Shown here: positions 1-64,000 of the stretch, one piece after another
Numbering within the stretch: position 1 is the first letter of the stretch
How the letters are laid out: the number at the start of each line of letters is the position of its first letter
NCBI GenBank assembly: GCA_041577335.1
Contig: JBFGJH010000003.1
Span: 1-64,000, forward strand
Reading direction: 5' to 3'
From: Acidimicrobiia bacterium
GTDB lineage: Bacteria > Actinomycetota > Acidimicrobiia > Spongiisociales > JAENVV01
Length of the DNA: 64,000 nt
Translations under genes and position numbers: made by a program
Notes under the pieces: generated by a model
Told to the model about the DNA's origin: nothing
The model's input: only the letters and a program-made list of their open reading frames with translations
Databases searched by the model: none

Positions 1-1160
1 TCGGCTTGTTCAATCCGACCCCGAGTTTCATGGGGATCATCGGTGACATGCTGACGGCTGCGTTCAATCCGCAGCTGGCGGCCTGGAGCCATGCTCCTGC
101 GGCAGCGGAGATCGAGGCGTGGCTAATCCGATATCTCGGCGAGAGGATCGGCCTCGATGGTGACCTGGTGGGCTCGTTCACCAGTGGTGGAGCTGAGGCC
201 AATGCAACCGCCCTCCACCTTGCCCTCACTCGGGCCTTTCCCGGCCTCGGTGACGAGGGGCTGCGGGCTGTCGACGCCGACCCGGTGGTCTACGTGTCGT
301 CGGAGAGCCACCACGCATGGCTGAAGATCGCCCATGTTTGTGGCATAGGTCGCAGCGCCATCCGGTTTGTCCCAGTCGAGAGGGACCTCAGAATGAGCGT
401 GCCGGCTCTGCGGGAGGCCCTGGCGGGTGACCTGCGGGAGGGTCGACGCCCTGTGTTGGTGGCAGCGACTGCGGGAACGACGTCTGCCGGAGTCATCGAC
501 CCGCTGGCGGACGTTGCGAGCGTGGCCAAAGATCACGGAGCCTTCTTCCACGTCGACGCGGCGTGGGCCGGTGCCGCGGTTCTGTCCGATCAGCTGCGGA
601 CCCATCTACACGGGATCGAACAGGCCGACTCGGTGACGGTGGATGCCCACAAGTGGCTCTCCGTGCCGATGGGAGCCGGGATGTTCATCACTCGCCACCG
701 GGACCTTCTACTCGAGACCTACCGCGTCTCGACCGCCTACATGCCTGCCCGCGTCGACGCCGCAATCGACCCGTACACGAGTTCAAACCAGTGGTCCCGT
801 CGGTTCATCGGTCTGAAGCTGTTTCTGACACTTGTGACTGCGGGCCGGGAGGGATATTCCAACCAACTCGAACACGACGCCGGTATCGCAGACGAGCTAC
901 GTGCCGGCCTGGCCGCTGACGGCTGGCAGATCCTCAACCGAACGCCGCTCCCGGTGGTCTGTTTCGGCGACGCGAGCAAACCTCGGGATGCCGACCATCA
1001 CCAGCGGATCGTTGACGACATAGTGGCTTCGGGAAAGGCGTGGATCTCGACCACCAACCTCGCTGGTCGGCCCGCCATCCGGGCATGTATCACCAGCCAC
1101 CGCACCACGACCAAAAACATCGAAGCGCTCGTGAGACTGCTCAACGATGCTCGCACATAA
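1..1160 (+). CDS. PLP-dependent group II decarboxylase (aromatic amino acid/glutamate decarboxylase family), 5' end outside window
   Basis: FTSGGAEAN, ATAGTTSAGVIDPL, HVDAAWAG, DSVTVDAHKW (PLP Lys). Confidence 0.9.
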   Translation, partial: GLFNPTPSFMGIIGDMLTAAFNPQLAAWSHAPAAAEIEAWLIRYLGERIGLDGDLVGSFTSGGAEANATALHLALTRAFPGLGDEGLRAVDADPVVYVSSESHHAWLKIAHVCGIGRSAIRFVPVERDLRMSVPALREALAGDLREGRRPVLVAATAGTTSAGVIDPLADVASVAKDHGAFFHVDAAWAGAAVLSDQLRTHLHGIEQADSVTVDAHKWLSVPMGAGMFITRHRDLLLETYRVSTAYMPARVDAAIDPYTSSNQWSRRFIGLKLFLTLVTAGREGYSNQLEHDAGIADELRAGLAADGWQILNRTPLPVVCFGDASKPRDADHHQRIVDDIVASGKAWISTTNLAGRPAIRACITSHRTTTKNIEALVRLLNDART

Positions 1161-1376
1161 CGCTCAGAACGCCAACCGAAACTGGCGGCTCCCTGTGCAC
1201 GGGAATCGGCAGTCCCGAACGGTGATCGCGTCATGACGCAACCACACATATCGGTGGCATCGCAAGGCCTCGAGCTCCGCGAAGACCGCCGAAGAAGAGT
1301 ATGGCTCCCGGGGTCGCCCAAGTGACCCCGACGCACCACCGAAGCGGCGAAACCCGCTGAGCAGGCGTTCCACCAG

Positions 1377-1450
<74 letters not shown>

Positions 1451-1517
1451 CTGTGCTGGATAAAGGTAGCCGACCACCCCACGTTGGAAAAGACGACCGA
1501 GGGGATCTGGCTCCACT

Positions 1518-2318
1518 TCAGCTTTGGCAGGCCGGGCACCACCAGATGCTTCGTCCTCCCATTTTCGTCGAGAGGATCAACGTCTGGCAACGACGGCACG
1601 GCTGACCGTCACGCTGGTAGGCGTAGACCCTTTCACTCCGGTCCAAAGATCTGAGGCTCTTGGCTCCGACGTCGGCCGGGTCCACAGTGATGATGCGGCC
1701 GGCCTTCTCGCCCAGACGCAGCTGGCGGGTTGTCTCGTCCCACAGGCGTTCGACGTGGGGCTCGGACAGTTCCTGGGCCGGACGCCTCGGATCGATGCCG
1801 ACCAGGAAGAGAAGTTCGGCCCGGTAGACGTTGCCGATCCCAGCGACGACCTTTTGGTCGAGAAGCGCCGCCCCGATCGGGATGCTTCGTCGACTGAGAG
1901 AAGCAGCGAGACGATCGAGGTCGTCGCCCCGTCGAGCCAGCGGGTCTGGTCCGATGCGGCCTCGTATTCGCGCCTCGTCTTCGGGGTCGATCAGCTCGAC
2001 GATGGTGGCTCCGGCCAGGTACAGGGTCGATTCGCCGTCCGTCCATGCCAGGCGGGTGCCCTCGGTGGGAGGCGGCCCGTCGCCACGGAACCCCCGGAAC
2101 CTCCCGAACAGTCCGAGGTGAATGTGCAGGATTTCGAGCGGGTCGAATTCGTAGAAGAGGTGCTTGCCGGCTGCTCTCACATCGCTCAGCGTCGCTCCGT
2201 CGATCCGGGCTGCCCCGTCGACAAATCGGCCTTGCGGTGACCACGCCTTGATTCGCTGACCGGCAAAGCGCTGCCTGTGGAGCCGGGCAGCGCGATGAAT
2301 CGTGTGTCCTTCGGGCAT
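1518..2318 (-). CDS. nei: Fpg/Nei family DNA glycosylase/AP lyase
   Basis: N-terminal MPEG, GKHL, H2TH (LLDQKVVAGIGNVY), C-terminal zinc finger CRRC...CPACQ; TACCGT 6 nt before ATG. Confidence 0.93.
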   Translation of the reverse strand: MPEGHTIHRAARLHRQRFAGQRIKAWSPQGRFVDGAARIDGATLSDVRAAGKHLFYEFDPLEILHIHLGLFGRFRGFRGDGPPPTEGTRLAWTDGESTLYLAGATIVELIDPEDEARIRGRIGPDPLARRGDDLDRLAASLSRRSIPIGAALLDQKVVAGIGNVYRAELLFLVGIDPRRPAQELSEPHVERLWDETTRQLRLGEKAGRIITVDPADVGAKSLRSLDRSERVYAYQRDGQPCRRCQTLILSTKMGGRSIWWCPACQS

Positions 2319-2359
2319 TCCTTCACGGTACCGGCTACCCAAAAGAAACGTGAGCCGAG

Positions 2360-2850
2360 CCCCCCTACCCCCGCCCTAACGGGCGAAATCACGCGCTCTC
2401 GGGGCCGTACAGCGAGAGTGGATGGCCAATCTGGTTCTTCGTGCTGGGCACGAACGTCGCCTTGCCGCTCTGCTGCAAGCCTCCGCCCCCTCCGCTTTCG
2501 CCTAACGGCGAAACCACCTCCCCCAACGCTCGCGTTCGCTCGCTGGAGGAGGAAGCTGGCTCCTGCCTCCGTGCAGCTGTCAAGCAACTGCATTCGAGAG
2601 GCGAAGCGTTCTCGCCCCGACGACTTGATGTTCGCCTGGACGGTGGCAGCTCACACCAAATCGAACGCCATCGTGGTTGCCGCCGGAGGCGCCAACGCTC
2701 ACTCGGTTCGCTGGAGGAGGAAACGGGGGTTACACGGAGGTGTCGGGACCTGCGCCCGGCACCGACAGGATGAGTGCCGTCGAAGGGCGGCTCCTTCAGA
2801 CCGGAGCCGAGCGGAGGCGAGGCGCAGCCCAATCGGATCCTGATCCGATC
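2360..2850. repeat. Cluster of REP-like hairpins with an imperfect direct repeat
   Basis: CGCC(C)TAACG(G)GCG hairpins near 2372 and 2497; CCAACGCTC-N7/8-TCGCTGGAGGAGGAA at 2523-2554 and 2692-2722; further GC hairpins 2750-2810. Confidence 0.6.
2619..2690 (+). pseudogene. Short purH-like (AICAR transformylase domain) fragment
   Basis: Translates DDLMFAWTVAAHTKSNAIVVAAGG, resembling the PurH DLxFAWxxxKHxKSNAIV motif; no start or complete ORF. Confidence 0.65.
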
Positions 2851-2861
2851 GGAATCCCTTG

Positions 2862-2951
2862 CGGAGAGGGAGGGATTTGAACCCTCGAAGAGGCTTTAAA
2901 CCCCTTACTCGCTTAGCAGGCGAGCGCCTTCGACCACTCGGCCACCTCTCC
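2862..2951 (-). tRNA. tRNA-Ser(GCT)
   Basis: Reverse complement GGAGAGGTGGCCGAGTGGTCGAAGGCGCTCGCCT-GCT-AAGCGAG, long variable arm, GGTTCAAATCC T-loop, CCTCTCCG end. Confidence 0.97.
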
Positions 2952-3000
2952 CGGTTGTCGGCGGAAGGTTAGTCGCCACTCCGGAGGTGACTGCGGCCGG

Positions 3001-3834
3001 TCAGCCCGCCGCGATCAGGGCGGTGCCGGCCAGCGCTATCGCGATCCCCGATGCCTGGGTGCGTCCGATCGCTTCGTGATAGACGCTCCTTGCCAGCGCA
3101 ATGGTGATGATGGGATACAGCGATGACAGCACTGCCACGAGGCTGAGAAGGCCGGTTCTCAGTGCCAGGAGAAACGCGATATTTGCGCCCATGTCGAAGA
3201 TGCCGGCCCCGACCGCCAGCCGTCGGGCCGTGAGGGGCATGGCGGGCAGGGACGAGCCCAAGACGATTCCGGCGAGGATCAGGGTGGTGATGAGGCGGGC
3301 GGCCACCAGAGGCCAAAGCCCCGACGCCTCCGATACCCGATCGATGGCGATGAAGAAGCCGGCGAAACCGAGTCCAGCGACGATGCCGCCGTAGACCGCC
3401 TGGGTGGTGACTGGCTCGTCGTCGTGATGATGTTCGCGGGTGATGAGCGGCAATGCCACGATGGCGAGGAAGGCACCGACCGTGGCGACCCTGCCGGGCC
3501 GCTCTCCGATGGCGAGACCCACCACGAATGGCACGACCGCTCCGACAACCGCCGCGAGGGGAGCAACGACCCGCATGGGTCCGATCGCCATCGCCCAAAA
3601 GACCACCACGATCCCTATGACACCGCTGATCCCGGCGACGGATCCCCACAGGAGGTCGGTGCCGATGGGATTGCCCGGGACAACCAACGCTGCGACGAAC
3701 CCGATGGTCAAGCCGACACCGGCTGCGACCAAACCCACCGATATGGCCGGCGCCCTCTTGGCCGAGCTGGCTCCGAAGAAATCGCCGAACCCGTAACCGA
3801 CGGCGGAAAGCAGCCCTAGAAGGACCGCTCCCAT
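3001..3834 (-). CDS. DMT/EamA family transporter
   Basis: About 10 hydrophobic helices; GPMRVVAPL and LSSLYPIIT EamA-type motifs. Confidence 0.88.
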   Translation of the reverse strand: MGAVLLGLLSAVGYGFGDFFGASSAKRAPAISVGLVAAGVGLTIGFVAALVVPGNPIGTDLLWGSVAGISGVIGIVVVFWAMAIGPMRVVAPLAAVVGAVVPFVVGLAIGERPGRVATVGAFLAIVALPLITREHHHDDEPVTTQAVYGGIVAGLGFAGFFIAIDRVSEASGLWPLVAARLITTLILAGIVLGSSLPAMPLTARRLAVGAGIFDMGANIAFLLALRTGLLSLVAVLSSLYPIITIALARSVYHEAIGRTQASGIAIALAGTALIAAG

Positions 3835-4841
3835 CAGAGCAGGCTCTCCGGAAGGAGGTCGATGATTGCTTTGACATCCTCAGTCCGGTCCTTGTGCACG
3901 ACGAGGACGGCGTCCTCGGTTTCGACGATGATGAGATCCTCAACGCCAATCACCGCCACCGTGCGCCCCTCCCCTCGCACGTATGACCTATGGGTGTCGA
4001 GCAAGACCGCGGAGCCGGTAATGACGTTGCCGTCAGCGTCGGTGGGTCCGAGATCCAGGAGACTGCGCCATGTGCCCACGTCGCTCCAGCCCGCGTCGAG
4101 CGGGACCACCGCGGCTCGGTTGGTCTCTTCCATGACTGCATAGTCAATCGATTCCGACGGACACTCTTGCCAGTCGAGACGGGAGATGCTGCCGTCGGTC
4201 ACCGCCCCAGCGACTGCCTCGGCGATGTCAGGTCGATGCGACTGCAACTCCTCGAGATAGCGACCCGCTTTCATCACGAACATGCCCGAGTTCCACAGAT
4301 AGCCATCCTCGACATGGCGGGTGGCTGTCTCAGCGTCTGGCTTTTCCACGAACCGTGTGATCCGCCTCGTTGGCTCATTCAGCATGATTCCCGGTTCGAT
4401 GTAGCCAAACCCGGTGGCGGGGTTGCTCGGGACGATTCCAAATGCCACGAGCCATCCGTCCTCAGCTGCCGCGATGGCGTGATTGAGGGCTTCGACAAAA
4501 GCCGCCTCATCGTTGATCAGGTGGTCGGAAGGCAACACCACCATCACATCGTCCCCACGAAGATTGAGGGCCGCCGCGGCAATCGCGGGGGCGGTGTTGC
4601 GGCCATCCGGCTCGGCCAAGATGGCAGCGTCGGGAAGCTGCTGGTGGACGAGATCGACGTGTGCCTCGTTGCAAACCACGAGCGGGGGGCCGAGGTTGCC
4701 CACCGAGGCGAGGCGGCCAACGGTCACCGCCAGCAGGCTGTCGTCGCCGGTGACCGGCTGGAATTGCTTGGGAGCAGATTCACGAGACAGTGGCCACAGA
4801 CGGGTCCCTGCTCCGCCGCTGAGGATCACGGGGATGATCAC
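3834..4841 (-). CDS. manC: Mannose-1-phosphate guanylyltransferase
   Basis: VILSGGAGTRLWPLSR, PKQF, EPDGRNTAPA, PSDH, FVEKPD, WNSGMF, GWSDVGTW; no C-terminal PMI cupin; GTG start chosen at 4841. Confidence 0.92.
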   Translation of the reverse strand: MIIPVILSGGAGTRLWPLSRESAPKQFQPVTGDDSLLAVTVGRLASVGNLGPPLVVCNEAHVDLVHQQLPDAAILAEPDGRNTAPAIAAAALNLRGDDVMVVLPSDHLINDEAAFVEALNHAIAAAEDGWLVAFGIVPSNPATGFGYIEPGIMLNEPTRRITRFVEKPDAETATRHVEDGYLWNSGMFVMKAGRYLEELQSHRPDIAEAVAGAVTDGSISRLDWQECPSESIDYAVMEETNRAAVVPLDAGWSDVGTWRSLLDLGPTDADGNVITGSAVLLDTHRSYVRGEGRTVAVIGVEDLIIVETEDAVLVVHKDRTEDVKAIIDLLPESLL

Positions 4842-4845
4842 CGGC

Positions 4846-5664
4846 TCACTCGCCTGTGTAGTGAGGCGGCCGCTTCTCGGCGAATGCAGCCATGGCCTCC
4901 ATGAGATCGGACGACCGCAGGAAGGATGTATTCCACAGGGCCACGTATTCAAGGCCCTCGGCCACCGTGACATCTTGGCTCTTCTGCAGGATGTGTTTGG
5001 TTCCTTGCACCACCAACGGTGAGTTGTCGGCGATCTCTCGGGCGAGCTCGTAGGCGGCTTTCATGAGCTGTTCCTGATCGGCGTACACGTCGTTTACGAG
5101 GCCAATTGTTGCGGCTCGTTCAGCGTCGATGTCCTTGCCCGTGAACGCCAGTTCGTTGGCGTGGCCGGGAGCGATGACCCGAGGTAGACGTTGCAGGGTT
5201 CCGACATCGGCCACCATTGCAATCTTGGTTTCTCTCACCGAAAACACCGCGTCAGCAGAGGCAAGCCTGATGTCAGCAGCGGTGATGAGGTCGATGCCTC
5301 CTCCGAGGCAGTTCCCGTGGACGGCCGCGATCACCGGTTTGGGGCATTCGGCGACAGCGGTCATCGTCCATTGCATTGCCTTGACCATCGGGAGGAATGC
5401 CTTGGCTTGGGCTGCCGGGCTCGCTCCGGAGCTTCCTCCGAGGTCGGCGAACTCTCGGAGGTCGAGACCGGCTGTGAACGACGGACCCCGTCCAGCAATA
5501 ACGACAACGCGAACCGAGTCGTCGGTGCCCACCGATTCCATCGCCCTGGGGAGATCGGTCCAGAAATCCCGTCCCATGGCGTTGTGCTTTTCTGGGCGAT
5601 CCAGCCAGACGGTGGCAGTCGCGTTGTTGCGTTCGATCGTGATGACGTCCGAAGTGAATTCCAT
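4846..5664 (-). CDS. Enoyl-CoA hydratase/isomerase (ECH1/dienoyl-CoA isomerase-like)
   Basis: FTAGLDL, KPVIAAVHGNCLGGG, VRETKIAMVADVGTLQRLP; TAGGCT 6 nt before ATG. Confidence 0.92.
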   Translation of the reverse strand: MEFTSDVITIERNNATATVWLDRPEKHNAMGRDFWTDLPRAMESVGTDDSVRVVVIAGRGPSFTAGLDLREFADLGGSSGASPAAQAKAFLPMVKAMQWTMTAVAECPKPVIAAVHGNCLGGGIDLITAADIRLASADAVFSVRETKIAMVADVGTLQRLPRVIAPGHANELAFTGKDIDAERAATIGLVNDVYADQEQLMKAAYELAREIADNSPLVVQGTKHILQKSQDVTVAEGLEYVALWNTSFLRSSDLMEAMAAFAEKRPPHYTGE

Positions 5665-5884
5665 CGCAACAGCCTAGGCAGGCGGGTCGTAGCCGGCGCC
5701 GGCGGGCGTCTCGCCATGAAGCCCCAGCAGAGCCCCTGCCCCCAGATCGGTTCTCGTCGCCTTCGGCTTGGCGAGTCGGTTGGTCACCCAGGCCGCCACG
5801 CTGCATCGAGGTCGCTGACGGCGATGAGAAGTGACGGGCCGAGAAAGGCCCATCATCAAAACCACGGCGGGAATGGTCAATTGC

Positions 5885-6103
5885 CTACTTGACCGCAAAC
5901 GCCATCTTCATGGTCGCGTGATATTGGGTGACTTTGCCGTCTTTGACACGTGCGGTCATATTCTCGATTTCCACGCCGGTGATCCCTTGGACGGACTCGG
6001 CGGCCTTGGCGACGCCGCGCTGGATGGCGTCTTCGAATGACTCGTCTGAGATCCCGATGATTTCAATCACCTTGACGGCACCCTTGTCGATGTATTCGGC
6101 CAT
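5885..6103 (-). CDS. Dodecin family protein
   Basis: 72 aa, KVIEIIGISDESFEDAIQRGVAKAAESV; SD AAAGGAG. Confidence 0.88.
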   Translation of the reverse strand: MAEYIDKGAVKVIEIIGISDESFEDAIQRGVAKAAESVQGITGVEIENMTARVKDGKVTQYHATMKMAFAVK

Positions 6104-6176
6104 CGAAGCTCCTTTCGATCTTGCCGCAGCCTAGTTGGCGTCAAGCCGACCTCTCTGGGGGTACTGGACCGATCGG

Positions 6177-6602
6177 CTAGCGGGGAATCGGGTCGGAGTG
6201 GATGGCCTGCATCCGGTCGGCGAAGTGATCCGGCACGGGCCGTGGTTTCAGCGTGACCGGGTCAACCAGAACCTGAACGACGGTGCCCTCACAGACGATC
6301 GTGCCCTCGCCCGAGTTCCAAATGTTGATTTCGAACGTGATCGACGTCGAGCCGATTCTCTGGAGGCGAATGCCGGTCACGAGCTCGTTGCCCAGGCGGG
6401 CGGCCATCCGGAAGTCTGCAGCAGCGTGGGCGTTGACGACGTCGTAACCGTGCTCGTGCATTTCGTCCATGGTGAGGCCGGCTAGCTCGAACAGGTCCGT
6501 GAGCGCATCGTCGAAGTACACGAAGTAGTTGGCGTTGAAGACGATCCCCTGGGCATCTGTGTCCGAGTAGCGGACTTTTCGCTTGTAGGTCACCGGCCAC
6601 AT
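6177..6602 (-). CDS. Acyl-CoA thioesterase (4HBT/YbgC family)
   Basis: VRYSDTDAQGIVFNANY hotdog-fold motif. Confidence 0.9.
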   Translation of the reverse strand: MWPVTYKRKVRYSDTDAQGIVFNANYFVYFDDALTDLFELAGLTMDEMHEHGYDVVNAHAAADFRMAARLGNELVTGIRLQRIGSTSITFEINIWNSGEGTIVCEGTVVQVLVDPVTLKPRPVPDHFADRMQAIHSDPIPR

Positions 6603-6652
6603 GCGATGGAGCGTACATCGGCACGCTCCATCGCCGCCGAGTGGGTCGACCG

Positions 6653-7141
6653 CTATTCGGCGAGGATCGTCAGTACCTGCTTGCGTGTCTCGTCGAGGAG
6701 CTGGCGAATCTTCTCCGCCTGTTCCTCGTTGGCGGTCCGACCCAGGCTGCGTAGTACTTCAAGAAGTGCCATCCCGGAGGACCGCACCGAGGTTCCGCCT
6801 TCGCTCATGTCGCCGAATCGACTCTCGAAACGCTCCTTGGCTTCTTCGGCCGCCTCGGTTCCCTCAGGGGTGAGGGTGTATACCGTCTTGCCGTCTTCGG
6901 GGGTGGACGTAACGAGGTCTCGGTCACCCAACATCGCCAAGGTGGGGTAGATGGATCCCGGGCCTGGCGACCACCGGCCGCCTGTTCTTGCCTCGATCCG
7001 TTTGCCCAACTCGTAGCCATGGCCGGGCCCGTCGAGGAGTTCGACGAGCAGCGCGGCTCGAACAAAGCCCCGCTGTGCTCTGGCGCCCCCGAAACCTCCG
7101 TGGCGCATTCGATGATGTTTTCCTGCGTGTGTTCTATGCAC
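6653..7141 (-). CDS. PadR family transcriptional regulator with His/Gly-rich N-terminus
   Basis: HGYEL...WSPGPGSIYPTL...YTLTPEG; GTG start with SD GAAAGGA. Confidence 0.88.
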   Translation of the reverse strand: MHRTHAGKHHRMRHGGFGGARAQRGFVRAALLVELLDGPGHGYELGKRIEARTGGRWSPGPGSIYPTLAMLGDRDLVTSTPEDGKTVYTLTPEGTEAAEEAKERFESRFGDMSEGGTSVRSSGMALLEVLRSLGRTANEEQAEKIRQLLDETRKQVLTILAE

Positions 7142-7169
7142 GTTCTTCCTTTCGAGAATGCCTGTGAAC

Positions 7170-7188
7170 GTTATAACACGATATATCG
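7170..7188 (-). promoter_or_regulatory. Palindrome CGATATATCG beside an extended -10 (TGTTATAAC): probable PadR autoregulatory operator
   Basis: Perfect 10-bp palindrome 7179-7188 in an AT-rich patch directly upstream of the PadR gene. Confidence 0.6.
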
Positions 7189-7279
7189 CTACATATTCCA
7201 ACATTCTTCTGGGGAAAGAAGATAGGAGGACAGGGGGACGAGTGGTCGGGTGCGTTGGCCGCCTTCTGATTGGGTTGCC

Positions 7280-8428
7280 CTAGCGGTGGGCGGCGAACTG
7301 GACCACGTTGATGCGTCCGATGCGAAAGCCCGCTTCGCAATATGCCAGATAGCTCTTCCACATGCGGCGGAAGCGCTCGTCGAAGTCCTGCTTTCGGATC
7401 TCTGGCCATGCTTCATCGAATCGTTGGTGCCAGATGGCGAGGGTGCGAGCGTAGTCCAGGCCAAAGGCCTCTTCTGAATCCCAGTTGAGGCCCGCCTCGG
7501 CGACCATGGTTCTCAGAAGTGCGGGGGATGGCAACATGCCTCCCGGGAAGATGTAGCGCTGGATGAAGTCCGGGTTGGCCCGGTAGGAATCCCAGAATTC
7601 ATCCTTGATGATGATCGCCTGCATGGCCATCACGCCACCTGGTGCCAGAGAGCGGGCGATCATGTGGAAGAGCTCCTGCCACCTGGTTTCGTCGATCGAC
7701 TCGATCATTTCCACCGACACGACCCGGTCGAACGTGCCTTCGTGGTGGGCGAAGTCGAGAAGGTGTGCGTCGATCGTTCCGGAAACGGTCTCGTCGGCCA
7801 TCCGCGACTTCACATATGCCAGCTGCTCTTCCGCGATGGTGAGCGTGGTTACGTGGCATCCCATGCGAGCGAGGTGCAACGCAAATCCTCCCCACCCGGT
7901 CCCAATCTCCAAGATTCGCTGACCGGGGCGTATGTCGGCGATCGACACGAGTGATTGATATTTCGCATACTGGGCATCCTCGAGATCGGAGGCGAGGTCG
8001 AATCGAGCGGAAGAGTATGTCATCGAAGGGTCGAGCCACTTGGCATAGAAGTCGTTCCCGAGGTTGTAGTGGCTCGCCATCGTGTCCACGTTGGTGTGAC
8101 GGGTGTCGCGACGCCGGCTGGCGGCCCGGCCCCATTGATACAAGCGGGGTCGATCCTTCACCCAGGCTTGCTGGTTGGAAGCGGCAAACAAGAGGAATGT
8201 GGCCAGGTCATCGGTGTCGTACTCACGCTCCATATACGATTCGAGAAGACTGAGCGCACCACCCGCCAGCGCTCCGGCGATCACCCCGGGTACGTACAGC
8301 GTCACCGAAGCCTCCGGTCCCGGCTGCGACCCTTGCAGGACGGCCGTGGAACCGTCTGGGAAGGTCACGTCCAACCGGCCCAGCGAGATAGCTCTGCTCA
8401 GGATGGAGAGAGCGACTCGGTCCTTCAT
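7280..8428 (-). CDS. Cyclopropane-fatty-acyl-phospholipid synthase family methyltransferase (UfaM/UfaA1-like)
   Basis: HYNLGNDFY...DPSMTYSSA, LEIGTGWG SAM motif, FIQRYIFPGGMLPS, YLAYCEAGF. Confidence 0.92.
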   Translation of the reverse strand: MKDRVALSILSRAISLGRLDVTFPDGSTAVLQGSQPGPEASVTLYVPGVIAGALAGGALSLLESYMEREYDTDDLATFLLFAASNQQAWVKDRPRLYQWGRAASRRRDTRHTNVDTMASHYNLGNDFYAKWLDPSMTYSSARFDLASDLEDAQYAKYQSLVSIADIRPGQRILEIGTGWGGFALHLARMGCHVTTLTIAEEQLAYVKSRMADETVSGTIDAHLLDFAHHEGTFDRVVSVEMIESIDETRWQELFHMIARSLAPGGVMAMQAIIIKDEFWDSYRANPDFIQRYIFPGGMLPSPALLRTMVAEAGLNWDSEEAFGLDYARTLAIWHQRFDEAWPEIRKQDFDERFRRMWKSYLAYCEAGFRIGRINVVQFAAHR

Positions 8429-9183
8429 GCCACCTTTTCCATAGGCATTGACACTAGATCGGCCGGAGGGGCTCCACGAGACCGATAGGGAGCCCTCTTG
8501 AGGATGAGGCGGATCGCCTCATAGTGAATCCCGACGATGACTTTCACCGTCATGAGCGGCCGGCGGCCGAACAAGCGGAGCAGGTTGGAACTGGTCATGT
8601 CGAGGCGTTTGCCTTCGAGGGCGGCAGTGAGAAGGTGGCCATCCTTGTCGGCTACCCGGCTGGCTACCGTGACGCGCTCGGCCGGCGCCTGGAGACGGAA
8701 ACGGTAGGTGGCGTCGAGGTCGATGAAAGGCGAGACGAACAGTCGCTTGTTCCAGGGATGGTCGATCTTCCCGTCGATCACCGGCAACAGGTAGCTGTGG
8801 TACTCACCGAAGGTATTGGTGGTTTCGTAGAGCACTGCAGCCAGCTCGCCGTTGTCATCGTGGCAGTACCACACGGACAGCGGGTTGAATACGTAGCCGA
8901 GGATGCGGGGAAAGGTGAGGAGCTGGACCCTACCTCCAGCAATGTCGACTCCGTGCTCGGCGCATACTTTCTCGATCCACGGTCGCAAAGCGTTGCCGTC
9001 ACGTGGCCCGTAGTCGCTGTCTCTGAAAGAGAATAGGTTGAAGCGGTTGTGCGAATAGAAGCGGGGAAGGCTGTCGAGCTGATCGATGTCGAGCAACGAC
9101 CAGAACACCTTGTAGGTGAACCGATGGCGACGCGGCCGCACGCGATGATGCATGACGGAACCGTCGTAGAGGGCATGGTTCAT
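8425..9183 (-). CDS. DUF1365 protein (UfaO-like)
   Basis: HHRVRPRRHRFTY, PRILGYVFNPLSVWYC, NTFGEYHSY, KRLFVSPF; overlaps both neighbours. Confidence 0.9.
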   Translation of the reverse strand: MNHALYDGSVMHHRVRPRRHRFTYKVFWSLLDIDQLDSLPRFYSHNRFNLFSFRDSDYGPRDGNALRPWIEKVCAEHGVDIAGGRVQLLTFPRILGYVFNPLSVWYCHDDNGELAAVLYETTNTFGEYHSYLLPVIDGKIDHPWNKRLFVSPFIDLDATYRFRLQAPAERVTVASRVADKDGHLLTAALEGKRLDMTSSNLLRLFGRRPLMTVKVIVGIHYEAIRLILKRAPYRSRGAPPADLVSMPMEKVA

Positions 9184-10418
9184 CCAGGAACTCTATCGAA
9201 TTGGTGCAGGACCGATTCCGCCGCTGCGTAGCCTGCCATGATCCCGTCCTCATGGAATCCGTATCGGAAATATGCCCCGGCATACCACACGCGGTCGTCG
9301 CCCTGAAGGGAAGCCAGCTCGGGCTGGGCGTCGATGGCGGCAGTGTCGAACATCGGGTGGTCGTAGATCCAAGATCCCCAGATTCGGCGCGGCTCGCGAA
9401 CCGGGTTGAGCGTGAGAAACAGCTGCTCGGGTGTGTCCAGGTTCTGGAGGCGGTTCATCCAGTAGGTGACAGACGGGAGCGATGATCGGTCGGTGGCCGT
9501 GACGTTCCAACTGGCCCACGCTCGGCGCTTGCTGGGCATGAAGCTGGGGTCGGAGTGCAGCACGGCGTGGTTCTTCGAGTAGGCGAAGTTCGACAGCAGA
9601 TCCCGCTCGCGCGGAGTTGCCGAACCATTGAGGATCTTGAGTGACACGTCAGCGTGCGTAGCCAGCAGCACGCCGTCAAAACGCTCGATGGAATCCGGAA
9701 ACACCACGTCCACGCCGGTGGCAGTACGCCGAATCTCCTGGACGGGGGTGTTGGTGTGGATTCGATCTGCAAACGGTGCGACCAGCTTTTCGACGTAATT
9801 CCGGGCGCCTCCTGTCACCGTTCTCCATTGGGGACGGTCCTTCAGCTGGATGAGGCCATGATTGTTGAAGAACCGGATGAGGGTTTGAGCCGGGTAGTTC
9901 TCCATGTCGGCTTCGGGCGTCGACCAGATGGCCGCACACATGGGCAGAAGGTAGCGGTCGCGGAAAGCGGGGCTCAGATCTCGGGTGAAGTCCCCGAGCG
10001 TGGTCGAGCTGGGGAGATTGTCTCCCGCGGCCTCACGTACCCGGCGGTTGAAGGTGATGATGTCTTTGATCATCAGCCAGTGCTGGGGGTCGAGCGCCGC
10101 CTTTCGGTCGGCGAACATGCCCCGTACCGAGCCTTCGTACTCCCGAGGCTCCCCGGCGACAGCAAATGACATGTCTGACGGCTCGGTCGCCACACCCAGG
10201 TCGTGGAAGAGCTCGGTGAGAAGTGGGTACGTCGCATTGTTGTAGACGATGAAACCGGTATCGACGGCGGTGGAGCCGGACTCCAACGGGACATCGACGG
10301 TGTGGGTATGGCCGCCGATCCACTCGGCGGCTTCGAAGACTTCCAGGTCGACGTGCTGATGAAGTTTGTGAGCAGCGCCGAGACCAGCGATCCCGGAGCC
10401 AACGATCGCGAAACGCAT
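9180..10418 (-). CDS. FAD-dependent oxidoreductase/desaturase (UfaD-like)
   Basis: GSGIAG Rossmann, GGHTHT, VDTGFIVYN, RRAWASWN, GAYFRYGFHEDG; SD AGGAGG. Confidence 0.9.
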   Translation of the reverse strand: MRFAIVGSGIAGLGAAHKLHQHVDLEVFEAAEWIGGHTHTVDVPLESGSTAVDTGFIVYNNATYPLLTELFHDLGVATEPSDMSFAVAGEPREYEGSVRGMFADRKAALDPQHWLMIKDIITFNRRVREAAGDNLPSSTTLGDFTRDLSPAFRDRYLLPMCAAIWSTPEADMENYPAQTLIRFFNNHGLIQLKDRPQWRTVTGGARNYVEKLVAPFADRIHTNTPVQEIRRTATGVDVVFPDSIERFDGVLLATHADVSLKILNGSATPRERDLLSNFAYSKNHAVLHSDPSFMPSKRRAWASWNVTATDRSSLPSVTYWMNRLQNLDTPEQLFLTLNPVREPRRIWGSWIYDHPMFDTAAIDAQPELASLQGDDRVWYAGAYFRYGFHEDGIMAGYAAAESVLHQFDRVPG

Positions 10419-10441
10419 GATGTTTGTCCTCCTACCGGTTC

Positions 10442-10468
10442 TACGGAACTGCGGGAGGATCAGGATGA
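10442..10468 (-). promoter_or_regulatory. Candidate ECF (SigK/RpoE-like) promoter TCATCC-N16-CCGTA
   Basis: Minus strand catcatcctgatcctcccgcagttccgtagaaccggtaggagg, directly upstream of the SD of the UfaD-like gene. Confidence 0.5.
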
Positions 10469-10534
10469 TGGCGGCCAATCAGGGCTCGCTTGGCCAGAAC
10501 CAGAAACGCAGGGAATGCGGGTGCGATGGCGGTC

Positions 10535-11542
10535 TCAGAAACGGATCAGAGCAGATCCCCATGTGAAGCCGCTCCCAAAGGCGGAAGCGGCGATGAGCAT
10601 GCCGGGTTGGAGCCGGCCCGATCGAACTGCCGAGTCGATGCAGATCGGGATCGTTGCGGCCGTGGTATTGGCGGTGCGCTGGATCGTATTGATGACCTTG
10701 TCCGGAGAAATCCCCATACGCTTGGCGACGGCCTCGTTGATGCGGAGGTTGGCCTGGTGGAAGAAGAACAGGTCCACATCTTCCAGGTTCATACCATTGG
10801 CCTTGAGAGCCTCGTCGATCGATTCGGGCATCCGCTTGACGGCATTCAGAAACACCCGTTTGCCGTCCATGAACGGGAAGTGCCGGCCGGCTTCGATGTC
10901 CTCGATTCGAATCCGATGTCCGGGAGAGGCCTGCGACGGATATTCCGCCCAGAGGACTTTGGCAGCGCTGCCATCGGCGTGGATGTGGGTTGAGAAGACC
11001 TGCGGGTCGGCGTGTGTCGGGCTGGACGTGGCTTCGAGAACCACCGCCCCTGCTCCGTCACCGAAGAGGACAGCAATGTCTTTGCCCCGCGGTGACAAGT
11101 CGATCCCTTTGGAGTGGATCTCGGCGCCGACCACGAGGATGCGCTCTGCTTGTCCGAGCCGGATGTAAGCGTCTGCCTGGTGGAGGGCGTAGATGAAGCC
11201 AGAGCACTGCTGGCGTACATCGATCGCCGGGATGCCGGGCACGTCGAGCTTTGCTTGAAGAAAGCAAGCCGTGCCCGGGAAGTCGTGATCGGGAGAGATG
11301 GTTGCAAACACGATCATGTCCAGGGCGGTCGCGTCAATGCCGGCCGCAGTCAGTGCTCTCGTGGAAGCCTCGTATCCGAGGTCCGACGTCGTGGTAGTGC
11401 CTTCCACCCAGTGGCGCTGTTCGATTCCGGAACGCTCAACGATCCAGTCGGGCGCGACGTCGACGAGAGGGGCGATTTCGGCGTTCGTGACCACTCGGGG
11501 CGGCAGAAACGAGCCGGTACCGGTGATGCGTGAACGCGGCAT
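10535..11542 (-). CDS. fabH: 3-oxoacyl-ACP synthase III
   Basis: Cys-His-Asn triad: QQCSGF, FHQAN, ANTTAATIP; LFGDGAGA, FGSGFTWG. Confidence 0.9.
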   Translation of the reverse strand: MPRSRITGTGSFLPPRVVTNAEIAPLVDVAPDWIVERSGIEQRHWVEGTTTTSDLGYEASTRALTAAGIDATALDMIVFATISPDHDFPGTACFLQAKLDVPGIPAIDVRQQCSGFIYALHQADAYIRLGQAERILVVGAEIHSKGIDLSPRGKDIAVLFGDGAGAVVLEATSSPTHADPQVFSTHIHADGSAAKVLWAEYPSQASPGHRIRIEDIEAGRHFPFMDGKRVFLNAVKRMPESIDEALKANGMNLEDVDLFFFHQANLRINEAVAKRMGISPDKVINTIQRTANTTAATIPICIDSAVRSGRLQPGMLIAASAFGSGFTWGSALIRF

Positions 11543-11610
11543 ATGAGAAAGATATCGCTGTTGGCGGCGTTGTGAGAATCCGGTCTCTTCCAGTGGGGAG
11601 GCCAACGCCC

Positions 11611-12195
11611 CTACGTGGGATCCTTGAAGGGAGCTCGGTCGGGGCCAAATCTCATCAAAGGCATGGCGAGGATGGCTCCGGCGAGGTTGGCGACGAGATC
11701 CGCCATGTTGTTGCCGTAGTCGCCCACGTTGGCGTTTTCGACCACCAGCGTTCCCACGAATTCGACGATTTCTACGAGCGCGCCGAGCCCGCACGCCACG
11801 AGCACCGCCAGGATCCGAGCTGTGGTGAGATTCGTGGCGCGGTCGAGGCGTGGCGCCACCACGTCGAACACCGCCAATGCGGCCAGGCCGGTAGCAACGA
11901 GATGGGCGGGCTTGTCGAAGCGGAAATCCCCCCACAGCGCCAGCACATAGAGCGGCTGACCCTCGACGAGCAGGACTCCTCCTACCAAGTTGATGATGGC
12001 TGCGGCCACGAGTGCCCATGCCGCTCGCCTCGACAGGGGCGTGAAGGCGTGGATGACGCCGACCAGGGCCGCCAGGACGATGGTGATGGTCACATATATC
12101 CAGGTGAACGGGCTGTCGGCAGTTACCCCGTAGACCGCGGTGAGCAGTGTTGCCGCTGTCAGAACGGCGACCGGTCTCCCGACGCCGACCATCAC
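11611..12195 (-). CDS. Integral membrane protein, DUF2238/YjdF-like
   Basis: Several TM segments; FDKPAH, LVEIVEF, NNMADLVANLAGA pattern. Confidence 0.65.
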   Translation of the reverse strand: MMVGVGRPVAVLTAATLLTAVYGVTADSPFTWIYVTITIVLAALVGVIHAFTPLSRRAAWALVAAAIINLVGGVLLVEGQPLYVLALWGDFRFDKPAHLVATGLAALAVFDVVAPRLDRATNLTTARILAVLVACGLGALVEIVEFVGTLVVENANVGDYGNNMADLVANLAGAILAMPLMRFGPDRAPFKDPT

Positions 12196-12246
12196 GATGT
12201 TGTCCCCGGCTGCACGAGCTCAGTCTACGTTCTAGGGTCGAGCGCC

Positions 12247-13071
12247 ATGATGACGATCGAGAGCGCTGCGACGCTCAACAACGGTGTAGCGATGCCATGG
12301 CTCGGGCTGGGCGTGTTCAAGGCGGAGCCAGGCGCGGAGGTGGAACAGGCTGTTTCCTGGGCTCTGGAGGCCGGCTACCGGCACATCGACACGGCGACTG
12401 TCTACCGAAACGAAGAGAGTGTCGGCCGGGCGGTGGCCGAGTCGGGCCTCAGTCGTGACGAGGTCTTTGTGACCACCAAGCTCTGGAACGACGAGCAAGA
12501 TGATCCTTCAACGGCGATAGATCGGAGCCTGCGGCGGCTGGGCTTCGAATACGTCGATCTGTACTTGGTGCACTGGCCCATCACTTCTCGGATCGAACAG
12601 ACCTGGGGGGCGATGGAAGGCATCCTCGAGAGTGGCCGGACACGTGCGGTTGGGGTGTCCAACTTCCTCATTCCCCACCTCGATCGCCTCCTCGCCGGCG
12701 CCGGCGTTGTTCCTGCGGTCAACCAGGTCGAATTTCATCCGCGCCTTCAGCAGCCGGAACTGCACCGCCATTGCGAGTCGCACGGCATCATCGTGGAGGC
12801 CTGGTCACCGATCATGCGCGGGGCAGTCAACGGCATCCCCGAGCTCGTCGCCATCGGCGAACACCACGGGAAATCAGCCGTCCAGGTGACGCTGAGATGG
12901 ATGCTGCAATATGGAGTCATCACTATTCCCAAGTCGGTGGGGCGGGAGCGGATTCGTGCCAACGCCGACCTGTACGACTTCGAGCTTTCGGCGGCGGAAA
13001 TCCTCGCCATCGAGGCGTTGGACCGGGGAGAGCGCCTCGGCCCCGACCCGATGACCTTCGCAGTGGGATAG
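12247..13071 (+). CDS. Aldo/keto reductase (DkgA/YvgN-like)
   Basis: LNNGVAMPWLGLGVF, GYRHIDTA, FVTTKLWN, DLYLVHWP, GVSNF, IPKS. Confidence 0.93.
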   Translation: MMTIESAATLNNGVAMPWLGLGVFKAEPGAEVEQAVSWALEAGYRHIDTATVYRNEESVGRAVAESGLSRDEVFVTTKLWNDEQDDPSTAIDRSLRRLGFEYVDLYLVHWPITSRIEQTWGAMEGILESGRTRAVGVSNFLIPHLDRLLAGAGVVPAVNQVEFHPRLQQPELHRHCESHGIIVEAWSPIMRGAVNGIPELVAIGEHHGKSAVQVTLRWMLQYGVITIPKSVGRERIRANADLYDFELSAAEILAIEALDRGERLGPDPMTFAVG

Positions 13072-13127
13072 AGGGCCCGACTGGTCCTGGCGCCGGAGGT
13101 TGGCGGCGGATGCCGTAGGCTCGCCCC

Positions 13128-13793
13128 ATGGAACTCTACGAAGCCCTCTACACAACCCGCGCCATGCGGCGCACCGCTCCCGATCCGGTCCCTGAGGAAA
13201 CGGTGAAGATCATGTTGGATGCGGCCGTGCGTGCCCCGTCTGGCGGCAACTCGCAGAATTGGCGATTCCTCACCGTGACAGATCCCGAGGTTCGGGCGGA
13301 GCTCGGCGTTGTCTACCGCGCTGCGTTCAAGATCCTCGGAGAGACGATCTACGAGGGCGCCCGGGAGCGAGCCGAAGCGGAGAATGACCAACAAGCCTTG
13401 GCGGTGATGAAATCGTCGCAGTGGCTAGCCGACAACTTCGAGCAGGTCCCGCTGTGGATCATGGCGTTTCACCGCAACGACCCCAGTGGTTCGTCGATCT
13501 ACCCGGCGATCTGGAACATGATGTTGGCCGGCCGAGGCCAGGGAATCGGCACCTGCATGACCACGATCCTCGGCTTCCTGAAGCCGGCGGAAACGTTCGA
13601 GGTGCTTGGCGTGCCCGCAAGCAAGGGATGGCAGATGGCGGCCTCGGTGTCGGCGGGTTTTCCGACCGGACGCTGGGGTTTGGCAAAACGTGCCCCGGTC
13701 GAGAACGTCGTTTATGCCGAGAGGTGGGGCGAGCCCGTCGCGTGGGCCATGCCGTCGCCGTTCTGGGACGAGCCCGCCGGTTACGGCAAATAG
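13128..13793 (+). CDS. Nitroreductase family protein
   Basis: TTRAMRR, APSGGNSQNWRF, SIYPAIWNMMLA; TAGGCT 6 nt before ATG. Confidence 0.88.
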   Translation: MELYEALYTTRAMRRTAPDPVPEETVKIMLDAAVRAPSGGNSQNWRFLTVTDPEVRAELGVVYRAAFKILGETIYEGARERAEAENDQQALAVMKSSQWLADNFEQVPLWIMAFHRNDPSGSSIYPAIWNMMLAGRGQGIGTCMTTILGFLKPAETFEVLGVPASKGWQMAASVSAGFPTGRWGLAKRAPVENVVYAERWGEPVAWAMPSPFWDEPAGYGK

Positions 13794-13830
13794 CACCGCT
13801 GTTCGTTTGGTGCGACGACGTGGCCGCCGT

Positions 13831-14253
13831 CTATGGCGCGTCCCTGTCCGCGGCCGCCAGCTTGGCACGAGCGTCGCGCAGCTGCGCCACGAGTTTGTCT
13901 CTACCTGCATTCCGGTCGATGGCGTTGTTGATGTCCATGGCGTCTTTGGTGAACCCGAAGTCACCGCCAGGGCTTCCGCCGGCGCTGGCTGCCACATTGA
14001 TCTTCTGGGCGTCGATGGTGGCGATTATCCGCTCGAGCTGAGCGATGTCTCGCTCCAGCGCGGCCTTGGTGGACGGCAATGATTCAGTCGCTAGACGGGC
14101 GCGTTCTTTGAGTTCGGCCAACCGGGCCTGAAGGTCGAGGCGTCGGTGGACGGCGGTGCGGGGAAGCTCGTAGAGGATCCTGCTCAGGTCGCTGATCTCC
14201 CGGAAGAGCCATTGGAAGTCTTCGGCTGGTACTGGCTCGGGGCCGTCACCCAC
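13831..14253 (-). CDS. Hypothetical coiled-coil protein
   Basis: Fills gap, co-oriented with the ferredoxin, helical heptad-like composition. Confidence 0.6.
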   Translation of the reverse strand: MGDGPEPVPAEDFQWLFREISDLSRILYELPRTAVHRRLDLQARLAELKERARLATESLPSTKAALERDIAQLERIIATIDAQKINVAASAGGSPGGDFGFTKDAMDINNAIDRNAGRDKLVAQLRDARAKLAAADRDAP

Positions 14254-14257
14254 GGTG

Positions 14258-14581
14258 TCAGGTGCCCCGATCCGCCATCAATGCGGCGCTGTAAGGCTCG
14301 ATCATGATGCATTCGCCGGGACATTCCTCCGCCGATTCGATGACATCTTCGATGAGCTCGTCGGGCACACGGGCTACACCGCGCGAGCCCTCAGGTCCGT
14401 GGCCCGGCCCTTCGCCGTCGTCGAACACCGTTGTCGTGCCGAAGTACTTCGCTTCTTCTTTGACGACCCACAACCCGTCGTCGCGACCCACGAAGACGTC
14501 CGGCGCGATCTCTTCGCAGATGCCGTCACCCGTGCACAGGTCTTGGTCGATCCAAACGATCAACTTCGTTGTATCTGCCAC
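14258..14581 (-). CDS. Single-cluster ferredoxin
   Basis: VWIDQDLCTGDGICEEIAPDVF ... AEECPGECI; SD GGAGG. Confidence 0.9.
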   Translation of the reverse strand: MADTTKLIVWIDQDLCTGDGICEEIAPDVFVGRDDGLWVVKEEAKYFGTTTVFDDGEGPGHGPEGSRGVARVPDELIEDVIESAEECPGECIMIEPYSAALMADRGT

Positions 14582-14584
14582 CGA

Positions 14585-14890
14585 TCAGCCCTCCGCCCGA
14601 AGCGAGGCAAGGTGCTCGATGCGTTCGGAGAATCGGGAGGAGCGATGCAGGGTGTGGCCAATCTCCTCATGGCTCATTCCTCGGGCCCTCATGTCGGCCA
14701 CTCGCGCTTCGAGAGCCGCTGCATAGCGCCGGGGAGCCGGGCGTACCCTGGGGATCTCGACCCAGCGAAGCATCCTGGCGACGTGGGTGGGACTCTTGTT
14801 GAGGCGATCGGCGATTTGGCTGGTGGTGAGCCCATCAGCCTTCATCGCCACCATCCGCTTCTCGACAGGTCGCAAGTACTCGGGGGTCAT
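14585..14890 (-). CDS. Small tandem helix-turn-helix protein
   Basis: Two similar units (GLTTSQIADRLNKSPTHV; GMSHEEIGHTLHRSSRF); SD AGGAGGAG. Confidence 0.7.
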   Translation of the reverse strand: MTPEYLRPVEKRMVAMKADGLTTSQIADRLNKSPTHVARMLRWVEIPRVRPAPRRYAAALEARVADMRARGMSHEEIGHTLHRSSRFSERIEHLASLRAEG

Positions 14891-14939
14891 GGCTCCTCCT
14901 TGGTTGGCTTCCAACCCTAATCCAGCCATCGGCGCAATC

Positions 14940-17285
14940 TCACCGTATGTCCCGATCGCCGACAGCAGCGAGCGAACTTGCCAGCGCCTCGATGAATCGG
15001 TCGACGTGCCGCCGCTCGGCGATCAGTGGTGGCCGCAGCTTGAGCACGTTGCCCCGGCGGCCCGCCACGCCGACCAAGACGCCGTTGCTCTTCATGAGCT
15101 CGATGAGCTGTTGTGTCTGACCCGTTGCCGGGGTGCGCAGCTCCCTGTCGGTGACGAGCTCGACCCCGGCGATCATGCCCCAGCCGCGCACATCGCCGAT
15201 CAACGGGTGATCTGCCTGCAGGCGTGCCAGCTCTTTCCGGAGGTAGGCGCCTGTGTCGTTGGCTTTGGTGACGAGTTGCTCGCGTTCGATGACGTCGATG
15301 ACCGCCATGCCTGCTGCGGCGGCCACCGGGTTGCCACCGAACGTGCTGAACAAGCGTGTGCGGCTCAGGAAGGCGTCGAGTAGCTCGGCGCTCGTCACGA
15401 CGACACCGAGGGGGTGCCCGTTGCCGATGGGCTTGCCCATCGTCACGATGTCTGGCGCCACCTCGTGGAGTTCGTGACCCCACCATCTTCCAGTGCGGCC
15501 CAGCCCGGACTGAACCTCGTCGACAATGAATAATCCGCCTGCGGCACCGACCCGGCGGTGGACCTCGGCGAGATAGCCAGGCGGTATGGAGGGCATCCCG
15601 GTGGAGCACATCGCTGGATCCACCACGAAAGCGGAAACCTCCTGACCATGGTCAGCGAGGGATGTCAGAGCGCGTTCGGTGTCGTCGGCATACCTTCCTG
15701 CCAGCTCCGGTTCGCCCGTCCGATATCGCCCCCGATACGGGTCGGGCACCATCAGCTCGGCGACTCGAGAGCTCGCCACGATGTCGGGATCGGCGGTTGA
15801 AACCTCACGGGTGGCAACGGTCACACCGTGATAGGCCCCGTCCATCACGATCACCCCGCTCCGCCCCGTGGCAAAACGTGCCATCTGGAGTGCGACGTCG
15901 TTCGCCTCACTTCCCGAGTTGACGAAAAGGCAAGTATCGAGGCCGGGTCCGAGCAGGTGGGTCAGTCGTTCGGCATAGTCGACGATCCCCTCATAGAGAT
16001 ACCGGCTGTTCGTGTTGAGGGCGGAGGCCTGGCGACTGATGGCGTTGACGACGTGCGGATGATTGTGCCCCACCTGGGGCACGTTGTTGTAGAAGTCGAG
16101 ATAGGCGGTGCCGTCAGGTGCGTACAACCAGACACCGTCTCCTCGCTCGATGTGAAGGGGTTGGTCATAGAAATGAGGTGCGTTCGGGCCGAGACTTGCC
16201 CTTCGGCGTTTGGCGAGGTCGGACGAGGAGGGTGCCGGCCAGGTCGGCGCGAAACGTCCGACCTTTCGTAGCCGCCGGTCGACCGTGCTCCGATCGAGCC
16301 TCAGCAACTCATCGAGCAACCCGGCGTAGCGGTCGATCCCTTCCGCAGCCGGCGACCGGTCGGGCGAAGTTGCCTGCCGGGCCGCCTCGATAGTGAGCGT
16401 TGCGGCTACGCGCGCCAACACCAGGTCGAATAGGACAGCCACCTCGGACTCCTCGAGTGGGTACGTCGCGTCGAAGCCGGCCATGATTTCGCAGAGCGCC
16501 CCGACTGGATCGCCGTTGGACCACGCCGGGTCGGCGGCGATGGCGATTTCCGACGGCAGCGGCCCCCACACCATGTCGCCGAAATCGATGAGCCCAGACA
16601 CCGTGCCATTGTCCACCAGCACGTTTCCGCCGTGGGCATCTTGGTGGATGACCTGATGGCGGAGTGAGCCGATGCCGGGCAGCACGTTCCCGGAGAACTG
16701 CTCGAGCACATCCTCGACAGCGGTGCGGACGGTCGAGTCAGCGATGTGCTTTGTATGGTCGATGAGCTGCGGGCTCCTCATGATGTCCCACGGGTGCTCA
16801 TTGGTGGCTGCTTCGTGGAAGAAGCCCCGCATCGCCAGACCGAACCTCGCCAGCGTTTTTCCCAACTGAGCTCTTAGTTGCGCCTTTTCCTCAGTTGGCG
16901 CTTCTCGAAGGGGTGTCCCGGGCCGGTAGGTCACGAGGCGCAGGAGGTGTTGGGCGCCCTCGTGGCCGAAAGAGTCGACCAACTCACCTTCGATTGTCCG
17001 GACGACACGCGGAACCGGGAGGTCCGGCGCGTACCTCTCGATATGAAGCAACGCTTTCACCTGGAAATCGGCAACGCGGGGGTGTTCGGCGACGTTGGAG
17101 ACTCTCACGACATAACGTCCTGAATCGGCATCGAGCATGAGCACCTGGTCTCGCTCGCCTTCGAGCGAGTGCCAATCTCCCTCGAGCCCGAACCGGGAGG
17201 CAACTCGTTCGGCGATCTTCTTGGTCGGGATCTCCGGGAGGTCCCGATCGAGGAACTTGATCGTCCCGACATTGCCGTCACTCAT
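14940..17285 (-). CDS. Fused APH-family phosphotransferase plus class III aminotransferase (phospho-lyase-like)
   Basis: LEGERD, HQDAHGGNVLV, IDFGD kinase motifs; YLDFYNNV, DEVQSGLGRTG, VTMGKPIGNG (PLP Lys). Confidence 0.88.
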   Translation of the reverse strand: MSDGNVGTIKFLDRDLPEIPTKKIAERVASRFGLEGDWHSLEGERDQVLMLDADSGRYVVRVSNVAEHPRVADFQVKALLHIERYAPDLPVPRVVRTIEGELVDSFGHEGAQHLLRLVTYRPGTPLREAPTEEKAQLRAQLGKTLARFGLAMRGFFHEAATNEHPWDIMRSPQLIDHTKHIADSTVRTAVEDVLEQFSGNVLPGIGSLRHQVIHQDAHGGNVLVDNGTVSGLIDFGDMVWGPLPSEIAIAADPAWSNGDPVGALCEIMAGFDATYPLEESEVAVLFDLVLARVAATLTIEAARQATSPDRSPAAEGIDRYAGLLDELLRLDRSTVDRRLRKVGRFAPTWPAPSSSDLAKRRRASLGPNAPHFYDQPLHIERGDGVWLYAPDGTAYLDFYNNVPQVGHNHPHVVNAISRQASALNTNSRYLYEGIVDYAERLTHLLGPGLDTCLFVNSGSEANDVALQMARFATGRSGVIVMDGAYHGVTVATREVSTADPDIVASSRVAELMVPDPYRGRYRTGEPELAGRYADDTERALTSLADHGQEVSAFVVDPAMCSTGMPSIPPGYLAEVHRRVGAAGGLFIVDEVQSGLGRTGRWWGHELHEVAPDIVTMGKPIGNGHPLGVVVTSAELLDAFLSRTRLFSTFGGNPVAAAAGMAVIDVIEREQLVTKANDTGAYLRKELARLQADHPLIGDVRGWGMIAGVELVTDRELRTPATGQTQQLIELMKSNGVLVGVAGRRGNVLKLRPPLIAERRHVDRFIEALASSLAAVGDRDIR

Positions 17286-17330
17286 TCGCGGAGTTTGCCA
17301 GGGGCCGTGTCGGATGTCATACGGCGTTGC

Positions 17331-18335
17331 CTAAGGGAAGAGCTTGAGGCGGAAGATTCGATCATGCTCTCGGAGGGCGTAGCGGTCGGTCATGCCGGCG
17401 ACGTAGTCCATCGACTGGGTGAGAGTGTCGGCACCTTCGATGCGGTAGGTGTCAGGGATGTCGCCCGGATGGCTGAGATAGTAGTCGACGAGTTGGCGGA
17501 TCACGAAGATGGCGCGTTCCTTCTGTGCCTCGGCCTCGGGCCGCAGATAGACCCGCTCGAACATGAACTCGCGTAATACGTGCATCGCCTCGAGGACCCG
17601 CTGGTCCATGGTGACGCAGCCATTGTCGACGCTGGCGTCGATCACTGCGTGGATCATGGTGGCGATCCACCCCGAGCCAACATCCTCGCCAAATACCGTG
17701 AACGCGGTGGGAGGGACCTCGTCGCGATCCAACACGCCGGCCCGGAGGGCGTCCTGGACGTCGTACGTGAGGTAAGCGATCCGATCGGCGAATCTGCACA
17801 CGAAGCCCTCTTGAGTCGCCGGCGGCTGCTCGATCCGCCAGGAATGGGCGCGGATGCCGTCGAGCACCTCCCAGCTGAGATTGAGAGGCTCGAGCTTGGA
17901 GAGAACCCTGACGGATTGGGCCGAGTGGAGCCAGTCACCCTCGACATAGGGTGTCAAAGCTTCTTCGCCGATGTGCCCGAACGGGGTGTGCCCGACATCA
18001 TGGCCGAGGCATATAGCCTCGGTCAGAGACTCGTTGAGGCCCAGCCCCGCAGCGATAGCCCTGCCGATCTGGGTGACTTGGACCGTGTGGGTGAGCCGAG
18101 TCACATAATGGTCACCTTCGGGGTGGATGAACACCTGTGTCTTGTGCTTCAGTCGCCGAAACGCCTTGGAATGCTGGATACGGTCCCGGTCGCGTTCGAA
18201 CGCCGTTCGATACTCGTCGGGCGGCTCGGCGACAGCCCGGCCCTTCGAATTGGCAGCGAAGGTCGCCGCAGGCGACAGCCACTCTTTTTCGCGGCGTTCT
18301 CGTTCGGTGCGGATCACATGGCGCATCTCGGTCAT
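17331..18335 (-). CDS. dgt: dGTP triphosphohydrolase-like HD protein
   Basis: FERDRDRIQHSKAFRRLKHKTQV, RLTHT, HDVGHTPFGHIGE, ADRIAY, DYVAGMTDRYA. Confidence 0.9.
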   Translation of the reverse strand: MTEMRHVIRTERERREKEWLSPAATFAANSKGRAVAEPPDEYRTAFERDRDRIQHSKAFRRLKHKTQVFIHPEGDHYVTRLTHTVQVTQIGRAIAAGLGLNESLTEAICLGHDVGHTPFGHIGEEALTPYVEGDWLHSAQSVRVLSKLEPLNLSWEVLDGIRAHSWRIEQPPATQEGFVCRFADRIAYLTYDVQDALRAGVLDRDEVPPTAFTVFGEDVGSGWIATMIHAVIDASVDNGCVTMDQRVLEAMHVLREFMFERVYLRPEAEAQKERAIFVIRQLVDYYLSHPGDIPDTYRIEGADTLTQSMDYVAGMTDRYALREHDRIFRLKLFP

Positions 18336-18411
18336 TGGCACCAGTCTGGGCCGGGAGGGCGATTCGCACAAGATGGCTGTCGTCGTGCCGTCCGGGGTAT
18401 CTTCGACACCG

Positions 18412-20310
18412 ATGGTGACGATTTCGCTCACACCGAATGCCCTGGCAGTGCTGGAGCGCAGGTATCTGCTCCGCAATGAAGATGGCTCGCCCACAGAAAC
18501 GCCGGGCGACATGTTCCGTCGGGTGGCCCACAACATTGCGTCGGCCGAATTGGTGTGGGGCGGCCGCCCCGGCGAGTGGGAAGAGCGGTTTTTCGAGATG
18601 ATGGCCGGCCTCGACTTCCTGCCCAATTCGCCGACCATGATGAACGCGGGCCGCGAACTCCAGCAACTGGCTGCCTGTTTTGTGTTGCCGGTCGACGATT
18701 CCCTCGATTCCATATTCGATACGTTGAAGCACACCGCCAAGATCCATCAGTCAGGAGGCGGCACAGGTTTCTCGTTCTCCCGGCTACGGCCACGCGGTGA
18801 CATGGTCAAATCAACCCGGGGGATCTCATCGGGTCCTGTGTCGTTTCTGGAGGTGTACGACTCGGCCACCGAGCACATCAAACAGGGCTCGTTCCGACGC
18901 GGCGCCAACATGGGGATTCTCGACGTGACGCACCCCGACATTCTCGAATTCATCGACGCGAAGCGGGAAGGCGGGATCTCGAACTTCAACCTGTCTGTTG
19001 CCGTCACTGCCGAGTGGATGGCGAAGGCAGAGCGCCACGAGGACTACGAGCTCATCAACCCGCGGGACGGAAAGCCGGAAGGCAGGCTCAACGCCGGCGA
19101 AGTGTTCGACAAGATCGTCGGCTCCGCTTGGGAGACAGGCGATCCCGGAATCGTCTTCATCGACCGTATGAACCGGCCGCGGACCAATCCCACGCCTGGC
19201 TTGGGCCGGATCGAAGCCACGAACCCGTGCGGTGAACAGCCGCTTTTGCCATATGAGGCGTGTGTGCTCGGGTCCATCAATTTGGGTCGATTCGTGACGG
19301 GCGACGCCGGCCCCTCCATCGATTGGGATCGGCTCGGGCAGACCGTCACCGACGCGATCCGCTTCCTCGACAACGCCGTGGAACAGAGCCGCTATCCGCT
19401 CGAGCAGATCGCCCAGCTCCATCGCGAGGGCAATCGCAAGGTTGGCTTGGGTGTGATGGGCTGGGCCGACATGTTGGTCAGGCTCGGCATTGGCTACGAC
19501 TCACAAGCGGCGGTCGACCTGGCAGGCGAAATCATGGGCTTCATCTCGGATTCGGCCGACGAAAGCTCGGCGCGATTGGCCGGCGAGCGAGGGCCATTCA
19601 ACAATTGGCCTGACTCGGTGTTCGGCCCCGACGGCGATGATCGACTGCTTCGCAACGCCACCCGCACCACGATCGCACCCACGGGAACGATCTCGATCAT
19701 CGCTGGTTGCTCGTCTGGGATCGAACCCTTGTTTGCAGTCAGCTATTACCGCAAGGTGATGGAAGGCAGCGTTCTGCTCGAGGTCAATCCCGACTTCGAG
19801 CGGCGAGCCCGACAGCTGGGCGTGTGGTCGGACGAGTTGGCGGAGTCGGTCACCACCAAGGGCAGCGTCCGGGGGCTGGCTGTCCCTGAGGAGCTCGAGC
19901 GGCTGTTCGCAACGGCGCACGACGTTTCGCCTGCCTGGCATGTCCGCCATCAAGCCGCATTCCAGGCCCACGTTGACAATGCGGTATCCAAGACCATCAA
20001 TCTGCCGGGCAATGCCACTCGGGCCGACATCGCCCGGATCTACCTGATGGCGCGCGATCTCGGCTGCACGGGCATCACGGTGTATCGGGACGGGTCCAAG
20101 CAATGGCAGGTGCTCAATCGGGGTACCCCGACAGGAACCGACCTCGGCACCATGGAAGGGTCTCCGCCTGCGTTCGGCGAAGACGATCACGTCATGCCGC
20201 CACTGCGCGGTCAGAGCGTGTTCGAGATCTGTCCGATGTGTGGTGCCGCCGCATTCGAATTCGCGGAGGCATGCGGCAAGTGCCACTCGTGCGGCCACTC
20301 CACCTGCTGA
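18412..20310 (+). CDS. nrdJ: Class II adenosylcobalamin-dependent ribonucleotide reductase
   Basis: PNSPTMMNAG, AACFV, GGGTG, RRGANM, TNPCGEQ, TIAPTGTIS, C-terminal CPMC...CHSCGHSTC; no ATP cone. Confidence 0.93.
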   Translation: MVTISLTPNALAVLERRYLLRNEDGSPTETPGDMFRRVAHNIASAELVWGGRPGEWEERFFEMMAGLDFLPNSPTMMNAGRELQQLAACFVLPVDDSLDSIFDTLKHTAKIHQSGGGTGFSFSRLRPRGDMVKSTRGISSGPVSFLEVYDSATEHIKQGSFRRGANMGILDVTHPDILEFIDAKREGGISNFNLSVAVTAEWMAKAERHEDYELINPRDGKPEGRLNAGEVFDKIVGSAWETGDPGIVFIDRMNRPRTNPTPGLGRIEATNPCGEQPLLPYEACVLGSINLGRFVTGDAGPSIDWDRLGQTVTDAIRFLDNAVEQSRYPLEQIAQLHREGNRKVGLGVMGWADMLVRLGIGYDSQAAVDLAGEIMGFISDSADESSARLAGERGPFNNWPDSVFGPDGDDRLLRNATRTTIAPTGTISIIAGCSSGIEPLFAVSYYRKVMEGSVLLEVNPDFERRARQLGVWSDELAESVTTKGSVRGLAVPEELERLFATAHDVSPAWHVRHQAAFQAHVDNAVSKTINLPGNATRADIARIYLMARDLGCTGITVYRDGSKQWQVLNRGTPTGTDLGTMEGSPPAFGEDDHVMPPLRGQSVFEICPMCGAAAFEFAEACGKCHSCGHSTC

Positions 20311-20400
20311 GGGGCCTTGGGAGCCGGCGATTCGGCCCACCGCGCGCGAGATGGAGCTCCTTGTCCCTTTGGCCACTCTTCTCCAACCGCTCGCAGGCAG

Positions 20401-20952
20401 CTAACCGATCGACAGCTTGGCGACCAGTTCTACGAACTCGGCCCAGCTGGCCACTGATTCGGTGCCCGGCACGTGCGAGTTCCACGGCCGGGCAAATCGA
20501 ACCGTCACCGCTTCGGGACGACTGCGAGAGATGCGATAGACGTTGTGGGGCGCATCGTCGAGGTATACGTCGCATGGCACCGTGTCTTTGTGGTCGACGA
20601 TGTGAACCTCCCGGGTGGGAAGCTGGTGCTCCGAGATCCAGGCGTAGGTGTCATGCACCCCGAAATGGGGCTTTGTCGTCAGGATCACGATCTCGTGCCA
20701 GGTGGCCAATGACCACAGGGCCTCGAGTGCGTCGGGGTATGGCTCGAGGTGCCGGAACAGCGAGTGGCCATCGATGTCGGCCGCCCACCTCCAGAACTCC
20801 CGCATCGAGGCGAAGTGGGTCGCACCGGGGATGCCGTTCCATTCCTGGACGGCGTCGAGCGGGATGGCAGCATCGAAGTCGCGGTTGTAGAGGCGGATCC
20901 AGCCACCATTGAAGTCGGCAACAACTCCGTCGAGGTCAATCCCGAGACGCAT
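20401..20952 (-). CDS. 5'(3')-deoxyribonucleotidase, HAD/NT5C family
   Basis: DLDGVVADF, LEPYPDA, YLDDAPHN, RPWN. Confidence 0.85.
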   Translation of the reverse strand: MRLGIDLDGVVADFNGGWIRLYNRDFDAAIPLDAVQEWNGIPGATHFASMREFWRWAADIDGHSLFRHLEPYPDALEALWSLATWHEIVILTTKPHFGVHDTYAWISEHQLPTREVHIVDHKDTVPCDVYLDDAPHNVYRISRSRPEAVTVRFARPWNSHVPGTESVASWAEFVELVAKLSIG

Positions 20953-20986
20953 CGCCAGCGAGGGTAGTTGGCGGGTGCCCCTCCGC

Positions 20987-22588
20987 TCAGACGACTTGAA
21001 CCCATTTGAGTATCTCGGGCATGCGCCGTTTCAGTAGGCGTGCCGCCACCGAGAGGCCGGCCCAGTAGACGATGATCCCCCAAGCGACCGATCCCACTGC
21101 AACCGCCCATGGATACACGGCATCCGGGGCGAGCTGGGACAGCGTGACTGCGATCGCAACCGGCACCAACAGCATTCCGATGATGAAGAAGGAGACGAGC
21201 TGGCTGCTGATTGCCAGGCAGCCATGTTCGGACGCCTGTGAGAAGACGTCGGTGCCCATGTCCGGCAAGCGCAGCGGGGTGAGCACCGAGGCGATGTTGC
21301 CGATTGCCAGCTGGGCCCCGGCCGCGGTCACGAATATGGGCGGCACGAGCCATAGCTCAGCGAATCCTCCTGTGACCAAGGCAGCGATGAGCGCAAGGGC
21401 TGCTGTCTCCATCGACAGCGCAATGAACGTGGCCACGTTCTTGCCGACGAGGAGGTCACGCGGGTTGGCCGGCAACACGAACAGGAACGATGCGGCGCGC
21501 CGCTCCCAACCGAACTGATTGAGGGCGACCGGAAGCCCCACAAAAAGGACCGCAGCCGGCGTCGCCATCACGATCCACTCGCTTCGCCGCAACACCTCCA
21601 TTTGGGTCGCGCCGACCATCAGAGCTGCGGCAAACACGGCGATGAAGATGATTCCGCCCGTCCACACCATCCGCATGCGCGGGTCGCGAACGTAGCTCCG
21701 CAGGTCCTTGCGAGCCATGACACCGACGGCCGACCATGCTCTCAGGTCGGTGAGAGCAGGCATCTTCGATGCGGATCGGGTGGCCGTCAGCTCGGGCTGG
21801 GTGATCAACCGCTGGAGCATCGTGTGCCAAAGACCGACGAGTAACGCCAGCCAGGCCAACGTCAAGCCAAAGAAGATCGCCGTCAAGAGGAATTCTCCGT
21901 CGGCGGCGGCGATAACGCCTTGTTGAGCCGCCCCCGGGGGGGTGAGCCATGCATACGGCGACATCGGGTACTCCTTCATCGCTCCTTCCAGGCCGAGCTG
22001 GCCGAGTGTGCGAGCGGCAGCAGATTGGGCGGCGTACAGGCCGATGGCGATGCCGACGACGACGAACATCGTGAGGTCGCGACCCCGCCTGCTCTTGACC
22101 AGCATCGAGAAAGCAGTGGTTACCACCTGACCGAGGATCGACATCGAGATGATGATGAGACCGGTCCCGGCGATGGCAATCGGGGTGACGAGTATGCCGG
22201 TGAAGTAGCCGACGTTGGCGCCCATGACCAGCACTGGCAGCACAACGGGCGGGGTCAGGGTTGCTGCGCCAATGAGGCCCGTCATCAGCTGCGCCTTCGT
22301 GAACGGCAAGATCGCGAATTTGGCCGGGTCCAGGTTCTCGTCGATGGGGAACAACAGCACGGGGAGGGTGCCCCAACCGATGGCACCGACGACGGCTACC
22401 CACAGGGACAGCTCAGCTGCCGCCGCAGGGGTGAGCGATTGCAGCGCCGACCAATACCATCGCCCCAACAACAAACCGGCCGCCACCATCACCAACGTGA
22501 AAAGCGGCATCCCGATCGCCCGTGTCTTGTCGGTCCGCAGCCCGTTACGGAGAAGCTGCCACTTGAGCCGGACTAGGTATTGAGCCAT
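20987..22588 (-). CDS. ABC-2 type transporter permease
   Basis: About 13 TM helices, adjacent to an ABC ATPase; KDLRSYVRDP, NQFG, LLVGKN. Confidence 0.8.
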   Translation of the reverse strand: MAQYLVRLKWQLLRNGLRTDKTRAIGMPLFTLVMVAAGLLLGRWYWSALQSLTPAAAAELSLWVAVVGAIGWGTLPVLLFPIDENLDPAKFAILPFTKAQLMTGLIGAATLTPPVVLPVLVMGANVGYFTGILVTPIAIAGTGLIIISMSILGQVVTTAFSMLVKSRRGRDLTMFVVVGIAIGLYAAQSAAARTLGQLGLEGAMKEYPMSPYAWLTPPGAAQQGVIAAADGEFLLTAIFFGLTLAWLALLVGLWHTMLQRLITQPELTATRSASKMPALTDLRAWSAVGVMARKDLRSYVRDPRMRMVWTGGIIFIAVFAAALMVGATQMEVLRRSEWIVMATPAAVLFVGLPVALNQFGWERRAASFLFVLPANPRDLLVGKNVATFIALSMETAALALIAALVTGGFAELWLVPPIFVTAAGAQLAIGNIASVLTPLRLPDMGTDVFSQASEHGCLAISSQLVSFFIIGMLLVPVAIAVTLSQLAPDAVYPWAVAVGSVAWGIIVYWAGLSVAARLLKRRMPEILKWVQVV

Positions 22589-23343
22589 TCCAGCCCACCC
22601 GACCGCTCATCCGCACCCACTGCTGCGAGAAACGCCTCTTCCACATTGGCTGCCTGATATCGCGACAAGAGCTCCGGCCTGGTTTCCTCGACCAGCAGCT
22701 TGCCTGCGACCATGATCCCGATCCGGGTGCACAGTCGCTCAACGAGCTCCATGACGTGCGAAGAGAACACGACTGTGGCGCCCCTTTCGGTGTAGGTCTG
22801 GAGCAGTCGCCTGATCAACCGAGCCGATACCGCATCGACCCCTTCGAACGGCTCGTCGAGGAACAGGACCTCGGGAGCGTGAATGACGGCCGCGGCGAGC
22901 GCCACCTTCTTGCGCATGCCGCGCGAATACTCGCCGATCACCTTGCGGGCATCCATCTCCAGGTCGAGCAGTGACATGAGCTCGTCTCGCCGTTCGGCTG
23001 CCTGAATGGCCGACAGGCCATGCACGGCGGCTGTGAAGTCGAGAAGCTCCTCGCCGGTGAGCCTCTCATAGAGATTGAATTCTTCGGGGAGCACGCCGAT
23101 CCGCCGTTTGGCGGCTGTGGGATCCACCCATGTGTCGGTGTTGCCGATGCCGGCACGGCCTGCGTCGGGACGGAGGAGACCAACGATCATCCTGATGGTG
23201 GTTGTCTTGCCTGCGCCGTTCGGCCCCAGCAGCCCATAGAACTCGCCAGGCATGATTGCGAGGTCGACACCATCTACCGCCGTCTTGTCGCCGAATCGGC
23301 GGACGAGACCGTTCGCCCACACTGCTGGTTGGCCGTTGTTCAT
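22573..23343 (-). CDS. ABC transporter ATP-binding protein
   Basis: GPNGAGKTT, YSRGMRKK, LFLDEPFEGVD, SSH; TACACT 6 nt before ATG. Confidence 0.93.
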   Translation of the reverse strand: MNNGQPAVWANGLVRRFGDKTAVDGVDLAIMPGEFYGLLGPNGAGKTTTIRMIVGLLRPDAGRAGIGNTDTWVDPTAAKRRIGVLPEEFNLYERLTGEELLDFTAAVHGLSAIQAAERRDELMSLLDLEMDARKVIGEYSRGMRKKVALAAAVIHAPEVLFLDEPFEGVDAVSARLIRRLLQTYTERGATVVFSSHVMELVERLCTRIGIMVAGKLLVEETRPELLSRYQAANVEEAFLAAVGADERSGGLEWLNT

Positions 23344-23470
23344 CACGCGAGTGTATCGGCGTGCTCGTGTCTACCCATGAGCGCAACCGGGCCGACGCCG
23401 CAAAGTGCAGTGAACAGAACACGTCGCACGAGCTGATTTCCCGACGGTGGAGGACGCTACGCTGGCCGCC

Positions 23471-25222
23471 GTGGAGTACCAAGCCCTCTATCGCAAATAC
23501 CGCCCTCAGTCGTTCGACAAGGTGATCGGACAAGACCACGTCTCAACCACCTTGGTCAGGGAGGTAGCCGAAGGTCGGGTGGCTCACGCCTACCTGTTCG
23601 CAGGACCTCGGGGTACGGGCAAAACCACCTCCGCTCGCATCCTTGCCAAAGCCCTCAACTGCCAGGTATCCCCAGGCACCGGAGTCCCCTGCAACGAATG
23701 CAACTCATGTGTGTCGATATCAACGGGATCCTCGTTCGACGTGACCGAGTTGGACGCAGCTTCGCACAACTCGGTTGACGACATTCGTGAGATCCGGGTC
23801 AGCGTGACCACGGTGGCAGCTCAGGGCGGGAAGCGAGTCTTCATCCTCGACGAGGCTCACATGCTGTCGAAAGCCGCTGGAAACGCCCTCCTCAAGACAC
23901 TCGAAGAGCCGCCAGATCATGTGCATTTCGTGTTGGCCACGACCGAGCCGTACAAACTGCTCGACACGATCCGCAGCCGGAGCCAGCGGTTCGACTTCCA
24001 TCCCGTGACGGTGGAACAACTGACCACCCACCTCGGATCCATCGCCAAGCTCGAGAGCTTCGAGGTTCATGATGACGCGCTCACGCTCGTCGCCCGTCAC
24101 GCCAAGGGCTCTGTCCGCGATGCCTTGAGCTTGCTCGAACAGGTCGCTGCCCTCGGTGAGGGTGTAGTCAACCCGGCCGGGGTCAACCGGGCGTTGGGTT
24201 TGGCAGATCGCGACATCTACATGAACCTCGGCCATGCCATCGCCGAATCGGACGCCAAGGCCGTCCTCGAGATGGTTGCGGGTCTTGCCGCCGACGGTGT
24301 GGATTTTCGTCGGTTCGTGGCCGAAGCGATCGCCTTCTTTCGCGGCGTGTTCTTGGTCCAGTTCGCTCCCAACGTCGACGAGATCGTCGACGAGACTGCC
24401 GGCACCATTGCCGACTGGAGGGACGTCGCAACAACCATGTCGCCCGCCGACGTCACCCGTTCGATCGACCTGCTCTCGGACGGGTTGATGAGGCTTCGAG
24501 AGGGTCGGGAGGAGCGTCTGATGACCGAGATGACATTGCTCAAGGTCGTCCGGCCGGAGCTGGCAGTAGATGCCTCCTCTCTCGGCGCCCGGATGGAGAA
24601 GCTCGAGCAACGAGTCAACCGGGTGGCGCGGGATCTCAAAGAGCAAGGATCGGCTTCGCCGGGGCAAAGACCTGTAGGCAAGGCTGCGGTGGTCTCTTCG
24701 GCGGATGCCTCTGCGAAAGCCCATGACACACCGGTTGCGGCCGACGAATCCGAAGAAACGCCAGTTGACGAAGCGACACCGGTCGTCTCGAGCGAAGTGA
24801 GCGTCACATTGGTCGATGTCGAACGAAATTGGCCGGCTCTCATGGCGCAAGTCCGGGACGAGCTGGGCCTCCGACGTGAGGCTCTTCTCAGGGAAGCCCG
24901 TCCGGGCCGGGTCGACGGCTCGACCGTCTACTTCTATATCGCATCGCACCTTGGGTTCCACCTTCAACAGCTTCAAGAGGACACCCGCGTCGCCGGTGTC
25001 ATCGCTGAGCAGGCTCGTTCCCTCTTGGGTGCCGACATCACCGTCAGTTTTGTAGCCGAGCCCGATGGTGCACCACGAGTCGCCGCCGACGTAGCGGCTG
25101 ATGAGCCTCTCCCACGAAAGGAAGACTTGGTGGTGGCAGAGACGGCCAACGACGACGTTGTGGCGCTCGTGGAGGACATCCTTGGCGGCGAAGTGATCGA
25201 GGAGTCGGCACCCGCCGATTGA
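23471..25222 (+). CDS. dnaX: DNA polymerase III subunit gamma/tau
   Basis: YQALYRKYRP, GPRGTGKTT, ELDAAS, DEAHML, NALLKTLEEPP; TACGCT 7 nt before GTG. Confidence 0.96.
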   Translation: MEYQALYRKYRPQSFDKVIGQDHVSTTLVREVAEGRVAHAYLFAGPRGTGKTTSARILAKALNCQVSPGTGVPCNECNSCVSISTGSSFDVTELDAASHNSVDDIREIRVSVTTVAAQGGKRVFILDEAHMLSKAAGNALLKTLEEPPDHVHFVLATTEPYKLLDTIRSRSQRFDFHPVTVEQLTTHLGSIAKLESFEVHDDALTLVARHAKGSVRDALSLLEQVAALGEGVVNPAGVNRALGLADRDIYMNLGHAIAESDAKAVLEMVAGLAADGVDFRRFVAEAIAFFRGVFLVQFAPNVDEIVDETAGTIADWRDVATTMSPADVTRSIDLLSDGLMRLREGREERLMTEMTLLKVVRPELAVDASSLGARMEKLEQRVNRVARDLKEQGSASPGQRPVGKAAVVSSADASAKAHDTPVAADESEETPVDEATPVVSSEVSVTLVDVERNWPALMAQVRDELGLRREALLREARPGRVDGSTVYFYIASHLGFHLQQLQEDTRVAGVIAEQARSLLGADITVSFVAEPDGAPRVAADVAADEPLPRKEDLVVAETANDDVVALVEDILGGEVIEESAPAD

Positions 25223-25314
25223 CCTGCGGGAAGAGACAATCGGCATGGCGCAGCCACTGTGAGCTCCGTGGCGGGAGCACCTGGTAGTCGCCAACCGAGT
25301 GATACGCTGTGGCC

Positions 25315-25641
25315 ATGGGTATGAATCCGAACGACATGCGCCGTCTCATGCAGCAGGCGCAGAAGATGCAGCAGGAACTTGCTTCGGCGCAGGCCGAGCT
25401 TGCCGAACAAGAATTCGAAGGGTCGGCTGGAGGCGGCGTGGTCAAAGCAACCGTGCGCGGCTCTGGCGAAGTCGTCCGCGTGGACATCGACCCGTCTGTG
25501 ATCGATCCGGAAGACGCCGAGATGCTCGGCGATCTCGTGACAGCTGCTGTCAACGCCGCATTGGGCACCGTCAGCGATGCGGCCCAGAACCAAATAGGCG
25601 ATGTCACCGGAGGCCTCGACCTGGGCGGTCTTTTGGGCTGA
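25315..25641 (+). CDS. ybaB: YbaB/EbfC nucleoid-associated protein
   Basis: LMQQAQKMQ, GSAGGGVV, DPEDAEMLGDLV; dnaX-ybaB-recR synteny. Confidence 0.93.
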   Translation: MGMNPNDMRRLMQQAQKMQQELASAQAELAEQEFEGSAGGGVVKATVRGSGEVVRVDIDPSVIDPEDAEMLGDLVTAAVNAALGTVSDAAQNQIGDVTGGLDLGGLLG

Positions 25642-26234
25642 TGTTCGAAGGCCCGATCCAGAGATTGATCGACGAGCTTTCGCGCCTTCCCGGCGTAGGT
25701 CGAAAGTCAGCGCAGCGGCTTGCCTTTCACCTGCTCAACCAGGAGGACACCGACGCACGGCGGCTAGCCCAAGCCATCATCGACGTCACAGAGCAGATGG
25801 GCACGTGCCAGCGTTGCTACAACGTCACCGCTGACCCCGAGTGCGGCATCTGCCGTGACCTGCGCCGCGAACCGAGCCTCGTGTGCGTCGTCGAGAGGGC
25901 TCAGGACATAGCCGTCATCGAAGCTACCCAGGAGTTCCGGGGCCGCTACCACGTCCTGGGAGGGAGCCTGTCCCCGATCGATGGCATCGGCCCGTCGCAG
26001 CTCCGGTTCACCGAGCTGGGTGAGCGGATCAAGAACGAGGCAATCGAGGAGCTGATCGTGGCAACGAATCCCACGGTCGAAGGCGATACCACCGCCATGT
26101 ACATTGCTCGGGAATTCAAGCCGCTCGGTGTCACTGTCACCCGCTTGGCGAGCGGCCTCCCGGTCGGCGGCGACCTCGACTACGCCGACACCCTCACGCT
26201 GGGCCGCGCCCTCTCCGGCAGAGCGGAACTCTGA
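25641..26234 (+). CDS. recR: Recombination mediator RecR
   Basis: LPGVGRKSAQRLA, C4 zinc finger, YHVLGG, ATNPTVEG, LDYAD. Confidence 0.96.
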   Translation: MFEGPIQRLIDELSRLPGVGRKSAQRLAFHLLNQEDTDARRLAQAIIDVTEQMGTCQRCYNVTADPECGICRDLRREPSLVCVVERAQDIAVIEATQEFRGRYHVLGGSLSPIDGIGPSQLRFTELGERIKNEAIEELIVATNPTVEGDTTAMYIAREFKPLGVTVTRLASGLPVGGDLDYADTLTLGRALSGRAEL

Positions 26235-26306
26235 GTCGATCGGGCCAGGATCCGATCGAGTTGGTCGATCGGCCCTTCAGCCGCGCTAGAACCTCTCTGC
26301 AGCGCG

Positions 26307-27410
26307 CTACAGAGCCTGGCCTGCCGCGAGGTCTTCGAAGGCTTGGTCGTATTGAGGGGCCACCTGCGACCAGTCGTAGCGTTGGTAGTAGATGCGACGC
26401 CGTCCCGACGCGGCACGACGAGCTTCGATATTGGCGATGGTGTGCTCCAACATCGCCAACAACTCGTCGGCGTCGTTGTACAGGTGTTCGGTGGAGTGAG
26501 CCGGATCGAGCAACTCCGGATAAGACAGCCGGTTGGGGAGGATCGGCCAGGCGCCGGCGGCAATGGCTTCCACCACGGCGATTCCGAAGAACTCATGCAG
26601 CGCGGTGGAAATCACGATGTCGGCATCGGCCACCAGCTGGTCGTAGGTCGGCTGGTCGGCCCAACCAAACTGCACCAGTCGATCCCCCCAGCGATTGCGA
26701 GCTGCCAGGAACTCGGCAGGCTCATTGCGGAAATTCTCGCCGGCCAGCGCAATCCGGAACCGCTTCCCAGAATCAATGAGACGGTCGATGGTCTCGATCA
26801 TCTCGGTCGGGTTCTTGTCGTGTTCCCACCGCTGCGCCCAGAGGATCAGCGGCGGATCGAATCGGCGCGCTGGAGGAAGCCGGGCGATGTCGACGCCCGC
26901 CGGCAACACTCCCGACCGGTTGCGGACGCTCTCGATCTTGTCGAGGTGGCGGTAATCAGGGAAATTCTTGAGGAAGCCGGGAAGCATCGCGAATACTTCG
27001 TCGAAGTGGAACTGCGAATTGAAGAGAACCCGGTCGGCCGCCAGCATCGACTTCCAGTTCATGGCTCCGAATGTGAGGTCTTCCTGTGATCGGGGGCTCA
27101 CCGGATAGGACAGCTGGTTCTCGTGGCAGAACAACACGACCGGCACCGACACCGCCGGGTTTCTCACCAGCCCGAGATAGCTGGGGACATCGACCATGTC
27201 CGTGGCGAGGATGACATCGGGTGAGAGCCCCCCGTCGATTCGGCGGTGAGTCTCATCGGCCAGCGTTACCGGACCTCCGTGCATACGCCATTTCCAGAAT
27301 CGACCTTCCATCGTGATGAGCTCCACGTGGTGAGAGCTGGCGGCCGCATATCCGTTGGCCCATGCCTCGTGGGACCCACTGTGGTACGGAGAGACGAGGA
27401 AGACGTTCAC
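26307..27410 (-). CDS. DUF3524-domain GT-B glycosyltransferase (GTDC1/QTMAN-like)
   Basis: PYHSGSH, WKWRMHGG, HENQLSYP, FNSQFH, RWEHDKNP, HEFFGIAVVEA, RLSYPE. Confidence 0.85.
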   Translation of the reverse strand: MNVFLVSPYHSGSHEAWANGYAAASSHHVELITMEGRFWKWRMHGGPVTLADETHRRIDGGLSPDVILATDMVDVPSYLGLVRNPAVSVPVVLFCHENQLSYPVSPRSQEDLTFGAMNWKSMLAADRVLFNSQFHFDEVFAMLPGFLKNFPDYRHLDKIESVRNRSGVLPAGVDIARLPPARRFDPPLILWAQRWEHDKNPTEMIETIDRLIDSGKRFRIALAGENFRNEPAEFLAARNRWGDRLVQFGWADQPTYDQLVADADIVISTALHEFFGIAVVEAIAAGAWPILPNRLSYPELLDPAHSTEHLYNDADELLAMLEHTIANIEARRAASGRRRIYYQRYDWSQVAPQYDQAFEDLAAGQAL

Positions 27411-27545
27411 GCCCGTGATGGTAGGGGCCGGCCGCGCCGACGAAGGGTCGCCAATGGTGAAGCCCAGGCTCCATTGCGAAGCTGAGCGATCACACCGGTA
27501 CAACCAGATCAGTACCCCGCCAGCTCCCGGACCCTCACGCTCGAA

Positions 27546-28535
27546 CTATTCGTCGAGAAGCGCCGAGATCTTGCTGAGCCGGGCGAAGTCGTGGCGAGCC
27601 TCCATGAAGCGGATCGAGCCTGTCTTGGACCGCATCACAACCGAATGAGTCATGGCACCATGGCCGAAGAATTCAACTCCTTTGAGCAGCTCCCCGGTGG
27701 TGACACCGGTGGCTGAGAAGAAGATGTTCTTGCCGCTGACGAGATCCTTCATCGTGAGAACCTCGGTGAGGTCGTGGTTGTTGTCGGCGGCGTACTGTTC
27801 TTCCTCTTCGTTCCTCGCCCATAGCTTGCACTGCATTTCTCCGCCCATGGCTGTGAGGGCGCAGGCGGCGATCACTGCCTCTGGTGACCCACCGATGCCG
27901 AAGAGAATGTCGATTCCGCTGTCCCAGTCGGCGGTGGCTATCGCACCCGAGACGTCGCCATCCATGATGAGGCGGATTCGCGCTCCGGCCTGCCGGCAGG
28001 CGTCGATGTATGGCTGATTGCGGGGACGGTCGAGGATGATGGCCGTGAGGTCATTCACATCCTTCGATTTCGCCGTGGCGACCTGGCGCAAATTGTGCTC
28101 AACCGGCGCCTCCAGGTCGATGCGGCCTCTCGATTCGGGGCCAACCGCCACTTTGTCCATGTAGACAAGGGAGCCCGGAGCGTACATGGTGCCTGCTTCT
28201 GCGAGAGCGATGACGGCCAACGCACCTGGCATGCCATTGGCGGTCAAGCGCGTGCCGTCGATCGGATCAACGGCCACGTCGACTTTGGGTCCGGTGCCGG
28301 TCCCGATCTTCTCCCCGTTGTAGAGCATCGGCGCCTCGTCCTTTTCTCCCTCGCCGATGATGATGGTGCCGTCGATGTCGACTGACGACATGATGACTCG
28401 CATGGCGTCGACGGCGGCCTGGTCGGCGGCGTGCTTGTCACCTCTACCTTGGAATCTCGCCCCGGCGATTGCTGCTGATTCGGTTACCCGAGCCATCTCC
28501 AGCCCGAGATTCCTTTCAGGTACCTCGCTCGTCAT
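27546..28535 (-). CDS. glpX: Class II fructose-1,6-bisphosphatase
   Basis: RVTESAA, IGEGEKDEAPML, VDPIDGT, YMDK, DGDV, ATGVT. Confidence 0.95.
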   Translation of the reverse strand: MTSEVPERNLGLEMARVTESAAIAGARFQGRGDKHAADQAAVDAMRVIMSSVDIDGTIIIGEGEKDEAPMLYNGEKIGTGTGPKVDVAVDPIDGTRLTANGMPGALAVIALAEAGTMYAPGSLVYMDKVAVGPESRGRIDLEAPVEHNLRQVATAKSKDVNDLTAIILDRPRNQPYIDACRQAGARIRLIMDGDVSGAIATADWDSGIDILFGIGGSPEAVIAACALTAMGGEMQCKLWARNEEEEQYAADNNHDLTEVLTMKDLVSGKNIFFSATGVTTGELLKGVEFFGHGAMTHSVVMRSKTGSIRFMEARHDFARLSKISALLDE

Positions 28536-29713
28536 GCGGAAACCTCGATGATCATTGCATCGCCTTGCCCTCCGCCGCCACAAAGGGTGGCCGCGCCAAG
28601 ACCTCCACCTCGCCGCTGCAAAACGTTGATGAGGCTCACAATGAGACGAGCGCCGGTTGCCCCGATCGGATGCCCGAGTGCCACCGCCCCTCCATGAACG
28701 TTGACCCGCTCCGGCGGGAGGTCGAGCATGCCCGCCGACCAGATCGCCACCGATGCGAACGCTTCGTTGATCTCGATGGCGTGCAGATCGGAAGCTTTGA
28801 GGTCAGCTCTCTTCAGCGCGACCGAGAGGGCTTCGGCGGGTCGCTCGTGGAGCGTGGCGTCGACGCCTCCGATCTGACCATAGGAACGGATGGTGGCGAG
28901 CGGTGTGATGCCTTCGGCGAGGGCGGCATCGGCTCCCGCCACCACGACTGCGGCTCCTCCGTCGGATATCTGTGATGCGTTGCCCGCGGTGATGGTCCCT
29001 TCCGTGGCGAACGCCGGGCGAAGCTTGCCAAGCGATTCGGCCGTGGCATCCGGCCGGATACCCCCGTCGTGCTCAACGAGTAGCGGCTCAGCCTTTCGTT
29101 GTGGCACAGGAATGGCGATGATCTCGTCGGCGAACGCACCGTTTTCGCGTGCTTCCGAAGCTCTCTGATGCGATATGGCGGACCATTCGTCCTGCTCCAG
29201 CCGAGCAATGCCGAGCTGATCGTTCTTGTGGTCCGATTGTTGGCCCATGCTGCATTGGTCGAACGCGCAATAGAGCCCATCGTGCATCATCACATCGATC
29301 ATCTGGGCGTCGCCCATCCGTGCTCCCCAACGGGCCGTCGGGACCACGTAGGGAGCGTTGGACATGGACTCCATGCCTCCCGCGAGCACGAAGGACGCAT
29401 CTCCGACCATCACTGAGCGGTTGGCGAGTCCGATCGCTGCCAAGCCGGACAAGCACACCTTGTTCACCGTGAGCGAGGGCACGGTCATGGGTATCCCGGC
29501 GCGAGTGGCCGCCTGACGTGCCGTGATCTGGCCTTCGCCCGCCTGGAGAACCTGACCAAAAATGACCTCGTCGACCCGGCTTGGCTCGAGCTCAGCCCTT
29601 GCCAAGGCACCCTTCATGGCGTGGGCGCCGAGCTCTACGGCCCGCAACGGTGCGAGTTCCCCCCCGAACTTGCCAATCGGTGTTCGGGCCGCCCCGACTA
29701 TGACTCCACTCAC
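28532..29713 (-). CDS. Acetyl-CoA C-acetyltransferase (thiolase)
   Basis: NKVCLSG, GGMESMS, NEAF, GHPIGATG, LCGGGGQG; SD AGGAGG. Confidence 0.94.
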   Translation of the reverse strand: MSGVIVGAARTPIGKFGGELAPLRAVELGAHAMKGALARAELEPSRVDEVIFGQVLQAGEGQITARQAATRAGIPMTVPSLTVNKVCLSGLAAIGLANRSVMVGDASFVLAGGMESMSNAPYVVPTARWGARMGDAQMIDVMMHDGLYCAFDQCSMGQQSDHKNDQLGIARLEQDEWSAISHQRASEARENGAFADEIIAIPVPQRKAEPLLVEHDGGIRPDATAESLGKLRPAFATEGTITAGNASQISDGGAAVVVAGADAALAEGITPLATIRSYGQIGGVDATLHERPAEALSVALKRADLKASDLHAIEINEAFASVAIWSAGMLDLPPERVNVHGGAVALGHPIGATGARLIVSLINVLQRRGGGLGAATLCGGGGQGDAMIIEVSA

Positions 29714-29765
29714 ATTTCCTCCTGCTGTTGGGGCCATGGTACCGGCCGGCGGTACACTCGATCCG

Positions 29766-30173
29766 ATGCAATTGGTCAACGTGGATCATGTGGGAATCGC
29801 CGTTCATGACCTCGACAGCGCCATCGATTCCTATCGCGAGCTGTTTGGCGTCGAACCGATGCGGCGCGAGCGGGTGGTGGATCAGGGTGTCGATGAAGCG
29901 ATGATTCCGCTCGGGGGCTCGTTCATCCAACTGCTGAGCCCGCTTCACGACGACACACCGGTGGGTCGCTTCCTTACAACACGAGGGGAAGGGCTCCACC
30001 ACGTGGCGTATGCGGTGGCTGACCTTCCGGCGGCGCTCTTGCACCTCGAAGAGCACGGCGCCCGCCTCATCGATCGCACGCCCCGCCTCGGTGGTGGGGG
30101 CCACCAGATCGCGTTTGTCCACCCCAAGACCGTCGGCGGAACCCTCATCGAACTGGTGGCGCTCGGTGACTGA
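29766..30173 (+). CDS. mce: Methylmalonyl-CoA epimerase
   Basis: DHVGIAV, QGVDEAM, GEGLHHVAY, FVHPK...GTLIELV. Confidence 0.9.
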   Translation: MQLVNVDHVGIAVHDLDSAIDSYRELFGVEPMRRERVVDQGVDEAMIPLGGSFIQLLSPLHDDTPVGRFLTTRGEGLHHVAYAVADLPAALLHLEEHGARLIDRTPRLGGGGHQIAFVHPKTVGGTLIELVALGD

Positions 30174-30366
30174 GAGTGTCGAGATCAAGGGCGGTGCCAC
30201 GGCCGACGAAATGGCAGCGATCCTGGCTGCCATCGCATTGGTCTTGGAGGAGGAGCGCCGGCGTGGCCGTGATACGGATGCACGCTCATCCCTGTCGCCC
30301 TGGGTCCGGCTCGGGCGTTTCGCCAATCCAGGTGGCGCCCAACCGACACCGTTCCCAGGCCACTAG
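30166..30366 (+). CDS. Acyl-CoA carboxylase epsilon subunit-like small protein
   Basis: VEIKGGATADEMAAILAAI...SPW pattern; overlaps mce stop. Confidence 0.7.
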   Translation: MTESVEIKGGATADEMAAILAAIALVLEEERRRGRDTDARSSLSPWVRLGRFANPGGAQPTPFPGH

Positions 30367-30411
30367 TCGCTCGCTTCCGCGACTTGGTCCATGAGGAGCT
30401 GAGATTTCCCT

Positions 30412-30438
30412 TATAGTTGCACGTGCACCTACCGATAC
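30412..30438 (+). promoter_or_regulatory. Sigma28 (FliA/WhiG)-type promoter TATAGTTG-N11-ACCGATAC
   Basis: Close to TAAAGTTT-N11-GCCGATAA with exact spacing; upstream of the receiver-HEAT-GT2 operon. Confidence 0.55.
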
Positions 30439-30573
30439 TCACGGAGGCCCGCGTTCGGCCGAGCGTCGAATCCGCTACGTGAACGCAGACTGGGCAACGT
30501 TCACAACGAGCAGAGAAAAGTAGCCAAGTGAAGCCGAGCAGGGGCGGCGCGCCGAAGCAGGAGGGTGCCTGGC

Positions 30574-30948
30574 GTGCAACGAATCAAAGTGATGGTGGTA
30601 GAGGACTCCCGCGTTGCCTCGGTGATGTTGACCCGTGCCCTCGAAGCCGAAGGCTTCACGGTCGTGGCTCTCGACGACGGGCTCGATGCCTACAAACGAG
30701 GCCTGGAAGGCGACATCGACCTGGTGCTACTCGACCACCTGCTTCCGGGAATGCTGGGAACGGAGGTGCTCCATCGCTGGCGCAGTGAGGGCATCACATT
30801 TCCGGTCATCATGATCTCCAACGTCACCGGCGAAGAGGAGGTGACCAGAGCCCTCACCCTCGGGGCACGCGACTACGTCCGCAAGCCGTTCTCGACGCGG
30901 GAGTTGATGGCTCGGGTGAGAATCCAGCTGGACGGCGTCCATGGCTGA
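30574..30948 (+). CDS. Single-domain response regulator (receiver only)
   Basis: VVED, LLDHLLPG (phospho-Asp), MIS, KPF; SD AGGAGG. Confidence 0.9.
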   Translation: MQRIKVMVVEDSRVASVMLTRALEAEGFTVVALDDGLDAYKRGLEGDIDLVLLDHLLPGMLGTEVLHRWRSEGITFPVIMISNVTGEEEVTRALTLGARDYVRKPFSTRELMARVRIQLDGVHG

Positions 30949-32155
30949 ATTGTCGAGAATCATCCTCATTGCCCTAGCGTCGGTAGTGCTCTGCGCCGGG
31001 GCGATGTTGTTCGCCGTCAAGGTCACGCGCCGCCACATCGAGGGCCGGCGATTCACCAGGCGTCAAATCTATGTGGATCTGGTCGGCGAGCTCATCGTCC
31101 GAGGCACGTTCCACCACCGCGCGTTTCGCACGAATTCGGCTGACCCGCTATTTCGTGGGGTCTTGTTGGAGTACCTGCGGATGCTGCGTGGAGAGGACCG
31201 ATCGAGGCTCATGCGGGCTGCCCGTGATATGGGGATGGTGGACCGATTTGTGAAGGAACTGACATCGCGCGACCGCAACCTGCGGGTCTCTGCTGCGCAA
31301 GCGTTGGGCGAGATCGGTGACCCAACGACGGTCGAGGAGCTGGTCTTTGCGTTGGCCGACCCTGTCGATGAGGTCGGCGCCCAGGCTGCGGCCGCCCTCG
31401 CCAGGATCGGCGATCCCCGTGCTGTCAAGAGCATGCTGGCAGCGATGGATCATCAGGAGCAATGGAACGCTCAGCGGCTGGCCGACTCTTTGTTCAGCTT
31501 TGGGAAAGACGCCGTTCCCGAGATGACGCGGTATCTGCAGAGTTCGGGACGGTACCGACCGCTCATCGCTCGAACTCTCGGTCTCATCGGCGATCTGCGG
31601 GCCGAACCCGCACTCATCCAAGCGCTGTCTTCGGCCTCCCTCGAACTCCGGCTGCGGTCCGTGGCGGCACTCGGCAGGGCGGGCAGCATTGACGCCGTGC
31701 CTCACCTGGTCGAGGCCCTCGACGATGAGGATTGGCGAGTGCGGGCTCAGGCGGCGTCTGCGCTGGGGCGGCGGCGCGATCGTGAAGGCCTTCCAGCGTT
31801 GCGGCGCGCTTTGGCCGACCCGTCATGGTGGGTTCGCCACAACTCGGCAGCTGCGCTTGCGCAGGTGGCCGGCGGCAACGAAGCGCTGCGAAGAGCACTC
31901 GATCATCCCGACCCCTACGCCCGGGACGCCGCGGCCTCGATGTTGCTCTCAACCGATGCGGCCATCGCGGCCGTCCGGTCAGTGGGATCCGAGGATCCTC
32001 TCGAGCGGGCCGCGTCCGAGGAGTTCATCGGAGCCCTCGCCGAGGCCGGGAAAGAGGAGTATTTCGTGGCAGCTGGATTGGACCCGCATGATGTGAAGTC
32101 GATGCGGCTGCGGCATGAGCTCAAGGAATACCCGCATGTGGCGTCCGATCGTTGA
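30941..32155 (+). CDS. Membrane-anchored HEAT/PBS-lyase repeat protein
   Basis: N-terminal TM; repeats such as LVEALDDEDWRVRAQAASALG and LADPSWWVRHNSAAAL. Confidence 0.88.
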   Translation: MAELSRIILIALASVVLCAGAMLFAVKVTRRHIEGRRFTRRQIYVDLVGELIVRGTFHHRAFRTNSADPLFRGVLLEYLRMLRGEDRSRLMRAARDMGMVDRFVKELTSRDRNLRVSAAQALGEIGDPTTVEELVFALADPVDEVGAQAAAALARIGDPRAVKSMLAAMDHQEQWNAQRLADSLFSFGKDAVPEMTRYLQSSGRYRPLIARTLGLIGDLRAEPALIQALSSASLELRLRSVAALGRAGSIDAVPHLVEALDDEDWRVRAQAASALGRRRDREGLPALRRALADPSWWVRHNSAAALAQVAGGNEALRRALDHPDPYARDAAASMLLSTDAAIAAVRSVGSEDPLERAASEEFIGALAEAGKEEYFVAAGLDPHDVKSMRLRHELKEYPHVASDR

Positions 32156-33539
32156 AGGCTTCGACTACTTCATTCTCTTCTTTGTCATCGCCATGCAAGT
32201 ACAGATCCTGGTGGTGGCGGTCGCTTCGTATCGTGAGCTGAGAAAAAGCCAGTTCTCCTCGACATACGGTCGGGTCGGCGATCTGCTCACGTCGGACAGC
32301 ACGCCTCCGGTCTCGATCATCATCCCTGCGTACAACGAGGAGGCAGGGATCGCCGACTCCGTACGATCGATGGCGATGACTCACTATCCCAAGATGGAGA
32401 TAGTCGTCGTCAACGACGGCTCGAAGGATGGCACGGTCGCGAGGATGATCCAGGCTTTCGAGATGGTCCCGATCGACTTCCCCTTCGTACCGGCGATTCC
32501 CACGAGCGCCGTGCGTCGCATCTACCGATCGAAGCTTCCACTCCCGGTCGTGCTCGTCGACAAAGAAAACGGCGGCAAGTCGGATGCGATCAACGCCGGC
32601 ATAAACGTGTCGAGCTTCCCCTACTTCATGGCCACCGATGCCGATATGGTGCTCGAAGACGACGCCCTCCTCAATGTGATGCGCCACTTCGTCGAGGATC
32701 GAGCCCACACGCTGGCGGTGGGGGGCAATGTCAGGCCGCTCAACGGCAGCACGGTCCGGCTCGGCAAAGTCATCGAGCCCAGCCTGCCGGCGAGACCACT
32801 GGAAATGGTCCAGGTCGTTGAGTACATCCGGTCGTTTCTGGCGGCTCGGCCAGGGTGGTCCCGGCTTCGATCGGTGCTCATCATCTCGGGCGCGTTTGGT
32901 GTCTTTTCCAAGGCCGCGGTGTCGGAGGTTGGGGGATTCCGAACCGACCACCTTGGCGAAGACATGGAAATGACCATGCGGCTCCATCGTCACTACCGCA
33001 GGAGCGGGCGCAAATACCGCATCGTCTACGCACCAGATGCAATTGCCTGGACCGAGGTACCGCTCACCTGGGATGTGCTCAAGAAGCAGCGGATCAGATG
33101 GCATCGAGGGTTGGTACAGGTGATCTGGCAATACCGTGGTTTGATCCTGAACCCCCGCCACCGGTTCGTCGGGATGGTCGCGTGGCCCGCGTTCATCCTG
33201 TTCGAATTCATTGCGCCGCTACTCGAGTTCCTCGGCTGGATCTTCGTTCCCATGTCGTTGTGGATGGGAATTCTGGATCCTGAAGTCGCAGTACCACTGA
33301 TTCTCATCTCGTTGTTCTTGGGAGCCGGCAACTCGATCCTCGCCCTGTACCTCGACGAGCGGTTCGGCTACTACGGATCGGCAGGCCAGACCGCTCGCCT
33401 GCTGTTCTATACGCTGATCGAACACCTGGGACTCCGCCAGCGCAGCGTGTGGTGGCGCGTGCGGGCCATGATATGGAATCCTCGCAAGAAACTGTGGGGC
33501 GACATGAAGCGGGCTGGCGTCGGCAATCTGTCCGGCTAA
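32136..33539 (+). CDS. Processive GT2 glycosyltransferase (PgaC/IcaA-like), integral membrane
   Basis: PAYNEE, NDGSKD, NGGKSDAIN, DAD, GED, QRIRW (D,D,D,QxxRW); flanking TM helices. Confidence 0.92.
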   Translation: MWRPIVEGFDYFILFFVIAMQVQILVVAVASYRELRKSQFSSTYGRVGDLLTSDSTPPVSIIIPAYNEEAGIADSVRSMAMTHYPKMEIVVVNDGSKDGTVARMIQAFEMVPIDFPFVPAIPTSAVRRIYRSKLPLPVVLVDKENGGKSDAINAGINVSSFPYFMATDADMVLEDDALLNVMRHFVEDRAHTLAVGGNVRPLNGSTVRLGKVIEPSLPARPLEMVQVVEYIRSFLAARPGWSRLRSVLIISGAFGVFSKAAVSEVGGFRTDHLGEDMEMTMRLHRHYRRSGRKYRIVYAPDAIAWTEVPLTWDVLKKQRIRWHRGLVQVIWQYRGLILNPRHRFVGMVAWPAFILFEFIAPLLEFLGWIFVPMSLWMGILDPEVAVPLILISLFLGAGNSILALYLDERFGYYGSAGQTARLLFYTLIEHLGLRQRSVWWRVRAMIWNPRKKLWGDMKRAGVGNLSG

Positions 33540-35110
33540 CTCCTGCCGCGGAGCTCCGCGAGCTCTCGAGAACCGAATAGGCGAGTCACCGCGAAATACA
33601 CGAAGGTGCCGGGGATGGCGGCACCGATGAGGGCCATGATCCCGCGGGCGACGCTCATCGATTCCAGGTCGCCCCCGATGGCTCCCGCCGCCACCCAGAT
33701 GACCACCCCAGCCATGGAAGCTCCGGCGGCCGCGCGACCCAATGCCCACAGCACTGCGCTGGCTTCTCCATCGTCCGTTCGGTTGTACCAGACGATGCCG
33801 AGATTGAGTGTGTATCCGGTCATTGCCGCCAGGGACGCCAAAGGAATGCCGAGCAGCCCCCGGCGCTCGATGAGCTCGAGGTAGACGGGAATGCTCATTA
33901 CGGCCCAAACCGTTCCGATGGCGACAGGCGACCACATCTCACTGCGGGCATAAAACCCGCGTGCGTAGATCTGGTGAACCGCCCAGAGCGGGATCGTCAG
34001 GCCGAGGAGGGCGAGGATGCTCGCCGTAGCAACCGTGTCTGATAGGTCGAAGGCGCCGCGTTGGAACGCCACCCGGACCACCGGTTGGCTGGCTCCAACA
34101 ACGGCCGCAACTGCGAGGCCGCTCACGAAGATGGCATAACGCAGCGCGCGAGTCACCGTCGCGAACATGTCGGCTTCCTTGCGCTCGGCCACCAGCCGGG
34201 CCAGGAAGGGATAGGTCGCTACTCCCGCTGCCTGGGCGATCACTCCTACAGGGAGCATGTTGAGGCGGCGTGCATAGGAGAGCTGGGCGATCGCACCATC
34301 GCCGGCGAGGTTGCCGAAGACTCTCAGGAACTGTTCGTCGAGGACTGCGATCGACTGTCCGAGCATCAAGGGAAGGGATAGGAGAGCGTACTCCTTGACC
34401 ACGGGGTCTCGGACCGTGGTGCCCCGCACCCAGCGGAGCCCGCACGCCCGTGCGCCAAATGCCTGCAAGGCGAAACTGCCGAGAAATGCCCCGGCCAGGG
34501 CGCCCCAGATGAAACCGGCCGGCGTGGCTTCGCCACCCAACGATCCGATCACGCCTCCGGAGATGATGGCCAGGTTGTAGACGATAGGAGCAAGCGAGGG
34601 GACGATGAACCGCTGGTGGGCGTACTGGACGGCCATGAGCAGACTGCCGAGCATGAAGAACACCTGGGCAGGCATGACGATTCGTGTGAGTCGGGTGACC
34701 TCGGCGATTTGTTGCGGATCGAGCGCGGTGGTCGGCGCGCCTGGGAGCAACCCGGGAAACTGAACATAGATCAAATCGACGAGCCATCCAGCGGCTGCCA
34801 TGGCGGCCGCAGTGAACACGAGCATCAGCACGACCACCGGCTTGGCAATCGCTGCAAATGAGCGCCAGCCGCCGGCCTCGTCGCCGACGGCGAGATGGCG
34901 CGAGAGAATAGGAATGAACGTGATCGATAGATAGCCACCCGCCATGAGATAGAAGAGGAGGTCGGGCACGAAGAAGGCTGCCACGTATTCGTCCGCCCCG
35001 GGTCCCGAGCCGAGGAGGCCGGTGATCACGACATCGCGGACGAAGCCGAGGATGCGCGAAAGCAGAATCCCGCCCGACACCCATACCGCTGCCTTGCCGA
35101 GCCGGCTCAC
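33536..35110 (-). CDS. murJ: Lipid II flippase
   Basis: LSRILGFVRD, AFFVPD, FIP, YARRLNMLPVGV, FQRGAF. Confidence 0.9.
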   Translation of the reverse strand: MSRLGKAAVWVSGGILLSRILGFVRDVVITGLLGSGPGADEYVAAFFVPDLLFYLMAGGYLSITFIPILSRHLAVGDEAGGWRSFAAIAKPVVVLMLVFTAAAMAAAGWLVDLIYVQFPGLLPGAPTTALDPQQIAEVTRLTRIVMPAQVFFMLGSLLMAVQYAHQRFIVPSLAPIVYNLAIISGGVIGSLGGEATPAGFIWGALAGAFLGSFALQAFGARACGLRWVRGTTVRDPVVKEYALLSLPLMLGQSIAVLDEQFLRVFGNLAGDGAIAQLSYARRLNMLPVGVIAQAAGVATYPFLARLVAERKEADMFATVTRALRYAIFVSGLAVAAVVGASQPVVRVAFQRGAFDLSDTVATASILALLGLTIPLWAVHQIYARGFYARSEMWSPVAIGTVWAVMSIPVYLELIERRGLLGIPLASLAAMTGYTLNLGIVWYNRTDDGEASAVLWALGRAAAGASMAGVVIWVAAGAIGGDLESMSVARGIMALIGAAIPGTFVYFAVTRLFGSRELAELRGRS

Positions 35111-35952
35111 GGACGGGCTTCTTCGAGTTCTTCGACAACCCAATCGGGCACGTGGAGGTTGTTGGATCGGCCTGTTCCCAGCTGGAGCCCTGCCTTGTAG
35201 GTCCCGTGGTAGTCGGAGCCCCCGCCGGCAACGAGTCCAAAGGAGCGGGCATGCTCGGCAAAGGCGGTGCGTTCGTCCGGCCCGTACTCGGGGTAGTAGC
35301 ACTCGATGCCTGCCAGCCCTGCCGCGGAGAGCCGCTCGAACGTTGCTGCGAACTCCTCCGACCGGTTGTGACCCAAGGTGTGAGGGTGAGCGAGAACAGC
35401 TACCGCTCCCGATTTCACGGCCAAGTCGATAGCCTGCTCGGGTGCCAGTCGCTCCCTCCCGAGGTACCCGGGCCGGCCGGTCGCCAGTAACTTGTCGAAG
35501 ACGGTTGTGGGTTCGGGGAAGTATCCCTTTCTCACGAGTACGGCGGCGAAATGTGGTCGACCCACCACTCCTGAACCGGCCTCGGAGAGGATTTCCTCCA
35601 GAGAGATGTCGTAACCGAGCTCATTGAGTCTCTTGACCATCCGCTCGTTGCGCGATGCCCGAGCTGCCTGAAGTCGGCTCAGTGCGTCTTGCAGTGGTCC
35701 GGGCCCGGGCTCGAGCCAGAGCACGACCAGATGCATCCCGCCATGAGGCCAGTCCAACGAGAGCTCGGTTCCAGGAATGAGGCGGATACCGTGCCGGTCG
35801 GCAGCAGATTGGGCCTCGGGGATGCCAGAGAGTGTGTCGTGATCGGTGAGCGCCACGGCACCGAGGCCCGCTGCGGCTGCCGCCTTGATGAGGTCGGCGG
35901 GTTTGTCAGAACCATCAGACTCGCGTGAGTGTGTGTGGAGATCGACCGCCAT
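35107..35952 (-). CDS. PHP-domain phosphoesterase (YciV/TrpH-like)
   Basis: DLHTHS, ALTDHDT, GRPH, LAHP, GGSDYHG. Confidence 0.9.
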   Translation of the reverse strand: MAVDLHTHSRESDGSDKPADLIKAAAAAGLGAVALTDHDTLSGIPEAQSAADRHGIRLIPGTELSLDWPHGGMHLVVLWLEPGPGPLQDALSRLQAARASRNERMVKRLNELGYDISLEEILSEAGSGVVGRPHFAAVLVRKGYFPEPTTVFDKLLATGRPGYLGRERLAPEQAIDLAVKSGAVAVLAHPHTLGHNRSEEFAATFERLSAAGLAGIECYYPEYGPDERTAFAEHARSFGLVAGGGSDYHGTYKAGLQLGTGRSNNLHVPDWVVEELEEARP

Positions 35953-35973
35953 CCGAGCAGCGTACCGCCGACC

Positions 35974-36891
35974 TCAGCGATCGACGGCTACCGACTCGAT
36001 GTAGATGGTCTCCAGCGGCCGGGTACGCGCTCCTGTGATCTGGGCTCCGAGGTCGATCTCGGCGATGAGATCCAGCACATCGTCGCCGGCCGTCAACTGG
36101 CCGATCACGTTGAGATCGGCGAGGGGAACATCCTCGCCGAGCACGATCATGAAGCGAGAATCTGATCGGTTCGGTCCGCCTCCTGCGGCCAGGGCCACGG
36201 TGCCACGTTCGAACACATAGTCGTCGGCGGGCGGCTCATCGACGACCCGGTATCCAGGACCTCTATCACCCATCGCCGTCTGGTCGCCTGCTTCGATGGC
36301 CACCTCGGGCCTGACGCTGTAGACCACGGTGCCGTCGTAGAAGCCTTGTTCGGCAAGGAACACGAAGCTATTGACCGAGTCGGGCGCTTGGTCGGCATCG
36401 AGCTCGATGACGAGGTCCCCGCACGAGGTCACCACGGTGGCGGTGAGGGTTCCCGACAGAGCCAAGTCGTCCGGCGATTCGAACTCCATCGGCTCAGCAG
36501 GGTCGGGGGCGGTTCCACCACAAGCAACCACCTGTTCGCGTGCCTGTGCGTACGCCGCACCGAGCTCAGACACGGGATCGCGGTCGCGGTTGCGCCAGGC
36601 GCTGATTCCCAGCACGACCACCCCGGCCAGGACGACAAGGAGGAAGTTTCGGCCGGTGCGCTTGAGCAGCTGGCGCCGCTCGGCTTTTGCCTTGGCTACC
36701 TGCCGCTGGGTTGCCTGGTCGCTCTTGGGTTTGGCCGGCGCTGTCTGCTTGCTCTTGTCCTTGGTGGCGGCCTTTTCTTTGGAGGAAGGCTTCTCTTTCG
36801 CAGCGGACTTGCCCTTGGAATCGTCGCCGGCTGGTTTTGACGACGCGCGCGCTGCTTTGGATGGCGGCCGTTTGTTCTTCTGTCGACTCAC
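35974..36891 (-). CDS. Membrane-anchored cyclophilin-type peptidylprolyl isomerase
   Basis: Lys-rich N-tail, one TM, APDSVNSFVFLAEQGFYDG, GPGY; several catalytic positions diverged. Confidence 0.82.
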   Translation of the reverse strand: MSRQKNKRPPSKAARASSKPAGDDSKGKSAAKEKPSSKEKAATKDKSKQTAPAKPKSDQATQRQVAKAKAERRQLLKRTGRNFLLVVLAGVVVLGISAWRNRDRDPVSELGAAYAQAREQVVACGGTAPDPAEPMEFESPDDLALSGTLTATVVTSCGDLVIELDADQAPDSVNSFVFLAEQGFYDGTVVYSVRPEVAIEAGDQTAMGDRGPGYRVVDEPPADDYVFERGTVALAAGGGPNRSDSRFMIVLGEDVPLADLNVIGQLTAGDDVLDLIAEIDLGAQITGARTRPLETIYIESVAVDR

Positions 36892-37022
36892 GCTCGTGGA
36901 TCTTACAGGCGACTCGGCCGTGGACGCCCAGCTCCGCGCGGTTTGGCCTGCCGCGTTGCGCAATGCCATCGGACTTGCCACGCCCTGCTTGTACACTGCC
37001 AGCTGCTCGAGATAGGCACGAA

Positions 37023-38255
37023 ATGTCCCTGATCGTTCAGAAATACGGTGGCACATCGGTGGGCGGTCCCGCCCGGATACAACGGGTGGCCGACCGAATC
37101 GCACGCACCCGTCGGGAAGGCCACGACGTCATCGTGGTGGTGTCCGCAATGGGCACTACCACCGATGATCTCATCGCGCTGGCGGGGGAGATCACATCCA
37201 AACCGCCCGGTCGCGAGATGGACATGCTGCTCACCGCGGGCGAGCGGATCTCGATGGCGCTGCTGGCAATGGCGCTTGACGTCGAAGGCGTGGAGGCGGT
37301 CAGCTTCACAGGCTCCCAAGCGGGAATCCTCACCGATGACGCTCATGGCGAGGCGCGCATCACGGGAATCAGAGGCGATCGGGTCGCCAAGAGCATTGCG
37401 GATCACAAGGTCGTCATCGTCGCCGGGTTTCAGGGCGTATCCCCCGACACCAAAGAAGTGACGACGCTGGGGCGAGGTGGTTCGGATGCGACAGCAGTTG
37501 CGCTCGCGGCAGCGCACGGCGCCGTGGCCTGTGAGATCTATACCGACGTCGATGGCGTCTTCACAGCCGACCCGCGGGTGGTGCCTACTGCCCGAAAACT
37601 CAACGAGGTCACATTCGACGAGATGCTCGAGCTCGCTGCCAGCGGGGCGGGCGTGCTCATGGCCCGTTCGGTGGAGTTCGGCCGGAGGTTCAATATCCCC
37701 ATACATGTCAGGTCCTCTTTTCATGACGAAGACGGAACCTGGATCAAGGAGACCACCATGGAACAGGCCATCATCAGCGGTGTGGCGCACGATATCTCCG
37801 AAGCGAAGGTCACGGTGCACTCGGTTCCCGACCAGCCAGGCGTCGCAGCCGATTTGTTCGAGTCATTGGCGAGTGAAGGCGTCAACGTCGACATGATCGT
37901 TCAGAACGTGTCCTCCTCGGGACAGACAGACATCTCGTTCACGGTCCCCAAGGCGCAGAGCACGGAGGCGCTCGCCACGGCAGAGGGAGTGGCGCGCACC
38001 CTCGGCGCCGGTGGAGTCGACGTACGCATGGAAACCGGCAAGGTTTCGCTCGTGGGAGCCGGGATGAAGACCGAATCGGGCATCGCCGGCCGTGTGTTTC
38101 GCGCTCTGGCCGCCGAAGGAATCAACATCGACATGATCTCGACATCGACCATCCGAATTTCCTGCGTTATCGACCAGTCGGACGTTCCCAGGGCCGTGCA
38201 GGCTTTGGTCGCTGCTTTCGAGCTCGACAGCGTGGCCGAGGAGGTGGGGGCGTGA
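37023..38255 (+). CDS. ask: Aspartate kinase
   Basis: VQKYGGTSV, VVSAMG, GRGGSD, TDVDG, two ACT domains; internal MEQ beta-subunit start preceded by AAGGAG. Confidence 0.96.
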   Translation: MSLIVQKYGGTSVGGPARIQRVADRIARTRREGHDVIVVVSAMGTTTDDLIALAGEITSKPPGREMDMLLTAGERISMALLAMALDVEGVEAVSFTGSQAGILTDDAHGEARITGIRGDRVAKSIADHKVVIVAGFQGVSPDTKEVTTLGRGGSDATAVALAAAHGAVACEIYTDVDGVFTADPRVVPTARKLNEVTFDEMLELAASGAGVLMARSVEFGRRFNIPIHVRSSFHDEDGTWIKETTMEQAIISGVAHDISEAKVTVHSVPDQPGVAADLFESLASEGVNVDMIVQNVSSSGQTDISFTVPKAQSTEALATAEGVARTLGAGGVDVRMETGKVSLVGAGMKTESGIAGRVFRALAAEGINIDMISTSTIRISCVIDQSDVPRAVQALVAAFELDSVAEEVGA

Positions 38256-39259
38256 ACAAGCATGTCGCAATTGTTGGCGCAACCGGCGCCGTCGGTCGCA
38301 CGATGCTGTCGATTCTGGAAAACCGGGCCTTCCCGGTTGCAGACCTTCGCTTGTTTGCTTCGGCCCGCTCCAGCGGACAGGTCGTTGAAACCAAGTGGGG
38401 AGACGTCGCCGTCGAGGATCTGACTACTGCCGATCCTTCCGGAATCGAGATCGCGCTCTTCTCAGCAGGGGCAACTCGTTCGCGAGAATTTGCGCCCGTT
38501 TTCGTCGAGGCAGGCGCGGTCGTGGTGGACAATTCGTCGGCATTCCGCAGAGTGGAAGAGATCCCGCTTGTCGTCGCCGGAGTCAACGATCATGCGATCG
38601 CCAGACACTCGGGCATAATCGCCAATCCCAACTGCACGACCATGACGCTGATGATGGGAGTGGGCCCGCTCCACGCCGCGGCGGGCCTCAGAGCCATGAC
38701 GGCGATGTCGTATCAGTCGGTGTCCGGCTCGGGGATGGCTGCCATCGCCGAGCTCGAGCGGCAGAATCGGGTCTTGGGAGCGGATCCGCAGGCGCTCATG
38801 GACGGCAGCTGGGAAGATCCAGGCAGTGAGGTCTACGCTCGGCCCATCGCCTGGAACGTGCTGCCGTTTGCTGGAAGCCTCGACGAGGGCGGGTACACGG
38901 ACGAAGAGTGGAAACTGGTGAACGAGACTCGCAAGATATTGGAGTCGCCCGCGATCGCCGTCGAGCCGACGTGCGTTCGGGTACCGGTCATGGTTGGCCA
39001 CGGAATCTCTGCGTCTTGCTGGTTCGATCGCCCGGTAACGGTCGATGAGGCGCTCGAGTTGATCTCCAGCGCTCCTGGCGCCGAGGTCTGGTTGGACAAG
39101 GTTCCCACCCCGCTGGATGCTGCGGGGATCGACGAGGTGTTGATTGGCCGCGTGCGCCCCACGCTCGGGGAAAGCGGAGGCATCAATCTGTGGACAGTGG
39201 GCGACAACCTCCGCAAGGGCGCTGCGCTCAACACGATCGAGATAGCCGAGCAGCTCTGA
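38252..39259 (+). CDS. asd: Aspartate-semialdehyde dehydrogenase
   Basis: GATGAVG, DNSSAFR, NPNCTT, SYQSVSG, CVRVPV, DNLRKGAALN. Confidence 0.96.
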   Translation: MNKHVAIVGATGAVGRTMLSILENRAFPVADLRLFASARSSGQVVETKWGDVAVEDLTTADPSGIEIALFSAGATRSREFAPVFVEAGAVVVDNSSAFRRVEEIPLVVAGVNDHAIARHSGIIANPNCTTMTLMMGVGPLHAAAGLRAMTAMSYQSVSGSGMAAIAELERQNRVLGADPQALMDGSWEDPGSEVYARPIAWNVLPFAGSLDEGGYTDEEWKLVNETRKILESPAIAVEPTCVRVPVMVGHGISASCWFDRPVTVDEALELISSAPGAEVWLDKVPTPLDAAGIDEVLIGRVRPTLGESGGINLWTVGDNLRKGAALNTIEIAEQL

Positions 39260-39363
39260 GCGCTGGCGCCTTCTCATCGCCCCGGATCGGAGGCACTCTC
39301 CATCCGATCTGGGCGCCGCGGCCGTCTTGCTGAGGGTCTCGTTGCGGTAATAGGCTACGAGTA

Positions 39364-39437
39364 CGGGACGTGGCGCAGCTTGGTAGCGCGCATCGTTCGG
39401 GACGATGAGGTCGCCGGTTCGAATCCGGCCGTCCCGA
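39364..39437 (+). tRNA. tRNA-Pro(CGG)
   Basis: CGGGACGTGGCGCAGCTTGGTAGCGCGCATCGTT-CGG-GACGATGAGGTCGCCGGTTCGAATCCGGCCGTCCCGA. Confidence 0.97.
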
Positions 39438-39447
39438 CCCGAAACGG

Positions 39448-39478
39448 CGATCGCCGCCCATGATGTGGGCGGCGATCG
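39448..39478. terminator. 13-bp hairpin between tRNA-Pro and the convergent gene
   Basis: CGATCGCCGCCCA-tgatg-TGGGCGGCGATCG. Confidence 0.7.
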
Positions 39479-39481
39479 TGA

Positions 39482-40729
39482 TTAAGGGACGTCGATCGTG
39501 ATGCGGGCAATCCGCCTTTGGTCCATGACCTTCACCGTCAGCTGGACTCCGTCCACGACCGTCTTGTCCCCCTCGTCGGGTATTCGACCCGTCGTGAACA
39601 TGAACAGGCCCCCAACCGATGAATATGGCCCGGTCGGCAATGTCATGCCGATCGCATCGGCCAGCTCTTCGACGGGCATTGACCCGTCCGCTTCCCAACG
39701 TCGGTGACCGATGGCGACCGCCATCGGAGAGCCCGGGTCGAATTCATCCTGGAGCTCGCCTACCAACTCCGCCATGATGTCCTTGACGGTGACGATCCCT
39801 TCGACGCCGCCGTGCTCGTCGAGCACAAAGGCAAGGCCTAGTCGGTTGGTGCGGAATTCTTGGAGCACCGTGAGAAGCGTCGTGCTCTCAGGCACGAAGT
39901 ACGGGGGTCTGAGCAGCCGGCGGATTCGGCCCGGGTCGGATTTGCCCACCCTGAGCAGATCCTTGACGATCAAGACTCCAACGGCCTGGTCGAGGTCGGC
40001 GTCCGGCTCGACGACCGGGTATCGCGAGTGACCCGATTGCGCTACGGCTTGTCCGATGTGCTCGGCAGACAGCGGCAGGGTCAGGGTGACGACGTCGACC
40101 CGCGGCGTCATCACGTCTCGGACGGGCCGGTCGGCTGCGACGAAGACGGAGTGGATGATCTCGCGCTCGACCTGTTCGATGTGCCCTGCTTCCTCGCCGA
40201 GTCGGGCGAGAGCGACGACGTCTTCCTCGGTTACCGGGCGAGCGCCGTCGGCGCCGGCCCTGAAGAGCCGGAGCAACCAGTTTCCGGCGGTTCGAAACAC
40301 CCGAGATATCGGCGCCAGGAGCCGAACGACATACCAAAGAACGGTCGCGACTGCCATGCCGTACCCCTCAGGATTTCGGGAGGCCAGCGTTTTCGGGGTG
40401 ATTTCGCCTGCCACCAATACGATCGCCGTCACCACAAACGTCGCAACGACGGGGCCAAAACTCGATCCGATGAGGTCGACCGCCAGGACGGTGGCGATGG
40501 AGGTTGCCAAGATGTTCACGAAGTTGTTGGCCACGAGGATGGTCCCGATCGTTGCTTCGGGGTTGGCCGCCAGGGCCGCCAAGCGCTGGCCCCTGCGCCC
40601 GAGCTGTTGGAGTTGAGCCAGGCGTTCCCTGGGGATGGCCACGACGGCTGTCTCCGATCCCGAAAGGAATCCCGACGCCGAGAACAGAAACGCCAACAAG
40701 ACGAGGAGCGAGATTTGGACGGCGGTCAT
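39482..40729 (-). CDS. CNNM/DUF21-CBS-CorC family transporter
   Basis: SGSETA, LVANNFVNI, GEITPK, VMTPRVD, DEHGGVEGIVT, GELQDEFD. Confidence 0.92.
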   Translation of the reverse strand: MTAVQISLLVLLAFLFSASGFLSGSETAVVAIPRERLAQLQQLGRRGQRLAALAANPEATIGTILVANNFVNILATSIATVLAVDLIGSSFGPVVATFVVTAIVLVAGEITPKTLASRNPEGYGMAVATVLWYVVRLLAPISRVFRTAGNWLLRLFRAGADGARPVTEEDVVALARLGEEAGHIEQVEREIIHSVFVAADRPVRDVMTPRVDVVTLTLPLSAEHIGQAVAQSGHSRYPVVEPDADLDQAVGVLIVKDLLRVGKSDPGRIRRLLRPPYFVPESTTLLTVLQEFRTNRLGLAFVLDEHGGVEGIVTVKDIMAELVGELQDEFDPGSPMAVAIGHRRWEADGSMPVEELADAIGMTLPTGPYSSVGGLFMFTTGRIPDEGDKTVVDGVQLTVKVMDQRRIARITIDVP

Positions 40730-40754
40730 AGCCGTGGCTTGGCCACGAGCTGCC

Positions 40755-41129
40755 TCACGCGCCCGCCGGTTGCGCGGTCCCTATCGTGGCCCGCAATTGC
40801 TGAGCGGTGAACGGTTTCACTACCCAGCCATCTGCGCCGGCGCGTTTGGCTATGAAGGCATCGGCCTGACGATCGAGCAGCATCACGATTGCACCGGCCG
40901 GAATGGTCCCCGCATGAATGGCTTCGCGCAGCTGACGAGTGATCGCCATCCCGCCCATGGAGCCGACTTGCATATCCACCAGGTAGACACCCGGCATATG
41001 CTGAGCAGCGGCGTTGCTGGCGGCTCTCGGATCTTCTTCTACGACAATACGGGTCCCCGGCATGTCCAGCGATGCCGAAACGTCGTTGTGCACCCAGGAG
41101 GCATCGGAGACCAGCAGCACGGTTCTCAT
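40755..41129 (-). CDS. Atypical single-domain response regulator
   Basis: LLVSD, LVDMQVG, LLDRQAD, ADGWVVKPF. Confidence 0.8.
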   Translation of the reverse strand: MRTVLLVSDASWVHNDVSASLDMPGTRIVVEEDPRAASNAAAQHMPGVYLVDMQVGSMGGMAITRQLREAIHAGTIPAGAIVMLLDRQADAFIAKRAGADGWVVKPFTAQQLRATIGTAQPAGA

Positions 41130-41202
41130 GGGCGCCCACGATAGCTTCCTTCTGCCCGGGCTCGGATTTCCACACGCCGGGCCTGCCGTATCATGGCCAG
41201 CC

Positions 41203-42492
41203 GTGAGAGCTCTCTTCATCGTTATCGCCGTGCTGCTGATCCCATCGGTGGCATCGGCACAGGCGGACCAGGCCGAAGTACCACCGATCGACGTCATCGA
41301 CGTGAGCGGCCCCATCGACGAGCTGGGCGCCGAATTCATCATTGGGGCCATCACCGCTGCTCACGACGACGGCGCCCAGGCGGTGATACTTCAGATCGAT
41401 TCGCCGGGAGCCGTCGACGAGTCGATTCGGGAGGTCATCGAGATCGTCGCCAGCCCTCCTCTTCCGGTCATCGCCTGGATTGGAGATGCGCCGGCGACCG
41501 CCCGAGGCGGTGCGCTCGACATGGCGGCGGCGGCCAGCTTGACGCTGGCTGCGCCCGGGGTCGAGATCGGCTACTCGTCCCCTCTGATCGTCGGCGGAGA
41601 CGCGCCGGGAGCAAGTGGTTTCGAGACGCTTGTCGTGGTGTCTGAGCCAGGCGGCCCCGTTGACGGGCTCGAGCCGGCGCTGGGAGGGCTGATCGTCTCA
41701 TTGGATGGGATGCAGTTCACCGTGGCAGGATCGATCGTGGCTCTCGACACGGCAGTCGAAGTCACTGACGACGATGGCAATATCCGCCGCCAAGTTGCTC
41801 CGCAGGTCCGGTTCCAGGAGCCCGGCTTGCTCACGCGAACGATGCGCTTGGCGCTCCAACCAGAAGCGATCTTCTTCTTTCTCGTCGCGGGCCTCTCGCT
41901 GGTGGTCTTCGAGTTCTATGCAATCGGCCCCGGTGTCGCCGCGGCGACTGCTGCCTTGCCCTTGCTCCTGGCTGGGTATGGGCTGGTCGTACTTCCGGTT
42001 GGTTGGGGTTTCTGGCTGGTTTTGCTGTGCATTTGGCTGTTGGCGAGCGACTATCAGCGCGGCGGTTTCGGAGTGCTTTCGTACGCCGCTTCGATCGTTC
42101 TGCCGGTCGGCGGCTGGTTCATCGTGGACACGCGCCCTCAAATAGAACAGTCGGTGTGGTCGGTGATCGTGATCGCGCTCGGGGTCATGCTTTTCTTCAT
42201 GTTTGCCATGCCAACGGTGGCCCGGTCACGGTTCACAACACCGACGATGGGTCGGGAATATCTCATCGGAAAGGAGGGCCGGGCTGTCACGGACGCCGTG
42301 GCGGGCGTCCTCACCGTAGAAGTCGACGGAGCCTCGTGGCACGGTACGACTTTTCGGGAATCGTCAATCGTGGCGGGCTCCCCGGTCACTGTGCAAGCGA
42401 TCCAGGGTCTCTATCTGGAGGTGGTCGAACTCGTCGAGGTTGACCCCGACCGAGAGGAAGACCGCGAAAACAAATCCGAGCAGCTGGAATAA
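41203..42492 (+). CDS. Long-form NfeD family protein
   Basis: Signal peptide, ILQIDSPG ClpP-like domain, TM bundle, C-terminal OB fold (GREYLIGKEG, VEVDGASW). Confidence 0.82.
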   Translation: MRALFIVIAVLLIPSVASAQADQAEVPPIDVIDVSGPIDELGAEFIIGAITAAHDDGAQAVILQIDSPGAVDESIREVIEIVASPPLPVIAWIGDAPATARGGALDMAAAASLTLAAPGVEIGYSSPLIVGGDAPGASGFETLVVVSEPGGPVDGLEPALGGLIVSLDGMQFTVAGSIVALDTAVEVTDDDGNIRRQVAPQVRFQEPGLLTRTMRLALQPEAIFFFLVAGLSLVVFEFYAIGPGVAAATAALPLLLAGYGLVVLPVGWGFWLVLLCIWLLASDYQRGGFGVLSYAASIVLPVGGWFIVDTRPQIEQSVWSVIVIALGVMLFFMFAMPTVARSRFTTPTMGREYLIGKEGRAVTDAVAGVLTVEVDGASWHGTTFRESSIVAGSPVTVQAIQGLYLEVVELVEVDPDREEDRENKSEQLE

Positions 42493-42568
42493 TTTTCCTG
42501 GTCCTCGGAAACTACCCCTGGTAGCTTCCCGCCGCAGGCTTTGGCGGAGTGGCAAGGAGGAGTTGTTC

Positions 42569-42820
42569 ATGCTCGAGGCGCGTTTTGGCGACTGGCAATT
42601 GATGGGTCTCTGTCGGGGGAACCATTCCCACCTGTTTTTCCCTCCCAGCACTTTTGAGCGCAAAGACGAGCGTGAGCGCCGCGAAATCCGCGCAAAGGCG
42701 ATCTGTCAGGTCTGCCCGGTTCAAAGCAGTTGCGTCGAATATGCACTCGACATCCGGGAACCGTACGGTATCTGGGGTGGCACGACCGAGACGGATCGCA
42801 AAGAGCTTCTCACCGCCTAG
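42569..42820 (+). CDS. WhiB family Fe-S transcriptional regulator (WhiB3/WhiD-like)
   Basis: Four Cys (LCRG...ICQVCPVQSSC), REPYGIWGG; SD AAGGAGG. Confidence 0.93.
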   Translation: MLEARFGDWQLMGLCRGNHSHLFFPPSTFERKDERERREIRAKAICQVCPVQSSCVEYALDIREPYGIWGGTTETDRKELLTA

Positions 42821-42839
42821 CGATGTTGAAACCGTGTGA

Positions 42840-42868
42840 GAGGGGCCCGGTCAGCGGGCCCTTTCTTA
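42840..42868 (+). terminator. Intrinsic terminator after whiB
   Basis: GGGCCCG-gtcag-CGGGCCC followed by TTTCTT. Confidence 0.7.
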
Positions 42869-42879
42869 TGCCCGAGGGT

Positions 42880-44661
42880 CTACACGCTCCGGACGGAGCG
42901 GACATCGCCGTTGCGCGTTGTGACTCCGGCAGCATCGAGATACTCGAGAAGAGGCACCGCGTACTTCCGAGAAAGCTGGAGGGCGTCCCGAAAATCCGCG
43001 ACGGAGAACGGCGCCTCGAACGAGCGGACGGCTGTCGTGATTGTCTCGATTTGGCCGGGTAGGAAGGCGAACTCGTCGTTGATACGTATCAGCCTGCCCT
43101 CCCGCAAAAAAACATGCAGCACCTCCGGGTCGAGCCCGAGGTCGCGGATGCGAGGCACGGTGAGCCCGGCCTCCTGCAGGCTGGCCTCGACTCGCTCCCA
43201 CGCCGCAGCCGTTTCGGCTGGCGGCGCCGCAGCAAAATCCTTCGCTGCCACGGTTGCGCCGGAGTCGATCACCTCCCATTCCTGAATCAGTGCGTCGACA
43301 AGAGCCCGTTCTACGCCGAGCTCACTGGCGAGCTGGGCACGGGGCATGCCTGGTCGGAGCGGGTGAGTCTCGTGAAACCGCGACAATGCCGTGGTGGCCC
43401 GCTCGGCAAGTGTGCTGCGGAACTCGGAGCTGATCGCAGTGCCGCCGATGGCAGTCCGCGGGACTCCTCCTCTCGTCCAGGCCGACAGGTCGCTGAGCGA
43501 CGCCACACCCCTTGCCTGGAGGAGCATGTCGGCTTGCTGGTCTGGCGTGGCACGCTCAATACCGCGAAGCGCACCGAGGGAGGCCGAGATCGTGGTGCGA
43601 CGTCGCGGGGGACTTGGATCGATCACCTGGCCGCCGGCGACCACAGCGCGTCGACCAACCTCCCGCAGCACGAACCGATCTCCAACCGATACCGGTACCG
43701 GTTCAGGCAGGCGGATGACGGCGTAGCCGCTCTCATTCGGAATTGGGCGAAGCTCGGCGGGCCACGCACCGGTGCCGAAATGCACGTGATAGGCGCCACG
43801 CTCCGACGGGCCCCCGTCTTCGTACCTGGCCGGCCGTAGATGCACCAGCCACCGATCGGAGGTTCGCCAGTCTCCCGGCCTGCCCAGCATCATGCCCCGA
43901 CCGACCTGGCTGCGCTCGAGGCCGGCCAGGTTGATGGCACAGCGGCTACCGGCGCCGACGGTGACGGCATCTTCTTCGTGCTGGTGCAGGCCACGAACTC
44001 GTGCGCTCACGCCTGCCGGGAGCAGTTCGAGCTCGTCGCCAGTCGATAGAGACCCGTCGATGAGCGTGCCCGTGACCACCGTTCCCGCTCCTGCGATTGA
44101 GAACGACCGATCGACCCAAATTCGGGGACGTTGCGTCTGCGGCCTATTCGATTCGACCGCCTCCGCCATCTCGTCGAGCAATGTGGAAAGCTCAGCCATG
44201 CCTGTGCCGGTCTTTGCCGAAACGTGGATCATCGGTGCGTCTGCCAGCACCGAATCGGTGAGGTGCTCGGCCACCTCGAGGTAGGCCAGCTCCAGGAGGT
44301 CGTGGTCGACGAGATCGGATTTGGTGAGGACCACGACCCCATGTCTGATTTCGAGCAGCTCGAGCACGGCGAGATGCTCTTCGGACTGAGGCATCCAGCC
44401 CTCGTCGGCAGCCACGACGAACATGGCCGCGTCAATCGCCTCGATTCCGGCCAGCATGTTCTTGATGTAGCGCTCGTGGCCGGGAACGTCGACAAAAGCG
44501 ACTTCGGTCCCCGATGCCGTGTGCCTCCATGCGAACCCGAGATCGATGGTGAGGCCCCGTTGCTTCTCCTCGTCCCAGCGGTCAGGGTCGCGCCCGGTGA
44601 GGGCTTCAATGAGCGTCGACTTCCCATGATCAACATGGCCGGCGGTGCCGAAGACAGGCAC
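42880..44661 (-). CDS. selB: Selenocysteine-specific elongation factor
   Basis: GTAGHVDHGKS, RGLTIDLGF, DVPGHE, C-terminal winged helix SRKYAVPLLEYLD. Confidence 0.95.
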   Translation of the reverse strand: MPVFGTAGHVDHGKSTLIEALTGRDPDRWDEEKQRGLTIDLGFAWRHTASGTEVAFVDVPGHERYIKNMLAGIEAIDAAMFVVAADEGWMPQSEEHLAVLELLEIRHGVVVLTKSDLVDHDLLELAYLEVAEHLTDSVLADAPMIHVSAKTGTGMAELSTLLDEMAEAVESNRPQTQRPRIWVDRSFSIAGAGTVVTGTLIDGSLSTGDELELLPAGVSARVRGLHQHEEDAVTVGAGSRCAINLAGLERSQVGRGMMLGRPGDWRTSDRWLVHLRPARYEDGGPSERGAYHVHFGTGAWPAELRPIPNESGYAVIRLPEPVPVSVGDRFVLREVGRRAVVAGGQVIDPSPPRRRTTISASLGALRGIERATPDQQADMLLQARGVASLSDLSAWTRGGVPRTAIGGTAISSEFRSTLAERATTALSRFHETHPLRPGMPRAQLASELGVERALVDALIQEWEVIDSGATVAAKDFAAAPPAETAAAWERVEASLQEAGLTVPRIRDLGLDPEVLHVFLREGRLIRINDEFAFLPGQIETITTAVRSFEAPFSVADFRDALQLSRKYAVPLLEYLDAAGVTTRNGDVRSVRSV

Positions 44662-44663
44662 GA

Positions 44664-45989
44664 TCAGTGCCGCACGGCCAAGGCGTTTTGCACTGCTTCG
44701 TCGTCGGCAGGATCAACGGCCCGAAGATCGACGATCAAGTCCCCCTTGTCTCGACGGGTGAGGATCGGCGTTTCGCTCGACAACAGCTCCTGCCAGCGGT
44801 GACCGCTGTCTGCGATTCGGCCGATCGGTGATGGTAGCTCCAGGCCCGGCACCGATCCGGCTCCCAACAGCGAGGAGCCATCCTCGATCACGAGTGGCTC
44901 GTGGCCGAGGGCGAGGAGCCGGGAGCTCAGGTCGGCAGGAGAAGTCATTACCGATGCCCAGAACGGGATCTCCGGGACTCGGTCATCGAGATACAGCTCT
45001 GCGGTGGTGGTTAGTGCCGCCATGGTTGCGCCGTCGATGCGGAGCGCTCGCGCCAATGGGTGCTTCTTCAGGGTCTCGACATGCTCTCCCGAGCCGACGA
45101 TGATGCCGGCCTGGGGCCCGCCCAAGAGTTTGTCCCCGCTGAACAGAGCGAGGTCCACGCCGCGCTGGAGCTCTTGTCGCACCCCCGGCTCGCCATGGAG
45201 CCATTCGGGCGGCGGGCCGGGCATCCAAGGAACGTCGGCGTCGATGAGGCCCGATCCGAGGTCGTAGGCCAACGGGACATCTTGGTGCTTGCTGAGGGCG
45301 ACGAGCCCGTCCATGTCGACCTCTTCACTGAAGCCAACGACCCGATAGTTGGAAGGATGGACTTTGAGCAGCAGGCCGGTCTCCGCGTCGATCGCTCGTT
45401 CGTAATCGCTGAGTCGGGTGCGGTTGGTGGTCCCGATCTCACGAAGCTTGGCGCCAGAGACGGCCATCAACTCGGGCAGTCGGTACGAGCCTCCGATTTC
45501 GATCAGCTCTCCACGCGAAACCGGTACCTGGCGTCCCGTTGCCAGCGCAGCCAACGTGAGGAGCAGGGCTGCTGCGTTGTTGTTGACGACGTGGGCCGCC
45601 TCGGCCCCGGCGAGAACCCGCAACAATTCACCGAGGTAGCGTCCTCGGCCGCCTCGTTCGCCCTTCGTGAGATCGAATTCGACGTTGCCGTACGATGACG
45701 CCGCTCGGGCCGCTGCGGCGGCCGCCTCGGGGTGGAGGGGGGCTCGGCCCAGGTTCGTGTGCAGGAGGACGCCTGTGGCGTTGATCATCCGTTGCGGGCG
45801 GCTGCGGTGGAGCATGGCGGCATGCTCGATGGCGAGGGCCGTGGCATCGGTGGTAACCCCCGATCGAAGCGAAGCGCGCGCTTCGTCGATCGCGGCGCGG
45901 GCAATCACAACGGCCAAGCCACGCGGCAGCGATGCACTCAGCTGCTTCGAGAGTGCATCGACAGAGGGGATCGATCGCAGCGACACCAT
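44664..45989 (-). CDS. selA: L-seryl-tRNA(Sec) selenium transferase
   Basis: INATGVLLHTNLGRAP, VNNNAAA, SRGELIEIGGS, KVHPSNY, FSGDKLLGGPQAG. Confidence 0.95.
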   Translation of the reverse strand: MVSLRSIPSVDALSKQLSASLPRGLAVVIARAAIDEARASLRSGVTTDATALAIEHAAMLHRSRPQRMINATGVLLHTNLGRAPLHPEAAAAAARAASSYGNVEFDLTKGERGGRGRYLGELLRVLAGAEAAHVVNNNAAALLLTLAALATGRQVPVSRGELIEIGGSYRLPELMAVSGAKLREIGTTNRTRLSDYERAIDAETGLLLKVHPSNYRVVGFSEEVDMDGLVALSKHQDVPLAYDLGSGLIDADVPWMPGPPPEWLHGEPGVRQELQRGVDLALFSGDKLLGGPQAGIIVGSGEHVETLKKHPLARALRIDGATMAALTTTAELYLDDRVPEIPFWASVMTSPADLSSRLLALGHEPLVIEDGSSLLGAGSVPGLELPSPIGRIADSGHRWQELLSSETPILTRRDKGDLIVDLRAVDPADDEAVQNALAVRH

Positions 45990-46024
45990 GTGCTCAGGTT
46001 ACTCCCGGCAGTAATCTGGCTTTC

Positions 46025-46387
46025 ATGGTCGTTCTGATCTTCGTTGTCGTCCCCATTGTCGAGCTGTTGGTGCTCTTCGCCGTGCAGGATCTGATTGGTT
46101 GGCCGATCGCCATCGCCATCGTCTTGTTCACAGGTGTGCTCGGTGCGTTTCTGGTGAAGCGCCAGGGCCAGGCGGCGTGGGAAGCGATCGGCACCGCCTT
46201 CCAATCCGGCGTGTTTCCCGGTAAGGAGATGGGCCATGCTGCGCTCGTGTTGGTCGGAGGGGCGTTTCTGCTCACTCCCGGTTTCCTCACCGACATCGTC
46301 GGCTTTTCGCTCATGATTCCCCAGATCCGCGAGGTGGTGCGAGTGAAGGCGACGGCTTGGTTCCTTCAACGGCAGGTGCAGCTCTGA
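46025..46387 (+). CDS. fxsA: FxsA family membrane protein
   Basis: FVVVPIVEL, KRQG, LLTPGFLTDIVG. Confidence 0.88.
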   Translation: MVVLIFVVVPIVELLVLFAVQDLIGWPIAIAIVLFTGVLGAFLVKRQGQAAWEAIGTAFQSGVFPGKEMGHAALVLVGGAFLLTPGFLTDIVGFSLMIPQIREVVRVKATAWFLQRQVQL

Positions 46388-47037
46388 TGCAGCCCGCTTC
46401 CACCCTGCTCGTCGTGCGAGATGGCCCTGACCACATCGAAGTGCTGATGGGGAAGCGTTCCGTCGCTGCGTCGTTTGCCCCCGGTGCCTACGTGTTTCCG
46501 GGAGGAGTGGTGGACGACTCAGATGGCGATCGCCGAGCGGTGGAGGCAGCCGGTGGCGTGCGCGATCCTTGGCGGGTTGCCGCGATACGCGAGACCTATG
46601 AAGAAACGGGCGCGCTGGTGGCTGTCGACAGTCGTCCGTTTTCACCAGGAATGGACTTTTGGCTGGTGGCTGCCGCGCACGATATCAAGCTTCAGCTCTC
46701 CGAGCTTGTCCATATCTCGACCTGGGTGACCCCGGCTCCGTTGCCCCGCCGGTACGACACCCGATTCTTCCTCACCCGGAGTCGGCCGGCGGTTCTCGTT
46801 CCCGACGGCGACGAGCTGACCGAGGTGCGCTGGGTTTCCCCTTCTCGAGCGCTGGCCGAGCGGAGTGAGGGCTCGTTTCCGGCCATCTCCCCGACCGTCG
46901 CACATCTCGGTTGGCTCGCCGAATTCTCGACGGCCGACGAGGCATGGAAGGGCGCCATCGAAGGAGCATTCGCGCACCTCGTGGACCAGGAGGCCGTCGA
47001 AGGCACTCAGCCGCCCGGGCTGGGCCGCGCCCTATGA
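46387..47037 (+). CDS. NUDIX hydrolase (NUDT19-like)
   Basis: YVFPGGVVD, AAIRETYEETG, WVTP, RRYDTRFF. Confidence 0.88.
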   Translation: MQPASTLLVVRDGPDHIEVLMGKRSVAASFAPGAYVFPGGVVDDSDGDRRAVEAAGGVRDPWRVAAIRETYEETGALVAVDSRPFSPGMDFWLVAAAHDIKLQLSELVHISTWVTPAPLPRRYDTRFFLTRSRPAVLVPDGDELTEVRWVSPSRALAERSEGSFPAISPTVAHLGWLAEFSTADEAWKGAIEGAFAHLVDQEAVEGTQPPGLGRAL

Positions 47038-47825
47038 GCGTCGAGAAGATCCTTGCCCCCAATCCGGGCCTTTTCACGGGTCCCGGCACGAACACCTACC
47101 TGGTTCGATCTGACTCCGAAATCGTGATCCTCGATCCTGGTCCGATTGATGCCAGCCATCGAGGGGCGATCGAGGCGCAGATTGGGAATGCTGTGGTTGC
47201 CGCCGTGATCGTGACCCACACCCATCCCGATCATGCTCCCCTCGCCAACCCCATCGCCCGCCACTACGCGGCGCCAGCCATCGGCTACGCATCTGGACCC
47301 GAGTTCGTCCCCGATGAACTGGTGGCCGACGGTGATGCGGTCGCGGTTGGTGACGAGCGTTTGGAGGTGATCGCCACGCCTGGACATGCGGATGATCACA
47401 TATGTCTGCGGCTCGGTCGCCAGCTTTTCACAGGCGATCACATCATGGGAGGTTCGACCGTGATGGTGGACGATCTCGTTGCATATCTCGCATCGCTCGA
47501 ACGGCTACGTGATATCGAGATCGATCGCATGCATCCTGGGCATGGGCCCGCCATCGAGGATCCCGGCGGCGTCATCGACTACTACATATCCCATCGCCTC
47601 GAACGCGAACGAGAGATCCTTGACGCCGTTCGGAGCGGCTCGGGCTCGGTCGGGTCCATCGTCGAGGAGGTTTATCGCGATGTTGATGCCGCTCTTCATC
47701 CGATTGCTGCCTATTCGGTGGCCGCTCACTTGCGAAAGCTCGCGGCCGAGGGGACGCTGACATTCGACGGAGGCACTGCGACCGAGCTGTGGGATGCCCT
47801 CGTGGCACTCCGGCTCAGGCGCTAG
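47034..47825 (+). CDS. MBL-fold hydrolase (LACTB2-like)
   Basis: APNPGLFTGPGTNTY, THTHPDH, TPGH, FTGDH, PGHG, C-terminal winged helix. Confidence 0.9.
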   Translation: MSVEKILAPNPGLFTGPGTNTYLVRSDSEIVILDPGPIDASHRGAIEAQIGNAVVAAVIVTHTHPDHAPLANPIARHYAAPAIGYASGPEFVPDELVADGDAVAVGDERLEVIATPGHADDHICLRLGRQLFTGDHIMGGSTVMVDDLVAYLASLERLRDIEIDRMHPGHGPAIEDPGGVIDYYISHRLEREREILDAVRSGSGSVGSIVEEVYRDVDAALHPIAAYSVAAHLRKLAAEGTLTFDGGTATELWDALVALRLRR

Positions 47826-47827
47826 GG

Positions 47828-47864
47828 AAAAACAGAGAGATCCGACCGAGGTCGGATCTCTCTG
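47828..47864 (-). terminator. Intrinsic terminator
   Basis: CAGAGAGATCCGAC-ctcg-GTCGGATCTCTCTG-TTTTT on the minus strand. Confidence 0.85.
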
Positions 47865-47939
47865 CTGCCGAGTCCCTTGGAGGAGGTAGGGACATCTTTG
47901 GGTGGAAGCCTCCTGGCCGTTTACCTTGGCACGTTCATG
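47828..47939 (-). ncRNA. Candidate small RNA with CCUCCUCC loop hairpin and intrinsic terminator
   Basis: Minus strand: GTCCCT-ACCTCCTCCA-AGGGAC, then 14-bp perfect stem plus TTTTT; promoter-like element upstream; no credible ORF. Confidence 0.55.
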
Positions 47940-47945
47940 AAGAGA

Positions 47946-47972
47946 ACATCGGCCCGGCATCGACAAACCTTG
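47946..47972 (-). promoter_or_regulatory. Sigma28-type promoter CAAGGTTT-N11-GCCGATGT
   Basis: Resembles TAAAGTTT-N11-GCCGATAA with exact spacing; points into the candidate sRNA. Confidence 0.5.
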
Positions 47973-48091
47973 GGTGCCGTTTGCAGTTCGCACTGAGTAA
48001 CTAGTTATCGAGGAGGAAGCCGATGGGAGATGCTCGCGGACGACGACTCTGGTGATGATCGCCTGAGATAGCGGTCCGCCCGTCGTGGGGG

Positions 48092-49228
48092 CTAGGAGGG
48101 GAGGGCGGCGAGAGCTTCGGCGACTTTGGCGATGCGGGCCGTGCAGGTCTCGTCGACGATTGGAGGCACCAATTCGGTCGTCCGCTTCGCCAGGCCGGTG
48201 AGGGCGTGGGCGGAGCTGGTGGACGGTGCGGCGGCAACCACGGGGGCGCCTTCATCGCCGCCCTTCACCAGAGCCGGGTCCAGTGGGATCGATGCCACCA
48301 GTGGCACACCGAGATCTTCCGCGAGTGAGGCTCCACCGCCGGAGCCGAAGAGCTCATAGACGGTGCCATGCTCGCAAACGAAGTCGGACATATTCTCAAC
48401 CACCCCGATGACCGGCATGAATGAGCGCCGGGCCATGTCGGCGACCCGCACCGCCACTTTCTGAGCGGTCTTCTGCGGCGTCGTCACAACGAGCATCTCG
48501 GCCTGGGGGAGCAGCCGGCTCAGCGCCATCTGGATATCGCCCGTTCCCGGTGGGAGGTCGATGATGAGATAGTCGAGCTCACCCCACTGGACCTGACGAA
48601 GGAATTGCTCGAGGGCCTTGCCCAACATGAGCCCGCGCCACATGAGGGCGGTCTCTTCTGTTTCCACGATGAGCCCGGTGGAGATGAGCTTGACGCCGTA
48701 TGCCTCGATGGGAAGCATCATGCGGTCTTCGGTGGCCTCAACTCTGTCTGTGGCCCCGAGCATGCGAGGAATCGAAAAGCCCCAGATGTCCGCGTCGAGC
48801 AAGCCGACCCGCCAACCCTGCTGGGCGAGCGCTACGGCCAGGTTGGTGCTCACCGTGCTCTTGCCGACTCCGCCTTTGCCGCTGCCAACGGCGACGACTC
48901 GGGTGAGCGGGCTGACTTGAGTCGGCTCGGCCGCTTCGCGGGCCTTGAACCGGGCTGTGGACATGAGGTCGGCGCGTTGTTGCTTCGTCATGGCCGTCGT
49001 GCGCACGGATACGTCGGCGACGCCGCTGAGCGCTTTGACCTTGCGCACGGCGTCTTCCTCGATTTGGCCGCGCATGGGGCATTCGGCGATGGTCAGGGCT
49101 ATGCCAATGGACACGGAGGAGCCTTCGATCTGCACGTCATGAACCATGCCCAGCTCGACGATGTCGGCGCCAAGCTCCGGGTCCAGCACGCCTTTCAGGG
49201 CGCCGATGACGTCGTCGTGGGCAATCAC
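48092..49228 (-). CDS. mrp: Mrp/NBP35 (ApbC) Fe-S cluster carrier ATPase
   Basis: N-terminal DUF59 (DPEL, CP), GKGGVGKS, LLDADIWG, MWRG, DLPPGTGD, ENMS. Confidence 0.92.
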   Translation of the reverse strand: MIAHDDVIGALKGVLDPELGADIVELGMVHDVQIEGSSVSIGIALTIAECPMRGQIEEDAVRKVKALSGVADVSVRTTAMTKQQRADLMSTARFKAREAAEPTQVSPLTRVVAVGSGKGGVGKSTVSTNLAVALAQQGWRVGLLDADIWGFSIPRMLGATDRVEATEDRMMLPIEAYGVKLISTGLIVETEETALMWRGLMLGKALEQFLRQVQWGELDYLIIDLPPGTGDIQMALSRLLPQAEMLVVTTPQKTAQKVAVRVADMARRSFMPVIGVVENMSDFVCEHGTVYELFGSGGGASLAEDLGVPLVASIPLDPALVKGGDEGAPVVAAAPSTSSAHALTGLAKRTTELVPPIVDETCTARIAKVAEALAALPS

Positions 49229-49272
49229 GGGACAATCGTAGGCCGGGGTCGGGGCCTAGTGGGTATGGCGCG

Positions 49273-49301
49273 GAAAAGGGCGCCTGATCGGCGCCCTTTT
49301 C
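49273..49301. terminator. Symmetric intrinsic terminator after the HesB gene
   Basis: GAAAAGGGCGCC-tgatc-GGCGCCCTTTTC. Confidence 0.8.
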
Positions 49302-49316
49302 GCGATGAGTGGTGGC

Positions 49317-49682
49317 TCAGGAGAACGAGTTGCCGCAGCCGCAACTCCGGGTGACGTTGGGGTTCTCGATTGCGAATCCTGCTCCCATGAGCCCGTCCTT
49401 GTAATCGAGTGTCGAGCCTTTCACGTGCTCGTAGCTTTGCGAGTCGACGTACACCTTGACGCCGTTCGTGAACTCCTCGACCACATCTCCATCCTCGACG
49501 GTTCCGTCGAAATACATGTCGTACGAGAAGCCGGAACACCCGCCGGGTCTCACTGCGACGCGTAGCGCGAGTTCGGTGTCGCCTTCGTCGGCGATGAGTT
49601 CTGCCACCTTCATGACGGCGTTGTCGGTGAGAGAGATCGCTCGCGGCGGTACGTTGGATTTGATGCTGAGAAGCTGGTCCAT
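49317..49682 (-). CDS. HesB/IscA/ErpA A-type Fe-S carrier
   Basis: GGCSGFSY, NPN, SCGCGNSF; TATAAT upstream. Confidence 0.93.
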   Translation of the reverse strand: MDQLLSIKSNVPPRAISLTDNAVMKVAELIADEGDTELALRVAVRPGGCSGFSYDMYFDGTVEDGDVVEEFTNGVKVYVDSQSYEHVKGSTLDYKDGLMGAGFAIENPNVTRSCGCGNSFS

Positions 49683-49803
49683 GTGGATGTCCTCGGTGAG
49701 AGCTGTCTTGCATCGATTATATCCGTATGCGCTACGAAACCGAACCGACCGGCCGCGCCGCCGGCCTGCTTGACTTGGCTCCCCGAGCGAGGAGTGCCGT
49801 AAC

Positions 49804-50178
49804 GTGCCAAAACAAGTCATATCTACTCCATCGGCTCCGAGCGCGCTCGGCCCGTACTCGCCTGCCGTAGAGGCGAATGGTTTCGTGTTCGTATCCGGCC
49901 AGGTGGCCATCGTCGCCGCCGGCGATCGACCGGAGTCCGTCTCCGAGCAGGCAAAGGTGGTTCTCGATAACATCTCGGCCATCCTGGGCGACGCCGGCCT
50001 CACCATGTCCGACATCGCCAAGAGCACCATCTTCTTGGCCGACATCGATGACTTTTCGGCAGTTAACGACGTCTATGCCTCATATTTCGATCTGGATCCC
50101 CCGGCGCGGTCGACATTTCAGGTCGGCGCCCTTCCCGGCGGCTTCTTGGTCGAGATCGAAGTCATAGCGGCTCGCTGA
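49804..50178 (+). CDS. RidA/YjgF family deaminase
   Basis: GPYSPAV, VSGQ, PPARS, VEIEVIA. Confidence 0.92.
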   Translation: MPKQVISTPSAPSALGPYSPAVEANGFVFVSGQVAIVAAGDRPESVSEQAKVVLDNISAILGDAGLTMSDIAKSTIFLADIDDFSAVNDVYASYFDLDPPARSTFQVGALPGGFLVEIEVIAAR

Positions 50179-50197
50179 CAGGGGGAGACGGGACCGG

Positions 50198-53100
50198 ATG
50201 CGATATCGAATGTTGGGACCGTTCGAGGTCCTCGACGGTGAGGATTCGGTCCACCTCGGTGGTGGCCGCCAGCGCGCCTTCCTCGTCCTTCTCATGCTCA
50301 ACGCCAATCAGGTGGTTTCGACGGATCGGATCATCGACGAGCTCTGGGGCGATGACGCCCCAGACACGGTCGCCAACGTGATCCAGGTGTATGTGTCACG
50401 GTTGCGCAAGGCGCTCGAGCCAGATCGACCGAAGGGGGCCGAGAGCTCGGTGTTGCTCACCCGCAGGCCCGGCTACATGCTGAAGGTGGATCCGTCCGAT
50501 ATCGATGCGTATCGCTTTGAGGAGCTGTCCGCCCGCGGTCGCGCCGCGATGGCCGAGGACGCCATGGGCATAGCCGCGAGCCTGTTCAGCCAAGCGATGG
50601 GTCTGTGGGCGGGCGAGGTTCTCGCCGACCTGGCATTCGAGGACTTTGCCCGGAGTGAAATCGAGCGCCTCGGCGAGGCGCGTTTGAACTGTCTCGAGCA
50701 CCTTGCCGAAGCACGGCTGGCCCTTGGTCAGCACGAGGAACTGGTCGGCGAGCTCGAGATTCTGGTTGGTACCCATCCGCTGCGCGAGCAACTCTGGGCT
50801 CTCTTGATGACGGCGCTGTATCGGAGTGGGCGTCAGGCTGAGGCGCTGAGGGCATATCGGCGCGCCGCCGACATCCTGGTGGAGGAGCTCGGAATCGATC
50901 CATCTCCTTTCCTGCAAGAGCTCGAGGAGCAAATTCTGGTTCAAGATCCGTCGCTCGATGCCCCGACGGTTGAGCGAGAGCCCCTCACCGTGGCGTCGCC
51001 GCAAGCTCCACCTCCCCTGATCGGGCGGGGCGGGCAGATGGCAGCTGTCGATGATGCCTTCGAAGTGGTCGCCAACGGTCGTTCGGTGCTCATCACCGTG
51101 TCGGGTGAACCGGGTATGGGCGTTGGGCGGTTACTCGCCGAAGTCGACAGGATTGGGCGAACCAACGGTTGTGAGGTGCGGCGCGCCCGAGCCTTTCCAA
51201 CGACGTCGATCCAGCCCGGTGAGATCCTCGATCAACTCGGAGGCCTCCGCGCTGAGAAGCCGCTCGTCGTCACGATTGCCAATGCCCGAGACTGCGACCC
51301 AACATCGCTGGCCGCGATCCGACGGGCGATCATCTCCGGAACGACGCCGCTGATGGTTGTCCTGGGCATGACGCCCCAGGAGGATCGGCACAGCCTGGGT
51401 ATCGACCAAATGGCGAGGGCGATCGCCGTCGGTAATACCGTGATCCCGCTGGAGGTTGGCCGGGTGTCCCTTGCCGAGTGCCAACAGGTCATGGACGCCG
51501 ATTTGGCGCACCATCTCCTCCAACTCACGGGCGGCTATCCGTTTGAGCTGTCGCAAGCTTTGTCGGCGCTTCGCGACGAGGGCGTCGTCGATTGGGATGG
51601 CGCCCGCATCCGTACGGTGAGCACCATTCCCGACACGATCAAACCAGCCCTCACCCAGGTTGTGAAGGGCCTACCGAAGGAGCAACGGCGGCTGGTGGAG
51701 GCAAGTGCATTGGCGGCGATGCCGATGCCATTGCGTGTGGTGAGCTCCCTCCTCGGTGTCATCGAAGACGAAGCGCTCGAGGTGATCGAAGAGCTGGTGT
51801 CGATCGGTTTGCTGGACGAGAAGCCGGAAGGCGTACAGGCGTCAGCGGCGCTCGCCTCCGGCCGACTCGCCGCCCACCTCGGTCAAACCCGGCGCTCGTC
51901 GTTGTACGGCGATCTGGCCGCCAGCTTCGACGGTGTGGCGTTGGATCGCACCATTGGATGGTTCGCTCTTCATTCCAACGACAACCTGCGAGCCGCCGCG
52001 CTTCTCAGCGCCGCCGGGCTCACCGAAGTGGAGCGTGGGAACCTCGGAGAGGCTCGCGATCTGTTGGATGGCGCCATCGAGGCCAAACGGAGGCTCGGCG
52101 AAGACTCCGACGAGCTCTGGGGAGAGCTCCACCTTGGCATGGCGCAATGCCATCGGTTGGCAGGCTGGTCAGACCTGGCTGCGGCGGCGCTCGACATTGC
52201 AGTGCCATTGCTGTCGGGCGAAAAGCTGGTCGACGCATTGGGTTGGGCTGCCCAAGTCGCCGACGATCGTCAGAGGGTGCCCGAGAGTGAATGGTGGGTA
52301 GCGCGAGGTGAACATGCTGCCATCACTGGCGGCGCGCCCGAGAAGCTGGGCTCCCTCCTCTCCTTGCGAGCTCGAGTGCTCAACCGCCTCGCATTTGCCG
52401 AGGAATCCGACGAATGCGCGCGAAAGGCGGAGATACTCCTCGCCGAGCATGCTGGGCCGCGGCAGCGTTTCTTGTCGTCGTACAACCGAGCTTGGATCGC
52501 TTTCGACCGGGGCGAGATGCGCCAAGCGGAGTCGGCGTTCGCCGGCCTCATCGATCAAACCAACAACGAGAGCCACCTCGCCGATCTCATGGCTTGGCAT
52601 GGGCGCTCTCTCTTCTTCCTCGGCCAAGTCGATGAGGCGCTGGCGGCGCTCTCGACCGCCGAGGCGCTCGGCCGCAAGACCGGTGACGGTGGCCCTGTCT
52701 TTCTTTCTTTCCTCGGTCGCGCCGAGGGAGCGTTGGCGTTTGGAATGCTCGACCAGGCGCGAGATGCGGTCGCGGAGTTCACCGGTCTCGTGATGCACCA
52801 ATTCCCAGCCTGGGAGAACATTGCTCGTTTCCTGGGAGCTCGCCTCGCCTTGTTGGCAGGTGACATGGCCGCGGCCGAAGACGAGATCGCCAACGCCATG
52901 GACCTGTCAGCGATTGGGCCGGGCGGCAGACGATGGTGGCTCGCGTGTCGAGCGGTGCAAATGCGACTGGACCGATACGACGGCCCCGAGGTGGACCTCC
53001 TGATCGAAGAAGCGAGAAAAGCGCGCTGGCACGCTGCCGAGCTTCCCCTGGAGCTGTGGGCGGCGGAGGCGCGCGGGGATCAGGGTTTGGCGACAGCGGC

Positions 53101-53269
53101 GGTGGAGACGGGCTTGCGAACGGGCCTGATCGTCAACGCAATCCGAGCCTTTCATTTGCTGGAATCGCCGGATGACGGCCTGCGCAGCCGTGTCGAGACC
53201 GCAGCGCGGTCCAACCTCGGTGGCCGCAACGAAGCCTGGACCGAGGAGGTCCTTGGTCTGCTCGACTGA
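50198..53269 (+). CDS. AfsR/SARP family regulator (OmpR-type DBD, BTAD, degenerate STAND ATPase, TPR-like region)
   Basis: YVSRLRKAL, PGYML, HPLRE, LYRSGRQAEAL, ELGIDPS; LIGR then GEPGMGVG; helical C-terminus. Confidence 0.88.
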   Translation: MRYRMLGPFEVLDGEDSVHLGGGRQRAFLVLLMLNANQVVSTDRIIDELWGDDAPDTVANVIQVYVSRLRKALEPDRPKGAESSVLLTRRPGYMLKVDPSDIDAYRFEELSARGRAAMAEDAMGIAASLFSQAMGLWAGEVLADLAFEDFARSEIERLGEARLNCLEHLAEARLALGQHEELVGELEILVGTHPLREQLWALLMTALYRSGRQAEALRAYRRAADILVEELGIDPSPFLQELEEQILVQDPSLDAPTVEREPLTVASPQAPPPLIGRGGQMAAVDDAFEVVANGRSVLITVSGEPGMGVGRLLAEVDRIGRTNGCEVRRARAFPTTSIQPGEILDQLGGLRAEKPLVVTIANARDCDPTSLAAIRRAIISGTTPLMVVLGMTPQEDRHSLGIDQMARAIAVGNTVIPLEVGRVSLAECQQVMDADLAHHLLQLTGGYPFELSQALSALRDEGVVDWDGARIRTVSTIPDTIKPALTQVVKGLPKEQRRLVEASALAAMPMPLRVVSSLLGVIEDEALEVIEELVSIGLLDEKPEGVQASAALASGRLAAHLGQTRRSSLYGDLAASFDGVALDRTIGWFALHSNDNLRAAALLSAAGLTEVERGNLGEARDLLDGAIEAKRRLGEDSDELWGELHLGMAQCHRLAGWSDLAAAALDIAVPLLSGEKLVDALGWAAQVADDRQRVPESEWWVARGEHAAITGGAPEKLGSLLSLRARVLNRLAFAEESDECARKAEILLAEHAGPRQRFLSSYNRAWIAFDRGEMRQAESAFAGLIDQTNNESHLADLMAWHGRSLFFLGQVDEALAALSTAEALGRKTGDGGPVFLSFLGRAEGALAFGMLDQARDAVAEFTGLVMHQFPAWENIARFLGARLALLAGDMAAAEDEIANAMDLSAIGPGGRRWWLACRAVQMRLDRYDGPEVDLLIEEARKARWHAAELPLELWAAEARGDQGLATAAVETGLRTGLIVNAIRAFHLLESPDDGLRSRVETAARSNLGGRNEAWTEEVLGLLD

Positions 53270-53293
53270 TTGGACGCTCCGCCTTCGGCTCTT

Positions 53294-53935
53294 CTAGCCG
53301 AAGCGGTAGCCGACCGATCGGATCGTGGTGATCCACCCGGCACGCTCTTCGCCGACCTTGGCGCGGAGTCGCCGGACGTGGACGTCGACGGTGCGAGCCC
53401 CCCCGAAGTACTCGTACCCCCAGACCTTGGACAGCAGTTGTTCGCGGCTCCACACGCGACCCTGGTTCGCCATGAAGAAGCGAAGCAGCTCGTACTCCAT
53501 ATACGTCAGGTCGATAGGCACGCCGTCGATTGTGGCCTGGTACGTCGCAGTGTTGAGATCGAGATCGCGGAACGTCATGAGGTCACTTTCCGATTGCGTG
53601 GACACGAGGCGCCGTATCCGCATCCTGAGCTCGTTGGGCTCGAACGGTGCCACCGTGAAATCGGACAGCGACGGCTCGCCTTCCAGCGCTGCCAAGTGGT
53701 CGGTCATCGCGGCTACGAGGATGGGAACCCCCGAATCCTCGTACACCCGCCGCACGAGGCGCAAACGCCGCAGTGGCTGATCTCCGAGTTCGACGATCAG
53801 CAGGCTCCATCCTGAAGCAGCCTCGGGTTTGTCGAGATCCTGGTCGCCCACGAATTCGAACGCCTGCCCGCTCAATGCCAGTGATTCTTGAAGCCCGACG
53901 GAACAATCGCCGGGGTATACGGCCACGGTGCTCAT
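53294..53935 (-). CDS. glnR: GlnR-like OmpR family nitrogen regulator
   Basis: IDLTYMEYELL, VWGYEYFGGARTVDVHVRRLRAK, TIRSVGYRF; degenerate receiver; coupled to glnA. Confidence 0.82.
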   Translation of the reverse strand: MSTVAVYPGDCSVGLQESLALSGQAFEFVGDQDLDKPEAASGWSLLIVELGDQPLRRLRLVRRVYEDSGVPILVAAMTDHLAALEGEPSLSDFTVAPFEPNELRMRIRRLVSTQSESDLMTFRDLDLNTATYQATIDGVPIDLTYMEYELLRFFMANQGRVWSREQLLSKVWGYEYFGGARTVDVHVRRLRAKVGEERAGWITTIRSVGYRFG

Positions 53936-55269
53936 CACAAGATCGGCAAGTAGGTTTCGAGCTCGAACGGGGTGACGTGGTGCTGGTAGCGATTCCACTC
54001 GGCCCGCTTGTTGCGAATGAACCAGTCGAATACGTGCTCCCCAAGCGCCGTGTGAACCAACTCCGAGCGTTCCATTTCGTCGAGGGCATGGGACAAAGTC
54101 TCGGGAAGCCGCCGGATCCCTAGCGACGACCGTTGATCGTTGGTCATGTCGAAGACGTTGGTGCCCACCTCTTCGGGCAGCTCGAGCCCCTGACGGATGC
54201 CATCGAGTCCGGCGGCCAGCAGGACGGAGAAGGCGAGGTACGGGTTGCACGCCGCGTCAGGCGACCGATACTCAACGCGAGTCGAGCTGCGCTTGCCTGC
54301 CTTGGTCGTCGGCACCCGCACCAGCGCCGACTGGTTGTTGCGCGCCCAGAAACCATAGATAGGCGCTTCGAAGCCGGAGACCAGTCGTTTGTAGGAGTTG
54401 ACCCATTGATTGGTGACGGCCGTGAGTCCCGGGGCGTGCTCGAGCAGGCCGGCAATGAACGCCTCCGCCACCTTCGACAGGCCGGTTGGCGTTTCGCCAT
54501 GGAAGGCATTCGTATCGCCCTCGAAGAGAGAAAGGTGCATATGAAAGCCCGAGCCGTCGTGGTGCTCCATGGGCTTGGGCATGAAGGTGGCGTAGATGCC
54601 ATGCGTCAGAGCTACTTCCTTCACAACGAGTCGGAATGTCATCACGTTGTCGGCCATGGCCAACGCGTCGTCGTATCGCAGGTTTATCTCGTGCTGGGAT
54701 GGAGCGACTTCGTGGTGAGATTGTTCGACGGGGATGCCCAATCGTTCGAGGTTCTCGATCGTCTGGCGGCGATACTCCTGGGCAGTGTCCAGAGGGGTGA
54801 GGTCGAAGTATCCACCGCGGTCGAGGACCTGCGGGACGGGCCCGGAGTCGGCGAAGTAGAAGTACTCGAGCTCCGGACCGACATAGAAGCTGTATCCCAT
54901 CTCCGCTGCTTCGCGTAGGTTGCGCCGGAGCACGAACCGAGGGTCGCCCGCAAAAGCCTGCCCGTCCGGCGAGTGGATATCGCAGAACATCCGAGCGACG
55001 CCCTGCTCCTCCCGCCACGGAAGGATCTGAAATGTGGTCGGATCGGGTCGGGCAACCATGTCGGCCTCGTGCACCCTGGCGTACCCGTCGATCGACGAAC
55101 CGTCGAAAGTCATGCCTTCCTGGAAGGCTGTCTCGAGCTCGGCAGGGCTGATCGCCACCGACTTCAAGAACCCCTGAACGTCGGTGAACCAGAGCCGAAT
55201 GAAGCGAATGCCCCGTTTGGCGACCGTCTGGAGCACGTACTCGGACTGTTTTTCGTAGGCCGGTTCCAC
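53935..55269 (-). CDS. glnA: Type I glutamine synthetase family protein (actinobacterial GlnA2-like)
   Basis: IRFIRLWFTDV, FDGSSI, HHEVAPSQHEI, TFMPKP, SYKRL, RVEYRSPD; TACCGT 6 nt before GTG. Confidence 0.9.
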   Translation of the reverse strand: MEPAYEKQSEYVLQTVAKRGIRFIRLWFTDVQGFLKSVAISPAELETAFQEGMTFDGSSIDGYARVHEADMVARPDPTTFQILPWREEQGVARMFCDIHSPDGQAFAGDPRFVLRRNLREAAEMGYSFYVGPELEYFYFADSGPVPQVLDRGGYFDLTPLDTAQEYRRQTIENLERLGIPVEQSHHEVAPSQHEINLRYDDALAMADNVMTFRLVVKEVALTHGIYATFMPKPMEHHDGSGFHMHLSLFEGDTNAFHGETPTGLSKVAEAFIAGLLEHAPGLTAVTNQWVNSYKRLVSGFEAPIYGFWARNNQSALVRVPTTKAGKRSSTRVEYRSPDAACNPYLAFSVLLAAGLDGIRQGLELPEEVGTNVFDMTNDQRSSLGIRRLPETLSHALDEMERSELVHTALGEHVFDWFIRNKRAEWNRYQHHVTPFELETYLPIL

Positions 55270-55329
55270 GAGGTCACGGTAGCCGCCGACGAGGTGTGGC
55301 AAAAGGCCAGAGTGGCCTCGAATGGAGCT

Positions 55330-55367
55330 GTAACACAGCGTTCACATTGAAGAAACGGCGACGAAAT
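55330..55367 (+). promoter_or_regulatory. GlnR binding array upstream of glnII
   Basis: GTAAC-n6-TTCAC-n6-GAAAC-n6-GAAAT, exact 11-bp period; -10 TATCGT at 55399-55404. Confidence 0.85.
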
Positions 55368-55440
55368 CGGCACCTGACAGCCTCCTCCCACCGGCCGCTA
55401 TCGTGCGGCCACCACAGCCGTGTCCATGTGAGGAGTCAAT

Positions 55441-56442
55441 GTGAGCTATCGAGCGGAATACATTTGGATCGACGGTCAGCAGCCGACGGCCAAGCTTCGT
55501 TCCAAGACCAAGATCGTTCCGGACGGCGCTGAGCCTCCGATCTGGGGCTTTGATGGTTCCAGCACCCAGCAGGCGCCTGGGGAGGCGTCGGACTGTGTCC
55601 TTCGCCCGGTCTTCACGTGTCCCGATCCGGTGCGGGGCAACGATGACATACTCGTGATGTGTGAAGTGCTCACGGTCGACTTGGAGCCGCACCCGTCCAA
55701 TACCCGGGCCGCGTGCGTGGCAACCGCAGAGAAGTTTGCCGCCTTTGAACCGTGGTTTGGGATCGAACAGGAATACACGTTCTTCAAAGACGGGCGCCCC
55801 CACGGTTGGCCCATAGGTGGCCTGCCGGCCCCCCAAGGAGGGTATTACTGCGGCATCGGCGCAGACGAGATTTGGGGCCGGGATGTCGTAGAGAGGCACA
55901 CGAAGGCGTGCATGGATGCCGGCCTCCAGATCTCGGGCACCAACGCCGAAGTCATGATCGGTCAGTGGGAGTTTCAGATTGGCCCGCTCGGCCCTGTCGA
56001 AGCGGCCGACCAAGTATGGGTCGCGCGGTGGCTGCTCTATCGAGTGGCAGAGGACTTCGATATTTCGGCCACGCTCGACCCCAAGCCGGTCAAGGGCGAT
56101 TGGAACGGGGCTGGTGCCCACACCAACTTCTCCACCAAGCAGATGCGCGAGGCGTACGACCCCGTGTTGGCGGCTTGTGAAGCACTGGGCAAGGCCCACG
56201 ACGACCATATCGTTCACTATGGGGCGGACATCGAGCACCGGCTCACCGGCCTCCATGAGACGGCGCCATGGACCGACTTCAGCTACGGCGTCTCTGACAG
56301 AGGAGCTTCGGTGAGAATTCCCTGGCAAACCGAGGTGGACAAGAAGGGCTATATCGAAGATCGACGCCCCAACGCCAACATGGATCCGTACGTGGTGACT
56401 CGTCTGATCACGAACACCGTGTGCTCTACTGCCACCGCCTGA
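55441..56442 (+). CDS. glnII: Glutamine synthetase type II
   Basis: AEYIWIDG, LRSKTK, WGFDGSST, PQGGYYCG, NAEVMIGQWEFQIG, GDWNGAGAH, EDRRP; 333 aa; SD GAGGAG. Confidence 0.94.
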   Translation: MSYRAEYIWIDGQQPTAKLRSKTKIVPDGAEPPIWGFDGSSTQQAPGEASDCVLRPVFTCPDPVRGNDDILVMCEVLTVDLEPHPSNTRAACVATAEKFAAFEPWFGIEQEYTFFKDGRPHGWPIGGLPAPQGGYYCGIGADEIWGRDVVERHTKACMDAGLQISGTNAEVMIGQWEFQIGPLGPVEAADQVWVARWLLYRVAEDFDISATLDPKPVKGDWNGAGAHTNFSTKQMREAYDPVLAACEALGKAHDDHIVHYGADIEHRLTGLHETAPWTDFSYGVSDRGASVRIPWQTEVDKKGYIEDRRPNANMDPYVVTRLITNTVCSTATA

Positions 56443-56453
56443 TCCGAACCCGA

Positions 56454-56501
56454 GCATGAAGAGAGGAGGGGCCGTACGCGCGGCCCCTCCTCTCTTCATG
56501 C
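56454..56501. terminator. 21-bp perfect hairpin between convergent genes
   Basis: GCATGAAGAGAGGAGGGGCCG-tacgcg-CGGCCCCTCCTCTCTTCATGC. Confidence 0.82.
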
Positions 56502-57311
56502 GTGGTTGCTGAGCGCCGATCGAAAGAGGTCGACGACCCCATCGATTGACGTTGCGTAGCCGTCGGCGCCGAGTTGTGTCGCATGTTCGGCGCTTTCGAT
56601 GGCGCCACCGCCCAGGTAGACGGGAACGGTCGTCGCTCCCTTGATTGAGCGCACGGTGCGTTCGATGGTTTCTTCGTTCCGAGGCGCGAATGCAGAGATT
56701 CCGACCGCCACGAGATCGGAAGTCTGCTTCACCGCGTGAACGAACGATTCTGCGGGGGTGTTGGCGCCCAGATCGTCCACGTAGAAATGATCGAGGCGGA
56801 GGAGATCGGCGAGCATCGTCCCCCCCAGATGGTGAGCGTCCCCTTGCGGGCTCCCAAGGATGATCGAGCCGCGTCGGCGCCCGCGCGGCGTGAAGCGGGG
56901 GCTGATCCGCCCCACGAGCCTCGAGGCAATGAGGCTGGCCCGATGCTCGTCGGCAATGTCGATCCTCCCGCCTTCCCATTTCTCACCGATCGATCGAAGT
57001 GCCGGAAGGAGGCCGCGCTCGTAGATGTCGCGAGGCTGACTCCCGGAGGTCAGGGCTGCTTCGATGATCGACCAGGCGCCGGGCTCGTCGCCATCCAGAA
57101 GCCGGTCCTCGAGTCGGGCCGGCCAGTCCTGGGCCGCCGCCGCCGTCGGTGGCGACATGAGGCTCTCGACATCTGCCAGTTCGACGCGCCAGGTGTTTCC
57201 CTCTTTGTACGCAGGGAGCTTTCCGAGGCGGATGTAGCGGTACGCCGTCATGTAGTGGACGCCGAGGAGATCGGCTGCCGCTTGGAGTGAGATGGGTTGA
57301 GATTCATTCAT
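56496..57311 (-). CDS. Cobalamin-binding transcriptional regulator (Xis/MerR-like HTH plus CarH/LitR-type B12 domain)
   Basis: AAADLLGVHYMTAYRYIRLGKLPA HTH; W-x9-EH (WEGGRIDIADEH); DxHxxG (GDAHHLG); LGANTP; VGIS; LGG. Confidence 0.88.
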   Translation of the reverse strand: MNESQPISLQAAADLLGVHYMTAYRYIRLGKLPAYKEGNTWRVELADVESLMSPPTAAAAQDWPARLEDRLLDGDEPGAWSIIEAALTSGSQPRDIYERGLLPALRSIGEKWEGGRIDIADEHRASLIASRLVGRISPRFTPRGRRRGSIILGSPQGDAHHLGGTMLADLLRLDHFYVDDLGANTPAESFVHAVKQTSDLVAVGISAFAPRNEETIERTVRSIKGATTVPVYLGGGAIESAEHATQLGADGYATSIDGVVDLFRSALSNHA

Positions 57312-57331
57312 CGGTCGCCTCTTCACTTCCC

Positions 57332-57387
57332 GAGATTGACATCTCTGTAAGTTTAGTACTAAATTCATTTCAGTACTAAATGTACAG
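57332..57387. promoter_or_regulatory. AT-rich divergent promoter/operator: TTGACA-N18-TAAATT overlapped by duplicated TT(T/C)AGTACTAAA
   Basis: TTGACA 57336-41; palindrome TTTAGTACTAAA 57352-63; near-copy TTCAGTACTAAA 57369-80. Confidence 0.7.
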
Positions 57388-57402
57388 GAGGAAGTTAGCG
57401 CA

Positions 57403-58008
57403 ATGACTATGACAATGGTGGGCACTCCCGAACGGTCAGTCTCTCGTTGGAGTCACGCCTCGGACCAGGAGCTCGCAGATGCGATCATCGACCGTTCCGA
57501 AGCCGCCCTCGGCGAGGCGTACCGCCGGCACTCTGCTGCGGTCTATGGGCTGGCCAAACGAGTCATCCGAAATCAGTCCCTGGCCGAGGATGTCGTTCAA
57601 GAAGTCTTTCTACGCCTCTGGAACAGCCCCGAGAAGTTCGACGCAAGCCGGGGCTCAATCCGTTCCTTCTTACTGGCCCACACACATGGCCGTTCAGTGG
57701 ATATCATCCGCTCAGAGACCTCGCGCCGTAATAGAGAAGACAGAGAAGCAACACTGACGGCGCAGGCAGGACCGAGCATCGACGAAGAGGTTTGGCAAAT
57801 GGCGCTCGCGGACAAAGTCCAGCAGGCATTGCAGTCATTGCCCCAGACAGAACGGTCGGTAATCGAACTCGCCTACTTCGGTGGTCTCACCTACCGACAG
57901 GTGGCAGTCCACCTCGAGCTTCCCGAGGGAACGGTGAAGAGCCGGATCCGATCGGGTCTCAAGCGCCTTCAGGCGATAATGGCAGAGGCGGGCCTCACCA
58001 CCGCCTGA
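57403..58008 (+). CDS. sigK: ECF sigma factor, SigK-like
   Basis: AEDVVQEVF, FDASRGS, VDIIRS, IELAYFGGLTYRQVA, PEGTVKSRIRSGL; RskA-like gene downstream. Confidence 0.85.
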   Translation: MTMTMVGTPERSVSRWSHASDQELADAIIDRSEAALGEAYRRHSAAVYGLAKRVIRNQSLAEDVVQEVFLRLWNSPEKFDASRGSIRSFLLAHTHGRSVDIIRSETSRRNREDREATLTAQAGPSIDEEVWQMALADKVQQALQSLPQTERSVIELAYFGGLTYRQVAVHLELPEGTVKSRIRSGLKRLQAIMAEAGLTTA

Positions 58009-58016
58009 GGTGACGG

Positions 58017-58808
58017 ATGAAGCACAACGAAGCGGCCGAGCTCCTTGGCGCATACGCTCTCGACGCAGTCGAGGGAGATGAGAGCCCTGAACTCGAAACC
58101 CACGTCGCTGCCTGCAACGAATGCCAGGCAGAGCTCGACGGATACAGGACGGTCGCTGCCGTCCTCGCCGGCGCCGGTGAGCTAGCCCCTGGTACGGCAT
58201 GGGAGGGGATCATCGAGAAGCTCGATCCTGAGCTGCCAAGCCTGGTATCTGGTCCAAAGGAGGAGCATTCGAATGTCATTCCCTTGCGCTCGACGGTTCG
58301 CTGGTGGGTTTCTGCAACTGCTGTAGCAGCGGCTTTCGCCGTCGTGCTCGGAGCCGCGTACCTGTCCGAGCGGAGCACGGTCGAAGGGCTGCGGGGCGAA
58401 GTGACGGCTGCGCAATCTCGGGCTGCCGACGCCGAGTCGGCACTGGCGGGTATCCAAGCCGAAAATGCTCTCGCCCGCGCTGCCCGTGACGCCGCTGAGA
58501 GCGCCAATTCGCTGCAGGTCAGCCTCAGAGCCGACTCGACTGCCGCGGCCACGACCATCGTGCTCACCGAGGACGGCACCGGCTATATCGCAGACAGCAC
58601 CCTCCCGGCACTCCCCGAGGGCCGTACGTATCAACTGTGGGCGGTCGTGGACGGACGAGTCATCTCGGCCGGCGTGCTCGGCCCCGACCCGGAAATCGTG
58701 CCGTTTCGTGTCGATCCGGTCGGGCTGGAAGCCTTGGCGATCACCGAAGAGGTCGTCGGAGGTGTCGCCGTGTCAGAGAACCCGATCTTGGTTGCTTGGA
58801 GCAAATAG
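58017..58808 (+). CDS. rskA: RskA family anti-sigma factor with zinc-binding motif
   Basis: LLGAYALDA, HVAACNEC (HxxxCxxC), one TM, TYQLWA, LAITEE. Confidence 0.85.
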   Translation: MKHNEAAELLGAYALDAVEGDESPELETHVAACNECQAELDGYRTVAAVLAGAGELAPGTAWEGIIEKLDPELPSLVSGPKEEHSNVIPLRSTVRWWVSATAVAAAFAVVLGAAYLSERSTVEGLRGEVTAAQSRAADAESALAGIQAENALARAARDAAESANSLQVSLRADSTAAATTIVLTEDGTGYIADSTLPALPEGRTYQLWAVVDGRVISAGVLGPDPEIVPFRVDPVGLEALAITEEVVGGVAVSENPILVAWSK

Positions 58809-58818
58809 CCGTTCCTGG

Positions 58819-59382
58819 TCAATCGTCGACCGTGGGCTCCGTGTCACTTGATCGGGCAGCAGCAGCTATGGCAACACCACGACGCTCGAGGAACCGGGTG
58901 AGGGGAGCCGGCAGCTCGGCCGGCCGATCTCCCCAGTCGTACACAACAGCGCTCCCGCTGATCACGTCGTGGAGAGCGCGCCGCTCTCGGCCGAGAATGA
59001 TCCCGACGAACCCGATGCCCATCAGCAAGAAGTTCAGTGGGAAGGTAACGACACGAACGGCGGCGCGGCCTGGGCCGAGAGGCATGCCTTGCCTTGTCAC
59101 CACCTTCAATCCGACCAAGGCCTTGCCGACCGACCGCCCAGTGATCGTTAGCCCCACGAACAGGTAGAGAAAGGCCCAGGCGCCAAGTCCGAGCCAGTAC
59201 CAAGCCGGGTCGACGGCGCCGAAGTCGACTTCGATACCAAACAGCAGGTTCAGGAAGAACTGTCCTCCCGCGAGGATGAGCCCGTATATGCCGGTGAGGA
59301 TCAGCCAATCGATGCCAAACGCAACCAGCCGCGTGAACGCCCCCGCGTACTGGCCCGAGACCTGGCCGACTCCGGTGCTCAT
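58819..59382 (-). CDS. RDD family membrane protein
   Basis: YAGAFTRLVAFGID, GRSVGKALVGLKVV, RRALHD. Confidence 0.9.
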   Translation of the reverse strand: MSTGVGQVSGQYAGAFTRLVAFGIDWLILTGIYGLILAGGQFFLNLLFGIEVDFGAVDPAWYWLGLGAWAFLYLFVGLTITGRSVGKALVGLKVVTRQGMPLGPGRAAVRVVTFPLNFLLMGIGFVGIILGRERRALHDVISGSAVVYDWGDRPAELPAPLTRFLERRGVAIAAAARSSDTEPTVDD

Positions 59383-60401
59383 TCGTTCTGCTCTGCGGGC
59401 TCAACCAAATGGACTGGTCCCTTTGGAAAATCGCCCGGCCCTCGACCGAGCAGCCGATTGACGATGCCGGCGAGAACGGTATCGAGTGCCGCCGCCTGCC
59501 GACGCCCCACATCGAGAGCCGATCCGGCCACATCGCTTGTTGCTTCAGCCACCAATTCGCCGACCTGAGCGCGTTTCGCCACGGCAGCGACATCGACGCG
59601 CTCGAGCACGGCGTCCATGTCGAGTCGGTCCAGCAGAGCATCCAGGTCCACCTTGGCCAGGAGGGAGTCCAGGTCCGCTCGGCCGACCAGTTGGTCGAGG
59701 TCAACTCGAGTCAGCAGGGTGTTGACGTCGACGCGGCCGAGCAAGCTGTTGATATCGACTCGTTCGATGAGGGCGGCGATGTCGACCCGATCGAGCAGGC
59801 GTTCGAGGTCCACGCCGGCGAGGATCGTGTTCAGGTCTGCGCCTTCGACCAGCGCGTTGATGTCGACCTCGGTGAGAAGCGAGTTGACGTCGACGCGGCC
59901 GAGCAAGCTGTTGATATCGACTCGCTCGAGTAGCGCGTCGACATCGACAGCATCGAGGAATGTATTGAGGTCGATCTGCTCGACGATCTCGGCAGGGTCG
60001 AGTGATTCCGCTACGACCGGAGCGACTCCAGACACAACGCGACTGAACTGGGCCTTGGCGACACGGCCCCCCTCTTCCCAATCGACGTCGTCGACGATGG
60101 CGTCTCTGGCGCCGCCGGCGACTTCGCTTGCTACCCGGGCAGCGGGCGTATTGGCTACGCGTTGCAAGAAAACTCGGCCGGCATCGGTGCCCCGCTGAAC
60201 CACGCGGATGCCGATCGACATCGCAAACCCGCCGGCCGTACGAGCTCGCGAAGGCTCACTGCCGGCAGGCATGGGCGGGTCTTCGTGACCTTCGCCCTGG
60301 GCGGAACGCTCGAGGCTGCGGACTTCGAAGTCCCCGCTTCCGAGTTCGATCACGTCGGACGCTTCTTCGTCTGGGCGGTCGTTGCCTGGGTCGTCGCTCA
60401 C
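59379..60401 (-). CDS. Nonapeptide-repeat protein, (V/I/L)D-x-(N/D)-x-L-L-x-R
   Basis: About 16 tandem 9-aa units such as VDINSLLGR VDVNSLLTE; GTG start with SD GAAGGAG; overlaps the RDD gene start. Confidence 0.8.
   Translation of the reverse strand: MSDDPGNDRPDEEASDVIELGSGDFEVRSLERSAQGEGHEDPPMPAGSEPSRARTAGGFAMSIGIRVVQRGTDAGRVFLQRVANTPAARVASEVAGGARDAIVDDVDWEEGGRVAKAQFSRVVSGVAPVVAESLDPAEIVEQIDLNTFLDAVDVDALLERVDINSLLGRVDVNSLLTEVDINALVEGADLNTILAGVDLERLLDRVDIAALIERVDINSLLGRVDVNTLLTRVDLDQLVGRADLDSLLAKVDLDALLDRLDMDAVLERVDVAAVAKRAQVGELVAEATSDVAGSALDVGRRQAAALDTVLAGIVNRLLGRGPGDFPKGPVHLVEPAEQNE
59570..60000. repeat. Coding 27-bp degenerate tandem repeat with an exact 42-bp duplication
   Basis: gttgacgtcgacgcggccgagcaagctgttgatatcgactcg at 59721-59762 and 59883-59924, 162 bp (6x27) apart. 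Confidence 0.85.
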
Positions 60402-60485
60402 ATGTTGCTCCTTCGACGGGAGGGTAACCGAATGGCTTTCGATCGAGTGGGCGTCGGGGAATGCGTTCGGTACAGTCGGGGCGCG

Positions 60486-61100
60486 ATGGATCAGGATCGA
60501 ACACTCGAAGTAGCCAGCGAGCAACTTGGCCGCATGCGGGGCATGACTGCCCTCTATCACAAGCGATTCTTTGCCGACGTGCGCTTTGCCCTCATCATGA
60601 TGATCGGACTCCTGGCCGGCGGTTTCTGGGGGGTGGCCGAGCTGTTTCTCATCGTGCCGTTCGTGGCGCTGTGGGGGGCGGTGCAGACGTCGTTCGATGC
60701 TTCGTACCTGATCCTGGCGCGGCAGTATGCCGTCGCCCTCGAGCGGTGGATCAACCGGCGTCTCGACCACGAGATCCTGCTCGGTGGGCGTCTCGAAGAT
60801 TCGTATTTGTTTCCCCTGGGTGTGGCGAAAGTCGTCACGATCCCACTCGCTGGTCCCATCACTTGGTTCGGGTTCGTTACGGCGTTCACCACCCTGGGCG
60901 GCTTGGGTGGAGCAGTTGTCGGGCTGTGGGCTGGTTGGCCGGTACTGGCCGATTTGTCACTGCTCGCCGCGGGAGCCTATTGGGTGAGCCTGGCCGGACT
61001 GGCCTTTGGCGCTCTTGCCGTGGGTTGGTGGTGGTTCGTAGCCGGCGCCGGAGAGCGGCGACTCGAAGCAGTCCTTGATCCGTTGAACCAGGCGGGCTGA
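60486..61100 (+). CDS. Hypothetical membrane protein
   Basis: About 4 TM segments, GC3-biased codons, TACAGT upstream. Confidence 0.7.
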   Translation: MDQDRTLEVASEQLGRMRGMTALYHKRFFADVRFALIMMIGLLAGGFWGVAELFLIVPFVALWGAVQTSFDASYLILARQYAVALERWINRRLDHEILLGGRLEDSYLFPLGVAKVVTIPLAGPITWFGFVTAFTTLGGLGGAVVGLWAGWPVLADLSLLAAGAYWVSLAGLAFGALAVGWWWFVAGAGERRLEAVLDPLNQAG

Positions 61101-61106
61101 GCCCGG

Positions 61107-61691
61107 TCACCCACCAACGGCGGCGGCCGCCGCCGTGTTGAATGCCTCGACCGCGGCGTTGAATTGCTCGAGTGCCGCCCGTCGGGCCTCACCCGTGTCC
61201 GGTGCCTCCAAGCCGTCGAGGACAGCGTCCGCAGCAGCAGACACCGGCGGGGCAACAATGACGACGGCGGCTTGGGAGTCTTCGAAACCGACAGGCGCTT
61301 CGATGGCTTCGACCCGCGTCACCCACTGGGCGATCCGCGGGTTGAGATCGTCGCGCAGGAAGTCGCGGGCCGTGCCGAACTCGACGTCGCGAGCGTCCCA
61401 TTGCTCATTGATCGAGGCCATCTCTGCGGAGAGTGATGTCAGATCCGATTGCGAGGTATTCACCTGATCGACGTAGGCAGCTACCGCCGGATCAGATTCG
61501 GGGACGGTGGACTCCACGTCGATGGGCTCTATATCGGAGATGGTGGTCGTGGTCGACTCCGGCAGCGTGACCGGTGCCGCGGAGGCGTCGTCCTCGAGGT
61601 TGTTCACGAACACGTAGGTGAAGGCGATCATCCCAAGCACGATGAGCGGCAGGATCCAACGTCCTGGCTTTGGGTCCGGGTTTCTGGCCAT
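61107..61691 (-). CDS. Hypothetical membrane-anchored protein with helical extracellular domain
   Basis: RWILPLIVLGMIAFTYVFV TM, Thr-rich linker, amphipathic helices. Confidence 0.72.
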   Translation of the reverse strand: MARNPDPKPGRWILPLIVLGMIAFTYVFVNNLEDDASAAPVTLPESTTTTISDIEPIDVESTVPESDPAVAAYVDQVNTSQSDLTSLSAEMASINEQWDARDVEFGTARDFLRDDLNPRIAQWVTRVEAIEAPVGFEDSQAAVVIVAPPVSAAADAVLDGLEAPDTGEARRAALEQFNAAVEAFNTAAAAAVGG

Positions 61692-61780
61692 AGAGACAAG
61701 AACGTTAGTCGACCTGCTGACGGTTCCCGCTGTTCGACGACCCCCTTGTCTCAGGGCCCGTGATCTCATACGTTCGACGC

Positions 61781-62473
61781 ATGGAGCAACCACAAGGCCT
61801 CCCTGAATCAGGGGAACGACTCGACTACGTGCCATGGTCTACCTATGAGGCCGCTCGTGTTCCGCAATGGGCTCCCTGGCTGACTGCCTTGGCCGTTGTG
61901 GTGATCTCCGGAGCGGCCATGTTCGTTTGGGGCAGCGGTGGGGGTGGCACTGATCGTGCTGTTGTACCCATGCCTGTGACGACCGAGCTGAGACCGCCAC
62001 CGACCTCGTCCACGTCGACTGCCCCGTTGACTGAAGCCGATTTGCGAGCATCACCCCAGCTATCGGAGAGCGTGGTCGGCGCGGCCGCCGAGAGTTTCGT
62101 GTTCGGGTACTTCACGATCGATCCGCAGCGGTCGTCGGGACCGGCTGCCGACCTGGCCGCATCGCTCGGACACATTCCCGAGCAAGCCTCGTATGTCGAG
62201 TGGCTGAGCGCCGAGGACGTCACACAGATCGCGCCCGACATGTACCAAGTCAACGTGCGATTCAGACTGGTCCTTCTTGGTGCCGAGCCCGAGAGAATCG
62301 ATGGGGCGGTCGTGCAGGTGGCCGTTCAAGCTGTTGATGGTCGATTGGCGGTGCACGGACCCCCCACCCTGTTGGCAATGGAGCCGACCCAGTTGGTTGA
62401 ACGCGATGTGCTGAGCGAAGGCGGAGAGGTGGTAGCCGGGCCCGGCGGGATCCCGGTCCTGGCTCAGCCGTAA
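61781..62473 (+). CDS. Hypothetical single-pass membrane protein, weakly TcpC/VirB8-like
   Basis: One TM, Pro/Thr linker, AAESFVFGYFT helix then beta-rich region; TACGTT 6 nt before ATG. Confidence 0.55.
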   Translation: MEQPQGLPESGERLDYVPWSTYEAARVPQWAPWLTALAVVVISGAAMFVWGSGGGGTDRAVVPMPVTTELRPPPTSSTSTAPLTEADLRASPQLSESVVGAAAESFVFGYFTIDPQRSSGPAADLAASLGHIPEQASYVEWLSAEDVTQIAPDMYQVNVRFRLVLLGAEPERIDGAVVQVAVQAVDGRLAVHGPPTLLAMEPTQLVERDVLSEGGEVVAGPGGIPVLAQP

Positions 62474-62718
62474 TGTGCCTCTAGGATCGCCTCGGCGGCA
62501 GGAGCGATCGTCGCCCAGTCACCTTCGGGGGTTTTCGACAACGTGACAAAATCCGCGGTCATGAAGACACTGCTCACGCCGGGAATCGCGAGCAAGGGAT
62601 CGGCAAGTGGGTGCTCGACACTACCCCCCGGGACCAGCGTGAGTGGTCCTCCGACCGGCTGCCCGACGGAGAATTTCAAAGCGTTGGGATTCGGCGTTTG
62701 CTCGATCGATATGGCCAC
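62464..62718 (-). CDS. Nfu/NifU N-terminal scaffold domain protein
   Basis: IEQTPNPNALKF, IPGVSSVF, DFVTLSK, W; SD AGGAGG. Confidence 0.88.
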   Translation of the reverse strand: MAISIEQTPNPNALKFSVGQPVGGPLTLVPGGSVEHPLADPLLAIPGVSSVFMTADFVTLSKTPEGDWATIAPAAEAILEAHYG

Positions 62719-62749
62719 GACACCTCCTGAATGGCCAGGGTAGCGAGCA

Positions 62750-64000
62750 ATGGAGCTCGGCATCGACGTCGGAGGAACGTTTACTGATGTTGTGGCCTGG
62801 GACGGCACCCGAGTTTCGGTTGGCAAGGTTTCCACCAGCGGAGACCAGTCGGAGGGCGTCATCGCGGCTGCGGCCGAGGTGAGTGATTCGCCGGTTGACC
62901 GACTGATTCATGGGACCACCGTCGCCACGAACGCCTTGCTCGAGCGGACCGGGGCACGGGTGGCGTTGGTGACTACGAAGGGCTTCGAGGATGTCCTCGA
63001 GATCGGCCGGCAGAATCGCCGCCATCTCTACGCCCCCTGGTCGCGTCGTCCCGAGCCTCTCGTGAGCCGCGATCGGCGGTTTGGAGTGGGCAGCGAACCT
63101 CTGGGTAGCCTGCCTGCCGCTTTGGCTTCGAGCGGGGCCGAGGTGTTTGCGGTGGCCCTTCTCTATGGCTACCTGGACCCGGAATCAGAGATCCGGATCG
63201 CCGAGCTCATTCGAGAGCGAATCGGGCGGGACACCCACGTGTCCACGTCGGCAGCCGTCAGCGGAGAGTTTCGAGAGTTCGAGCGCACCTCCACCACGGT
63301 CCTCAACGCGTACCTGTACCCGGTGATGTCGGGGTATCTGTCGAACCTCGAGGATCGCGCCGCGGTGTTGCCTGGAGCGCCCCTGATCACCGTGATGCGC
63401 TCTTCGGGCGGGCTCATGACCGTGGGTCGGTGCGTTGATCTGCCGGCCGCCGCCCTCTTGTCCGGACCGGCCGGCGGAGTGGTTGCCTCGGCCGAGCTGG
63501 GCCGGGACCTGGCCATCGAGAGGCTGATCTCGTTCGACATGGGCGGCACATCAACGGATGTCTGCCGTATCGAGAACGGGCGGCCCGAGGTCATGTACGA
63601 ACGGGCGATCGAAGGCTATGCCTGCCGCCTCCCTTCGGTGGCCGTTCACACGGTGGGCGCAGGCGGAGGATCGCTGGCGTGGATCGACGATGGTGGGGCG
63701 CTGCGGGTGGGGCCGCGGAGCGCCGGAGCCCATCCCGGCCCGGCTTGCTACGACAGGGGCGGGAGAACGCCAACCGTCACTGATGCCAACGTCGTGCTCG
63801 GAAGGATCGCAGGCGGCGCAAGGCTGGGAGCGGAGGTAGCTGTGCGGCGGGATCTCGCCGAGTCGGCTGTCGCCCGAATCGGATCAGAACTCGGGTTGGA
63901 TGTTCCCTCGACCGCTGCCGGGATCATCGAGATAGCCAACGCTCATATGGAGCGAGCCATCCGAGCTGTGTCGGTGGAGCAGGGAGCTGACCCTCGGCGA
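62750..64000 (+). CDS. Hydantoinase/oxoprolinase family subunit A, 3' end outside window (missing from the ORF track)
   Basis: MELGIDVGGTFTD, HGTTVATNALLER, REFERTSTTVLNAY, LSGPAGG, DMGGTSTD, GAGGGS, PTVTDAN. Confidence 0.93.
   Translation, partial: MELGIDVGGTFTDVVAWDGTRVSVGKVSTSGDQSEGVIAAAAEVSDSPVDRLIHGTTVATNALLERTGARVALVTTKGFEDVLEIGRQNRRHLYAPWSRRPEPLVSRDRRFGVGSEPLGSLPAALASSGAEVFAVALLYGYLDPESEIRIAELIRERIGRDTHVSTSAAVSGEFREFERTSTTVLNAYLYPVMSGYLSNLEDRAAVLPGAPLITVMRSSGGLMTVGRCVDLPAAALLSGPAGGVVASAELGRDLAIERLISFDMGGTSTDVCRIENGRPEVMYERAIEGYACRLPSVAVHTVGAGGGSLAWIDDGGALRVGPRSAGAHPGPACYDRGGRTPTVTDANVVLGRIAGGARLGAEVAVRRDLAESAVARIGSELGLDVPSTAAGIIEIANAHMERAIRAVSVEQGADPRR

Follow-up and report, generated by a model that had tools for sequence, protein, structure and literature searches.

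A cobalamin-type regulator gene divergent from sigK and rskA

The window, by which we mean the whole 64,000-nucleotide stretch of Acidimicrobiia DNA analyzed here, contains a regulator gene termed R (56496..57311, reverse strand) and, divergent from it on the forward strand, genes for a SigK-like ECF sigma factor (57403..58008) and an RskA-type membrane anti-sigma factor (58017..58808). R and sigK-rskA share a spacer of 91 bp (57312-57402). A preliminary description of the region had given the same coordinates and features for these elements, and they hold. It had also noted both CarH signatures on an excisionase-like HTH in R, a sigma factor without cysteines, an HxxxCxxC motif in the anti-sigma factor and nrdJ in the window, all of which we found again.

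The R gene codes for a protein of 271 amino acids that combines an HTH_17 domain (residues 8-52, 44.2 bits) with a CarH-type cobalamin-binding domain made of a four-helix bundle and a Rossmann fold. Pfam recovered B12-binding_2 (PF02607, residues 66-133, 55.2 bits) and B12-binding (PF02310, residues 149-255, 51.0 bits), and all three matches lie above the cut-off. The Pfam MerR models gave no match to R at E<=0.01. Among the 120 best members of the R family, two also carry a precomputed match to PF00376 (MerR), which places the HTH_17 and MerR types near each other. The NCBIfam CarH equivalog model aligned to residues 60-255 only and scored 58.8 bits against a cut-off of 400.

We then aligned 38 members of the R family. 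The cap motif W112-x9-E122-H123 is invariant (38/38). The DxHxxG motif is present as G157-D-A-H160-H-L-G163, and its lower-ligand histidine H160 is likewise found in all 38 sequences, as are G109xxW112 and G182xxxP186. The four motifs GxxW, EH, GxxH and GxxxP have been described as a light-response signature (SignatureFinder; PMC11796333, section 8). R contains all four, as GEKW, EH, GDAH and GANTP, with G109, W112, E122, H123, H160, G182 and P186 invariant. When the R-family profile was compared with solved structures, the top four matches were 8j2x, 8j2w, 8j2y and 8jbs (E 1e-29 to 5e-26), which are AdoCbl-binding, light-responsive proteins (PMC11796333). Methionine synthases ranked below these four, and CarH (5c8d) was matched with E 8e-19. 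The residue after the cap Trp W112 is Glu113 in R, His in CarH and Arg in CtMerR. In Thermus CarH this histidine, H132, gives the bis-His light state, and CtMerR is light-responsive without it (PMC11796333, section 11), so a His beside the cap Trp is not required for a photoresponse.

R appears to be a CarH/LitR photochemistry module placed on a different (HTH_17) DNA-binding domain, and binding of AdoCbl and a response to light are predicted from these residues. AdoCbl supply and use are represented in the genome by a CobA-type adenosyltransferase, nrdJ (18442-20115 in the window) and other B12-binding proteins. Our literature search found no described HTH_17-B12 light regulator. Of the papers recovered, only PMC8717448 mentions HTH_17, as a member of a set of domains to which B12-binding plus photoglobin is fused, and the words cobalamin, MerR and excisionase are absent from the text of a heliorhodopsin genomics preprint (10.1101/2021.02.01.429150).

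The sigK-like gene encodes 201 amino acids with clear Sigma70_r2 and r4_2 domains in Pfam. Its best NCBIfam model is SigK (PRK09646), with 155.4 bits, which is under the cut-off of 226 for that model. The rskA gene starts 9 nt past the sigK stop codon. Its product has a zinc-type ligand pattern at the N-terminus (H29-x3-C33-x2-C36, with H3 upstream) and a C-terminal RskA_C domain (PF10099, 55 bits), and it matches the NCBIfam 'anti-sigma factor' model NF052375 with 104.9 bits (cut-off 100).

Predicted operators in the shared spacer and their conservation

The spacer contains a predicted sigma-70-type promoter directed towards sigK (57336..57365, forward strand), consisting of TTGACA, 18 nt and TAAATT, with 10 of 12 matches to the consensus. 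Two putative operators, here called R-boxes, lie on this promoter. Box 1 (57352..57363) is the exact palindrome TTTAGTACTAAA and overlaps the -10 hexamer. Box 2 (57369..57380), TTCAGTACTAAA, deviates by one mismatch, is placed 17 bp from box 1 (centre to centre) and covers the expected transcription start. Searching the window for TTTAGTACTAAA with up to one mismatch returned two sites, both inside this spacer, compared to a chance expectation of 0.01 (100 shuffles, none of which reached two sites). The exact 12-mer exists in just two copies in the 3.38-Mb genome, and the other copy precedes a whiB gene on contig C1. Furthermore, a layout of TTGACA-N11-13-box recurs upstream of sigK orthologues. 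On comparative grounds, R most likely represses sigK-rskA via the predicted operators in the shared spacer.

It is improbable that R, instead of simply repressing sigK, chiefly activates it in response to light, as has been proposed for photoconverted LitR, where LitR-hydroxy-B12 activates the litS promoter after illumination (PMC11519972, available part). The boxes cover the -10 hexamer and the start of a promoter that has a perfect TTGACA -35 element, a position typical of repression, and the same box layout is conserved in the sigK orthologues.

The preliminary description had proposed a synteny search in relatives. We used a sample of 150 genomes of the same order, 61 of which carry R, and counted linkage by hand cross-tabulation. 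In 40 of these 61 genomes sigK lies within 6.3 kb of R, and in 16 of 61 the two genes are divergent and adjacent; conserved adjacency was indeed found. An R-box was present upstream of sigK in 17 of 28 evaluable orthologues of the order sample. R occurs in 16 of the 17 genomes with a boxed sigK and in none of the 11 with a box-less sigK. At loci L025 and L066, where R lies at a distance of 2-4 kb or on the other side, sigK still has the box in front of it. A conserved membrane protein gene of no known family, 'c12' (60486..61100, forward strand), shares an operon with sigK-rskA, whiB or R in relatives; its regulon membership here is uncertain.

Beyond the order sample, we inspected 80 R-centred loci from other genomes (615 kb), which contain 65 R-boxes with no more than one mismatch. 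They are located upstream of R, sigK, amine oxidase/SDR, fasciclin, heliorhodopsin, photolyase, whiB and DUF4397 genes. Only 9 of these 80 loci of other lineages have sigK within 4 kb of R, and consequently it is this order, and not the R family as a whole, that is characterized by the SigK link. The remaining 71 loci, in which R is not next to sigK, would fit an incidental adjacency, with R regulating only itself (and whiB) and sigK being expressed independently. We regard this as highly implausible, since the boxes overlap the sigK promoter itself and not merely the spacer, remain before sigK when R is displaced, and co-occur with R as described (16/17 versus 0/11).

R could also be a sensor of B12 availability that represses at plentiful cobalamin regardless of light. 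B12-binding domains do act as plain cofactor sensors as well, and the cell has B12 enzymes (nrdJ, mutase-type proteins). We nevertheless consider a nutrient sensor quite unlikely, because the four light-signature motifs are all invariant in the R family and the closest solved relatives are photoreceptors. In addition, the genes with R-boxes in relatives are typical of a light response (photolyase, heliorhodopsin, amine oxidase/CMAS) and are neither B12-dependent or -independent isozymes nor B12 transporters.

The predicted SigK regulon and a proposed light-responsive cascade

An ECF-type promoter motif, CATCC-N15/16-CG[A/T]A, was found in this genome in front of an amine oxidase operon, the sole fasciclin gene and each of the two DUF4397 genes (4/4), and it also precedes a gene of the SRPBCC type (Polyketide_cyc2 family). 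The amine oxidase operon is the predicted SigK target within the window (7280..10418, reverse strand) and comprises three genes according to Pfam and the open reading frames, coding for a flavin amine oxidase (9180-10418), a DUF1365 protein (8425-9183) and a CMAS/cyclopropane-fatty-acid-synthase-like methyltransferase (7280-8428), all on the reverse strand. The predicted SigK-dependent promoter (10440..10467, reverse strand) reads CATCCT-N16-CGTAGA and lies 21 nt upstream of the amine oxidase start codon. A candidate function for the oxidase/methyltransferase pair is that of the BfaA/BfaB pathway, which makes 10-methyl fatty acids and whose oxidoreductase is characterized simply as FAD-binding (PMC5660069).

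In 30 loci of the order, amine oxidase orthologues have the ECF motif upstream in 26 cases and an R-box in none. In other lineages, by contrast, 14 of 15 amine oxidase genes have an R-box. The operon thus stands under R either directly or through SigK, and these two alternative wirings of one operon make a clear case of regulatory rewiring. In four loci (L133, L134, L139, L140) sigK is itself divergent from the amine oxidase gene, and in L139 the motif also faces sigK.

The ECF motif alone discriminates weakly, since a regular-expression search of the whole genome gave 303 hits, mostly within genes, and a weight-matrix scan gave 77 hits above 16 bits, many of them intragenic, with the amine oxidase site of this genome itself scoring below 16. 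Because the weight-matrix scan is noisy, we based our motif calls on sites that lie between genes in the correct orientation and on the corresponding positions in orthologues. Gene context leads us to assign the motif to SigK and not to another ECF sigma factor, and SigK is predicted to recognize it. The photolyase gene of this genome (contig C11) has neither an R-box nor the ECF motif by the patterns used, and the heliorhodopsin gene, which lies at the end of contig C3, is preceded by a one-mismatch look-alike only (CGTCCA-N16-CGTAGT). Carotenoid genes were rejected as targets, since a search of the genome (90.75% complete) gave no match to phytoene synthase (PF00494); the preliminary description had noted that no carotenoid genes are nearby.

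We consider it reasonably likely that R is an AdoCbl-dependent, light-sensing repressor that acts on sigK-rskA and, via these, on a regulon of lipid and surface-protein genes. In the dark, oligomers of B12-loaded R would bind both palindromic boxes, which overlie the -10 hexamer and start site of the housekeeping-type sigK promoter, and would shut off sigK-rskA and probably also the R gene. Binding of this kind is likewise predicted for the whiB operon elsewhere in the genome. Light would break the Co-C bond, R would leave the DNA and sigK-rskA would be transcribed. Once free of RskA, SigK would transcribe from promoters with the CATCC motif, namely those of the lipid-modification operon (amine oxidase, DUF1365, CMAS), the fasciclin gene, the two DUF4397 surface-protein genes and the SRPBCC-type gene. 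On this evidence R probably switches on sigK-rskA, and through them the membrane-lipid and surface-protein regulon, in the light.

Since sigK and rskA are co-transcribed, sigma and anti-sigma factor are made together, and free SigK needs a further step beyond de-repression. The preliminary description had seen in the zinc-type anti-sigma factor a second, redox-responsive gate. According to this idea the N-terminus of RskA is a thiol/redox sensor, and SigK would need light for transcription and oxidation for release. The residues H3, H29, C33 and C36 fit the zinc anti-sigma pattern, and there is a resemblance between the target operon and genes that sigmaE-ChrR controls in the singlet-oxygen response (PMC3546557, available part). 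SigK has no cysteine in 26 of 26 other evaluable orthologues, and the combination of a Cys-free SigK with an HxxxCxxC RskA was seen in every one of the 25 further orthologous pairs that we inspected. It is, however, equally present in genomes that lack R and hence a lineage trait of the whole clade, and the zf-HC2 score of RskA (22.0 bits) is just below the Pfam cut-off of 22.2. In most zinc anti-sigma domains the metal has a structural role and does not serve as a redox switch, which further counts against such a sensor. Moreover, RskA_C lies outside the membrane, which suggests that the signal comes from the envelope side, and mycobacterial RskA is cut by the intramembrane protease Rip1 (PMC7509140, as far as available). 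With a clade-wide motif, the redox gate is unsupported and in our judgment unlikely. From the light-to-sigma cascade suggested in the preliminary description we retain the repression of sigK-rskA by R, which the comparative data favor; the redox gate and, as discussed below, the novelty of the wiring fall away.

Comparison with known light-responsive and SigK systems

R resembles CarH of Thermus thermophilus and Myxococcus xanthus (5C8D) and CtMerR (8JBS), both of which repress light-response genes, in its B12-binding_2 domain and its B12-binding domain, the Wx9EH motif, the lower-ligand His and the GxxW/EH/GxxH/GxxxP signature. Alignments of R to these two proteins span the B12 module only (query residues about 56-259), and unlike in CarH and CtMerR the DNA-binding domain of R belongs to another Pfam family. 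The operator differs as well. While CarH operators are tandem direct repeats, the R operator is a palindrome of 12-14 bp that occurs singly or doubly.

The sigmaE-ChrR system of Rhodobacter sphaeroides also pairs an ECF sigma factor with a zinc-type anti-sigma factor, is divergent from a lipid-modifying operon and operates in photo-oxidative stress (PMC3546557, available part). However, ChrR is soluble and has a C-terminal cupin domain, whereas the anti-sigma factor here is membrane-bound with RskA_C and scores 16.9 bits against 124.5 with the ChrR model TIGR02451. Furthermore, the input of that system is singlet oxygen, which acts on the anti-sigma factor, and not a photoreceptor acting on transcription. 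In Vibrio cholerae the blue-light response is likewise split between a MerR-like regulator and an ECF/anti-sigma pair (ChrR), but in the accessible part of that report (PMC5241685) the two are described as parallel regulators and not as a cascade.

A link between SigK and a photoreceptor was not found in any paper recovered by our literature search. For the comparison with mycobacteria we take Mpt70 and Mpt83 to be fasciclin-domain proteins and Rv0449c to be, presumably, a flavin amine-oxidase-type protein. As in mycobacteria, the ECF sigma factor here is co-transcribed with an RskA_C-type membrane anti-sigma factor (available parts of PMC7509140, PMC5547695, PMC4105308 and PMC9861118). Mycobacterial SigK controls mpt70/mpt83 and rv0449c (PMC5547695, excerpt), and the targets predicted here, by promoter motif only, include fasciclin and flavin oxidase/methyltransferase genes. 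Differences are found in the cysteines and in the control of sigK. The SigK Cys pair (133/183 in M. tuberculosis), present in 94% of ECF18 and 56% of ECF19 members (PMC7509140, available part), is missing here, and it is RskA that carries an HxxxCxxC motif. The sigK gene of M. tuberculosis is under autoregulation through the rv0449c promoter (same parts of PMC7509140, PMC5547695, PMC4105308 and PMC9861118), while sigK here has a housekeeping-type promoter and is predicted to be controlled by the B12 regulator. The inducing signal of mycobacterial SigK is described as unknown in the available parts of PMC7509140 and PMC9861118, and the latter reports that the mpt70/mpt83 homologues of M. kansasii are light-induced.

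The link between R and sigK hints at an answer to this long-standing question, and the comparative evidence ties the SigK regulon to light. A broader reading, which we offer tentatively and do not yet favor, is that the SigK-RskA regulon, with its Mpt70/Mpt83-type fasciclin proteins and flavin oxidase-DUF1365-methyltransferase lipid genes, is fundamentally a response to light or photo-oxidation. In this Acidimicrobiia order it would have been hard-wired to a B12 photoreceptor, and in sister lineages the operon would be repressed by the photoreceptor directly. Mycobacterial SigK would in that case respond either to light or to a light-derived lipid or oxygen product, and LitS, with its similar promoter consensus, may share the same sigma lineage.

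The closest parallel is the LitR-LitS system of Streptomyces, where LitR-AdoB12 represses the bidirectional litR/litS promoters and the ECF sigma factor LitS drives light-induced genes (PMC11519972, available part). There, too, the gene of a photoreceptor-type regulator is divergent from an ECF sigma gene with one control region between them, and the sigma-LitS promoter, GCATCCR-N15-CVGAAD, resembles the motif found here (PMC11519972, same part). The wiring, which the preliminary description had not recognized as described, is therefore the LitR-LitS design with another DNA-binding domain, another sigma/anti-sigma family and other target genes. As far as the accessible text of PMC11519972 goes, LitR has a MerR-type domain where R has HTH_17; the sigma factor of the present locus resembles SigK and shares its transcript with an RskA-type membrane anti-sigma factor; and the predicted targets are not carotenoid genes but amine oxidase-DUF1365-CMAS, fasciclin and DUF4397 genes. 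The principle of a B12 photoreceptor that controls a light regulon through an ECF sigma factor would extend to another DNA-binding domain and another sigma/anti-sigma family, in a group of uncultured but environmentally common Actinomycetota, and the operator and promoter motif, both defined here, together with the small predicted regulon, are amenable to testing.

A probable light-sensing cobalamin regulator next to sigK-rskA

The regulator R, a protein of 271 residues, is encoded on the minus strand (57311 to 56496). Pfam places three domains in the protein, all above cut-off, namely HTH_17 (residues 8-52), B12-binding_2 (residues 66-133) and B12-binding (residues 149-255), and none of the Pfam MerR models matched at E<=0.01. 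This three-domain make-up was found in nearly all of the 120 best members of a large family (2469 of 8000 scored candidates at E<=0.001), some of which carry one source's name "MerR family, light-induced transcriptional regulator". Four motifs, GxxW, EH, GxxH and GxxxP, are described as distinguishing light-responsive from enzyme-type cobalamin domains, and the signature is reported as confirmed on several proteins, among them CtMerR (PDB 8JBS) (2024, PMC11796333). The counterparts in R are GEKW, EH, GDAH and GANTP, and G109, W112, E122, H123, H160, G182 and P186 are invariant across 38 aligned members of the family, 45-89% identical to R. In a search with the family profile the top four solved matches were the photocobilins 8j2x, 8j2w and 8j2y and CtMerR 8jbs; methionine synthases ranked below these, and CarH 5c8d matched at 8e-19. 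All these alignments span the B12 module only.

A spacer of 91 bp (57312-57402) separates R from a sigK-like ECF sigma factor gene (57403-58008, 201 residues), for which the best NCBIfam model is SigK, with 155 bits under a cut-off of 226. The anti-sigma gene (58017-58808, 263 residues) begins nine bases past the sigma stop, and its product combines an N-terminal H3...H29-x3-C33-x2-C36 pattern, one membrane span predicted from the sequence and an RskA_C domain. The sigma factor of the window contains no cysteine. Compared with gene, domain and motif data, the preliminary description of R, the spacer, the sigma factor and the anti-sigma factor was correct in every point checked. Its proposal that the zinc-type motif serves as a redox gate, a less likely option, found no support: none of the 27 SigK proteins that could be evaluated, including that of the window, contains cysteine, HxxxCxxC is present in 25 of 25 other anti-sigma ORFs examined, and both features occur in genomes with or without R.

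On its other side R is adjoined by two glutamine synthetase genes, type II-like (55441-56442, plus strand) and type I (53935-55302, minus strand), and the order R-GlnII-GlnA is kept in five loci (L021, L027, L041, L053, L072). A 16-bp perfect G+C-rich inverted repeat (about 56459-56496) lies between R and the convergent glnII-like gene, overlaps the R stop codon and looks like a candidate two-way terminator. Beyond two opposite-strand genes, 1.7 kb downstream of rskA, a conserved membrane protein without Pfam family is encoded (60486-61100, plus strand); its protein atlas matches were only unnamed actinobacterial clusters. Homologues share an operon with sigK-rskA in four loci (L021, L027, L041, L053), with whiB in two (L025, L066) and with R in one (L026), and stand divergent from R in L013. 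The 5' part of a 463-aa ORF (59379-60770, minus strand) overlaps this membrane-protein gene on the opposite strand, so its start coordinate is provisional; the ORF has no Pfam match and contains an extended array of repeats about ten residues in length, (V/L)D(I/L/V)xxLLxR. A heliorhodopsin gene (C3:111951-112577) lies outside the window, where this contig ends.

A predicted operator of R over the sigK promoter

The spacer contains a sigma-70-type promoter directed at sigK (TTGACA-18 nt-TAAATT, 57336-57365). Its -10 hexamer is overlapped by box 1, the exact palindrome TTTAGTACTAAA (57352-57363), and the expected sigK start site is covered by box 2, TTCAGTACTAAA (57369-57380); the chance expectation for two such matches per window is 0.01. 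Such a placement is classical for a repressor. The exact 12-mer is present just twice across the 3.38-Mb assembly (128 contigs; completeness 90.75%), once in the R/sigK spacer. The second copy lies outside the window on contig C1 (53764-53775; L081:6765-6776), where it precedes a whiB-family gene (L081:6453-6746, minus strand) by 19 nt; the next gene after whiB is of the NAD-dependent epimerase type (L081:5471-6409, minus strand). In the loci L025 and L066, whiB belongs to a cluster divergent from R, and in L066 it immediately adjoins R. The exact box together with these neighborhoods makes whiB a likely second direct target.

Species-representative genomes were scanned, yielding 579 relatives, of which the best 80 loci were kept, mostly MAGs labelled Acidimicrobiia. 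Their genes were called by codon-position G+C, and the products were clustered and named with Pfam; this simple codon-bias picker misses or mis-starts some genes. The sigK-rskA pair is directly divergent from R in only seven of these 80 loci and 3-4 kb off in two more, and other contexts of R are amine oxidase/CMAS/SDR clusters, photolyase, heliorhodopsin, fasciclin proteins, DUF2867/NmrA proteins, imuB-like genes and whiB. The box TTAG[T/C][A/G]CTAA (<=1 mismatch) has 65 copies in 615 kb of these loci, nearly all intergenic, upstream of R, sigK, amine oxidase/SDR, fasciclin, heliorhodopsin, photolyase, whiB and DUF4397 genes. Of 81 regions upstream of R, that of the window among them, 32 contain a box. 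Such a distribution would be expected for a regulon under a light-responsive repressor.

Of 150 genomes sampled from the order to which the window belongs, 87 have a SigK orthologue (E<=1e-30) and 61 have R, each tally including one count from G016, a genome flagged unpublished. Cross-tabulating the positions by hand, we found that sigK shares a contig with R, at a distance of no more than 6.3 kb, in 40 of the 61 R-bearing genomes. The two genes are divergent and adjacent, as in the window, in 16 of the 40; R stands just upstream on the same strand in 7, abuts sigK tail to tail in 7, and lies 1-3.3 kb away in 7 and 4.4-6.3 kb away in 3. Among the other 21 genomes, 12 gave no SigK match and 9 carry R and sigK on different contigs. 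The 29 best sigK loci of other genomes included 28 with enough upstream DNA for judging, and 17 of these have a box within 200 nt upstream of sigK, usually in the layout TTGAC(A)-N11-13-TTTAGTGCTAAAA. R is present in 16 of the 17 genomes with a boxed sigK, but in none of the 11 with a box-less sigK, a split seen even inside one genus (g12). The pattern is clean across at least four families; since related genomes are not independent, no statistic is attached to it. In the R-less loci (L084-L086, L089, L092, L093, L099-L101, L109, L110) the sigK promoter is TGGACA-N17-TAAAAA-like, and the place of the box is taken by TTGTTGTTAAAA, which resembles a decayed box.

Predicted targets of SigK

The ECF-type promoter motif occurs in the window at 10440-10467 (minus strand), 21 nt ahead of the start of a three-gene operon encoding a flavin amine oxidase, a DUF1365 protein and a CMAS-type methyltransferase. 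This short motif is frequent within genes; its regex has 303 matches genome-wide, of which 18 are intergenic and correctly oriented. Upstream of amine-oxidase orthologues the pattern [A/C/T]ATCCN-N15/16-CG[A/T]ANN was found at 26 of 30 order loci, the other four being near misses, and the R-box at none of the 30. Conversely, among R-centred loci of other lineages the R-box precedes 14 of 15 amine-oxidase genes and the ECF pattern only one. This opposite distribution indicates two alternative placements of the operon, under R itself or downstream of the ECF-type promoter. Its window copy is preceded by a FabH-like 3-oxoacyl-ACP synthase III gene (10535-12019, minus strand), consistent with a fatty-acid-modifying role, and followed by a PadR-family regulator gene (6653-7204, minus strand).

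The amine oxidase gene is divergent from sigK in L133, L134, L139 and L140, and in L139 the motif is also directed at sigK itself. In the 11 box-less loci the same pattern, as CATCCA-N16-CGTAGA, is conserved beside sigK, aimed at a divergent DUF4397 gene. In the window's own genome the motif is also carried by the single fasciclin gene, both DUF4397 genes and a Polyketide_cyc2 gene. Mpt70 and Mpt83 are fasciclin-domain proteins, and Rv0449c is a flavin oxidase-type protein. Mycobacterial SigK is described as controlling mpt83, dipZ, mpt70 and rv0449c (PMC5547695 for mpt70/mpt83 and rv0449c). The neighborhood of sigK and amine oxidase, the motif-bearing genes and, by analogy, this regulon would tie the ECF-type promoter to SigK. 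One DUF4397 gene, outside the window at L144, has the ECF-type promoter CATCCG-N15-CGTATC (C76:2694-2739), and directly upstream lies a half R-box-like sequence, TTTTTCCACTAAAT (weight-matrix score 12.0), which suggests that R and SigK may both act on this gene.

Proposed cascade and comparison with known systems

Our functional statements are drawn from sequence, position and conservation. Most likely, AdoCbl-loaded R would sit on the boxes in the dark and block the housekeeping polymerase at sigK. Light would release R, sigK-rskA would be produced, and SigK, once free of RskA, would switch on the lipid-modifying operon and surface proteins. A CobA-type adenosyltransferase gene on contig C13 indicates that the cell is able to make the adenosyl form of the chromophore, and the AdoCbl enzymes it uses include nrdJ (18442-20115). 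The weak link of the cascade is the release of SigK from RskA: because the two are co-transcribed, either RskA must be acted on in a further step or part of the sigma factor escapes.

Our literature search found no description of an R-type regulator or of a link between a photoreceptor and SigK. One mention of HTH_17 was found, among several domains that occur in fusion with B12-binding and photoglobin (PMC8717448), and the trigger of the SigK cascade is stated as unknown in the mycobacterial literature (PMC7509140). The design of R-sigK is the same as that of LitR-LitS in Streptomyces, where LitR-AdoB12 is reported to repress the litR and litS promoters, which are bidirectional, and transcription from the light-induced promoter is in turn driven by sigma-LitS (PMC11519972). 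For sigma-LitS the promoter GCATCCR-N15-CVGAAD has been published (PMC11519972), and its similarity to the ECF motif is striking. In contrast to LitR-LitS, R has an HTH_17 DNA-binding domain, the operator is palindromic, the sigma/anti-sigma pair is of the SigK/RskA type and the predicted targets are not carotenoid genes; the genome (90.75% complete) yielded no phytoene synthase. The predicted targets are reminiscent of the core regulon of the singlet-oxygen response described for Rhodobacter (PMC3546557). Our comparison of genomes provides an independent genomic reason to view the SigK regulon, as a hypothesis, as a light or photo-oxidative response.
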